A DNA stretch of 64,000 nucleotides from Azolla caroliniana (lineage: Eukaryota; Plantae; Polypodiophyta). A model generated the notes under the pieces. The model made no database searches. It saw only the letters and a program-made list of their open reading frames with translations, and was not told the DNA's origin. The stretch is taken from assembly GCA_043228905.1 (NCBI GenBank), contig JBHGNT010000003.1, positions 25,792,001 through 25,856,000 on the forward strand. The letters run 5' to 3'. This document shows positions 1 to 64,000 of the stretch, piece after piece (position 1 is the first letter of the stretch; every line of letters starts with the position of its first letter). Position numbers and translations under genes: made by a program.

Positions 1-386
1 AGCTAAGGGACGGAGAGACAGTCGCTTGTTCATCCTCGACTCGAACGAGGTAAAATCGGCCATGTACGCCAAAGGTCTCAAGACCAAGACAAACATCAAG
101 TTGTGGCACAACCGAATTGGCCACATAAACCTCCAACGGCTTCGCGGAATGCAATCAAAGGGAGTCGTAATCGGACTTCCGACCTTCAAATCGAAACGAG
201 TCGACCGAGTGTGTGAAACATGCTAACTCGGCAAACAACATCGACTCCCATTCCCGAAGGAGAGCTCTGCAAGCTAATGACTCCTTGACATAATCCACTC
301 GGACGTATGGGGACCGACTCAAACGCCAACGCTCGGTGGATGCGGCTACTACGTCACCTTCATCGAAGACCACTCGCGCTACGCAT
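1..386 (+). mobile_element. Ty1/Copia remnant, GAG-pre-integrase and start of integrase (left half, split by nested LTR element)
   Basis: Translates MFILDSNEVKSAMYAKG...LWHNRIGHINL...CETC*LGKQHR...IHSDVWGPTQT...YYVTFIEDHSRYA; in-frame stops; closely resembles the Copia at 11731-17217. Confidence 0.92.
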
Positions 387-1051
387 TGTCGCGAAGATGC
401 GCGTGCGAGCGTGCTTCGCTTGAGCGGGACCACCGGGGTCTTGGACCAAGGAGGATGTCCGTCAAGGTATTGAGAAGAGGACGATGTGAATGTAAGATTG
501 GAGGAAGACCTATTACACTTGAGAAGATTGAAGATTGTACACTTTGAGAAGTAGATAAATAATTACAAGATAGATGCGAAGAAGAAGAAATAGAAGCTTA
601 TATTATTGATGGTGATGATGATGGTCATATCATATTGAGCCCCCCCCTTTACACAAGCCATACTAGGGGTTTTATAGGTTTGTCCATGCACAAAACCATG
701 GGCTTGGAGCCATGGTTTCTGTGCACACAGTTTTGCTTTGTGACATGCAAAAAACCATGGGCTTAAAACCGTGGTTTTGTGTACATGGTTTTGTACGTTT
801 GTTTCCTATGGAATACTGAATATGAGAAAGAAATATAGAACATCTAAAGCACTTAGTAGTAGCTTTAGTGGTAAGGTAATTGCCTCTTATCTTAGAGGTG
901 CAAGGTTCAAATCCTACTTGCAACCCTCTACATGCACTCAATGCCATTGTGACCTAGGTTTATTTATTTTCATTTTTACAAGTATTCGTGAAATGTGTGT
1001 GGATCCTCAATTTTTTACTTTTTCTCGCACTAGACATGCCACATCACGACA
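387..1051 (-). repeat. 3' LTR of non-autonomous element
   Basis: Direct repeat of 3200-3864 (offset 2813), TG...CA termini, about 3 substitutions found by eye; adjacent PPT-like TTTGGTGGGGGTGGA (minus strand, 1052-1066). Confidence 0.95.
853..925 (+). promoter_or_regulatory. tRNA-like Pol III A/B-box module inside LTR (second copy 3666-3738)
   Basis: TAGCTTTAGTGG (860) and GGTTCAAATCC (904) 44 nt apart as in tRNA genes, with CCTCT/AGAGG hairpin between. Confidence 0.5.
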
Positions 1052-1483
1052 TCCACCCCCACCAAACCGCACATCCTCCGGTATGTGCCAAGTAGAAAAG
1101 AGTGATGTGGAAGGGTCAAAGGTGGTTGGTGTTTGATTTCCTCCTTTCTTGTGCCTCGTCCGCACCGTCTTTTTGTCGTATACTTCGAACTGTCGTTGCC
1201 ATCCGATCCACCATATCGTTCGCTCACCTTTTTTATTGCCATGTCTAGTTGTCATGGCTCCCTTTGCTCCTCCCGAGCATAACGCTTCATGCCTCATGCA
1301 TGTGCCACCTTCATCTCGACCATCTCCTTGGTCACCTAACTTTCCTTTATCATCATTTCTCGTCTCATGCTTGCCTTTCCTTATGCTCACTAGCCTCAAC
1401 CGGGTGTCACGACTCGTCTGCTTTGACCTCCGCCTAGGCCGGTTCAACTTTTGTCTGTCTCGACCAATCAGCTTCTAGCTTGG

Positions 1484-3148
1484 TCAGCCTTCCTCCGGAT
1501 TCACATTCGGCCGAATCAGACTCAGACGATCGACTTTCGTCCGGGTCAGTTTCCATCCGGTTTTCGGTTGGGTCGGGCCCGTTTGATCAACTCTCGTTCG
1601 GGTCGGCTTCCGTTCGGGTCGGAATACCAACCGCGTCATCTTCCATCCGGATTCTATTCTGGTTCTTCCTTTCTTGCCGCTATCTGGCTCTTCATCGAAC
1701 TCTATTGTAGCTTTGTTTTTGGCGTCCTTGTTGGCCACCGTTCCTCTGTATGCGCTGGCGTCGACCCTCATCTCCTCGCCGCCACCTTCCATCTCTTCGG
1801 TCTTATGTTCGCTCTCAGGCACAACTGCCAAAGTCTCCAGAATCGGTGTGGAGGGATTCCGTCGTCTGTGGCCATCTTCCTCATCGTTGTTTTGGTCCTT
1901 CGATTTCCAGCCGCCACCTTCCGTCTCTCCGGTCTCACGTTGACACTCGGGCACAACTGCCGAAGTCTCAGGAACAATTGTGGGGAGAACCTCGACACCA
2001 TCGGTCACCGTCTTCTCATCCGTAGCCATCTTTCGCTCAATGTTGTTATTCACATTGTCTTCAATATTTTCTTCCCCACCACTTTCCGTCTCTTGGGTCT
2101 CATGTTGGCTCTCGGACGCAACTGCCCAAGTCTCTAGATCAAGTGTTGGGAAAGTCTCGACACGGTCATTCACCGTGGACTCTTCCTTAGCCATCTGCGA
2201 CTCGATGTCGTTCCTCGTGGCTACCACCTCAATCACGTCGACCTTGCACTCTTTACATCCCTTGATCACACAAGCTTCCCTCATGCTTGCACCTTCATTA
2301 CTCGATATTTCGGACACAACATGTGTTCCGAAATGCTCGTCCACTCTTAAAGCAGCATTTCCTACTCTCGAGTCTTCGGCCTTTCTCTTGACCGTCGTTC
2401 CTCCATAAGTCGAGAAGGTGGTTTGTTTCACACCTTCTCCCATGGTACTGTCATACCAAACCTGGGCCTTCGTATTGGCCACACCATTAGTCTGCATTTG
2501 TTGGGAGGTCTCCTCTTCGTCGATCACCTTTTTCCTCGGTTTTGTTTTCAGCTTCTCGTCAACCTCGACTTGTGCCTTTAAGTTCATTAATGCCTCTCTC
2601 ATCAAGGCTTCTATGTTGAGTTCTATCGAAGCTTCCCTCTTCGAGCTTTCTTCCTTCAGTGGGTTTTTATTGCCACATCCCATTCTCCTTTGAACATCCC
2701 TTGTGGGTCGTGTTGTTGTCGATGAGAGTCTCAGCTCCCTCTTATCGTGTTGTCAGCATACCCTTTCCACTTTGGCCCAATCCTCAGTGAGGCCATTTTC
2801 ACCATTGTCATCCTCTAGTTGGATTCCAATGGCCTTCCTTTCATTCTGATCGATTGACTTTACAAACATCAGAACTTTATTCACCCCCACCAATCTTCGA
2901 TCCCGGTTCGAGAGTTGAGCGAAGCGATACTCAAACTCAACGAATGCATGCATAGCACTCTGGTGGGTCTTTCTCGATGACACCCATTCGTGAAACTCAT
3001 ACAGACCTCGTCCCTTTTGCTCTTCGTAACCATATGATTCTCGTAAAGCTTCTTTGAAGGACACCCACGAATCGTGAGTTTTTTGAATCTCTTTAATCTC
3101 TTCGAAGATCGGTTCAGCCACCACTCGACAAAAGTACTCCAACCTCAT
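1484..3148 (-). pseudogene. Gag-like ORF with acidic repetitive extension, broken by one in-frame TGA at 2753-2755
   Basis: ORFs 2753..3148 (SWVSFKEALRESYG...EFEYRFAQLS, gag-like) and 1484..2683 share one frame with a single intervening stop. Confidence 0.7.
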
Positions 3149-3177
3149 CGGTCCAGCTTCATCCTCCCCTACCGCTC

Positions 3178-3195
3178 TTCACGTCGGGTTCACCA
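3178..3195 (-). other. Primer binding site complementary to tRNA-Trp 3' end
   Basis: Plus strand TTCACGTCGGGTTCACCA matches the 3'-terminal 18 nt (with CCA) of plant cytosolic tRNA-Trp as recalled; lies 4 nt from the 5' LTR. Confidence 0.85.
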
Positions 3196-3199
3196 AAAA

Positions 3200-3864
3200 T
3201 GTCGCGAAGATGCGTGTGCGAGCGTGCTTCGCTTGAGCGGGACCATCGGGGTCTTGGACCAAGGAGGATGTCCGTCAAGGTATTGAGAAGAGGACAATGT
3301 GAATGTAAGATTGGAGGAAGACCTATTACACTTGAGAAGATTGAAGATTGTACACTTTGAGAAGTAGATAAATAATTACAAGATAGATGCGAAGAAGAAG
3401 AAATAGAAGCTTATATTATTGATGGTGATGATGATGGTCATATCATATTGAGCCCCCCCCTTTACACAAGCCATACTAGGGGTTTTATAGGTTTGTCCAT
3501 GCACAAAACCATGGGCTTGGAGCCATGGTTTCTGTGCACACAGTTTTGCTTTGTGACATGCAAAAAACCATGGGCTTAAAACCGTGGTTTTGTGTACATG
3601 GTTTTGTACGTTTGTTTCCTATGGAATACTGAATATGAGAAAGAAATATAGAACATCTAAAGCACTTAGTAGTAGCTTTAGTGGTAAGGTAATTGCCTCT
3701 TATCTTAGAGGTGCAAGGTTCAAATCCTACTTGCAACCCTCTACATGCACTCAATGCCATTGTGACCTAGGTTTATTTATTTTCATTTTTACAAGTATTC
3801 GTGAAATGTGTGTGGATCCTCAATTTTTTACTTTTTCTCGCACTAGACATGCCACATCACGACA
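3200..3864 (-). repeat. 5' LTR of non-autonomous element
   Basis: Near-identical to 387-1051. Confidence 0.95.
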
Positions 3865-5844
3865 GCGTGGATATACCCGATGAAGAAGAAGAGTGAAGTG
3901 CTCTCCCACTTTCAAAGGCTCAAAAGCAAAGTGGAGAAAGAAACCGGTCGGCACATTCGATGCCTACGATCGGACGGAGGAAAGGAGTACTTTTCCGATG
4001 AGTTCACCTCCTACCTCCAAGGTGAAGGCATTCATAGAGAATTCTCATGCTGACACACTCCCCAACAAAACAGAGTAGCCGAGAGAAAGAATCGGCAAAT
4101 TCTCGAGGTAGCACGCGCCATGATGCATGAGAAGCACATGCCGAACTTCTATTGGGCGGAAGCGGCATCCATGGTCGTCTATCTCATGAACTGGTGCACC
4201 ACCAATGGAGTCCACGAGCTTACTCCATACGAGATCTTCGTTGGAAGGAAGCCCATCCTCTTGTATCTCAAGTTGTTCGAAAGCATTGCGAATGTACGCA
4301 TCCCGAACGAAAGTCGAGAGAAACCCAACGCGAAGTCGGAAGAATGTATCCTCATAGGATACTTGTCCGCGAAAAAGGCGTACAAGTGCTTCAACCCTTC
4401 AACCCAAGCGGTGTAGATAAGTCGCGACGTTGTTTTCGACGAATCGGCATCTTGGTATAAGCCCGATGCGACTCCATCTGACCCGATTGAGGAAGAGTTG
4501 AACGCCAACTCGGACGACGAAACTCAGCCAAGTCCACCGAAGGACAATCCAAGCTCTACCGAGCTAATTGGCCCACAAGAACCTCCACGCGATGAAAACA
4601 CGTCGCGGCCAAGTCCGACATCGAACAAAGGCAAAGGTAAGATGCCCAAATATGAAGTCGACGACCACCCCGACGACCATGATTCGTATGATTCGGCTCG
4701 CTCACTAGACAATGAGTTCGGTGTACCCATCATGAGGACACCCGGAGTAAAGAAGGCACTCACATCGACAAACGAGAAACTCCGCCGCTCATCACACGTG
4801 AAGACCCAAGTCACTCGTTATGCCTACAACGAGTATATGGCACTATATGCAAATTGGTAAAAAGTACACACCAAGAGCTTGGAACAAGAGGATATACAAC
4901 TTCTTACGATCAATCGACTTTAAGCAATGTGCTCCAAATGCAAGTATATATGTCAAAATGAAGGATGGGAAACAAGTCATCATCATAATTTACGAGGATA
5001 ATCTAGTACTTACTGGTGACCATGAAGACTGTAATGGCCAAACACAAGAGTGTTTGAAAACTGAGTTTGAAATGACAGGCTTGGGGATTCTACACTACTT
5101 CCTTGGAATTGAGGTTTGGCAAACCTCGGTTGACATCTTCATGTCACAAAGAAAGTATGCAACAAAGCTCTTGAAGACCTTTGGGATGATGGACAACAAG
5201 TCGAAGTTGACTCCAATGGAGTCAAATTGCAAGTTATCCCAAGAAGTCTCGTCACCAATAGTTGACATAAGGAAATATAGACAACTAGTAGGAAGTCTAA
5301 TTTTCTTATGCAACGCTAGGCCGGATATTTGTTTTGCAGTCAGTGTGGTGAGTCCATTCAGCAACAAGCCGAAGGAGACTCATCGGAAAGCTGCACTACG
5401 TGTATTAAAGTAAATTGTGGGTACCTTAGTGGGTATTGCGACTCTGACTAGGCTGGAGATACTGATTCCAGAAAATCAATTTCTGGATATTGTTTTTCAA
5501 TAGGCTCTAGAGTTGTTTCAAGGAGTAGTAAAAAACAACCAACAATGGCACTATCTTTAACGGAGGTAGAATACAAAGTAGAATGTGAGGTAGTTTGGCT
5601 AAGAAGAATCCTTATGGATGTGGCGGTTCCAATAAGGACGAGAACGGTATTGAGGTGTGACAATCAGAGTTGCATGGCCATTGCCAAGAACCCTGTATTT
5701 CATGCAAAAACTAAACACAAAGAGATTCAATATCACTATGTGTGGGAGCTAATAAATGATGAGAAGTGTGGAGCTTGAGTACTGTTTGACATAAAAAATT
5801 GCCCAATTCCAAGTGAACTCAATGAGTTGACCATTGAGGTGGCA
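3865..5844 (+). mobile_element. Ty1/Copia remnant: integrase core, deletion junction (~4842), C-terminal RT and RNase H
   Basis: WIYPMKKKSEV...CLRSDGGKEYFS...AERKNR; then PRAWNKRI...IIIIYEDNLVLTGD...LHYFLGIEV...RPDICFAVS; RH SKKQPTMALS...CDNQS...KNPVFHAKTKH; frameshifts and stops. Confidence 0.92.
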
Positions 5845-6610
5845 TGTTAGATAAAATCAATGATCAGCCCCAAGTTGTAAATATATCCACATATGTGCTC
5901 TTAGAGTGCACATTTTGTGATATCGCCCCAAATGAGGAGCAGCTAGTGTACAACTTGACCAAATGGCTCAATAAGGTATTAATCTAGGAAACCATAGATG
6001 CGTACGGCACAATGGAAAGAGCGAAATAGGTAATAGGATTGGCTAATCGGGTCAACTAGAAGATTTTGTGGGCAAGTTACAATGTACATAATCTTGAAGT
6101 ATGTGCCATTAACTTCAAGATAAGTACTATCTAGCACTAGCCTGTGTCTAGGGAGTTGACAAAAAAGGAATATCTCCACTACTATCAACTGATTTCCACA
6201 CTTAATGTTATACTCAGACCAAACATAGAATATAATCCACTTTCTTACACAATGGTCAGATTGATCATCAGTCCCCACTAATTTTGTAGTGAGATGGTCC
6301 AGATCCCATCTAAGCTCTAAGGTGTGAGCGCATGGGTGAACTCTATATACCTATGTAATCAATTCTCAATATTTCGAACATCTAATTCACCATTTCAAGG
6401 TTTAATATGATTCTCATTGGTTGTGTGTTATGTTTGGATATTACATACCCAAGAGAAGAGAAGAGAAGACTGAAAACTATTTGACAAGATTATCGTGCTA
6501 TTTGAGCAGTTGCTTGGTAAATCCATCGCCCTTCTCTCAATAATGTGTTTTTGAGCAATTAATATGGCTAGTTAAACACCGGCTTTCCTCTTTTGCAAGG
6601 GTTGTAGACA
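5845..6610 (+). repeat. Probable 3' LTR of the Copia RT/RH remnant
   Basis: TGTTAG directly after PPT-like TTGAGGTGGCA; 3' boundary uncertain; no partner LTR in window. Confidence 0.45.
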
Positions 6611-7376
6611 AGAGTATTTGGGGAAATAATGTGAAACTCACTCAAGGTATATTTCGGGGATTTTCCTTAATATTAGCTTCAAAGATGTCAGACTTAAAAA
6701 TGTCACAACCTTTCTGGAATGGCAATCAAAACCTATATAATCTATGGACTCGAACAAAATGATATGAGTGCAAATTACATATACAAATTAAGCGGGCAAT
6801 CAAAATAGCCATATCATAGTATGAACCATAAGTAACATATGTGCCTTTGCATTCGAGAATGTTTCAGTCATTCGAGTATGGTAAACACCCTCGAAGTATG
6901 GTAAATACCATACTTTTGTATTCATGATTTATTATAAGGTAATTTATTTTTAAAGGTAAGAAAGTTAGGGTAAAAAGTGTAAAATAAAACATAAGAATGT
7001 TTGCCAATGCATTCGAGTATATTACGTACTACGAGGATGAGCCATATATAATCTAAGCACTCAACAAGGGTGCCATTACATATATGTACAAAGTAGCATA
7101 CAATCCATAAACACATTCAAATCTCCCATAAAAATACTTTCTCAACAAAATGAAAAAATAATACTGGTACAAGTAATAAGAATGGACATATACATGTAAT
7201 GCCAATAATCCAAGAAGAAGATGAAGAATGATGACCGAAGATTAAGTTAGGTATATGCAGACACAGGCACACGGGATCCTGAGGAAATGGTTAACATGTT
7301 AGCATTTCTACAGAAATCTTTTTAAGGAAAGAACAAAGAAGAACCTCTCCATGGATTGGCGGAACAGCGAGTCTTG

Positions 7377-9093
7377 TTACTCAGGAGTGAACGATAAAGA
7401 CAGCTTGACCTCTCCTTTGAACTTTCCATTCTTGAGGACGACACCGTAAGGTTTTGATGTGATCTTCCCACAGTTGAAGGCCTCATCCAAAGGAACCCTT
7501 AAGAATTCAAATAAAAGCATACACAATATTCCGATTAGCATATAAAGAGCAATATTTAGATTTTCAGGAGAGTGATTAAAAATAAATAAAACAGAAGATC
7601 TTTAAGATTATTAAGAGGAAACAGCACATTTTTTAAACAAAATCATATGAAACATTTCAAATTAGGAATATTTTGGTCCTTAGAAAGAGAGATTGAAAAA
7701 ACAAAAAACTGGATCATTAAGCTTATCGAAGAAGACAATAATTTTTGAAATAAGAAAGTGAGTAAATTGACATAAACATTTGAATGAAAAGATCAGGAAG
7801 CAGTAGTTTTGAGTAGAAAAATAGGAATATAAATTATCGTTGACGAGATTAAACAAGAAGAAGATGAAGACAAAAGAGACATACGTGACTAGGCCGAGCT
7901 CATCATCTGCTGATCCAAAGTCTTCATCCATGACCTCAAGCAATAATTCAGTGATCCCTTCATCCACATGAAATTCAAAATTTTGATTCCAGGTTGGATT
8001 ACTGCCTTGATCTGAAAAATAATATAGATATTAAGTAAACAAAAAAAGATGAATAAAAGGTCATAATGCAAAAATCAATAGAATCTGTAAAGAAACAGCG
8101 ATACATTTCTGGTCTTTATGAACAAAGACATGGATCAAAATGAGCAAGGGAACTCAATGCATGATTTGGAAAAAAAAAGAGCAAAACATAACAGATAAAA
8201 CTATAGGATTTCTGAATAAAGAAAACAACAAAAAACAAACAAATAGATAAATATATCATATGCAAAAAAGAAAATTCAAAGAGTATATGGTTGTCTCAAA
8301 CACAAAATCATAGTTTCAAAATCGCCATTACTTCTTTTAACTACTGCACAAATTGATCAGATGTAGAAAAGAACCAATAATAGGTATAAAATGTGGCCTT
8401 TCTGAACAAAGAAACAAGCAAACTAATAGATTGTGACTTCAGACTTGACTTTCCATTTCATTACTGAGTTGCTCCAAATTTCCGGTTACCGATGGAAGTC
8501 TTTTAAAAAGAACTAGAAACTACCTTGAGCATAGGCTCGACAATGCAGCATCAGTCTAATGGAAAAATAGAACAAGTGCATCAAATCATTGAGGATATAC
8601 TTCAAGATTATGTGTATGCTCTATGTCTATGCGTATGCATGTCTGTGTGTGCGTGTATACGTATATGTAGGTACATGTACACGTATAGGTATTTATGCAT
8701 ATATGTGCACATATAGGTATGTATGGGTTCATGTAGAGGTATGTGTACGTACACACACATATATATACTTATACATATGCATATTATGTATACATATACA
8801 TATTGACAGAGAGAGGGGAAGAAGAAATTACTACTAGCAACATTGGATTTCTTGCGTTGGTTCCCGCAGCTTACGATGACATACGGATCCGACTTGGCTG
8901 CAGAAACCAGTAGTGGTGAATGTATGAAGAGAAAACCATAGGTTTATTACACAAAAGGAAGGCAATAACGATAGGGAAAAGAAAAGAGACAGACGAAAGA
9001 TATACAGGTAGATAGATAAATCTTACAGAAGAAATCGGCGGACATGAGACCACGAGCACTCACAAGCAACAATTCGAGCTTTCCACGAGGCAT
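7377..9093 (-). CDS. Single C2-domain Ca2+/phospholipid-binding protein (elicitor-responsive ERG / 16 kDa phloem protein-like); exons 9093-9027, 8897-8832, 8011-7885, 7497-7377
   Basis: Spliced translation MPRGKLELLLVSARGLMSADFFSKSDPYVIVSCGNQRKKSNVASNQGSNPTWNQNFEFHVDEGITELLLEVMDEDFGSADDELGLVTVPLDEAFNCGKITSKPYGVVLKNGKFKGEVKLSLSFTPE*; all GT-AG introns with consistent phases. Confidence 0.93.
8440..8615 (+). mobile_element. Eroded Ty3/Gypsy integrase fragment in intron 2 of C2 gene
   Basis: ELETTLSIGSTMQHQSNGKIEQVHQIIEDILQDYV resembles [33 protein letters not shown]. Confidence 0.65.
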
Positions 9094-9374
9094 TCTTCTT
9101 GTCTTCTGGGGCTAAAATCTCCCAGCCGCTTATCCTCTCTCTGATTCTGTGGTCTGATCGGATCGGATCGGATCTCAGACAATCTCTGTGTTTGGACTTA
9201 TAGCATGTCTGGACTCTGGATGTGCAGATATATTGTCTGAAATTTGAATATCTCATCTCTCTGTGTTGCTAAAGTCAAACCGAAGACCAAGAAAAGACAA
9301 CCCAGCTGACCGAGTCTTATTTAGTGAGCTGCTTTCATCACTTTAAACCGTATCCACAGTATATACGTATAACA

Positions 9375-9389
9375 GTATATGTATATGTA

Positions 9390-9420
<31 letters not shown>

Positions 9421-9457
9421 GTGTGCGTGTATGTATGTACATACGTACGTACGTATG

Positions 9458-9491
<34 letters not shown>

Positions 9492-9510
9492 TGTGTGTGT
9501 GTGTGTGTAT
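9375..9510. repeat. Compound (TATGTG)n/(TATG)n/(TG)n microsatellite
   Basis: Directly visible; related TA/TG-rich tract at 8615-8800. Confidence 0.95.
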
Positions 9511-9931
9511 TCACACTAGGCCCTCACATGGGGTTTTCTACTTATTTAGGTCGTGAATGGCTAATGTAGTGGGGAATGCATCCAACTATATGGCTTTTCA
9601 ACTTATTCAAGGCAAAGTATGGGTAACCTATGGCCATCAAAGCACATGGGGTTTTCTGCGTATTTTTTTTTTCCAAAAGAAATATACTTCCATTAGTTTT
9701 CAGAAAAGTCATAAAAACAACATACAAAATTTTCCCCAACTCATCTTTATAAGACGATGGTTGAGGAAACAAAACTTTGAACTCCAAAATAGACGAAGGT
9801 AGACAACTAATTTGAAAATTATTCTATAAATAGAACAACCAATCTGAAAATTATTCTGTAAATGGCTTCCAAGGTAGAGAACAATGTATTCCATGTTATG
9901 CTTCTTCAAGACAACCACGTTCCTTATGCAC

Positions 9932-10089
9932 GTTTGTAAACACATCAATCATCTACTTCCTCTTTCCACATTTGGTTACCACCAAATTCCAACGTTTGTA
10001 AACACAAACCTAATGCTTCCTCTTTCCACATTTGGTTACCACCAAATTCCAACGTTTGTAAACACAAACCTAATGCTTCCTCTTTCCAC
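9932..10089. repeat. 60-bp tandem repeat, about 2.6 copies
   Basis: 9961-10020 and 10021-10080 are identical. Confidence 0.95.
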
Positions 10090-10140
10090 CTCAGTCATGC
10101 TACTTGTTACCACCCATTTTCAAGTGAACCATTTCCTTTG

Positions 10141-10560
10141 GTTGAAGGGTTTTCCTTTGCCAATGCTCCAAAGAAATACAATATCAGGAGTAGCATAAAA
10201 TCCATGAGCTGACAGATCAATACGTTGGAAATATCAAGCACTCGCCAACTTTGCGACTGATGAAAACGTTCCCTTCTCAGCCACAATCTTCCTGCGAGAC
10301 TTTATTTCTTCACATGCATTTAAAACTGCCTGACCATACAAGTCTGATCTTGCTGAAGCTGTTGTTGGAGAAGCCTTTGGAACCTTATGTGCTTGTCTCA
10401 GAGATAAGCAGTGAACTCAAAGGACTACTAAATAAAGTAATCGCAATCTATACAATTTCGGTATGCAATCCCTGTCCCATCTCAACTCCACCATGTGGTA
10501 CAAAAACACTTCCATCTATATGTAGTTGAAATAAAACCCCATCCTTTTGGTGAATTCATG
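10141..10560 (-). pseudogene. XDH: Xanthine dehydrogenase molybdopterin-binding domain fragment, intronless, inactivated
   Basis: Manual translation: [27 protein letters not shown]...PLSSLLISETST(frameshift)KVPKASPTTASARSDLYGQAVLNACEEIKSR...KLASA*YFQRIDLSAHGFYATPDIVFLWSIGKGKPFN, collinear with plant XDH. Confidence 0.93.
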
Positions 10561-10589
10561 TAGAGATTGTTTGTCAGACTCTTTGTATA

Positions 10590-11730
10590 CCATCTTGGCA
10601 TGTTGCCAATGTCCACGGAAATCCTGTATTAACATCAAGAAATTAGTCTAAAGATTTCCTCACCTACTCACGATAGTATGCTTCGACCCCCCCACCATCT
10701 TCAGTCATCCTTATAACAGAAAAGTTCTTCATACAGTCCACATCAGCCATCTCAGCGATTAGCATCTTGCAGATTCTTGCCAATGTCCACTAAAATCCTG
10801 CATAATCAACAGAAATTAGTATAAAAGTTTCCTCACCCACTCATGATAGTCGGCTTCGACCCCCCCACCATCTTCACTCATCCGTATCTCATAAAAATTA
10901 TTCCTTCAATCCACATCAGCCATCTCGTCGATTAGCATCTTGCCAATGTCCACGCAAAACCTGTATTAACAACACAAAAACAGTTTACAAGTTTCCTCAC
11001 CCACTCATCATAGTCGGTTTCGACCCCCCCACCATCTTCACTCATCCTTATCATAAAAAAAATGAATTTCTTCATTCAGTCTACACAACCATCTTGCTAC
11101 TAAGCAATTTGCCAATGTGCACTAAAATCCTGTATTAGCAACAGAAATTAGTGTAAATGTTTCCTCACCTACTCATGCTATTCTGCTTCGACCACCCCAC
11201 CATCTTCACTCATCCTTATCACATAAAAAACTGCTTCATTCAGTCCCATCAAACATCTAACCGCTTACCATGAAGGGCCTGTAAGAAAATAACAACAAAA
11301 TTTAGGTGTAAATAATTTCCCCATCTCCACCATGATATACTTCTGTCGTCGCACCATCTTCACTTGTCCTCTCTTCACGAGAAACATGATGCTTCAATTC
11401 TCACTACCATCATGAATCATCATAATGAAAATACAACTTGCCCCCGCATCAAACCTTATTTTAGCCCGCAACACCACCATGATTCTCTCGTCTCTAAAAA
11501 CTAGACAAATTGCTTCAATACCTCATCACCCATCTCGATTTATACCATTTCAAACCTGTAATGACTCCTAATCCCCTTCATTTTCCACATCCACAATGTG
11601 CTTCATTTCTACATCAACCATCTGTTCGTTCACCACCTAAAACCTGTACAAACAACAATAGCGTAAATGTATTGTGTGCATCCCCTCCTAAAAATGTACT
11701 TCAGCCCGCCGTCAACACCATCATTCATCC
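10590..11730 (-). repeat. Degenerate ~165-175 bp tandem array, probably PPR-coding derived
   Basis: Unit cttcgacccccccaccatcttcactcatccttat at ~10681, 10854, 11018, 11186; minus strand gives ...IRMTEDG/RMSEDG... as in the 20599-21814 copy. Confidence 0.7.
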
Positions 11731-12116
11731 TGTAAAGAATCAAGACATAGATTCTTGTGAAGCGGAATAGGTGTGAACTGTGTGTGTGTGTGTCTCTCTC
11801 TATCTCACACACACACACACACACAGAGTATACGCAAGGTTAAAAGTATATTGACAAAGGAGAAAGACTCAACATTATACAAGGTGGGAGGAGGGTGCTT
11901 TATGTAGTCACCCTCTCTCTTCATTAACTACAAGCCTCATGGAGCATGGGGAATGGGAAAGCTCATAAGTTATGTGTCATAGAATATGATTCTATGACTC
12001 ATATTAAATGCTAGAATACAAAGTGGTGACATAATGGTGACTCTTGACTGTTGGAGTGTCTCTTCACTCTCAAGGTGAGTTCACACACTAGACCAAGTTG
12101 AGCTTGATTCTCAACA
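11731..12116 (-). repeat. Copia 3' LTR
   Basis: Direct repeat of 16832-17217 with a few substitutions, small indels and an inverted microsatellite. Confidence 0.95.
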
Positions 12117-15100
12117 CGCCCCCTCAAGCTCAAGTCGGGTCGGTTTCATACGGTATCCGAAATCCGCTTCGACTCGCATCGGCTCGCTTTATGCGGAGTT
12201 GCGGAATCCGTGCTCCAACTTGCGTTGTGCGAAGTTTGTGCTTCGGCTTGCGTGCGTAGTTGCGAAGTCTGTGCTTCGGCTTGCGTCTTTCTTCGCAGCT
12301 TTGCGCGGTAGATCGGCTCTCCGCTACTTCGTTGCGTGGTTGCAGAATCCACGCGTTATTGCATAGTGTCTTTAGTACTCCCCCTCAAGCTTGGCAGGTC
12401 AGGGATCGTCAATCCGAGATCGGTCATGAATTGCCATAGCTTGTCGGCTCCTAAGGCTTCTTTAGTGAAGATGTCGGTCGTTTGAAGATTGGTGCTAATG
12501 TGTTGTAGGGCGACATCGCCAGCCAGAACGCGCTCTCGGATGAAGTGATAGTGCACTTCGATGTGCTTTGTCCGCGCGTGGAACACCGGGTTCCGAGCCA
12601 GATAGATACTGCTCATGTTGTCACAGTAAAGGGAAGTCGGATCCTTGATGGGTACGCCCAGATCCTTCAAAATCCACTTGAGCCATACGGCTTCACACGC
12701 AGCTATGGTTGCGCCCTTGTATTCCGCCTCCGTACTCGAAAGAGCGACGGTAGGCTGCTTCTTACTACTCCAGGATATTGCTCCGTTGCCGAGGGAGAAA
12801 ACAAATCCGGAGGTTGATCTTCTATCGGCTTTGTAGCCGGCCCAATCGGCGTCGGTGTACCCCTCGAGTCGTATTGGCATCGCAGTCTTGTAGAGGATGC
12901 CGCAATCCATTGTGCCACTCACGTATCGTAGAACTCGCTTAGCGCAATCCAAGTGAGTATCACGCGGTGTTTGCATGAATTGGCTTTCTAAGGAGACCGA
13001 CCGGATAACTGAGATCGGCTCAAGTGATCGTGAGGTAGATGAGACTCCCGATGAGTTGTCGATACTGAGTCGGCTCACACGCTTTGGTGCCAAAGTGCGC
13101 ATCTAGTTTGAGATTATGATCGAGTGGGGTTGCCACGGATTTGCACTCAGCCATCCCGAACTTGTATAACAGGTTGAGGATGTAGTGTCGTTGAGAGATC
13201 ATGATTCCGGCCGGAGTCCGAATTACCTCGATGCCGAGGAAGTAGTGGAGCTCCTTCATGTCCGTCATCTCGAACTTGTCGGAAAGGAGGGATTTGACCT
13301 TATTGATTTCGACGAGATGCTCACCTCCAATTACTAGGTCATCCACATATAAGATGATGACGATCGGACTTGCGGAATCGCTTCGTATGTAGAGGGAGTT
13401 GTCCGATTTTGACATACGGAAGCCGATTTGATGAAGATATTGCGTTATCTTCGAATGCCAAGCACGCGGTGCTTGCTTGAGGCCGTAGAGTGGCTTCTTG
13501 AGTCGGCATACAGCTTTTGGATGAGTGCTCGAGTTGAAGCCGGGTGGTTGGATCCTGTACACCTCCTCTTCTAATTCGCCTTGTAGAAAGGCGTTCTTGA
13601 CGTCCATTTAATGGAGGTGCCACCCTTTCGCCGCGGCAATCGCAATTACGGTCCGCACCATCGTCATCTTTGCCATCGGGGCAAAGGTCTCTTCGTAGTC
13701 GACGCCATGTGTCTGAGCGTATCCTTTCGCAACGATTTGAGCTTTGTAGCGGTTTACGGAGCCATCAACGTTATACTTCACCTTGTAGATCCATCTGCAT
13801 CCAATCGCCTTTTTGTGTGGTGAGCTGAGAATGAGATCTCACGTCTCATTCTTCCGTTCTGCCTGCATCTCCTCATTCATTGCTTCGATCCATCGCGGGT
13901 CCTTCGCGGCTTCCTAAAAGGTTTCCGACTCCCATACTATCGTTACCTTCATCATAAAGGCGTAATGGTAATCCATGTAATCGTTGTAGCCGAATCGGCT
14001 TACGGGGTTCTTTTCACGAGTGGATCGGCAGAGTTTTTCATTTGCAGAGATGAGGGCTTTCTTAGCTCCGATTGGTACCTCGAAACCGCCGAACTCACTG
14101 TCGAGTGAGTGAGTCGATTCATTGTCGTCGAAGCGATCGTCTTCATATTCCGCCATTTTCGCCTTGCCTTTGTCCATCTTCGGGTTAGGCCGTGATGTGC
14201 TTTGATCGCTCAAAGGCTTTTGTGGTCCGCTCAGTCGGGTCGTGATCGGACTTTCTTCGAACATGCGCGTAAGATGATCTTCATCCTCTATCTCTTGTTC
14301 GGTGGATTTCGGGTCGAGCGGAGTCGGAGGCGAAGTTGTCTCTGGTGCGTACCAGGATGCGGACTCGTCAAAACGACGTCTCGACTTACCCGAGATTTTC
14401 GAGTTGAGGGGTTGTAGCACTTGTACCCCTTTTGCTCCAGTGAGTATCCTACGAGAATACATTTCTCCGACTTCGGGTTGAGCTTTTGACGCTTCTCGTC
14501 GGGGATGTGCACGTACGCAATGGAGCCGAATATCCGAACATGTGATAGGTTCGGCTTCTTTCCGAAGAATCTTTCGTGCGGAGTGACCTCGTGCACGCCG
14601 GATGTTGTGCACCGGTTCATTAGGTAGACTACCGTATTTGCCGCTTCGGCCCAATATGACTTGGGCATATGCTTCTTGTTCATCATGGCCCGCGCTACTT
14701 CGAGGATGTGCCGATTTTTGCGCTCGGCTACTCCATTTTGTTGCGGAGTGTGTCGACAAGTGAATTCTCGCCGAATTCCTTCCTTTCGGAGATACGCCGT
14801 GAAATCATCCGAGAAGTACTCCTTGCCGCCATCCGATCGAAGGCATCGTACATGTCGGCCCCTGGCTTTCTCGACTTCATTCTTGAACTTTTGGAAGTGT
14901 CCGAACACTTCGCTCTTTTGCCGCATCGGATAGATCCAAATGTGCCTAGAAAAGTCGTCGATGAAGAGCACGTAATATCGGCATCCGCCGAATGTCGTCG
15001 TTTGGGCCGGACCCCATACATCGGAATGAATTACGTTGAGTACGCCTTTGCTCATGTTCCGCTCCTTCAGAAATGGGTGTCGGTGTTGCTTGCCGAATTG

Positions 15101-16831
15101 GCACGCTTCACATACACCTTCAATCTCCTTCTCTTTGAATGTCAAGAGTCCAATGACGACTCCTTTCGATTTCATTGCTTTGAGTTTGTTTAGATTGATG
15201 TGGCCGATTCGCTTATGCCATAGCTCTATGTCGGAGTCAGCTTTCGAGCTTTTCGCGAACATGGCGGATTTCATCTCGTGCGAATCGAGAATGAACATTC
15301 GGCCCTCTCTTCTTCCGTGTGCGATGATTCGGCCTTCTTTTTCGATGAAGCACCCTTCTTGATCGAATCGTACTTGCATCCCTTGCTCAACCATTTGGAC
15401 GACCGAGACCAAATTCTTCGTGATGGTGGGAACATGCAAGACATTTTTAATGTATGTTTGCTTACCTCTTTCGCCGAACGGGACATTGTCGATGTGCCGA
15501 ATCGGGTGCGTAGTGTCATCTCTGGTTTCGACATAACCGGGTTGCTCCGGCTCTCGAAGTTCGAGAAACCATTCTTTATGGGATGTCATATGGTTTGAGG
15601 CTCCGGAGTCTACAAACCATACGTCCTCCGGATTGAGGACACTAGTTGAGGTAGAGGCTGACATAGAGTTTGCTCTATGTTTCATCATGAACATTCCGCA
15701 ACGGTCGGAGTTGCGTGCATACATTCCGCCACAATCTTCGTAGTCGGAGTTGTTCCCGTACATTCCGCTATACTCTTCGTAGTCGGAATTGTGTGCGTAA
15801 TTCGTGAGTTGTCAGCTTGTGGAAGCCGAGTCACGCATCTTATTTCGACACTCTTCTTCGTGGTGGCCGAGCTTTCCGCAATATCCACATTCGGTTGCGT
15901 TTTGACGGCTCGGGCCGGAGTGGAAGCTCCCCCTTCTTGCGAAGGTTCCTCATTGGCCTCCGTTTTGCGGCCGAAATTGGGAGTTGTTGTCATAGGTCGA
16001 ACCTCGTCCGTCGTGTCCTTGGCCGAAATGGCCTCTCGCTCGTCCGCATCCTCTTCCTCCATTAGAGTGCGTGTAGAGCATGTGGCCTTCCGACTCATTG
16101 CTCCTCGTACGCTCGTGGTTTTCTTCGACCAATAGCATTGATTGGAGCTCGAAGAAGGAGGGAGATTTCTCCCGTGCTAGAACGGCGGTTCACATCGCGC
16201 CGAACCGTGGTGCGAGGCCGCCGAGGCATATTTGAACCATCTCATCATCATCTATACTTACGTTTATTGAGCCGAGCGAGTCGCAAAGCTCCTTGATCTT
16301 CAAGGTGTATGTCGTGATGGACATGTCCCTTTGTTGAATGTTGTTCAACTCTTGGCGGAGTTGAAGCTTCCTCGCGGTCGTGTTGGCGCCGAAAATCTTT
16401 CGTAGATTTTTCCACGCTTCCTTCGGCGTCTTGGCTTCTCGAATGTAACCGAGCATGTGGTCGTGAACACATGTCACCAAACAATACATCACGCGGTTTG
16501 CGGCTTGCTCCCATGTCGCGTACCCGGGAGCCGCTTCGGCGGGTCGGTCTTCATGCACTCCTTTGATGTAGCTCCAATAGCCTTGTCCGACAAGGTATTG
16601 GTGCATCTTGTATTCCCAAGATGCGAAGTTGTTTCGAACCAACTTCTCGGTAGGGAGAGCGCTCCTCATTTGAGTATTCATTATGTTGATTCTTCTTCTC
16701 TCTTCGAATGCGAGCTATGTAGCGACGCTACGATAGCTATGAGCCAGTTCTTGGTCGTCGGCGTAGAGCACAACACACGATCACGATGAGGCGAATGGGC
16801 TAGATCGAGCTACCAAATCGCTCTGATACCA

Positions 16832-17217
16832 TGTAAAGAATCAAGAGATTGATTCTTGTGAAGCGGAATAGGTGTGAACTGTGTGTGTGTGTGAGATAGA
16901 GAGAGAAAGAGAGAGAGACACAAAGTATACACAAGGTTAAAAGTATATTGGCAAAGGAGAAAGACTCTACATTATACAAGGTGGGAGGAGGGTGCTTTAT
17001 GTAGTCACCCTCTCTCTTCATTAACTACAAGCCTCATGGAGCATGGGGAATGTGAAAGCTCATAAGTTATGTGTCATAGAATATGATTCTATGACTCATA
17101 CTAAATGCTAGAATACAAAGACTGTGGTGACATAATGGTGACTCTTGACTGTTGGAGTGTCTCTTCACTCTCAAGGTGAGTTCACACACTAGACCAAGTT
17201 GAGCTTGATTCTCAACA
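16832..17217 (-). repeat. Copia 5' LTR
   Basis: Abuts iMet PBS; TG...CA termini. Confidence 0.95.
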
Positions 17218-17308
17218 CATCCTTACCAACTATAAATACTTCCATGACTACAAACAAACTTAATGCACTACTGACCTAATGACAAATTAATGTGGACTTC
17301 CTATTTAA

Positions 17309-20018
17309 TCATGTTGTATTCAATATAAATGGCATTGGTGGCGAAAATAACCACCGAGGTGGAACATAATTCCACTTTACATCTTCACCTGCTACATCCA
17401 AGAAAATAGGAATAGTTGACCAGACTCTTCTAATTCTCTTTCTTTTCCGGTTAGACACATTTCCAAAACCCTTATAGCTATCATATTCACCTTTAACCGT
17501 ATTTACCAATAATTCCCAGAAAGATTTAACTTGATCCACAACATTAGTTTGTTCATCATTATATGTTTTAGAACACCTTGCTTTCCAAATAATCCATAAG
17601 GCCAAAAAGGAAATAATGTTCCAAACATAACACCTAGAAAAGAACTTGACTCCCTGCAAGGAGCTATTTGTAATGTACACCTGAAAACTTTTCACAGGTA
17701 AAGTCAACGATGAATTATGATGATGATAAAAAATAGTTTCTTGAGCCAACGTACCCCAAAACATTGTACCCCACGTGAATTTAGTAGCCTTGTACTTACG
17801 ACGTAAAAGCCTAAGAATACGAGACCAAAAATATTTGGCCGTAACACATTCCCAAAAAGTATGATGCAATGTCTCAGATGCAAAACCACACCTACCACAT
17901 GATCGATCAAGTATTGTTCCCCTCAATAAAGCTCCTACTAGCAATGCATAATGAATCATTAACCATCGAAAGTGCAATACCTTGTTCATACATTTAAGTG
18001 ACCAAAACTGTTTCCAGAACTTCAACATATATGAAGATGACACATTACCTTCCTCCTAATATTTTTTCCCCACAAGAATTGAGTCTATCTCATTTAACAA
18101 AACCTTTCTACCCAATGACACAGAATATGCGAAAAATGGAAGAACTTTCGCTTGCGTATTGTCAGACATGGGTAACTTCCAACCATAATCTAATGGATCC
18201 CACTGCAGATCAGCAATTGGTCTAGAGTGTAAAACCCACATATGAGATGAATACTTAGCAATTAATGGATTAGGATCTATAAATATCTTTTTATCTAACC
18301 TAGCAATTACTCTCACTGGCAGCTGCTTGGCAGAAGACATAATTGAAGACTCACCCTCCACTAACAACAACCTACCATTATCCAAAACTTCATAAAAGTA
18401 GAGGTTGCCATTTTGAGTATAAAAAAGAGCTCCTATAAGTATATTCAGTCTCGAAAACATATCATACCAATTCAGAAAATGACCAAAACGCAAAGTTGGT
18501 AGTGTTACCTGGTACACCGTTGACACTTGAGAGAGCATAATGTTTGCCCCTCTGAAATTAGACACCCTAGTCTTTTGGTCTTGCACTGAAGTCTGCAGGA
18601 AATTAATCCAATCCGCAACCGTACGAGTTGGTCTGTTATCCATTGCAGCCCAAGATAACCTAGGTCGTAAACCCAAAACACATGCCGCTTCATCAATAAA
18701 CAAAGGATGCCATAACAACAGTTGACGCATTAATTGATGATATGTTTTTGGTGGCAAGAAAACAAGTGCTCGACGAATACTTTCCCATGCCCTTAGAATT
18801 CCATTAAAAAAACGTAAAGACCCAACTGTCAATTTAGACAACGGAAAATCTTAGTTAAAGAACCATCTAAGACTATCATGCCATTGACCACCAACCGATG
18901 GTTTAAATTTATATAAATGACACATCCAAAACTTTTTCCATAAGTCCTGTCCTAGCAATAAACACCTAACAACATGTTTAACAAGTAATGCTTTACTTTG
19001 CATAAAAGGATCAATCAAACCTAAACCTCCTTTTTGTTTGGGTTGTATAAGAACCGACCAAGCTACCTTTGCTATAGTATTGTGTACCGTATCATTTTCC
19101 CAAATAAAATTTCACACTAGTCGTTGAACTTTAAGCATTGTTGATCTAGAAAACAACCATGTAGACGTTATATATCAAATGGAGGACAAAAGCACAGAAT
19201 TAGCAACAACTACACGTCCTGCTAAGGATAACTTTTCCTTATTCCAATATATTAGATTATTTCTTAATGTTAAGAATAAGGGCGCAATCATATCATCTAC
19301 CTTTAATCCTAACCCTACTCTACATCTTAAATACCTAATGGAGTGCCCTTTAGGAATCCACGTGAAACCTGCGCTAGGAGCATTAAATGGAGGATTTCCC
19401 GAAGCCACCCAAAAACCTGATGATTTATCCCAATTGATCAACGCACCCGATGCATCTGCGAAGTCATCCACAGCTTTTTGAACCTGCAACAAGTTAAATT
19501 GTGAGGCGTGAATATAAAGAGTTGTATCATCAGCAAACTCATTAACAAGACCAACATCTGCAAATGGAAATGTTAGACCTTTGATATTAACATGTTGAGA
19601 ATTTAAGTGTACAAAAAACGCTTCAGATACTAATAAAAACAGAAAAGGAGCAAGTGGACATCCTTGTCTTACTGATCTTGAAATAGAGAAACGCCTACCA
19701 ATATCCCCTGCAAATAAAACCGAACTATGTGCATTACGATATAATGTTGAAACTCCTCGTATCCATTTGTTTGGAAAACCCATCTTAAGCAAAGTACCCT
19801 CCATGAAATTCCAATCCACTCTGTCATAAGCTTTTTCGAAACCCAGAAATAGCATTGCCAACTCTTGATTCTGCCCTTCAGCAAAAGCTACCATTTCCCA
19901 AAAATGAATAATATTATCAAAAATACTTTGCTCTTGTATAAAACCTATCTGAGAATCATGAATCAATTCAGAAAGATAAGGTTGTAACCGTCTAGCTAAC
20001 GTTGTCGTGAAGATTTTC
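17309..20018 (-). mobile_element. L1-clade LINE ORF2 (RT plus zf-RVT), 5'-truncated, disrupted
   Basis: FEKAYDRVDW, VRQGCPLAPFLF, EFADDTTLY, LSLAGRVVVANSVL, LQWDP, CGRCGFASETLHHTFWEC, C-terminal WNYVPPRWLFSPP. Confidence 0.95.
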
Positions 20019-20289
20019 GGCAATGGTGTGAAAATCACATAAAACGTTCAAAATCAAGTGTCAATCATTTAAACAATAATAGTGAATATACTAATTCTAA
20101 GTAAGTTTAATATCTTAGTATAAAAGACGAAGATCTTGAAGAGGTGCACTTTACTACATAAGAAACGGACATCTAAGTGTCAACTTATGTGGGTAAGAAG
20201 TTGCGAAAGAAAAAGAGAAAATTATGAGATATCCCACATAGACAGGACGAATAAGGCTCTCACCATATATAAGGCTCAAGTAACCACGT

Positions 20290-20520
20290 GTTGGAAGGGT
20301 TTACAGACGGTCGGCTTATGTTGATACCAGCCAGTCCACGTCTGGATACGTGATGACATATGCAAGGGGGGCGGTCTCTTGGCAGTCGAGGTTGCAGAAG
20401 GTTGTGGCTCTATCGACCACAAAAGTGGAGTATATGGTTGTTGTCGAAGCCACAAAAGAACTATCAGACTGCATTGTGACAATCGAAGTGTCATCCACCT
20501 TACAAAGAATGCCTCCTACC
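20290..20520 (+). mobile_element. Copia RNase H remnant (continues at ~21815-21890 after an insertion)
   Basis: STSGYVMTYARGAVSWQSRLQKVVALSTTKVEYM...LHCDN; downstream WLRERIEEREFTLVKIHKDDNGS. Confidence 0.8.
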
Positions 20521-20598
20521 TCTTATTTCAAAGATAATTGTGAGGTATATAGTAACTTCTTCTTTCCTTTTTAACTTACAGGTTGACAGGAAGGACAT

Positions 20599-21814
20599 AA
20601 AAGAGGCAAATGTGATAGGGGTAGTCTTGTGAGGTGATAGGGGTGAGATGGTGGATGGGGAAAATGAAGCATCTTCTGATTTTGGATAAGGATGTGTGAT
20701 GATGGTGTTGAGGGCTATAACATAATTTAATGAGGAGAAGAGTAGAGTAGTGTCATTTTGTTTATGTAGGTAAACGATATTGGTGGTAAATCAGCGAGGG
20801 TGAGATGGTTTATGTGGATTAATGAAGCACAATTCATGTTTTTGATAAGGATGAGTGATGGTGGTGTGGGGTTGAAGCATAGTCTCTTGAGAAGACTAGA
20901 CTCATATAGTTGTTCGTATGTACAAGATTTTGGCGGTATGAAGCAGCATGTATGTTTTTTGGATAAGGATGAGTGATGAGGGTGTAGGGGGCGAAGCATA
21001 TTCTCACCAGGAGATGAGGAAACAAGACTCGTTGTATTGTTGTATGTGCAAGATTTTGGTGGTATTCAGCGAGATGGTTGATGTGGACTTAATGAAGTAG
21101 AATTTATGTTTTGGATAAGGATGAGTGATGTTGGTGTGGAGGCCGAAGCCTATTCTCATGAGAAGATGAGGAATCTAGACTCATTTTATTGTTTATGTGC
21201 AGGAATTTGGTGGTAATCGACGAGATGGTTGATGAATATTTAACGAAGCAATTTATATATTTTTTATAAGGATGAGTGATGATGGTGTGGCGGCCGAAGC
21301 ATAAACTCATGAGGAGAGGAGGACACTTGACTTAATTTGTTGGTGGTAATCCGATAAGATGGTTGATGTAGAAAGAGAAAGCATACTTGTTGCGTTTACA
21401 TTCACGAATGTGAAATGTGGTTTTCTTGAAAAAGCAGATAACGTACTTGATCGCCTTCAAATCCAAGATGTACATGCATGGAATACACTATTATCTACCT
21501 TGAAAGCTTGTGGTAGCATTCGGTTTTTGGGATAAAGATTATGTTGAACAACCGCAGGTTGAAGAAGTATTGAAATGGTTCATAACTATGACCTGCAAGT
21601 GCTTGTTTCCGAATATAGCTACTTTTGTTGTTGTCTATGGATATGGATAGCTTGCAATGTGTCTATGGAATAGCTTCCCATTAGTGGATTGTTTTCTCTA
21701 CTTTGGAGTACGTAGATTTGTTTCCTCAGCCATTGTCTTACACAAGACGGGCTTGGGGAAAAAATACTTTGTATTGTTGTAGCCGTTATGACCTTTTTAT
21801 GTAACTAATGGAAG
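20599..21814 (+). mobile_element. 5'-truncated retroposed copy of PPR-derived array plus LINE tail
   Basis: Flanked by GGAAGGACAT (20589-20598, 21810-21819); ggataaggatgagtgatg units; VKCGFLEKADNVLDRLQIQDVHAWNTLLSTLKACGSI and DYVEQPQVEEVLKWFITMTCKCLFPNIATFV; ends GTAACTAATGGAAG. Confidence 0.8.
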
Positions 21815-23279
21815 GACATCCTTGGCTTAGAGAGAGGATAGAAGAAAGGGAGTTTACCCTGGTGAAGATCCACAAGGATGATAACGGATCTTAAACTCCT
21901 TGGACTATATCTCCATAAAGGCCAACCAGAATTCACATTACATGTATTCTGATTTCTAGTTGAAAAAGTCATTTGGAAATAAGGAGTAAAATGTGTGTGG
22001 AAGATTTCATCGACCATTATGCAACATTTATTTCGCCAATAATATCTACTCTAGCTCGTCTATTGATACGTAGTTACAATAAAAGAAAACTACTTTGGAG
22101 ACTTGTACACTTTGTCAAAGCTTTTGAAACACTTCTTCATCTACTCTAGACTTCTCTTCATATAATCCAACATTTGCCGTATAGCAAGTTACCCAAAGTT
22201 TGACTCGCTTTCCGTCTTCATAAATTCCAAAAGTTTCTTAGCAATTTGGCTCTTTACCATATAACCTAGGGTCCTATTGTATTGGTTCAGAATTTGGTTC
22301 TACAAACACTCTCAATTAATTATATAAGTAAAATATTGAGCCATCAACTTCTGATTCATTTCTTTCATTTTTGTCATGTTTCCCATAACATTTGTGCTCT
22401 ATTATTTTGATGTTTCAAATTCATGTCATAACTATTCTTTGTGAGTTCAAATGCACACATTTTTTACATATGCTATATATGATTTAAAAATCAAACGACA
22501 CCAATTTCTGTGGGGTGTTTAGGGTTTACTGACAAATCAAAACAGCGAATCATTTGTTAATGATATAAATACTAAAGTGAACTCTTTCAGTAATAGCAAT
22601 CATAAATGGTGCTTATTGCCATACATTAACTTTCTTCCATAGAAACCCAGTGTGAAATGGTAACAAACCCTTTTATGTATAGAAATAAGTTTCATATCCA
22701 ATGAGCTTATTCTGTCATATTTGGTTTTTATTGTAGGAATACACATCTTCAGCACAAATCTAGCTCCAGAACGTTCAAAAAATATTCTTTTATTGATATA
22801 AATAACATTCGTTAGTGCAAAATTAGCATCAGAATGCTAACAAATCCTTTGGAGTGGCTTTTACGTAACATGACTGGCTTTGTTATTATAGAAGCACAGC
22901 ATACACTTTACGATTGCTCATTTAAAAATAGAACTTATTTCATGCAAAGACATCGTACGATCTTACAGGTCAGAACTAGAAACACTTATATTCAAACTCT
23001 TGCACCAATTTGGAACACTCATCCACACTTCTGATACAATTTTCCAATAACAAATCTAACATAGAATGATAAGGAATCCATAATTTTGCATGCACACCTT
23101 ATCCCAGCTCATTGAGAACAGACTTATTTAATGCAAATTACATATGCAAAACTCCCTGTTTGAACTTCCAAATGGTGGTTCACATCAATATGGCACCAAC
23201 TATAACACTGCCATCCTAAACATTATAGGAATATTAACAATATATATTTATCCATTCACTAGGCAAAAGTAGATGCCTC

Positions 23280-25366
23280 TCACCCCATAACATGAATTCT
23301 TTCTTGAATGATGGTTCGGCAGGATGGGCAATCTGTCATTCCTTGCTTCTGATGAAGTTCGTTACACTTCACACACACAATTTGATGTGCACAAGGTAAG
23401 AAAACCACTGAGCATTCCTCTGACATACACATAACACATTCCCAATCTCTTTGAATATCTCCTCTTGAGTCTTCAAGATCGGCGAGCTCTTGTAAGAAAC
23501 GGAATCGTGTGTCTTTTAAAGCCTGCAAACCATTTGCATCTGAAGAGTGAGAGACAATTCCTGATTTTAGTTCTTTATTGCATGATTCTGATGCTAGTTT
23601 CAATTGCTCGAGCTCATCTTCGAGCCTCTTAAGATCATCTCTATGTCGTTGCAAATCAGCATCGGATTTCTGCATCCAGATGTCTTCTTTTCTCTTTGTT
23701 GTAGCTTCCACTTGTTCCTTGGCCCATTTCTCAGCGTTTGCGAGAGTGATTGCCTCTTCCTTCGCTTTCTCTTCCTGTCTCCATCTTATCTACAAAATGA
23801 AATGGGTATTTCTTTGTTGAATCAATTATTGAAGTATGGTTATTTCTCCAGAGATTATTGAATACATCAGGACTACCTTCTCTTTTTCGCTCTTTTTTTA
23901 GTGGTTAATTGTATAAGAAATGCAAGGAGTAATGGATTGTCAATAGAATCAAGTCAAGTCTTAAATTAGGAAATAAGTTAATAACTATGGATCCTTCAAG
24001 ACATCAGAACTAGCCTCCATTTCATGTTGTTTGACATTCAACTTATCATAATTGCTCCTATTTCCTTGATATACTGTATATGCAGAAATAGACTTATAAT
24101 AAAATCAACCATTGAATTAGGATATCTCTATAGGAAATCTACTAGAACAATATGAGAACTGACCTCAGCTTCATGTTGTTGACGTTTCACTTCTCCTAAT
24201 TGTTCTTGTACTTGAGAGATCTGTTGTTTCTGTTTCAACAACTCATCTAGCATCTTTGTCTTCTGCTTCTCCCATGCTTGTATTTTTTTCGAAGATTTCT
24301 TCTCTCGTTTCACAACCTCTTGACACTTTGCATTAGATTCTGATGCACTAAGCTTAGCAGCTTCCATTTCAGCCCTCAACTCTGCGTTTTCAGTTTCAAG
24401 TTTCCTTACATTTACATTAGCCCTATCCACTTGTGCACTAGCTTTACGAAGCGCACTCTCCATTTCAGTAAGTCTTTTCATTGTACTATCTTCTAGCGCT
24501 TGAGTATCTCTCTTTAAACGCAAAATCTCTTCATGCTCTAACCTTAAAGATTTGAGTTCGGCCATATCTTTGCTAAATTTGCATGCTGCTTGCAATGCTT
24601 TTTGATGAGCCCATTTTTTTCTCTCCTGGAGTTGAACTTCCAACTCTCTCACTTGCTGAACTAATTTCATATACATTTCATCCTTCCTTAATGAGGATTT
24701 ATCAGCACTACAATCTGTTAGCGTTTGTGAATTCACACTAAGGAGTGAATGTGAGTCTCCTACATCTTGTTCAGCTCCATTATCTACAACTGATGCTATG
24801 GCCAGAGATAACTCTGTGCCAGGACTACTAAACCCTACTGTGGTTTCTTTGCAATCACAACAAGGAACCACATGATCAGATATTCCAGAAGTAGTTACTT
24901 TACTAACTTGTTTATGCTTCTGAGGTTTACCATTCGACGATGGGATTTCATGTCTTGGTACAAATGATGATTGAGCAATGTTTGTTCCTGAGACAACACC
25001 ATTATCGGAAGAAATACTCACAGACGAGAGAGTGGCCAAGTTATGACCTGATATTTGCATACCCCTTGTAAGTTTTCTTTCACCATAGCAACAAGCATCT
25101 AAAGAAAGTGAAGTGTTCAAAGCAAGATTATGGATTTCCTGTAAACTCTCACTAAAGCTCAAAGCATTTCCTGTGGTGTTTTCATTAGCCTGGAGAAAGC
25201 CTTCACCAGGTTGATTTATAATCGATGGCGAGTTTGTGCCAGTATTTTCTGGATGCGTATTCGTAGAATGCGTTGGTGATGCCTGAGATAAATGTGGATG
25301 TGAGATCCAGACTGAATAGCCAACATAAGAGCCGTCATTGTTTGTGTAACAAAGAGAACGGATCAT
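23280..25366 (-). CDS. RF298/PIR2/MND1-interacting protein 1-like coiled-coil RING E3 ligase, N-terminally shortened; exons 25366-24164 and 23789-23280
   Basis: KWAHQKALQAACKFSKDMAELKSLRLE...RKLETENAELRAEMEAAKLSASES; C3HC4-type RING RDWECVMCMSEECSVVFLPCAHQIVCVKCNELHQKQGMTDCPSCRT; GT-AG intron in phase 0. Confidence 0.88.
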
Positions 25367-27699
25367 ACCTTCAAGAGAGTAGTACTATCTTCCATCACAG
25401 CTCCTCTACTGTAAATCTTCATGAGCAAATGCGAATGCATTCATGAGTATTTTATTTGTAAGTATTTCAGAACGATAATAATTCTTGCTGATAATGTATT
25501 TAAGTCATTAAATATATTGTCCCAAATAAAGCAACTTTAAATTTCAGACAATTACCCATCTCTATTTTGTCCTTAAATGAAATTTACCAAGGAAATCATT
25601 TTAATCTCACAGATACGATGATGATATCTTGGAAATTCAATCACCTGCTGCTATACTTTTGTAAATGTTTACATACCATCAGTAAATGTTTAAGGTAAAT
25701 GTAGAATCTCATATTACTGCATGTAAGGAACATTTTGTACACAGATCTCGGAATCATATTAAGTCATTTACTTTCACTAGTAACAAATATTTCACAATGT
25801 AGTTGCCTACTTGATTAGTGATTCACTTTGGGTGAAAGTTCTAAAATATGATACTATGTTAATGAAAGGCCCAATAAGAAGAGTGAAGAGTGGTACTAAT
25901 TAGCTTCTATCTCTGCATTATTGCCAACAAAACTAAGATTGCAATAATGCCTCATCACTGAAACATTTTCACCTTGTTATGAATCTACCGTTTTAAGGGA
26001 ACTATATAAATCTTTCCTAGTGGCTATCTCCAGATCTGGCACAAATGAAGCAAACTAAAGGTTCAGTAAAGTGGGATTGTAGAATTAGATAGTTGTACCT
26101 CCATATACATGACCATCTAAACTAAATCTACAATAAGGATACATTTCCAATACTTTCAAAATGTTCACCCTACCACACAACCACCTTGAAGAAAATAGAT
26201 TTAATCTTGCCTTAACTAGTCTATGACTTGGAACTGTGCAATTCAGAGATCGGTAGCATCATGCATTACATACATACATACACATATACAGCATATATGT
26301 GTAAACACACAACATATACACATACACACACAGATATATAACAGCATCTGTATAAGAATCAGAAAACATTTTTTTTTGAATAAATAAATCTTTTAGGAAT
26401 TTTTTAGGAGATCTACCCTTCATGTCAATCACATTAGCTAGGCCCTATTATACCTTAGATATAGCGATTACCGAAATGCAATCATAAATTTCTAGTGAAA
26501 GTATTACATAGATCAATCAACATAACATATCGTCACTATGTAGACCAAACAGCTTCTGAATGAGAATCAGTTAAAACATTTTATACCTACTCCATCAATA
26601 AACATAATATGTCTTCGCTCTATGGACAGAACACCTTCTAAATGGAAATCACATAAAATTTTGTTTTTAATCCATTCACAGACTTAATTTGTCTTGCCAT
26701 GTAGAGAGAGGAAATTCTGAATGAAAACCAGATACACGGTTGGTTTTTATTCCATCAATAAATACATAATATATATGTCAACTATGTAGAGAGAAAAGCT
26801 TCTAAACGAGAATTAGATAAATATGTTAAGCTCCTCGTGACCTCTATAAGGTGAAATACCACTAACGCTATTGATATGAAGACAGAACAATAACAAAATT
26901 TTAAACTCCTCATGATCACTATAAACTGAAATCACCACTACTGCTCTTGTAAGAAGATGACAATATTATAAAAAATTTATAACTGGTTTCCTTTCAATAG
27001 CATCCATTGTTGTGTGGTTTCCACTTAGCTATATGAAGATGAACAATGTCATAAAAAAGTTCTAAATGGTTTACTTTCTATAGTAATCATTCTCGTATAT
27101 TTTCCATTTATTCTTTGCCTACCTGCATGTAGAAAAGTTACGGAGAAAAAATTTCCGTTCAAAATTTTATAAAAGGAATCTTAAGAGATTTCATCAGAAA
27201 TCACGCACAGGAAGAAAGCAAAGATAAGGATGAAAAGAATCAACGGGTCTCACAAACAAATAATTGAGTTGAAGATCGAAGAAAAGGAGATATAGGATGT
27301 GTTCCTCCAAAGATCCCCAACAAAGTATCCATTTTGTTTGCTTAAGTTAAACTGTTTCCACGGCATAAAGTCGCTATTTTCTCTGGTTGAATTCCAGAAT
27401 AAGCGAGAGGGAAGTTTAAGAAACATAAATACCTGAGATATAAAGGGTTGAAAGAAGACGAAGGAGAAGAAGCAGAAAAGTGGCGATGTCGATGGAACCT
27501 GCAGTTGAAGAAGGACAGGAGAAAGGGCTGTAAATTAGCAGAGAGAGAGAGAGAGAGACTGACTGACCTCCACACACAAATTACAGGAAAATATCAAAAA
27601 TACCCCTCGCATAATTAATAAAGGGTACCCTTCTTCTGTTTTGCAAATTATCCATTTGATTTAATCCCCCCCCCCCCCCACCCCAAACAAAAAAAAAAG

Positions 27700-27880
27700 G
27701 ATCCAAAACCCTAACCCTAATAGCACCAAGTCAAAAACACATGATAGAAACAGGGAGGCTTGAGGAGCCCTACCCGCATCCTTTCTACCCGAAAAACAGG
27801 TCAGCTTCTACCCCAAGTCGAAAATATTATAGCAAAAGAGAAACTTGCCTCTCCGGGCACGTGCATGCGGCCCAATTCGG
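27700..27880. promoter_or_regulatory. Probable proximal promoter of RING gene: telo-box, G-box, site-II-like motif
   Basis: AAACCCTAACCCTAA (27706), GCACGTGC and GGCCCA (~27857-27875), upstream of a (CT)n-rich putative 5'UTR exon (~27340-27570). Confidence 0.5.
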
Positions 27881-30800
27881 CACGTTATAAATACAAGAGA
27901 TGGGAAAAATATTACACGTACGAGAAACTATTGGGATGCAGCCCTGGTGTAAGTTTATTATCACAAAGAGCCTTATTACTCTCGAAAATTATCAATCCAA
28001 CCCCTTTTCAAATATGTTATGTAATATATTATAGTGAAGATAAAACAACTACCCTTGTGATCTTTTACCCTCTTCGAGATCATACATGCTTCACCCCCAC
28101 TCCCTCTCTCCATTAGGAGGCTTTGGAATTTTGAGAGAACCCACGTTCAATCCTTTCCATGGGCGTTGCCAAATTAACGTTCCTTCTTCAGTTGTGGAAG
28201 TCCTTTGATGGGGGCGGGGGGGTGAAAGAGGCAGGGGATATAAGAATAAATTAGTGTGAAGCCTAGGCTAGATGGGGGTGTAAGGCTCACTATCATGGAT
28301 TGGGCGACGACTCCAAGCAACAATCGGTGTTCCCTTCGTTCCTCTTCATTGTCGTCCCTAATCAATTCTAAGGAACTCCCACTTTAACAATGGCATAAAT
28401 CAACCATAGTTAGGGTCAATTTATTATCAAGGTGTGATTACGGGAGGGGATTCACATTCATTGCCTTTCGTGAGTATTGAACTTTAACCTTGTTGTCCAA
28501 GTGATTCACTGTCCCATAGCATTACTTTTCCTTACACTCCTTTTTATGATGAGATGTCAAGCTCAACCACACTTTCACATGAATGCACTTCTTGGGAGAA
28601 TTTCTACCCTCACAATAACCGGATAGGGGATACCTTATATTGAATGAAATGGATGCTTTTTATATACATATGCCACTAACTTTGCCATGATCCATCAATA
28701 TAAAATGCGATTAGGTATTTACACATAGAATGCTCTATAAAAAGCAAGCTCATTGGCTTCTATCTAGTGTTGATTTATACTTGGTATACACTTGATTATA
28801 AGTCTAGCGATACAATTGACTAGTTGTTTATCAATGTATAATCATCTCATTTTGTTAATACATTTTCTTCTCTCATCTCTCACACATATATATAATTAGA
28901 TTTTCTTTGTTTTGTACGTACTTGATCCTCCATAGAACTTGTCACAAATTTGTGGGTTGGAAAACACTTATGTATATGAAATTTGGAGACTAGACAAATC
29001 AATAGGAAATGTTTGCTACAACTACTTGTCCAAGTACGTTTGATCGAAAACTCTAAATTACTAAGCACACATATACATATAATCTAACCTATCTCCAGCA
29101 TGTATATCTTGATCCTCGATAGGATTACATCTTAATTCATCACATTCTTCCTTCATTGGCTACATTATATAAATTTCTAAAATTCCTTTATAATAAGAAA
29201 TTGTAGTAGTAAAGCTCATTATTTGTAATATCAAGGACAGTGGAAACTCTTTCTCTTTCCCATTCTAATTTCTATCCAAGACAAAAAACTTTATCCTTGA
29301 AAAGTGGCTTTATGACATTGAAATTGGCACAAATTTTACAGCACAAAAAGTGTGAAATTGTCTCTAGCAAGCTTGTATATAAGAGTGATCAATATGCTTA
29401 GGCACTCCTTGTTATGATTGTGCGGTCAATGATTGCTTAACATTATCATGAATTTGCCAATAATATGACCAATCCGCCAAAGCCTTATAATAGAATTGTG
29501 AGGATTTATGTGGCAAGGTAAACCTCTTGAGTTGTAAAGATATAGATTCTCATTCTTAAACCTCACAAAAATTACAAGAAGCTTTCTACTTTATAGAATT
29601 TATGGTAGTTGGGTCGATAAGTTAGCAAAAAAATATAACCAACAAAAAGTTTGAAAATGTTTTATAAGATATGGATTTCAAAAGTTTCGCTTGATCAATC
29701 TACTGAAGCAAAAAACATTACTACCAAGATAGATCTATTACAGTCTTCATGGGTTAAGGTCCTCACTCCTATGTTTAATTCCATTTTTCTTCTCCATCAC
29801 AATTATTGAAGTGAAAAATGTTGTATCAATATATTAATGCAAAATCCTTATGAAGGAAATTCCAATGTGCAGAAAATAGTGTATAGAGATAATAATGCAA
29901 GAGTAATAGCAATGAAAAAAGTTTCAAACAAAACATTTAGATTTTGATAACCCAATGATAAGAGGAACGTTTTGGCACCCAAGTTCCGTCCACAAAAATC
30001 AGGATTTTCAATTGATCAACAGTCCAATGTAGTTGTGGAAAACTCTTTAACCAATCCTTCACAGACACGAGAAAGAGAACATGTTTAGGATTCACCCTAT
30101 GATGGAAAACAACAGCATAAGCGGAAAAGGCAACCTCTTGTCTTACACAATTACAACGAAAATATGTACTCAACTGCAATTGAAAATTGACAAAGAACCA
30201 AAACCATTCCACGAACAGGCAATATAAACAATTGAATGTTCCTAAGCAGCTTCCGCTCTACAGAATTTAGTTGTTTTAAAAATTCTTGCTCTAACCGCTC
30301 TAACCCTAATCCTGTTTCAGGAAATTTCCAGTTTGATTTTTGTTAATGATATGTCAGATCACCCAGAGAAGGATTGGTGACCTCAAACATATGTATCACC
30401 TCAGAGCAATGTGATCATAGTTTTTCCAATATCTGAAATACAGAGACATGTTTTTTCATAATGTTCTTAACAAAATATAACTAGAATAGATATTACGGAT
30501 TCATACTTCCAGTTATGAGCAAGACATCATTCTAATAAATTAATTTTGTATTTCTCACTAGAATAGATATTAAGGATTCATACTTCTAGCTATGAGCAAG
30601 AAATCTTTCTAATACATTAAGATCTGGATTTTCATGGGTATCAAGAATTTGAAGATCAGTGAACACAAATCAATTTCACCTCTTTTCAGGTTAAAAAGTG
30701 GAATCCTTCTACTTTAATCAATCCTTCTCTAAAATTTATATCTAGAGTATGTGAGACCAGAATTTACAGGCATCGAGCATTTTTTCTTTCACGGTGCTAT

Positions 30801-31936
30801 TAAATCTTAAGGGCATTTCTGTTAGATTCAATCCAACTTTTTTCATAAACTCAAAAATGGCATTTTCAATAAATGATATGAAAATTTTCATCCAATTCAA
30901 GCACATCAATATGAAGCCTTTTGGATGACCAAAGCGTAAACAAAAGTGGTACTTATGAAAACATAAACACCGTTAGTGGCTTTGTAAACAATTCATACAA
31001 CTTACCAAATATAAGCACAGATTTTGGGAAATATAACTTTGTTTTGAAACAATGATGGTCAGTTTGGCATGACCAATATTAAAATTCCTTTTCATATCTT
31101 TCGGATTCTCAGATCTATATAATCTCTTCAAAATGGGTTCTTTGCAAAAAGTGATACAACTCTTTAATCCAATTCAAGCAAACAAATATAAATCCTCTCA
31201 AGGAACAATATAAAACTACGAAGATCAGTGGTAAATCTGTTGAATCGATACATAAAAGAAAACAATTAACAGATCACAAACCTCAAATTGGGATGTGCAA
31301 CAAATCCTTTAGAGGAAAAACGTATATAGCAGCTCTAAATCCGATGGATACAGTCTGCAAAAGAAAAGATCAATGGGAAACCATATATCACAAACTCAAG
31401 TTCGGATGAGCAACAAACGATATAATTAAGACTCAAGAGGGATAATATAAAGCAGCGAAACAATGTTAAATATGAAAACAAATAGATTCGCCCTAAATCT
31501 TCCAAAAATTGATTTGCGAATATAAATATAGAAGGGAGTGGAAATGAATTCAGGTGTCTGCTTCTGAGAAAAAAAATAAGTCAATTCAGTTAAAATTTGA
31601 AAAAAAGAAGTTTTTTATAATAGAAAATATGATGTGAGCACATCAATATAAAGCATTATTAACATCATAATTTCTACTATAAATAAATATTATGTTTTAT
31701 AATAAAAGACATGATGTTAGCAATAATAGACTTCATGGATTCACAAAAAAGGAAAAGAAAAATACATGGAGAAATTTTTAAATTCAGATGTGCAATTAAT
31801 CTTCAGACCAAAACATATGAAGCATCAAGTAAATCTATTCGATGGAATTACAAAAGAAAAAATCACATACCACAAATTCAGATTGAGAAAAAATCCAAAA
31901 AGCTCTTCCTTAAATAAATAAAAACAATTTGATTAT

Positions 31937-32734
31937 TCAATTCGCTTTTCCAGATTTCTTCTGGTCAGGAGAGACATCAGCATCACTATCACCAGGTCGT
32001 TGTTGAATGCTTCGAGAAAGAAGCTTAGCCCACAAAGTAGAGACCCAAAATATACTACCAGCAATGGCAAAAACAACAGTAAACATCCAATAGGAGACGA
32101 GCCATCTCGGGATGACATGGTCAGCACCGCCAAATAGGTAAAATGCACATAGCTTCCATGTAAGCAAAGGACCTAACACCCCTCTCGCAACAGTATACAC
32201 AGGTATGAACAAAATGTCCAAGAATCGATGAAAATTGAGATAACGATATATCAAAGAAATCGCCCATATATTTTGTATTAAGCTGGTCGATTCAGCAAGA
32301 CCCAGTAAAAGCATAACCGAAATGGCCCCGTGATGTGTGTAAAACCTACATGAGAGCATATACGTGGTGGTCGCAATGTGATGAAGGATGAATAGGACCT
32401 GATCTGGGACATAGATTGCATAGTGAAGAAGATCGACTATGAAGTAAGCACTACTAAACTCCATTAAAGCATTTTGGAATGAAGTGTTCTGTGAGTCTAG
32501 ATTGTTCAAAGGGTCTTTGACATGCATTACATTGTATATAGTGAGGATTGTTGAGGTTGTTCCATGTATTATAGACATACAACAGCTTGCTGCTTCGTGT
32601 CTTTCTATCTTAGTCTGATGTTTCTTGGACTTGAAGATGGTGTTTAGGGTCAGTATGTAGATGGCTATGAAGAGAATGATGCTCCACGGAAGAACCCAAC
32701 TGTTGTTTTCTATTCCTCCGCCGTCGATCTCCAT
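31937..32734 (-). CDS. TLC (TRAM/LAG1/CLN8) domain membrane protein, single coding exon
   Basis: 265-aa ORF with multiple TM helices, FSSAYFIVDLLHY, LFILHHIAT, AESTSLIQN, YTVARGVLGP. Confidence 0.93.
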   Translation of the reverse strand: MEIDGGGIENNSWVLPWSIILFIAIYILTLNTIFKSKKHQTKIERHEAASCCMSIIHGTTSTILTIYNVMHVKDPLNNLDSQNTSFQNALMEFSSAYFIVDLLHYAIYVPDQVLFILHHIATTTYMLSCRFYTHHGAISVMLLLGLAESTSLIQNIWAISLIYRYLNFHRFLDILFIPVYTVARGVLGPLLTWKLCAFYLFGGADHVIPRWLVSYWMFTVVFAIAGSIFWVSTLWAKLLSRSIQQRPGDSDADVSPDQKKSGKAN

Positions 32735-32986
32735 ATCTCTGTCTGTACCTCTCTTTGTCTCTTTCCCACACTACACCCTAGCCAGTGGCATAGACAACTC
32801 AAAGGAATTTTCTGCTTGTTCGATGAGACGCAGAAACCCTATTTCTGTTTCTGTGCCTGAAGGAGGAGGAAGACCACTTAAGTTTGTCGCGAAGCAAGAA
32901 GGGAGTCAAAACAAGCAGGGGATTTTGACATGAATTTTGTTTATGTGTTGCTACTTTACAAGAATTACAATAGTAGCCTTCCCATA

Positions 32987-35036
32987 CTTTTCTTTTCTTT
33001 TTCCAAAAAAATAATACACTACTTCGCATTAGTTAGCAAATAGAATACAATCGAGTTCAACCCAAAGCCACATTGGGATCAAAATATACAACCTGGAGGA
33101 ACAACTCTAGAACTAGTAAAAAAAAAAACAGCAAAAAACTCATGCGGCCTCTAATCTCCAACAAAACTGAAATAAGCCCCATTTTACCCCGTCTCTACTT
33201 ATCCCAACGAACTCTTTTATAACAAATATATCTGGGTAACACGACTATGTTAATCCTACATACATATTTAAATCCCATGTACAATATTGGGAGTCGTTGG
33301 CGGAAACAACCACCTAGGCGCCTGGTAGTTCCACTTAGGCCTCATCAAAGATTTGACCATCATGAGAGAACCACCCCATTTCAACGAGAACTTTGATCTT
33401 GCCCTTTCTGCTTCATCTGATTCCCCTTGAATCGAGTCATACCGCTCGTGCATGCAGCCATGCCACTAGCTTAAACCATATATTTAACATCACCTCACCA
33501 CATGAGAGGTTTTGCCGCTGAAAAACAAACTTACAATGCTTGGTCCAAATGTGCTAGACCGATAAACACGCCACCATAAGCCAAATCTCCTCAAAAAATT
33601 CAAAATTTGTGTAAGGCCCCATCACATTGGAACACACTACCATCCTACACTATAAATCCATGTCCCTATAGGTTTTTAACGGTTCCGCCCCCTTTTAGGG
33701 CCAATCCCTATATAGAACCCCACATGACGCTCCCATTCACAACACAAGCTGCTACAATTCTGAGGCTTCTACTCCAGATGTTAATTGCCTCTATAAAATT
33801 CTAGAAACAATGAGAGATTGATTCCAAAGCATGTCCACATAACTTACAACTAGCCTCACCACCACGAGAACTCAATCACTCCCTTACAGGTATTGCCTTA
33901 TGACTAAGAAGCCACAACGAAGCCTTTATTTTTTCTAACGTATCCAATGCCCATAATCTCATCCAAAACATCTTCAAGTTGTCATCTGATATACCTTTAT
34001 CCTTCCAACCATTGTGAATCTTTACAAGACCCACCGAGTTGGAGCCAATGATTCATTTGCCTAGCTTAGTATTATACTCAAAAGACTTTTTCAAATTGTT
34101 TGTTCCCAATGTCTACCACCATACCTCCAATGGTTCCCACTCCAAATCATATAATGGCTTCTTGTTGAAAAGCCATATTTTACAGTCATGATCAAGTGTC
34201 CTAGGGTTCAAGTTCAATTGCAACCTCTTACCCTCCAACATTGCCACCCACATAGCCAACCACCTGCCATCATCCGTCAATGCACTTAGATTACCCCACA
34301 AACGCTCCTCGTTAGTTGGGCACCTCCCACGGATAAGTTTTGCATCACCCTCACCTACAAACCAACCTGACCCAATAGCCTCTTCTGCGTTCAACTTACC
34401 TAATCCATCAACAACCTTATCTATCAACTGAGTCACCTTCGCTAGTCTTCCAGTAAACCCACTACTAACAACATGACCCTCCCCCTATTCATGTTGACAA
34501 CCTCCCAATCTCCTACCAACCTAATCTTGTACCCTATCATCCTTCCCCAAGCAAGTATTTTTTCTGTCCAAGCATCATACCGTCTTCGCTTTTGATCCGA
34601 GGGTTCCAAAACAATGCTTCTTGTAACCATTCATCCAACGTTTCCGGTTGCATCCTTCTCTTAAACTTGACCATGCCTTCATTATGGTGCAAACCATCCT
34701 ATCCTTCATGCTAGCCGGTTATTTCAACTTTAGACCTAGACTGAACAACCACCGTGTATTTGACTACCAAGGACCACCATTCCTTCGGCACCAAAGGTTA
34801 ACTATGTTCCTAAGGAGCACATTCCACAGTTTTAGTTTGGGTTGCAGACTTCACACTAGAAGCTTACCAAGTAGAACGTTACTTTGGTGAACCGGATCCA
34901 CTAGCCCAAGTCCTCCCTGGTTCTTCGCCTTGATTAAACAACCACATGCCACTTTAGCTATCGTTATTCCATTGTCTCTATCCGACCAAAGGAACCCTCT
35001 CACCATTGGCTTAATATTTTTGATGTAAGCTTTGTC
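32987..35036 (-). mobile_element. L1-clade LINE, 3' part (cut by the N gap), degenerate
   Basis: LEWEP, zf-RVT remnants, WNYQAPRWLFPP; tail AACTAATGCGAAGTAGTG...TTTTTTTGG(AAAAG)n. Confidence 0.9.
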
Positions 35037-35136
35037 NNNNNNNNNNNNNNNNNNNNNNNNNNNNNNNNNNNNNNNNNNNNNNNNNNNNNNNNNNNNNNNN
35101 NNNNNNNNNNNNNNNNNNNNNNNNNNNNNNNNNNNN
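35037..35136. other. Assembly gap (100 N)
   Basis: Run of exactly 100 n. Confidence 0.99.
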
Positions 35137-38100
35137 AGGATTTATCAGCACTACAATCTGTTAGCGTTTGTGAATTCACACTAAGGAGTGAATGTGAGTC
35201 TCCTACATCTTGTTCAGCTCCATTATCTACAACTGATGCTATGGCCAGAGATAACTCTGTGCCAGGACTACTAAACCCTACTGTGGTTTCTTTGCAATCA
35301 CAACAAGGAACCACATGATCAGATATTCCAGAAGTAGTTACTTTACTAACTTGTTTATGCTTCTGAGGTTTACCATTCGACGATGGGATTTCATGTCTTG
35401 GTACAAATGATGATTGAGCAATGTTTGTTCCTGAGACAACACCATTATCGGAAGAAATACTCACAGACGAGAGAGTGGCCAAGTTATGACCTGATATTTG
35501 CATACCCCTTGTAAGTTTTCTTTCACCATAGCAACAAGCATCTAAAGAAAGTGAAGTGTTCAAAGCAAGATTATGGATTTCCTGTAAACTCTCACTAAAG
35601 CTCAAAGCATTTCCTGTGGTGTTTTCATTAGCCTGGAGAAAGCCTTCACCAGGTTGATTTATAATCGATGGCGAGTTTGTGCCAGTATTTTCTGGATGCG
35701 TATTCGTAGAATGCGTTGGTGATGCCTGAGATAAATGTGGATGTGAGATCCAGACTGAATAGCCAACATAAGAGCCGTCATTGTTTGTGTAACAAAGAGA
35801 ACGGATCATACCTTCAAGAGAGTAGTACTATCTTCCATCACAGCTCCTCTACTGTAAATCTTCATGAGCAAATGCGAATGCATTCATGAGTATTTTATTT
35901 GTAAGTATTTCAGAACGATAATAATTCTTGCTGATAATGTATTTAAGTCATTAAATATATTGTCCCAAATAAAGCAACTTTAAATTTCAGACAATTACCC
36001 ATCTCTATTTTGTCCTTAAATGAAATTTACCAAGGAAATCATTTTAATCTCACAGATACGATGATGATATCTTGGAAATTCAATCACCTGCTGCTATACT
36101 TTTGTAAATGTTTACATACCATCAGTAAATGTTTAAGGTAAATGTAGAATCTCATATTACTGCATGTAAGGAACATTTTGTACACAGATCTCGGAATCAT
36201 ATTAAGTCATTTACTTTCACTAGTAACAAATATTTCACAATGTAGTTGCCTACTTGATTAGTGATTCACTTTGGGTGAAAGTTCTAAAATATGATACTAT
36301 GTTAATGAAAGGCCCAATAAGAAGAGTGAAGAGTGGTACTAATTAGCTTCTATCTCTGCATTATTGCCAACAAAACTAAGATTGCAATAATGCCTCATCA
36401 CTGAAACATTTTCACCTTGTTATGAATCTACCGTTTTAAGGGAACTATATAAATCTTTCCTAGTGGCTATCTCCAGATCTGGCACAAATGAAGCAAACTA
36501 AAGGTTCAGTAAAGTGGGATTGTAGAATTAGATAGTTGTACCTCCATATACATGACCATCTAAACTAAATCTACAATAAGGATACATTTCCAATACTTTC
36601 AAAATGTTCACCCTACCACACAACCACCTTGAAGAAAATAGATTTAATCTTGCCTTAACTAGTCTATGACTTGGAACTGTGCAATTCAGAGATCGGTAGC
36701 ATCATGCATTACATACATACATACACATATACAGCATATATGTGTAAACACACAACATATACACATACACACACAGATATATAACAGCATCTGTATAAGA
36801 ATCAGAAAACATTTTTTTTTGAATAAATAAATCTTTTAGGAATTTTTTAGGAGATCTACCCTTCATGTCAATCACATTAGCTAGGCCCTATTATACCTTA
36901 GATATAGCGATTACCGAAATGCAATCATAAATTTCTAGTGAAAGTATTACATAGATCAATCAACATAACATATCGTCACTATGTAGACCAAACAGCTTCT
37001 GAATGAGAATCAGTTAAAACATTTTATACCTACTCCATCAATAAACATAATATGTCTTCGCTCTATGGACAGAACACCTTCTAAATGGAAATCACATAAA
37101 ATTTTGTTTTTAATCCATTCACAGACTTAATTTGTCTTGCCATGTAGAGAGAGGAAATTCTGAATGAAAACCAGATACACGGTTGGTTTTTATTCCATCA
37201 ATAAATACATAATATATATGTCAACTATGTAGAGAGAAAAGCTTCTAAACGAGAATTAGATAAATATGTTAAGCTCCTCGTGACCTCTATAAGGTGAAAT
37301 ACCACTAACGCTATTGATATGAAGACAGAACAATAACAAAATTTTAAACTCCTCATGATCACTATAAACTGAAATCACCACTACTGCTCTTGTAAGAAGA
37401 TGACAATATTATAAAAAATTTATAACTGGTTTCCTTTCAATAGCATCCATTGTTGTGTGGTTTCCACTTAGCTATATGAAGATGAACAATGTCATAAAAA
37501 AGTTCTAAATGGTTTACTTTCTATAGTAATCATTCTCGTATATTTTCCATTTATTCTTTGCCTACCTGCATGTAGAAAAGTTACGGAGAAAAAATTTCCG
37601 TTCAAAATTTTATAAAAGGAATCTTAAGAGATTTCATCAGAAATCACGCACAGGAAGAAAGCAAAGATAAGGATGAAAAGAATCAACGGGTCTCACAAAC
37701 AAATAATTGAGTTGAAGATCGAAGAAAAGGAGATATAGGATGTGTTCCTCCAAAGATCCCCAACAAAGTATCCATTTTGTTTGCTTAAGTTAAACTGTTT
37801 CCACGGCATAAAGTCGCTATTTTCTCTGGTTGAATTCCAGAATAAGCGAGAGGGAAGTTTAAGAAACATAAATACCTGAGATATAAAGGGTTGAAAGAAG
37901 ACGAAGGAGAAGAAGCAGAAAAGTGGCGATGTCGATGGAACCTGCAGTTGAAGAAGGACAGGAGAAAGGGCTGTAAATTAGCAGAGAGAGAGAGAGAGAG
38001 ACTGACTGACCTCCACACACAAATTACAGGAAAATATCAAAAATACCCCTCGCATAATTAATAAAGGGTACCCTTCTTCTGTTTTGCAAATTATCCATTT

Positions 38101-41100
38101 GATTTAATCCCCCCCCCCCCCCACCCCAAACAAAAAAAAAAGGATCCAAAACCCTAACCCTAATAGCACCAAGTCAAAAACACATGATAGAAACAGGGAG
38201 GCTTGAGGAGCCCTACCCGCATCCTTTCTACCCGAAAAACAGGTCAGCTTCTACCCCAAGTCGAAAATATTATAGCAAAAGAGAAACTTGCCTCTCCGGG
38301 CACGTGCATGCGGCCCAATTCGGCACGTTATAAATACAAGAGATGGGAAAAATATTACACGTACGAGAAACTATTGGGATGCAGCCCTGGTGTAAGTTTA
38401 TTATCACAAAGAGCCTTATTACTCTCGAAAATTATCAATCCAACCCCTTTTCAAATATGTTATGTAATATATTATAGTGAAGATAAAACAACTACCCTTG
38501 TGATCTTTTACCCTCTTCGAGATCATACATGCTTCACCCCCACTCCCTCTCTCCATTAGGAGGCTTTGGAATTTTGAGAGAACCCACGTTCAATCCTTTC
38601 CATGGGCGTTGCCAAATTAACGTTCCTTCTTCAGTTGTGGAAGTCCTTTGATGGGGGCGGGGGGGTGAAAGAGGCAGGGGATATAAGAATAAATTAGTGT
38701 GAAGCCTAGGCTAGATGGGGGTGTAAGGCTCACTATCATGGATTGGGCGACGACTCCAAGCAACAATCGGTGTTCCCTTCGTTCCTCTTCATTGTCGTCC
38801 CTAATCAATTCTAAGGAACTCCCACTTTAACAATGGCATAAATCAACCATAGTTAGGGTCAATTTATTATCAAGGTGTGATTACGGGAGGGGATTCACAT
38901 TCATTGCCTTTCGTGAGTATTGAACTTTAACCTTGTTGTCCAAGTGATTCACTGTCCCATAGCATTACTTTTCCTTACACTCCTTTTTATGATGAGATGT
39001 CAAGCTCAACCACACTTTCACATGAATGCACTTCTTGGGAGAATTTCTACCCTCACAATAACCGGATAGGGGATACCTTATATTGAATGAAATGGATGCT
39101 TTTTATATACATATGCCACTAACTTTGCCATGATCCATCAATATAAAATGCGATTAGGTATTTACACATAGAATGCTCTATAAAAAGCAAGCTCATTGGC
39201 TTCTATCTAGTGTTGATTTATACTTGGTATACACTTGATTATAAGTCTAGCGATACAATTGACTAGTTGTTTATCAATGTATAATCATCTCATTTTGTTA
39301 ATACATTTTCTTCTCTCATCTCTCACACATATATATAATTAGATTTTCTTTGTTTTGTACGTACTTGATCCTCCATAGAACTTGTCACAAATTTGTGGGT
39401 TGGAAAACACTTATGTATATGAAATTTGGAGACTAGACAAATCAATAGGAAATGTTTGCTACAACTACTTGTCCAAGTACGTTTGATCGAAAACTCTAAA
39501 TTACTAAGCACACATATACATATAATCTAACCTATCTCCAGCATGTATATCTTGATCCTCGATAGGATTACATCTTAATTCATCACATTCTTCCTTCATT
39601 GGCTACATTATATAAATTTCTAAAATTCCTTTATAATAAGAAATTGTAGTAGTAAAGCTCATTATTTGTAATATCAAGGACAGTGGAAACTCTTTCTCTT
39701 TCCCATTCTAATTTCTATCCAAGACAAAAAACTTTATCCTTGAAAAGTGGCTTTATGACATTGAAATTGGCACAAATTTTACAGCACAAAAAGTGTGAAA
39801 TTGTCTCTAGCAAGCTTGTATATAAGAGTGATCAATATGCTTAGGCACTCCTTGTTATGATTGTGCGGTCAATGATTGCTTAACATTATCATGAATTTGC
39901 CAATAATATGACCAATCCGCCAAAGCCTTATAATAGAATTGTGAGGATTTATGTGGCAAGGTAAACCTCTTGAGTTGTAAAGATATAGATTCTCATTCTT
40001 AAACCTCACAAAAATTACAAGAAGCTTTCTACTTTATAGAATTTATGGTAGTTGGGTCGATAAGTTAGCAAAAAAATATAACCAACAAAAAGTTTGAAAA
40101 TGTTTTATAAGATATGGATTTCAAAAGTTTCGCTTGATCAATCTACTGAAGCAAAAAACATTACTACCAAGATAGATCTATTACAGTCTTCATGGGTTAA
40201 GGTCCTCACTCCTATGTTTAATTCCATTTTTCTTCTCCATCACAATTATTGAAGTGAAAAATGTTGTATCAATATATTAATGCAAAATCCTTATGAAGGA
40301 AATTCCAATGTGCAGAAAATAGTGTATAGAGATAATAATGCAAGAGTAATAGCAATGAAAAAAGTTTCAAACAAAACATTTAGATTTTGATAACCCAATG
40401 ATAAGAGGAACGTTTTGGCACCCAAGTTCCGTCCACAAAAATCAGGATTTTCAATTGATCAACAGTCCAATGTAGTTGTGGAAAACTCTTTAACCAATCC
40501 TTCACAGACACGAGAAAGAGAACATGTTTAGGATTCACCCTATGATGGAAAACAACAGCATAAGCGGAAAAGGCAACCTCTTGTCTTACACAATTACAAC
40601 GAAAATATGTACTCAACTGCAATTGAAAATTGACAAAGAACCAAAACCATTCCACGAACAGGCAATATAAACAATTGAATGTTCCTAAGCAGCTTCCGCT
40701 CTACAGAATTTAGTTGTTTTAAAAATTCTTGCTCTAACCGCTCTAACCCTAATCCTGTTTCAGGAAATTTCCAGTTTGATTTTTGTTAATGATATGTCAG
40801 ATCACCCAGAGAAGGATTGGTGACCTCAAACATATGTATCACCTCAGAGCAATGTGATCATAGTTTTTCCAATATCTGAAATACAGAGACATGTTTTTTC
40901 ATAATGTTCTTAACAAAATATAACTAGAATAGATATTACGGATTCATACTTCCAGTTATGAGCAAGACATCATTCTAATAAATTAATTTTGTATTTCTCA
41001 CTAGAATAGATATTAAGGATTCATACTTCTAGCTATGAGCAAGAAATCTTTCTAATACATTAAGATCTGGATTTTCATGGGTATCAAGAATTTGAAGATC

Positions 41101-44100
41101 AGTGAACACAAATCAATTTCACCTCTTTTCAGGTTAAAAAGTGGAATCCTTCTACTTTAATCAATCCTTCTCTAAAATTTATATCTAGAGTATGTGAGAC
41201 CAGAATTTACAGGCATCGAGCATTTTTTCTTTCACGGTGCTATTAAATCTTAAGGGCATTTCTGTTAGATTCAATCCAACTTTTTTCATAAACTCAAAAA
41301 TGGCATTTTCAATAAATGATATGAAAATTTTCATCCAATTCAAGCACATCAATATGAAGCCTTTTGGATGACCAAAGCGTAAACAAAAGTGGTACTTATG
41401 AAAACATAAACACCGTTAGTGGCTTTGTAAACAATTCATACAACTTACCAAATATAAGCACAGATTTTGGGAAATATAACTTTGTTTTGAAACAATGATG
41501 GTCAGTTTGGCATGACCAATATTAAAATTCCTTTTCATATCTTTCGGATTCTCAGATCTATATAATCTCTTCAAAATGGGTTCTTTGCAAAAAGTGATAC
41601 AACTCTTTAATCCAATTCAAGCAAACAAATATAAATCCTCTCAAGGAACAATATAAAACTACGAAGATCAGTGGTAAATCTGTTGAATCGATACATAAAA
41701 GAAAACAATTAACAGATCACAAACCTCAAATTGGGATGTGCAACAAATCCTTTAGAGGAAAAACGTATATAGCAGCTCTAAATCCGATGGATACAGTCTG
41801 CAAAAGAAAAGATCAATGGGAAACCATATATCACAAACTCAAGTTCGGATGAGCAACAAACGATATAATTAAGACTCAAGAGGGATAATATAAAGCAGCG
41901 AAACAATGTTAAATATGAAAACAAATAGATTCGCCCTAAATCTTCCAAAAATTGATTTGCGAATATAAATATAGAAGGGAGTGGAAATGAATTCAGGTGT
42001 CTGCTTCTGAGAAAAAAAATAAGTCAATTCAGTTAAAATTTGAAAAAAAGAAGTTTTTTATAATAGAAAATATGATGTGAGCACATCAATATAAAGCATT
42101 ATTAACATCATAATTTCTACTATAAATAAATATTATGTTTTATAATAAAAGACATGATGTTAGCAATAATAGACTTCATGGATTCACAAAAAAGGAAAAG
42201 AAAAATACATGGAGAAATTTTTAAATTCAGATGTGCAATTAATCTTCAGACCAAAACATATGAAGCATCAAGTAAATCTATTCGATGGAATTACAAAAGA
42301 AAAAATCACATACCACAAATTCAGATTGAGAAAAAATCCAAAAAGCTCTTCCTTAAATAAATAAAAACAATTTGATTATTCAATTCGCTTTTCCAGATTT
42401 CTTCTGGTCAGGAGAGACATCAGCATCACTATCACCAGGTCGTTGTTGAATGCTTCGAGAAAGAAGCTTAGCCCACAAAGTAGAGACCCAAAATATACTA
42501 CCAGCAATGGCAAAAACAACAGTAAACATCCAATAGGAGACGAGCCATCTCGGGATGACATGGTCAGCACCGCCAAATAGGTAAAATGCACATAGCTTCC
42601 ATGTAAGCAAAGGACCTAACACCCCTCTCGCAACAGTATACACAGGTATGAACAAAATGTCCAAGAATCGATGAAAATTGAGATAACGATATATCAAAGA
42701 AATCGCCCATATATTTTGTATTAAGCTGGTCGATTCAGCAAGACCCAGTAAAAGCATAACCGAAATGGCCCCGTGATGTGTGTAAAACCTACATGAGAGC
42801 ATATACGTGGTGGTCGCAATGTGATGAAGGATGAATAGGACCTGATCTGGGACATAGATTGCATAGTGAAGAAGATCGACTATGAAGTAAGCACTACTAA
42901 ACTCCATTAAAGCATTTTGGAATGAAGTGTTCTGTGAGTCTAGATTGTTCAAAGGGTCTTTGACATGCATTACATTGTATATAGTGAGGATTGTTGAGGT
43001 TGTTCCATGTATTATAGACATACAACAGCTTGCTGCTTCGTGTCTTTCTATCTTAGTCTGATGTTTCTTGGACTTGAAGATGGTGTTTAGGGTCAGTATG
43101 TAGATGGCTATGAAGAGAATGATGCTCCACGGAAGAACCCAACTGTTGTTTTCTATTCCTCCGCCGTCGATCTCCATATCTCTGTCTGTACCTCTCTTTG
43201 TCTCTTTCCCACACTACACCCTAGCCAGTGGCATAGACAACTCAAAGGAATTTTCTGCTTGTTCGATGAGACGCAGAAACCCTATTTCTGTTTCTGTGCC
43301 TGAAGGAGGAGGAAGACCACTTAAGTTTGTCGCGAAGCAAGAAGGGAGTCAAAACAAGCAGGGGATTTTGACATGAATTTTGTTTATGTGTTGCTACTTT
43401 ACAAGAATTACAATAGTAGCCTTCCCATACTTTTCTTTTCTTTTTCCAAAAAAATAATACACTACTTCGCATTAGTTAGCAAATAGAATACAATCGAGTT
43501 CAACCCAAAGCCACATTGGGATCAAAATATACAACCTGGAGGAACAACTCTAGAACTAGTAAAAAAAAAAACAGCAAAAAACTCATGCGGCCTCTAATCT
43601 CCAACAAAACTGAAATAAGCCCCATTTTACCCCGTCTCTACTTATCCCAACGAACTCTTTTATAACAAATATATCTGGGTAACACGACTATGTTAATCCT
43701 ACATACATATTTAAATCCCATGTACAATATTGGGAGTCGTTGGCGGAAACAACCACCTAGGCGCCTGGTAGTTCCACTTAGGCCTCATCAAAGATTTGAC
43801 CATCATGAGAGAACCACCCCATTTCAACGAGAACTTTGATCTTGCCCTTTCTGCTTCATCTGATTCCCCTTGAATCGAGTCATACCGCTCGTGCATGCAG
43901 CCATGCCACTAGCTTAAACCATATATTTAACATCACCTCACCACATGAGAGGTTTTGCCGCTGAAAAACAAACTTACAATGCTTGGTCCAAATGTGCTAG
44001 ACCGATAAACACGCCACCATAAGCCAAATCTCCTCAAAAAATTCAAAATTTGTGTAAGGCCCCATCACATTGGAACACACTACCATCCTACACTATAAAT

Positions 44101-45479
44101 CCATGTCCCTATAGGTTTTTAACGGTTCCGCCCCCTTTTAGGGCCAATCCCTATATAGAACCCCACATGACGCTCCCATTCACAACACAAGCTGCTACAA
44201 TTCTGAGGCTTCTACTCCAGATGTTAATTGCCTCTATAAAATTCTAGAAACAATGAGAGATTGATTCCAAAGCATGTCCACATAACTTACAACTAGCCTC
44301 ACCACCACGAGAACTCAATCACTCCCTTACAGGTATTGCCTTATGACTAAGAAGCCACAACGAAGCCTTTATTTTTTCTAACGTATCCAATGCCCATAAT
44401 CTCATCCAAAACATCTTCAAGTTGTCATCTGATATACCTTTATCCTTCCAACCATTGTGAATCTTTACAAGACCCACCGAGTTGGAGCCAATGATTCATT
44501 TGCCTAGCTTAGTATTATACTCAAAAGACTTTTTCAAATTGTTTGTTCCCAATGTCTACCACCATACCTCCAATGGTTCCCACTCCAAATCATATAATGG
44601 CTTCTTGTTGAAAAGCCATATTTTACAGTCATGATCAAGTGTCCTAGGGTTCAAGTTCAATTGCAACCTCTTACCCTCCAACATTGCCACCCACATAGCC
44701 AACCACCTGCCATCATCCGTCAATGCACTTAGATTACCCCACAAACGCTCCTCGTTAGTTGGGCACCTCCCACGGATAAGTTTTGCATCACCCTCACCTA
44801 CAAACCAACCTGACCCAATAGCCTCTTCTGCGTTCAACTTACCTAATCCATCAACAACCTTATCTATCAACTGAGTCACCTTCGCTAGTCTTCCAGTAAA
44901 CCCACTACTAACAACATGACCCTCCCCCTATTCATGTTGACAACCTCCCAATCTCCTACCAACCTAATCTTGTACCCTATCATCCTTCCCCAAGCAAGTA
45001 TTTTTTCTGTCCAAGCATCATACCGTCTTCGCTTTTGATCCGAGGGTTCCAAAACAATGCTTCTTGTAACCATTCATCCAACGTTTCCGGTTGCATCCTT
45101 CTCTTAAACTTGACCATGCCTTCATTATGGTGCAAACCATCCTATCCTTCATGCTAGCCGGTTATTTCAACTTTAGACCTAGACTGAACAACCACCGTGT
45201 ATTTGACTACCAAGGACCACCATTCCTTCGGCACCAAAGGTTAACTATGTTCCTAAGGAGCACATTCCACAGTTTTAGTTTGGGTTGCAGACTTCACACT
45301 AGAAGCTTACCAAGTAGAACGTTACTTTGGTGAACCGGATCCACTAGCCCAAGTCCTCCCTGGTTCTTCGCCTTGATTAAACAACCACATGCCACTTTAG
45401 CTATCGTTATTCCATTGTCTCTATCCGACCAAAGGAACCCTCTCACCATTGGCTTAATATTTTTGATGTAAGCTTTGTC
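35137..45479. repeat. 10,343-bp duplicate of 24694-35036 (offset 10443), likely unmerged contig overlap
   Basis: All ORFs recur identically at +10443; both copy boundaries coincide with the gap. Confidence 0.95.
42380..43177 (-). CDS. TLC-domain protein, identical copy within duplicated block (probably the same gene)
   Basis: Translation identical to 31937-32734. Confidence 0.7.
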   Translation of the reverse strand: MEIDGGGIENNSWVLPWSIILFIAIYILTLNTIFKSKKHQTKIERHEAASCCMSIIHGTTSTILTIYNVMHVKDPLNNLDSQNTSFQNALMEFSSAYFIVDLLHYAIYVPDQVLFILHHIATTTYMLSCRFYTHHGAISVMLLLGLAESTSLIQNIWAISLIYRYLNFHRFLDILFIPVYTVARGVLGPLLTWKLCAFYLFGGADHVIPRWLVSYWMFTVVFAIAGSIFWVSTLWAKLLSRSIQQRPGDSDADVSPDQKKSGKAN

Positions 45480-45905
45480 TAACATCCAACATGCCACTGA
45501 GTACCACATGGTAGCTAGCAAAATATGGTTCACCACGACCACCCTACCTACAAGAGAAAGCTTTACTAATGCACATCGCTAAAGCTTTTTTCTAATTTTT
45601 TCTTTCACTTACTCGAGCTGTTGATTTTTAGGTGTCTCAACTCCCACCAAAGCCCAAATACTTAACGGCCATTTCATTGGGAACCCATTGAAAATCAACA
45701 TTAGGACACCATTTGTGGTCAACGTGGGTTTGGACTTACCCAAAATCCTCTGCTTTTGGTTCCAATTAATTTTCCCCCCTAACGCTTTGCAAAACAGCTC
45801 AATCCGTCCTTTCGCCTTCTATAAATTAGCGACATTGCCTTGCAGGTAAAGCATAGTGTCATCTGCATACTCAGAGTTCAACAAATCCTTGGTCGCATGT
45901 GGAAC
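43430..45905 (-). mobile_element. L1-clade LINE, 5'-truncated just upstream of RT YADD (full extent of the 32987 element)
   Basis: DLLNSEYADDTMLYLQG (~45840-45890), LSLVGRVVVVNHILLATMWY, GGLGLVDP, WNYQAPRWLFPP, tail motif. Confidence 0.9.
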
Positions 45906-45919
45906 AACTTTTCAGTTTT

Positions 45920-46230
45920 ATCCTTCTAAAGAATTTCAAGGCAAAAAACTACAGTAACCTCACTTTTTTTTGTTTAAGAAGATTTTAAATGATTTCCTTA
46001 CATGATGACTTCTTGTTTAAGTTGAGGATGCCCTCTAAAGGAAAAAACTTCTTCATGGAATTTCAAGAATTACAATACTATGCATCACATACTTTCTCCT
46101 TCTAAAGAATTTCAAGGCAAAAAAACACCTCATTTTTTTGTTTAAGAAGATTTTAAATAATTTTCTTACACGACGACTTTTTGTTTAAGGTGAGGGTGTA
46201 CCCTCTCAAGGAAAACACTTATTCGTGGAC
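45920..46230. repeat. ~176-bp tandem duplication
   Basis: ccttctaaagaatttcaaggcaaaaaa...tttaagaagattttaaat at ~45922 and ~46098. Confidence 0.8.
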
Positions 46231-47294
46231 GACACATGGTTCGTGGATGGCACAAGCTACAATCACTCTATAGATGGCGAAGATTGGTGATGGTGTATAT
46301 ATACCCAATGGAAATGCAAAAATGATAAAATGTTAGATGATGGACTATACTTGGCATATGCCATTGACCTAAGAGAGCAGAAAAATAACAAGTAAAACTA
46401 ATCATGAGTGAGCCAGGACACAAGCATGGTAAGTGTCATTTAATTGAATGATTTGCAAAATAGAATGTGTAAACATAATAAAGAGTGTATGGTGAACACT
46501 CTGCATATGGCTTTCAGTTAAAGTGAGCTCAAAGTAGAACACATAAAATCGATAAGTAGTGGATGACAAACTATATTATTGAGCATATGTCAATTAACTA
46601 AGCAAGCAAAATGAAACATGTAAAATGGTAAATAGTGTTAGAGTTTATACTTGGTATATGCCATTGAACTAATAAGAAGAATGTGTACATAAATAAAGGG
46701 TGATGATGATGGACTAGTCCTGGATATACACCTTTTAGCTGAACGCGTAAAAAGTTAAGGGGCGATGATGGAATATACTTGGTATATGGACCAAGTATCC
46801 ATTTTCAAAATGTAGGTTCATTCATTTAGCTCTTCCTTATGAGAAGGTGGTCACAAATTTAAACCCCACTGTACAACTACAAATATTATGTTGGAACCCA
46901 TGTTACATGTGAACGAATGAGAATTGTAGTGTCTTTACATATTCCCAAAAGTATTATATTTTATGACATACCTCAAAACATACACATAATTTGAAAACAT
47001 CAATTCTTAAACAATAGGCATGCCAAATATGACCAATTAGTGTGTCACGCAATATGTTTTATTGTCAATATATAATTATCATAATTGTTTAATTATATTC
47101 ATGCTTACCGTTGTCGATAGAATGTATCAGTAAGACACATATGACATTCCTTGTTGTCTATAGAATGTATTAAATTATTAATATATCGATAAGTTTTCAT
47201 GCATATGGTTCTTAAAAAGAACTTACCTTCACGAGAATGGTGTTTCCAACCTTGACAAATAGGCATTGATATGTGATTTTCATATCAACAAGTT

Positions 47295-47509
47295 TTTTTT
47301 TAAAACCAAAAAAACACTACTTCACATTAGTTAGCAAACAATGTACATTAAAGTTCAACCATATTCACCAAAACTCACGCTTCTCCCCACAAAACTAATC
47401 ATAATCCCCACCCCCTCATTCACAACAAAAGCATCTCACCGACTCTTTTTACATGTTAACTTACTTGTACTGCAACTATACATATTTACATCTCCTGCCC
47501 AATAATGGA
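47295..47509 (-). mobile_element. ~215-bp LINE 3'UTR-only (or SINE-like) insertion with 16-bp TSD
   Basis: TTCATATCAACAAGTT at 47279-47294 and 47510-47525; minus-strand tail GCTAACTAATGTGAAGTAGTGTTTTTTTGG..poly(A). Confidence 0.85.
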
Positions 47510-48449
47510 TTCATATCAACAAGTTAGCTAGCATGATTGCAAGTTTAAACATTCCTTTCGATAAACAATTAAAAGGTGATTAATTTATACCATCATTCAA
47601 TATGAACCATGTTAACTATAAAAAACAACGTATTTTGCTCAAACCTACACCATTATTTTGTGTAATTGGGTCTTCTTTACAAAATTACAAGGCAACAAAA
47701 GGTATGGTAAGGCCCAACTCAAGCTAAGAATTGTATGATTTCCTTTAGAGAATATAAATACACTTGTTCATAATTTGATCTTGTGGCACAGGTTCTAGAC
47801 ATGATGTTAAGACATTTGTAAATCAAAAGCTAGTGTAAGCACATACAAAAATAATTTGTGACCTTTGGTTGAAGAGGAACCATATAGGATGGGAAAAAGA
47901 TGCTCATACGATGACAATAATGATTTATGCATCTTGAGCTAATAAAGATATCATAATGGCCTGCAAGTTACACTCACTACAGGTCAAAATATGTGTGTGA
48001 TTATTGATGTACACAGATAAAAAAGAAAAAGAAAAAAATGTGTGTGTGATAATACCCATGTATACATATGTAGATAGATTTTATTATCGTCATAAGAGGT
48101 TAAAAATACTTAAAACTTGCATTCACGGGGGCCTATAAACGTGTATTTCTAAACTTACTTCTTTGTTAAAATCCAATCTTAGACGAAGTCATCTACCTAT
48201 AATATTTACATTAGTTTACCCAAGGTTGGGGAAATGGCATAAAGTGATACAAAACTTTTAAAAAAAAAGATGGATTTAGATATGGCAACAATCATTGACT
48301 CATGACAAGCAACATTGTTTAGAGTATGGTTGAAAATGAGATTGTATATGGGTTACAAATAATGGTGTGAATAAATTGAGATATTGGAGATGGATCATGG
48401 CCTTGACCACCAAACGTTAGATCCAAACCAAACCACTACTGGCTACTCA

Positions 48450-51358
48450 CACCCATGCCAGAGAAGGTGTCGCACAAGATTAGACAATGGAGGCCCATCA
48501 CCATTTTTAACCTCATTTATAAAACAATTGCTAACATATTAGTGCAGTGAGTCAAGCGCTTTCTAGGAGATATCATCCAGACCAATCAAACTGGTTTCAT
48601 GGAGCATCAATCTATTATGGACAATGTGATATTGTTTTGGGAGGTTGTTGCGACAAAAAGGAGACCAAGCAAAACTTAGCTTGTCTGATGCTTGACTTGG
48701 AGAAATCCTATGATTGAGTGCAATGGTATTTCCTTGAAGAAGTAATGAAGGTGATTGAGCTACCATGGGAATGGAGGCGTGCTGCTGAAGCCCTATATAA
48801 GAATGGCTCAAGTAAGGTGTTGATTGCAAGGAGGAAAGGAGCTACAATCTCTCTAACTAGATCCATTAGGCAAGGTTTTCCTCTCGCCCCCTTTCTATTT
48901 CTCTTTATTACTGAAGCAATGTCTGCCTTTTTGAATAGCCAAACCGCAAATTTACATGGTCTTTCAATCCCTAACACAAGGAAGTCCTTGCTCGACTCGG
49001 AGTTCGCAGATGATACGATGTTATACCTCCAAGGTAATGATGCGAATCTGGGGAGGGCACAAATTGCTATTGATCTTTTTTGCAAAGCATTGGGAGCCGC
49101 CATCAATTGGAATAAGTCCAAGGGTTTTTGGATTAGCTCGGAGGCCGAGCCGATATGGAAACCAAATGCTGATTTCAGATGGATTGCAAAAGGGGAAGGC
49201 ATTAGATATCTGGGAATGTGGATTGGTGTAGATATTGACAAAAGAATTCAGTTGCAACAAACTCAAAGTAAAATTTGCAACAAAATCCGTATCTGATCAG
49301 GGATGAATTTATCATTAGTTGGCAGGATCATAGTAGTTAACCATGTGCTCTTGTCTATTATGTGGCACGCGGTCTCAGTGTGGATGTTTGACAAGCATGT
49401 TATTCGTATTGTTAAAGCGTGTATTAGGGGCTTTCTATGGGCTGGGAATAGGAAAGACAACGCGACAGCTAAAGTATCATGGTCTACGTTGATTCTTCCC
49501 AAAAGTAAGGGGGGTCTAGACCCTGGAGTACAAAGTCAATCATTGCTATGTAAGGTATTGGTAAGGAGCTTGTTGTTCGGAAATGAGTTATGGAAAACAT
49601 TGATTTTTAATAGGAGCATCCTTTGGAGTCCACGACTTGGTGAACAGTGGAAGCCACATAAATCATGGCTATTTTGTATGGACTTAAAGCTTAGGAAATC
49701 TAATCGATTGGCTGATCGCACACGTATGTTAGTGATGACGGCGTGGGATATGCTCCGTGGGCATCTTAGGCGTATAGGTCCAAGTACTAATGCTAAATGG
49801 ATGCACCAACCCCTATTGTGGAACGAGACCTTAAAGTCGACCGAGGGGAAGATGCTTGGCCAGCACAAGGGTATGCCATGGGCTATATTGCATGGTATTG
49901 GCATTCAGTCAATGGCAAATTGGATGCAGTTGTCCCCTAGTAATCGGGATAAATTATATGAAGATGCGAGAAAGTTCAGAAATGGTAGGAAGATGCTTGA
50001 TCTAGTCGATACAGTTGTTTACTCTATTCCTATTAGTAATGGGGACGAGGGTGAATGGTTTGGACAATGTGATGATGCCGGAAAAGTTATCAATGCCAAG
50101 GGTATAGGAAAGAATGGGAAGATCATCCAGTTGGGATCTGTAGTTGCAAGTGCTCGTTGGTCCCCGATTAAAATTGTGGCACGAGACGGTAAGAAATGGA
50201 AGGTGAATCCATCAGTCGCTGAGGTTGAGGAGGATTGTATCTGGTATGTAGTTGAAGGCAAGCCACTTGAGTGTTTAGAATGGGATCCTGCAGAATATGT
50301 GTGGAGGGACGAACAAGGTAAATAACATGGTTTCTTTGACTTCTCAACTCGCTTGGGTAGGCATTTATGCTTGCATCGTGAGAAGTGTGCCAACAAATGG
50401 ACCCATGTAGCTGTTGATTCGATAAAATTAAGAGCATGATATGGAACTCTTCCCTCCCCGAGAGGGTCAAGGTGTTTTTTTGGCTAATCACCCATCGGGC
50501 TGTTCCAACCGGAGAGTGGCTGGGGAAAAGGGGTGGCATGAGTAATTGCAAGGCCTGTGGAGCGAGTTTGGAGGACATCACACATTGTTTATGGAGCTGC
50601 CCGCGAGCCCAAGAAGTTTGGAAGAGGAGCTTAAGAATTCTAGCTCGATGCGGGGTTGAAATTCAAGTATCAAGTGCAGTCGTTGTTTGGTTAGTTACTG
50701 ACTCGGATGCATGGTTTCATGGGTGGAATGGAAATAGCCCTTCTTTAAAGGTGGCAAATGGTACAGTTCAGCTTGCAACTCAAGGAGATTCATTCTTCAT
50801 ACAGGACCGATACGTAGATGTTTGGATTTTAGTGGTTGGCCTTATTGTTTGGCAAGTATGGGTATCAAGGTGTAAGGAGTCTTTTACCGGGAAGCGAACC
50901 CCATCGATTGAGAGTTTAATGATGATTTGGTTTAATTTGATTTCTACGCTACGAGGTAAGTTTGATAGCCTTCAAGGGCCCTCTGATGCGAGTGAAGAAG
51001 CTATGTACCGCTTCCTTCTAAAATGGAGAGGTTCCCCGATGTTACAGATGGTGGATGGCAATGCAAAGTGGATATATCAGCCTCCCCGATGGTTGTTCCC
51101 TCCTAGGGTACCAAACATAGAGGTAGGTGCTGAATTGTGAAGTGATTGGCGGGTGTCTTTGCTGAATGTGGGTGTGTGAGGCTCATGTTGATGGGCGTCT
51201 GTCGAGTAATTATGTGATGAGGCTTAGTTGCTTCATTTATACATGATGTTTTGTTGTAGCCATTGCAAAGTGGCTTGTAACATATGAGTTGTATATTATT
51301 CCATGTACTTTTTCTTAACTAATGGAAGTAGAGTTTTTTTGGAATAAATAAATAAATA
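48450..51358 (+). mobile_element. L1-clade LINE ORF2 (RT plus zf-RVT), 5'-truncated, few lesions
   Basis: WRPITIFN, IRQGFPLAPFLF, EFADDTMLY, LEWDP, CKACGASLEDITHCLWSC, WIYQPPRWLFPP; tail TAACTAATGGAAGTAGAGTTTTTTTGG(AATA)n. Confidence 0.95.
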
Positions 51359-54114
51359 TATGAGACAACATTTAGATATGTAGTATCTCCTAGCCTCTTA
51401 AAAGATATCCTCTCATGCAATGCACTTTGTATTTTGGTTTCGAAACCAAACATAGGCATTTTTTTGGCAAAAATCATTAACGTCGACAATTAAATTGTTG
51501 TAGCCCTCTAAGTGTTACAAAAAAATTGATAAATGAATTAGGTATGCATGTCTACCTTGGCAAATTCCTCAACATCACTAATTTCTCGACTTTAGCCATT
51601 GTAATGCAATGTGGTAAAACTACTAATGAGCTTGGTATGTCTAAATTCCCAAATTGGAAAGAAAAATCTTTGTAATGCGTGGAATGGATTAGTCAAAGTT
51701 CTATTTTCCTATTTGTTCCATTATGACAAATCACTCACTAATAATAACAAGGTTGTTGTACCCAAAACTTGGGGGGGGGGGGGGGGGGGGATGACAACTA
51801 AGAAAAGCAAGATATCAATAGAAGTTGTGATTATTCATAGGTTGAGAATTTAGCTATTTGTAACTTGGTAATTGTTGAATCTATACAAAGAGTAAAGACT
51901 TAAATATGAGATCAAGGTGTGTAATTTAACATATAAAACCACTGCATAATATGGAACTTCTATGAGTGTCCTTTGACTTCATGGCCTAGTGAAGGGTCAT
52001 TGGACACACGCATAGGTGCGAATACGTTTATTTACAACTCAATTGATAAAGGGTACAAGGAAATGCTCACGTGAAATTTTCCATATTGATGGCACATTGA
52101 CCTAGGAGGGGGCTCATAACTATATCACAACATGTTCATTTGAGGCTTTTTAAATACTTTATTTGTAAGATATTTGTCATACTAAAACTCACGAAAGTAA
52201 AGTTGGATGAGCCAATGTCAGGTTGAAAATTTGATGGTTACAATCGAGCATTAAATTGTGTTTTGAGCTCCCCTCTTGTCCAATTTGTTGTATCTTGTCT
52301 CTTAAGGGGTGTTATGTTATGGTGTCATGAGTGGGGGATGCTTTGATTGCAATCAAAAATTAAAATTTCTGTAGGTTGTGAATTATCTTTGGTGATTATA
52401 GTTTTCATTACACATGTTTCTCTCGTGAGCATTCGAGTGACTGAGTGTTTTAGGAATATACTTTTTTAAGCCAAAGATCATGATATATTGGACAACCATT
52501 TTTTGGGAGAACCAAGATTTTGTAGGTTTCGTGGGAATTTAGAATTTGATGACATTTTTTATGTTGGGCCAATGGGTTTGATTGGCTATGCATATTATTA
52601 GCACACAAATGTTCACTTCATTTTCTATCACGTAACAACAACTTGTAAGATACAATTATTGCTTTGGAATCCAAGAAAAAAGACAATGATTATAAGATGA
52701 AAAGGGTTAGAATTCCTTTTTTCAACTCACCAAGAAAAGAAAGTTGTTAGCCCAAAAACATGGGAATGTATATATACATAGATCATGCCTATTTATAACT
52801 CACACTTATTTTATGGGAAGTTAAGAGAAAGAAGGCATAAGAAAGATTCCATTTTATATGAGCTTAGAATGGCCATATATCTTCACCTAAATGCCTAGCA
52901 TTTTGCTTTAATAAAACAAATTTAATTTTGTGTTTGGTAGAGTCAAGCTCTTTTTATGAATGAATGATGCATATTTATGGTTCATGATTCACCATAGATG
53001 CACAACCGACGTGGATACTTTGGTAACTTAAGCTTCTCTATTATCGTGCGTGCTTGGACAAGTAGTCATAGTGAGACTAGAAAATATTCATCAATGGATG
53101 CACGAAGACCAAAAATGAAAGTCCTGACTTGAAGGGATACAATTCGTATGCCTCACAATATTAATGTCGTCCTATACATTTTGTAACGTGTACATGTTGA
53201 CAATTGCCTTTGTCGAAAATGTAATGGTTAGGTGGAATCAACACGATAATCCAAAAGTGGCTAGCATGGAGTTATTTCATCATCCATCAACCCACAATAA
53301 GTGGAACAATATCATGTTTCACATCTTCATGTGTGATGTGCGATTCATGGCAAATGTTGTTGGGTTCTAGACATCAACTCTCATTGAAAATGCGCAATTA
53401 CGGCAACTTCTTCTTGTGTTTGTGTGTTGTCTCTTTGCCATTGGCAAGGAAATGCCTAGATCACTCTCCGTTTTTGCTATTGTGGATAGAGATAGACACA
53501 CGTAACATGACTATTGAGCCGAATCTTTGGAAGGAGGAGTACTAGTTTCTCGCACCGAATGGTATGAGATGCATTCTGTATGGCATTTTGCCTTGGCATG
53601 TAGCCAGTTGGTGCTAGGGAAGAAGCGGACCATCACTAATGGCGCGGGTTGATGTGAGGAGGTCTTTTATTTTGGTGGCTGAACTTGTTACGAGATTGGT
53701 TTCCGAGCGGGGGCACTTGTCCAGAAAGAAGCCCACCCAACGAAGCGTTGTGGGCGTTACTTGTGAGTGTGAAAGCAGCAGGCAATGATAAATAGTTCAA
53801 GCCACCCCAAGACAGAAAAAAGAGCACAAGAGAGAAAATATGTAAATAAACAAGAGGAATCAAAAGCTTCAAAGGGATTTTGCGTTTTGCGTTTTTTATC
53901 AGTTTTTTGTTATGTATATATATGTATATAAAGAGGGTAAATATACGATTTTAAAACGCAGGCCAAGAAGACGAAATCAGAACACTATGTATGTACATAT
54001 TGTGTTTGTAATATGTATATATTTTTGTTATTATGATTCTCTTTTTAAAGTTGATTTTGCTTCCTTTTGCTTCCCTGCCATTGAATCGGACTCCAATTGC
54101 AGACAGATAGATAG

Positions 54115-55374
54115 ATGGCTATGGCGTGGAAGATCTCCTTCTCCTTCTTCTTCTTCTTTGTCTTCTCCACTGCCGTCTCTGCAAGAGGCCTGTCTGCCCC
54201 ACACCCCATATCCGACCTCCAGAGCTTCATCTCCATTCTAGGCGACTCACCTATGGTTCACAATTTCGCGATTTATGCGAAGAGGTCAGTTCTCCTCTTT
54301 GTTTCTTCTCTCTCTTCGTTCGTCGCTCCGATTTCTTCTTCAATTTCCTCCCCTCCTCCCCACCCTTCTTTCTCTTTCTTCTTTCGTCATTTCTTTTTCT
54401 TCTGGATATTCTTTTTCTCCCTCTCCGTCGTTCTTTATATTTTACCTTCATCTTTCTTTACCATTCTCTTTTCTCATAATTTTCTTCTTTTCTTGCAGAT
54501 TTGGCAGGCATTACAACACAGAAGCAGAGGTCCACCATAGATTCCATGCTTTCGTGGAAAACCTGAATCTGATCCAGGCCAGCGATCGCAAGAATTTGCC
54601 TTACAAACTCGCTTTGAACAGTAAGTTTTGACTTCTTTCTACTTCTTCTTTCTTCCCTGGATTTCTGGTTTCTAACTGAGTGGAAGATATCTCTGTGTGT
54701 TTTGCAGAGTTTGCAGATCTGACATGGGAGGAGTTCAAAGGAGGTTATTTAGGAGCAGCTCAACAGAATTGCTCAGCGACGAGAAGGTCAGAGAAAGGAG
54801 GAAAGCATAACTATCTCAGAGCAAAAGGCATGACGCTTCCGGAAACGGTGAGAGAGAGAGACAGAGAGAGGTTGCCCAGATGGATGTATCTTGGTAAGGT
54901 TGCCTAAAGGAGACCAGAAGGTCATGGGTTCAACCCCTACATTCCAGAGTGGAATCTAGTAAATTTAGAGCTAGTAGTCTTACCACTAGGGTAAGCTAAT
55001 TATGATATAGAGAGAGAATCTAGTAAATTTAGAGCTAGTAGTCTTACCACTAGGGTAATCTAATTATGATATATAGAGAGAATCTAATAAATTTAGAGCT
55101 AGTAGTCTTACCAAGTTACCACTAGGGTAAGCTAATTACAATATAGAGAGAGATGATAAAATCTAGTAAATTTAGAGCTAGTAGGCTTACCACTAGGGTA
55201 AGCTAATTATGATATAGAGAAGATGTTTTATCCTCTTTGTGGAGGCTAATTTTGATCAACTGTACCAAAACAACATATCATCTTGTATGTGACTTCTTTC
55301 TAAGAAGGGGGAGGAGAGATAGATATATTGTATTATTGTCTTTGGAGGTTAAATATGACCTATAGATTTTATTA

Positions 55375-55411
<37 letters not shown>

Positions 55412-58400
55412 CTTTGTCTGCAGAGAGATTGGCGCCATGATGGGATTGTGAGCCCAGTCAAAAACCAAGCTCATTGTGGATCTTGTTGGACCTTCAGGTG
55501 CGCCAATAAACTTTTGATCTTTGAACTTTGTTATTTCATTGGCATTGTAATGTTTTGTGATATGGATGCTGCAACATTTTCTTTTTCCGCGTGAAACAAT
55601 TCTAAAAGTGAAGGATGTATGGCCTAAAGTGAATTTATACTATTTATTTAATGAGATGACATATGTTGTGTTTGCTTGGTATCCATTGCAAATCTAGGTT
55701 TACTTTCACCTTGTAGTGCTTTTTGAATGAATGTGTGTGCATATGAGTCTTTTGTATCCCCCTCTTTACTTATATTATGGTCACCAATGATTAGCACAAC
55801 GGGTGCATTGGAGGCTGCGCATGCACAAGCAACGGGGGAAATGGTGTTACTCTCAGAGCAGCAACTCATTGATTGTGCGGTTGGCTTCAATAACTTTGGT
55901 TGTAATGGAGGCCTGCCATCACAAGCGTTTGAGTACATTCGTTACAGTGGTGGCTTGGACACTGAAGATGCTTATCCTTACAAGGCAGAAGATGGTGCAT
56001 GCCAATTTAATGAACTCTCTGTTGGTGCTCAAGTATATGATGTTGTTAACATCACCTTGGTAAGTTATATCAAAATTCAAAAGGTCACTACTGTCTATAT
56101 AAAAATTTAAAATATGAATAAACTTATGTTTTTTGAACTCACGATACAAACAAGCTAATTTAGACATTAAAAAACAAGGGCTTTGGTTTACCATTTTAAA
56201 ATTTGTATTTTGTTCATCCACAACTTTCGAACTTTAATTTGTAGACGTAGTAATTAGCTTTGAGAACCACATCAAGGTTCCAAAGGTAAATGTATAACAC
56301 CACAAGTTACAATCAAGGAGTTCATCTCTCATATACTTGAACACAAGCATGCCAAATATAGGAGTTTATCTTTCGTTAGATTAAAGAAGTAAAGAAGAAA
56401 CTGACTCTTCCAACATTACATCATCAAACCACAAAAGAATTATCTAGAAACAATTCTGAGTTACATTCTTCTATATATGCCATATCCAAGTTTACTTTAA
56501 ATTGATTCTAAACCGCAAGGAATGGGCGTGCAACTATATCAATTTGAATTGATTCAAAACCATCAAAGGAATGGTTCATATCATGTTCATTATAAAAACT
56601 TGTCATAATTTTTGCTACTTTGAGGCTATGAACAGTGGTAGCTTGCTCAAGGAAATCAAATTTGTAATTATTCTATCATTGACTGCCCTATTTATACCAC
56701 ACACTATTTGTACAACCAGGGGTGGTGTGAGTACCTAGATTTCATATCAATGCCATAAAGGTTGCAGTCCACAATGGATTTATATCAGGTTCATTACAAA
56801 ATCTTCATAATTTTGGCTAATTTAAGGCTATTGACTATATAACAAGGAATAGTAATGGTGTGCTCAAGAAAATGTGCTTTTAATTATTTCACCACTTAGT
56901 GCTTTATTTGTACCACACACTATCTGCACCACCAGGGATGGTGTGAAGACCTAGATTATATCATAGTGCCACAAATGTTGTAGTCCACAATGGGGTCATA
57001 TTAAGTTCATTACAAAATTCTTCATAATTTTGGCTAGTTTAAGGCGATTGACTAAATAACAAGCTCTTTATAATTTTAGTCAGTCTGGGAGCCATGACCA
57101 TTACTTTGAGACCATGAACACACTAGCAATTTGCTTCAACAATAACTTGGCTTGTGAACTTGTTGCTAACAATGGAACAACATAATAAATATACAGTATA
57201 CCATACTAGTAGTAAATCACGTGTCACATCATTAACTCAATGTGGTGTACATTTCCAAGTTGGGATAGGATTCGTGTATGCATCAAGCGTAATTCCTTAG
57301 CTCTGTTTCCCCACACAGAAGGTTCCCATAAAAAATCCCTAAACGTGTTTTTTATCTGGTTATAAATTCAGGGAGCTGAGGATGAGTTGAAGGATGCAGT
57401 GGGCTTGGTGCGCCCCGTCAGTGTGGCATTTGAGGTTATTGGTGATTTCCGATTCTATGCTGGTGGTGTCTTCACTAGCACTAATTGTGATACCTCCCCC
57501 GAGGTAATAACCTAATCTTAATCTAATCACATCATCCCACTGCTAGAAACAAATCTTGTATACTACATAGCTTATTTTTAGCAATGCATGATATTACTGG
57601 TTGATGTGTTTGATGAATGTAATCACACCACACCACTGTCAAATCTTGTATACCATATATACAAACGTACATTACATATTTACCTTTTCTCAAACGTGCA
57701 TGGTATTATTGGTTACGTATGCATGCATGCATGTTAGCATAGATTCCTAATTATTCTTTATGTATCTATAACAACATACATACAAACATATTTATAGAAT
57801 GCTTGATGTTACTGTTGTACATGCATTCATGCATACGGATAGAAAATGTTATCATATATATACTATATGCAGATTATTCATTTCTCATCATACCACTCAT
57901 TGATATACAAAGCCATATGCATACATAACATACGCTGATGATAAAGTATGATGTGCCAAATTGTGGTTCTAGCTGTGGGATTACATGGCCGGGTATAGCT
58001 GGAAGCATGCGTGTCTATATCTGCGGGGGGATGACTATGTATCGCATGTGCATGTGTATGTGTTCTACATTTATGGTGTATGCATATGCATATTGTGACC
58101 GTGGCTGTGGGCTATGGCATGGTCGGAAACAAAACCATATTTGTATGCGATACGACATCCAGATACATTTGTATAGAAAGGATCATTATAGCATGCATAT
58201 GCATATACATATGTATAAAGAGAACAAGTTCTGTTGATGTCAATGATGGCAGAGTGTGAATCATGCCGTTCTTGCTGTGAGCTATGGCACATATACATGC
58301 ACACATGCAAATGCATAGGCATAGTCACATCCACTGCTCATGCACATGCACATACACATCCACATAACGCATGCAATGCAGATACGCTTACACAGCACAT

Positions 58401-58830
58401 ATGATGCACGTACGCACACACATATACATACTCATGTGCACGCACATTCACATGTATAAAGGAAGTTAGTTCTGATGATATCATGTGATGGAAGAATGTG
58501 AATCATGCTGTTCTTGCGGTGGGGTATGGCGCTGATGAAAGTGGGACTCCATACTGGATCATTAAGAACTCATGGGGTGATAGCTGGGGCTTGGATGGCT
58601 ACTTTTACATGGAAATGGGCAAGAACATGTGTGGTAAGCTCTCCTCTTACTGCGATGTTGTTTTCTTTTATTTAATGTAAGCCAACTTAATTTAGATTTA
58701 CTGTACATTTTTCTATCTTTTAAGGCCTTTAATGCGATGTCCTTTGCTTGTCTCAGGAATTGCAACATGCGCTTCCTATCCGGTGGTTACCGAAGAAGAA
58801 GCTATGTTTCCCATGATTCAAATGGCATAG
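54115..58830 (+). CDS. AALP: Aleurain / cathepsin H-like papain-family cysteine protease; exons 54115-54284, 54499-54620, 54708-54847, 55424-55497, 55795-56059, 57372-57503, 58495-58633, 58757-58830
   Basis: Signal peptide, I29 prodomain (ERFNIN-like, [11 protein letters not shown]), minichain QNCSAT, catalytic [42 protein letters not shown]; all GT-AG in phase. Confidence 0.95.
54882..54945 (+). mobile_element. tRNA-derived SINE-like head in intron 3 of protease gene
   Basis: TGGTAAGG...GGGTTCAACCCC (B box), ends GGATGTA/TACATTCC can pair; embedded in GA tracts. Confidence 0.45.
54953..55221. repeat. 64-bp minisatellite, 4 copies
   Basis: aatctagtaaatttagagctagtagtcttaccactagggtaagctaattatgatatagagagag units at 54953, 55017, 55081, 55160. 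Confidence 0.92.
56570..57060. repeat. ~210-bp diverged tandem repeat (about 2.3 copies) in intron 5
   Basis: ttcattacaaaa...cataattttggct and taccacacactat...accaggg..ggtgtga..acctagat recur. Confidence 0.75.
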
Positions 58831-61112
58831 GCAAAACCCAACCTTATGTCTCAAGAATGTCAACAAAGCTTATTTGACACCTCTAGTACTCCTATTATGT
58901 GTGTATTATATCCTTCTATATCTTGTATGTACATAATGACTTGTATTTCTACAGTATTTCTAGCACTTATAAATCAATATCTCTTCCAGATGTGTGATTG
59001 GGAATGCATCATCCAATCCTGAATTGATAACAGTATTTAATGTTTAGAGATTCAATGAAAATGATATTCTTCTCAAGAGACATGGGTTTGATTACTTTTT
59101 AAAACATTCGTACACTAAGATTTTACGCATGAATCCACATTCATAGATGAGGTACACTACACATTCATAGATGAGGAAAATATGCAGCATATTCAACTCT
59201 ATTACACTTATTATGTGGGGTGTGCTAAGCAAGTATGAAGACATAAATAAGTGTTCTATCATCATGACCATACCTCTAGTATGTATCTTTTCTGTTTGAA
59301 TTAAACTTGCATCTCCACTAGATCAAATGGTTCTCAGAGGAATTGAATTCTTTATGAGCGTTGAGTTCAAATCTTATTAGGTAGATTGTTCAATGGTGAT
59401 TTTGAATTGTGATTCGTGAACCCACTCTTTTTAATGAATGTAAACTAAAGCTGTTTCCCATACTTGTTGACTATGTGGGGTAATGTGATTACTCACTTCA
59501 CTCGAAAAATAATATGTAGAATAAATTTGACTTCATTTAGTACTCCTAATTATTTTCATTCTTATTGCATGATCATAATAAATGACTATTCACTTTGCAC
59601 ACAAAGTGATGCAATGACTCACTATAAACCCCCATAGAGTTTTGTTCCTTATTGCTCGAGATGCCGGGTTAGGACATGAAAAGTCAGAAATTTTAACCCC
59701 TACATAAAGTCAATATTGTTAAATTCATCCATATACGATGTAGGCAAGGAGGATATACTAAGATTCCAAAAACGACCTCTATGGAACCCAATTGTTTCAG
59801 AAATGTAAAAAGTTATGACAGTGCATGTTAAATGTTAAAGCACGATGTAAACATCATGCAAGAGAGTATAAATATCTTGGTACCTCGACTACCTTAGCAA
59901 ATTTTAAATATTGAAATATGAGAGAGACGTAATAAACATGGTTGCTAGCCACATGGGAAAAGAAGGGATTCACTCTTATGGCTGGTTCTAGGAACTACGA
60001 GTTTAATAAACTCTGCAAGAATGATACATTAAGGTGCAATGCAAAGCAGTAGAGACAAGTGGATGGTTTGATGGTGTTGGGGTCGGGGTCAGGGTTGTCG
60101 AAGGTTTCGAGAACTTAGCTAATTGAAGAGCACATATGTATATGTACATATTTGGTGGGCACCTCCTTGTCATGTGAAGAACCCATTCAAAAGACTTCTT
60201 GAAATGCTAGAGAGAAGAAGGAAGTGAAGAAGCTCTCCATTGACCGGACAAAAAACCCATCCCCAAAACCCTATAACCTACCTAGCTCTGTGTGTCTCTC
60301 CATACGACGCTCTGCTGCAACTGAAGGCTTCTTCCAAAGAGGTAAGTGATAGATAGAGAATGCAGCCAATCGGGACGACGCATCTGAGATGACTGTGTGT
60401 AACTGCTTGGAGACCGTGACGTCTCGCGTTCTATACACACGGATGTGGCTTGTTTTTGTAGTCTAGGAAAGGTCATAGATGGTGTATCAAAGATGTGTAT
60501 AGGTTGGGATTTTGAACGCATGATCTTACTACCACTCCTAGGGTCAGTTAGTTGATTACGGTAAAAGAAAAGAGGGGGAATATGTTGCTATCTGATTTCA
60601 TATCCTTTGTTTGGTGTTATTATGTTTTGCCATTTGTCTCCGACTAACCTGATTTTATGATGTCAATGTTGTTGAGGAGAGGCAAAATTGAAATCAGGGA
60701 GGGAGAGTGAGATAACATAAAGAAACCTTGGTTTATAATAAGGTTTCCTAATTCATCGTTTCCTGGCAATGTTTTCCATATCTGTCCCACCATTGCACAG
60801 TATGTGTTAGAATCCCAAATACGGTTTCACTTGAAACTTTGCATTGAAGAAAAGTTTGGAAATGGAACCTTAAATCTTCCTAATTAGTTTTTTCTTCTGA
60901 ATGGTCCTTACATATTTGAATGTCGTGCATATATAACAGTGTTTCCAATTTCTGAAAATTTGTTGGATTCACGGACACTGAACATTTCATTATGTCCAAC
61001 AATAGATTGCATACATAAATATCCTCTCTAATTTCATGTGTGTAGGATTCCGTATTTTTATATTACGCTATAACCTTCGTGAATATTCCTGAATTGTTTA
61101 TTGACATTTACT

Positions 61113-61305
61113 GTGATGATCTCAATGCAAAAGCTAATTATTAGCATAATGATCTCAAAGTGAAAGCAAATGAGTAGTATAATGATCTCAGAGAGAAAGC
61201 TAGTTATTAGTGTAATGATCCATCTCAAACGAGAAACTAATTGTTAGTGTAATGATCTCAAAGTTAAAGTGTGAATGTGACAATCTCAAAGTTAATGTAT
61301 GAATC
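61113..61305. repeat. ~33-bp minisatellite in 5'UTR intron of RPAC1
   Basis: taatgatctcaaag...aagctaattattag units repeated about 6 times. Confidence 0.7.
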
Positions 61306-61527
61306 ACAATTTAACCCATGACCATAATAACATTGTAAACCGTAAGCTGTACGACTACGTTGTCATGATTATACATTTGATGTGTAATCATATGGTGCTG
61401 ATGGACATATAAAGTTAATGTATTCATATTGTTTTCTATTGCATAATATATTATTTTCTCTTTCTCATGTTTCAACAGGGAAACTAGTCTACAGGTCTTG
61501 AATCTTGAGGTTTTAACCGCTACACCA

Positions 61528-64000
61528 ATGTCTCGCATTTCTGCTCTTGATATGCCCGATGTGCCGAAGGGTCAGCTTCCTCCTCACGTGGAGCTTCAGC
61601 GTACCCGAGTCCTTTGTGGTTCAGATGCTGCTTCTTATGTATGTGTTTATGGCCTTCTCAAAGTCTCTGAGAAAAGAAGAGTCTCTTTCTCTCTCTTGAT
61701 TTTAGAGAGATAGGAAAGAGAAATCAGAGAGTTATTGATTATAGGAAATTATTAAAATTCAGGGTTATCTTATTGAATATCTCATAAAAAATTAATGGAA
61801 TCGTAAAGGAAATGAGGAAAGAGAAAGTGTGAGAATGATTTTGAAGATTTAATGTACATATTTCTGCGGTCTGTTAATGAAAATTTCCATTTCCTTCGAT
61901 TAACTGTTGCAGACAGAATCTTTACAATATTCTGGGGCATATTCATTGTGTGGGGTGGATAACAGCCTCAGAATGACAGAATTTTGCAAGAATTTCCGTG
62001 TTCAGGTCATATCTTTGGATAGTGATGATATTGAGTTTGATATGGTCGGCATCGATGCTGCTGTGGCCAATGCATTCAGAAGGATTTTGATTTCAGAGGT
62101 TTATGGAGTTCTCTCTTTTATTACTTGAAACATAGGTTTTATGAAACATCTGAAATACCTTTGAGTATATATCCCCCCCTTCCTCCAAAAACAAATATGG
62201 AAAAATAAAAAACAAAACATTCGGTATAGGCATTTTGCGATTTCCCCAAACACCCCTTGGTCAACCCCTTGAAAGAGCAATTGCAAATTCTGTTTTGGAG
62301 CAATTGTATGGCCAATTCATCCTTTTTTCTCTTTCTTGGGAATTGACCAAGGGCGTTTCAGGAAATAACAGAAGCCCAACGGTGTATTTGGGGATTTTCC
62401 CTTGGTTTTATATGAACTGCCTTGCTGATCTCTTTTTAAACACTTCACTTGCGAAAGATTCCCACAATGGCAATTGAGAAAGTTTTTGTTGCTGACAACA
62501 CATCTGTCATCCAAGATGAAGTCCTGGCTCATCGTCTAGGACTAATCCCTATCAAAGTTGATCCCAGATTATTTGAGTACAAGTCAGGTAGTGATGTGAT
62601 TATACTTGGTTTGGCAAAGTGGTCATATCCTATCTGATCTTTCCTTATTTCACAGAAAATGATCTGGCCAATGAAAAAAATACTATTGTCTTCAAGTTGA
62701 ATGTTGTTTGCACTAGGCAAGATGGACGCGTAAAGAATGCAACAGGTATGTCCTTGTTTCCAGTGTTGAACTTAATAACAAAATCGGGATGCTGTAGTAG
62801 TTACTCAAAACTTCATCTTATTTTTCTTATGACGTTTTCTGGATAGTCTGTCCTGTCATGTTAAGCAAACCCTAAACCCAGAAACGGTTTGGTGTTTGCT
62901 AGATCTGACAATTCTATATAATATTACAAGAGTTGCATTGAAGTCTATACTGGTCTCTTTTGTAATGAGATTTTTATTGAATTGATGATCTAAGAGTATT
63001 TATTTATCAAGAGCATATCATGGAATTTCGCAGTTAGATCTGATCAATTACAGTGGTTGCCAAATGGGAGTGAGTTCGAGGTTCCATCTGCTGATAAGGG
63101 CAAGAAGACCTATACATCTTTTTCCTGCAGTCAAGACACCTTACCTCCTCTCAAGAAGGATCCAATTATCCCACGATATCCAGATATCACTCTCGCTAAG
63201 CTACGACCTGGTCAAGTCAGTAGATCTTGTTTGAATTGTTTTTATCATTTGTTGAAGCTATAACCTATAGATCAGAATGCAATCAATTTAGATCTTGACC
63301 TTATCCAAATATTTCCAGAACCTTTTATGCTCGTTGATTGTATTTTAGTTGTGATGGATTTATTGATTGTATTTATGTTATGTAGCTTGTTTTCAATTTA
63401 AATTAATTTTGCTCATTCTGTGAAGTTTTGCAGTGCATTGAATTGGAAGCTCATGCAGTCAAAGGTATGGGTAAAACACATGCAAAATGGTCTCCTGTGG
63501 CAACTGCCAGATACAAGATGCTTCCAGAGGTAACCTTTACTCTGCAAGTGAATTTAAGTGGTTTATGTATATGAGGATTTCATGACTATCTGTGTGATAG
63601 ATGTTTGTTAACATCACTCTTCTATATGAGAATGATAAAGTTGTAGATGATCAGTCCTATGGAGGTGATCCATGGAATAGATTAAGTTATATGTGTAATG
63701 GAGAAGAGATAACTGAAACAAGTGGTAACTTGCCCATTATATGTATATATGTCCACAAATGGTTGGTCTATTCCTTCACCATAGCCATTCATCATTGTGG
63801 CCTAGGATAGCCTTGAGTAACTCTAGTAATAACAACATGGTTTACTATTGCCGAATAATGAAACTATAATTTCAATGTTTGTAACAAAATGTTTTACTCT
63901 CAGGTTGTTCTTCTCGAGGATCTGCGGGATGATCTAGCAGAGGAGCTTGTTCAGAAATGCCCTGTGAATGTGTTTGATATTGAAGATCTGTCTAATGGTA
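61528..64000 (+). CDS. RPAC1: DNA-directed RNA polymerases I and III subunit AC40 (RPAC1), multi-exon, incomplete at window end
   Basis: [35 protein letters not shown]|[34 protein letters not shown]|[36 protein letters not shown]; probable 5'UTR intron 60342-61479. Confidence 0.96.

What the first reader, a model, noticed from the sequence alone, without database searches (positions are those of the whole stretch)
9662..21814. LINE lineage whose 3' region carries PPR-gene-derived repeats: a candidate vehicle for PPR retroposition
Seen: removing the nested Copia joins the LINE ORF2 stop (17309) to ~2.1 kb of degenerate repeats ending in the LINE tail and poly(A) at 9662. A second diverged, TSD-flanked copy of this region (20599-21814) reads, in the LINE sense orientation, VKCGFLEKADNVLDRLQIQDVHAWNTLLSTLKACGSI, DYVEQPQVEEVLKWFITMTCKCLFPNIATFV and repeated NEA..F.IRMSDDGV.AEA. 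Copy A gives IDVFTNVHKERGCLEEA*..WNTLFSTLEA. Established: these resemble PLS-class PPR motifs (MYAKCG.L..A..VFD......V.SWN; GY..HG..EEAL..F..M...G..PN..TF; LKACGSI). PLS-PPR editing factors are greatly expanded in ferns, and retroposition has been proposed for PPR family expansion. Inference: this LINE family stably carries PPR modules as 3' cargo and has mobilised them at least twice. The other two LINEs here have only ~200-280 bp 3'UTRs. Caveat: no TSD could be found for copy A.
Basis: partly seen in the sequence, partly recalled or inferred. Interest (0 to 1): 0.85.

Follow-up and report, generated by a model that had tools for sequence, protein, structure and literature searches.

The report
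Fern LINE carrying spliced gene cargo
A family of fern jumping genes (LINE retrotransposons) carries broken pieces of host genes (PPR and xanthine dehydrogenase) in its non-coding 3' end, one relative still holds an intron that six others lack exactly, so the cargo was likely picked up unspliced and then spliced while being copied through RNA, but the pieces are too broken to be a likely source of working PPR genes.

Summary
The LINE, the nested Copia and the ORF2-array-tail link are real, and they are a family trait. The link recurs without the Copia in other loci and in 4 of 4 DNA runs laid. The pieces beside the tail are fern PLS-PPR fragments. The ~165-bp repeat array is not shown to be PPR-derived (score 11.5 against shuffles 11.1±1.7).

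Locus L004 keeps a 352-nt GT-AG intron at a likely conserved XDH exon boundary; the window copy and five other loci lack it. The cargo was therefore likely captured unspliced, then spliced and retrotransposed.

The cargo lies upstream of a tail shared with LINEs only 24-33% alike in ORF2, so this is internal capture, not 3' read-through. The PPR cargo is collapsed and frame-broken (longest single-motif match about 40 aa), so 'vehicle for PPR family expansion' is unsupported. Copy B's TSD is doubtful. Verdict: a gene-capturing plant L1-type family, a new variant of known TE gene capture.

The parts
17309..20020 (-). LINE copy A ORF2 (RT + zf-RVT), 5'-truncated, with in-frame stops
   Evidence: Pfam RVT_1 E 1.2e-20, zf-RVT E 4e-8; best PDB match human L1 ORF2p E 4e-23, against R2 E 1e-6
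17218..17308 (-). Start of the LINE 3' UTR, running into the first degenerate array unit
   Evidence: Contiguous with 11731 onward in L008; empty-site joint 11725->17218 in 4 of 4 runs
11731..17217 (-). Nested Copia LTR retrotransposon, not part of the LINE
   Evidence: LTRs differ at 23 of 381 aligned sites; 5-nt target duplication
10600..11725 (-). Array of 150-173-bp units of unknown origin, with splice-acceptor-like motifs
   Evidence: TRF period 173 at 10603-11229; no PPR signal; branch-like motif plus YAG in 17 of 29 units, no shuffle control run; a 72-nt GT-AG piece of one unit is skipped in one contig of run X9
10548..10599 (-). Remnant of an unidentified captured segment, longer in L004 (with a 77-nt GT-AG intron) and in L008/L013/L014 (intron absent)
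   Evidence: Alignment; no identification
10141..10547 (-). Captured xanthine dehydrogenase piece: one exon plus the start of the next, joined without the intron at 10249|10248
   Evidence: Pfam MoCoBD_2; L004 exon 71-76% identical to the 120 listed XDH proteins; intron kept in L004
9956..10089 (-). Partial array units; local 60-bp tandem duplication
   Evidence: TRF period 60, 2.2 copies; alignment
9865..9955 (-). Eroded PLS-PPR piece of copy A (S motif and start of P motif)
   Evidence: Score 14.5, p=0.02; aligns with better-kept relatives
9662..9698 (-). Conserved LINE terminal motif and poly(A)
   Evidence: Shared with LINEs at +51317 and about -33035 whose ORF2s are 24-33% identical
20599..21349 (+). 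Copy B array (5 units); 5' end uncertain, possibly about 20550
   Evidence: TRF period 151
21350..21532 (+). Copy B PPR piece 1 (S motif, start of P, jump to an L-motif bit)
   Evidence: PDB PLS9-PPR E 2.8e-11 summed over repeats, best single stretch E 0.08; 1971 proteins at E<=1e-3, named top hits fern PPRs; profile score 45.8
21533..21640 (+). Copy B PPR piece 2 (rest of a P motif, in another frame)
   Evidence: Score 30.0, p=0.005; homolog in L016 passes the Pfam PPR_2 cut-off, E 2e-9
21640..21819 (+). Copy B 3' segment and truncated LINE tail, no poly(A)
   Evidence: 76% match to A's end; family alignment

Best explanation
This is a multi-copy fern L1-type LINE family whose 3' UTR holds a repeat array and broken host-gene pieces between ORF2 and the conserved LINE tail; the pieces were likely captured from unspliced templates, then likely spliced in the LINE transcript and spread by ordinary retrotransposition as non-coding passengers. 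Shown: the order ORF2, array, cargo, tail in several loci; PPR and XDH homology; intron-containing and intron-less versions; sense polyadenylated RNA over ORF2 and an ORF2-array junction. Inferred order: (1) an ancestral copy took up a stretch of a PLS-PPR gene, which collapsed by deletions between motifs and partly re-duplicated; (2) one subfamily later took up a genomic XDH stretch (exon, intron, part of the next exon) and an unidentified segment inside the array; (3) host splicing removed the introns from LINE RNA and reverse transcription fixed the loss, for the XDH intron probably twice or once plus recombination; (4) 5'-truncated copies such as B and L002 dispersed PPR bits plus tail. 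For capture I favour break repair copying from an ectopic DNA template (about 55%) over template switching onto nascent pre-mRNA (about 35%); this was not tested.
For: ORF2-array link: L008 runs ORF2 (95% to the window), array, XDH, PPR, tail with no Copia and another 3' flank; L013 does so with a 74%-alike ORF2 end. Joint 10989->17315 in 4 of 4 DNA runs from 3 organism labels, depths 1439/328/98/451; empty-site joint in 4 of 4. Spread: 15 of 19 loci have the tail, 6 the XDH piece, 10 the second P piece; 0 shared among 16 3' flanks. L001, L007, L008, L013, L014 are 100% alike over the last ~230 nt with different flanks. Splicing: L004 has a 352-nt GT..AG intron between two XDH codons; the window copy, L001, L005, L008, L013, L014 lack it. 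L004's 77-nt GT..AG intron is absent exactly in L008, L013, L014. Among 120 XDH proteins, 5 gene models break at or within about 2 residues of that exon end and 5 just before the exon start, as expected at real intron sites. L004 has K at two sites as LINE copies do, where host proteins have E in 64 of 74 parsed (K in 0) and N in 104 of 104. Contigs of run X11 bridge array-XDH and XDH-PPR with 1 and 0 differences. RNA: two poly(A) runs show sense-strand depth of about 27-70 and 15-39 over most of the ORF2 3' part, and 53 and 23 reads crossing into the array linker seen in DNA.
Against: The 19 loci were chosen by a PPR-piece pattern, so they cannot show what share of the family carries it. They are short contigs of coverage 1-14 by their names and may be collapsed or chimeric; L013 looks mosaic. 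The XDH intron is seen in one locus only, and the host gene's DNA was not seen. A clear TSD was found in only 1 of 9 copies with a usable 5' end, plus one weak case. RNA depth over the PPR piece and tail of L008 is only 0-5, and much RNA on the XDH piece is host mRNA by its loose ends, so the best-expressed copy is not shown to carry PPR. No endonuclease or ORF1 was seen, because copy A is truncated.
Confidence: 0.82

Rival explanations
1. One reading: the LINE carries PPR modules as cargo and is a vehicle for the expansion of PLS-PPR editing-factor genes.
For: PPR pieces are real and mobile. PPR expansion in early land plants has been linked to retroposition (PMC13386178, passages; its flanking evidence concerns LTR elements).
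Against: The cargo is collapsed (S, start of P, L bit, S bit, end of P, P), with stops and frameshifts. The longest single-motif match is about 40 aa, and no intact triplet was matched in 21 copies. The profile used covers S, P and L motifs only, so E/DYW domains were checked only by Pfam on A and B (0 hits). The array is not PPR-like. XDH rides in the same place. PPR is the largest gene family in the two Salviniales genomes, >2,000 and >1,700 proteins (PMC6786969, passages), so a chance capture of a PPR piece is unsurprising.
Confidence: 0.07
2. The 150-173-bp array itself arose by tandem amplification of a PPR P-motif piece and has decayed beyond protein-level detection.
For: B-type units read in one frame with spacing like the end of a P motif; the best unit scores 18.7 and ends at the P/L boundary. 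The element has duplicated a P piece internally in L012 and L016. 1 of 14 DNA comparisons between array consensus and cargo segments gave p=0.007.
Against: Consensus p=0.36.
Confidence: 0.3
3. The cargo came by 3' transduction: the LINE sat upstream of or inside PPR and XDH genes and read through them.
For: Read-through explains intron-containing templates and is the textbook route for class I elements (PMC8616336, passages).
Against: The cargo lies upstream of a tail shared with LINEs only 24-33% alike in ORF2. The XDH piece has array sequence on both sides. Simple read-through would put cargo behind the tail.
Confidence: 0.06
4. The intron-containing locus L004 is an assembly chimera of a LINE copy and the host XDH gene, so no splicing during retrotransposition is shown.
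For: One contig, coverage about 3 by its name; host gene DNA not seen.
Against: L004 has the LINE-type codon directly at the donor site and shares another derived codon with window copy A and L005. It also keeps a second intron outside the XDH exons. Even so, the other copies span the exon junction, which still needs an RNA step.
Confidence: 0.08

Closest known systems
Drosophila telomeric LINEs with captured host genes (TART-A/nxf2; aub and piwi captures; PMC13534243, passages read)
   Same: Non-LTR elements with internal host-gene fragments of 140-235 bp fixed in TE families and sometimes amplified inside the element.
   Different: Those are telomeric elements capturing silencing genes, with piRNA evidence. 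Here it is a dispersed plant L1-type family, the donors are PPR and XDH, intron-in and intron-out versions coexist, and no small-RNA data were seen.
Maize Bs1 (LTR element) and Katydid-At1 (TRIM), the plant transduction cases named in review PMC8616336 (passages)
   Same: Class I plant elements carrying host gene fragments, several genes in Bs1.
   Different: Those are LTR-type, and Bs1 makes a chimeric protein. Here the carrier is a LINE and the cargo is non-coding 3' UTR.
Pack-TYPE DNA transposons (Pack-MULE, Pack-CACTA) and Helitrons (PMC8616336, passages; intron retention in Pack-MULEs is recalled)
   Same: Short fragments of several genes held inside the element.
   Different: They move as DNA, with no RT-linked poly(A) end. 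Here the introns were later lost exactly.
L1-like retrocopies in dicots (PMC4838847, passages) and L1/SVA transduction in humans (PMC8616336, passages)
   Same: L1-type machinery copies host sequence through RNA.
   Different: Retrocopies are separate mRNA copies and transductions are flanking sequence. Here the cargo sits inside the element and is inherited by its subfamilies.
Plant L1 lineages with a conserved 3' end, 'stringent' type (PMC3472496, abstract and opening text)
   Same: A terminal motif conserved across divergent L1-clade elements.
   Different: No consistent hairpin was found in single-sequence folds of 9 tails, and dependence on the tail was not tested.

Membership tests
L1-clade LINE | Non-LTR RT closest to L1 ORF2p | tested here: met
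   PDB: L1 ORF2p E 4e-23 against R2 E 1e-6; no tree built
L1-clade LINE | C-terminal zinc-binding domain in ORF2 | tested here: met
   zf-RVT E 4e-8
L1-clade LINE | N-terminal APE endonuclease and ORF1 | not testable with these tools
   Copy A is 5'-truncated and no fetched locus reaches that far; no genome held
L1-clade LINE | A-rich 3' end, 5' truncation, TSDs | tested here: inconclusive
   Tail in 15 of 19 loci, mostly A-rich, with many 5' truncations; clear TSD in only 1 of 9 copies
PLS-class PPR fragment (tail-proximal pieces) | Match to S, P and L motif models above chance | tested here: met
   L016 passes Pfam PPR_2; the window's own pieces miss Pfam
PLS-class PPR fragment (repeat array) | Match to PPR motif models above chance | tested here: not met
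   11.5 against 11.1±1.7, p=0.36; DNA-level test inconclusive
Functional PPR retrogene | Open frame with tandem intact PLS triplets | tested here: not met
   No intact triplet matched in 21 copies
3' transduction | Host sequence lies downstream of the element's own 3' end | tested here: not met
   Cargo lies upstream of the shared tail
Gene-capturing retroelement | Host-gene fragment fixed inside several independent copies | tested here: met
   XDH in 6 of 19 loci plus the window; 16 distinct flanks
Gene-capturing retroelement | Passage of the cargo through RNA (exact intron loss) | tested here: met
   Two GT-AG introns of L004 absent in 6 and 3 copies; the intron-containing form rests on one contig
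Anti-silencing capture (TART/nxf2 type) | TE-derived small RNAs target the donor gene | not testable with these tools
   No small-RNA run was listed

The most novel reading that the evidence does not exclude
This is a 'Pack-LINE': a plant L1 lineage whose array of splice-acceptor-like repeats acts as a standing trap for host exons, so that subfamilies turn over by gaining and splicing new cargo. Its dispersed PPR fragments would make small RNAs that act on the host's largest gene family, the organelle RNA-editing factors.
Probability: 0.15. Interest if true: 0.85.

Novelty: new variant of a known kind. Interest (0 to 1): 0.55.

Why it matters
Gene capture in plants is known mainly from DNA transposons and a few LTR elements. 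[quoted passage not shown] Here a LINE family keeps host-gene cargo across subfamilies, and intron-in and intron-out forms coexist, which orders the steps: capture of unspliced sequence, splicing, retrotransposition. That makes the origin of retro-cargo testable in one genome. Practically, many LINE-borne PPR bits could add noise to motif-based PPR counts in ferns. It does not explain PPR family expansion.

Tried and rejected
No whole genome is held, so genome-wide copy counts and the test of intact PPR genes for the tail could not be run. Pfam PPR models missed all window frames; a fern profile built from 163 triplets was needed. The word-index search with B's 61-aa peptide gave 1 hit among 12 candidates, a Glycine PLS-DYW protein at E 0.023. 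The unidentified segment before XDH gave nothing in Pfam (6 frames), PDB (1 frame) or the Atlas (1 frame; best score 0.77). No TSD for copy A. Tail folding gave no shared hairpin. No RNA holder was listed for the stretch; the RNA runs laid came by species label. Summed contig depths are not copy numbers and were used only as a rough guide. L015 matches over only 88 nt and was not counted as an element copy. Earlier-finding look-ups returned nothing. Literature searches for a plant LINE with captured gene fragments or PPR cargo (open-access library only) listed no such report; I saw listings and, for six papers, passages or the abstract only, and no supplements.
Full report
SETTING. The window is plant DNA rich in mobile elements. 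Of the ten hits of copy B's peptide search that I looked up, eight are named Adiantum or Ceratopteris proteins, so the host is taken to be a fern; no call fixes the genus. No whole genome is held. Family evidence therefore comes from one pattern scan of metagenome contigs and two read layings.

ANATOMY OF COPY A (minus strand). ORF2 has an RT and a zf-RVT domain and several in-frame stops. It is closest to L1 ORF2p among solved structures, is truncated near 20020 and stops at 17309. About 90 nt later a Copia is inserted (17217-11731; LTRs differ at 23 of 381 sites; 5-nt target duplication). Behind it come an array of 150-173-bp units (to about 10600), a 50-nt remnant of an unidentified segment, an XDH piece (10547-10141), partial array units with a 60-bp duplication, an eroded PPR piece (about 9955-9865), and the tail with poly(A) at 9698-9662. 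The tail motif also ends the two other LINE lineages of the window, whose ORF2s are only 24-33% identical to A's. The tail therefore belongs to the LINE, and the cargo is internal.

COPY B (plus strand, about 20599-21819). It has five array units, two PPR pieces in different frames and a tail cut short, and it lies inside a decayed Copia RNase H remnant. The 10-nt direct repeat is real. However, its 3' copy matches the family's own tail at 9 of 10 letters, and array likeness may reach 5' of its first copy (borderline). It may be a microhomology-primed TSD or a coincidence.

IS IT PPR? The 61-aa frame 21350-21532 hits designed PLS-PPR proteins in the PDB (E 2.8e-11 summed over repeats, best single stretch E 0.08). 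Its last 50 aa hit 1971 proteins at E<=1e-3. A profile from 163 PLS triplets of those hits finds only two places in the 64 kb, both in B. With a frameshift-tolerant score, B's pieces give 45.8 and 30.0 (p=0.005 each, 200 shuffles) and A's piece 14.5 (p=0.02). The consensus of 29 array units gives 11.5 against 11.1±1.7 (p=0.36, 500 shuffles). A DNA comparison of array consensus with seven cargo or tail segments gave 1 of 14 at p=0.007, not significant after correction and in another register. The best-kept relative, L016, passes Pfam PPR_2 (E 2e-9). Its pieces read in the order S, start of P, L bit, S bit (by eye), end of P, P, as expected of a PLS tract collapsed by deletions. No intact triplet was matched in 21 copies.

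IS IT A FAMILY? All 19 scan hits match the window's element, 18 of them over more than 100 nt. 15 have the tail, 6 the XDH piece and 10 the second P piece. None of 16 3' flanks compared (14 loci plus A and B; L018 was missed by that script) is shared. L008 shows ORF2 (95% to the window, open over its last 473 codons), array, XDH, PPR and tail with no Copia. L013 shows the same 3' module behind a 74%-alike ORF2 end. L002 is PPR piece plus tail within a 12-nt TSD; it is the only clear TSD among 9 copies with a usable 5' end. Five loci are 100% alike over the last ~230 nt but have different flanks, which suggests recent activity, though collapsed assembly could contribute. Independently, 4 of 4 DNA runs hold a contig joining the ORF2 end to the array, and 4 of 4 hold the Copia-empty form. 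In run X9 the L008 flank has depth 24, while ORF2 bins have 1,400-5,200 and the PPR bins 1,070-1,610. This suggests tens of copies, but the tool warns that such sums are no copy number, and host PPR genes could add to them. The 19 loci were selected by the PPR pattern, so they do not measure how much of the family carries it.

SPLICING OF THE CARGO. L004 carries the XDH exon, a 352-nt GT..AG intron between two codons, and about 120 nt of the next exon. Window copy A, L001, L005, L008, L013 and L014 have the exons joined (L005 with a small deletion just after the junction). L004 also has a 77-nt GT..AG intron in the unidentified segment, absent exactly in L008, L013 and L014. The 120 listed XDH relatives are 71-76% identical to the L004 exon. 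Five of them break at or next to the end of this exon and five just before its start, which is indirect evidence that these are conserved intron sites. L004 shares derived codons with LINE copies rather than host proteins, which argues against a chimera with the host gene. By shared substitutions L004 groups with A and L005, apart from the L008 group, so the intron was lost twice or copies recombined (inference). One X9 contig skips a 72-nt GT..AG piece of an array unit (shorter side 29 nt, weak), and 17 of 29 units have a branch-like motif before YAG (no control).

EXPRESSION. In two poly(A) RNA runs of organism D (about 12% of each read), first mates lie almost only on the minus strand, which in most stranded libraries means sense RNA. 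Depth is about 27-70 and 15-39 over most of the ORF2 3' part, and 53 and 23 reads run from the ORF2 end into the same array linker seen in DNA. Depth over the PPR piece and tail is 0-5, loose ends show host XDH mRNA on the XDH piece, and only 3 and 0 reads are 99% alike to L008. The family is transcribed, but a transcript with PPR cargo is not shown.

HOW IT WORKS. See the best explanation: internal capture of unspliced host sequence into an L1-type 3' UTR, host splicing of the LINE RNA, reverse transcription, and dispersal as 5'-truncated copies. The cargo is most likely a neutral passenger. PPR is the largest gene family in the two Salviniales genomes (PMC6786969, passages), so a PPR donor needs no special cause.

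KNOWN OR NEW. It works like Drosophila telomeric LINE gene capture (PMC13534243) and maize Bs1 (PMC8616336). It fails the tests for 3' transduction and for a PPR retrogene. Nine literature searches (listed under Tried and rejected) listed no plant LINE family with such cargo; subscription journals and Repbase were not searched. Verdict: new variant of a known kind, interest 0.55.

Noticed in passing
window 24694-35036 and 35137-45479: A 10,343-nt stretch is repeated with 100% identity on either side of a 100-N gap; most likely an assembly artefact.
   Followed up: no
window 9662-9698 (-), 51317-51345 (+), about 33000-33040 (-): Three LINE lineages only 24-33% alike in ORF2 share a terminal motif and a PPRWLF-type ORF2 end; this may point to sequence-dependent 3' recognition in fern L1s.
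   Followed up: partly
window about 7380-9093 (-): A small multi-exon gene that looks like a C2-domain protein (recalled motif, not scanned) starts about 570 nt downstream of copy A's poly(A), on the same strand.
   Followed up: no
L013:1-900: A diverged ORF2 end (74%) and B-like array units join a 3' module 99.5% identical to L014; either module exchange between LINE subfamilies within the array, or an assembly chimera.
   Followed up: partly
L015:384-471: An 88-nt piece of the element's PPR segment sits alone in unrelated sequence.
   Followed up: no
window 11731-12116 and 16832-17217: Only 4 of the 23 differences between the Copia LTRs are transitions, which is unusual; they may cluster in the microsatellite or be sequencing errors.
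   Followed up: no
window 387-3864 and about 20050-20550: An LTR element with 99.5% identical 665-nt repeats (387-1051, 3200-3864), and a high-depth Copia-like remnant between copies A and B.
   Followed up: no
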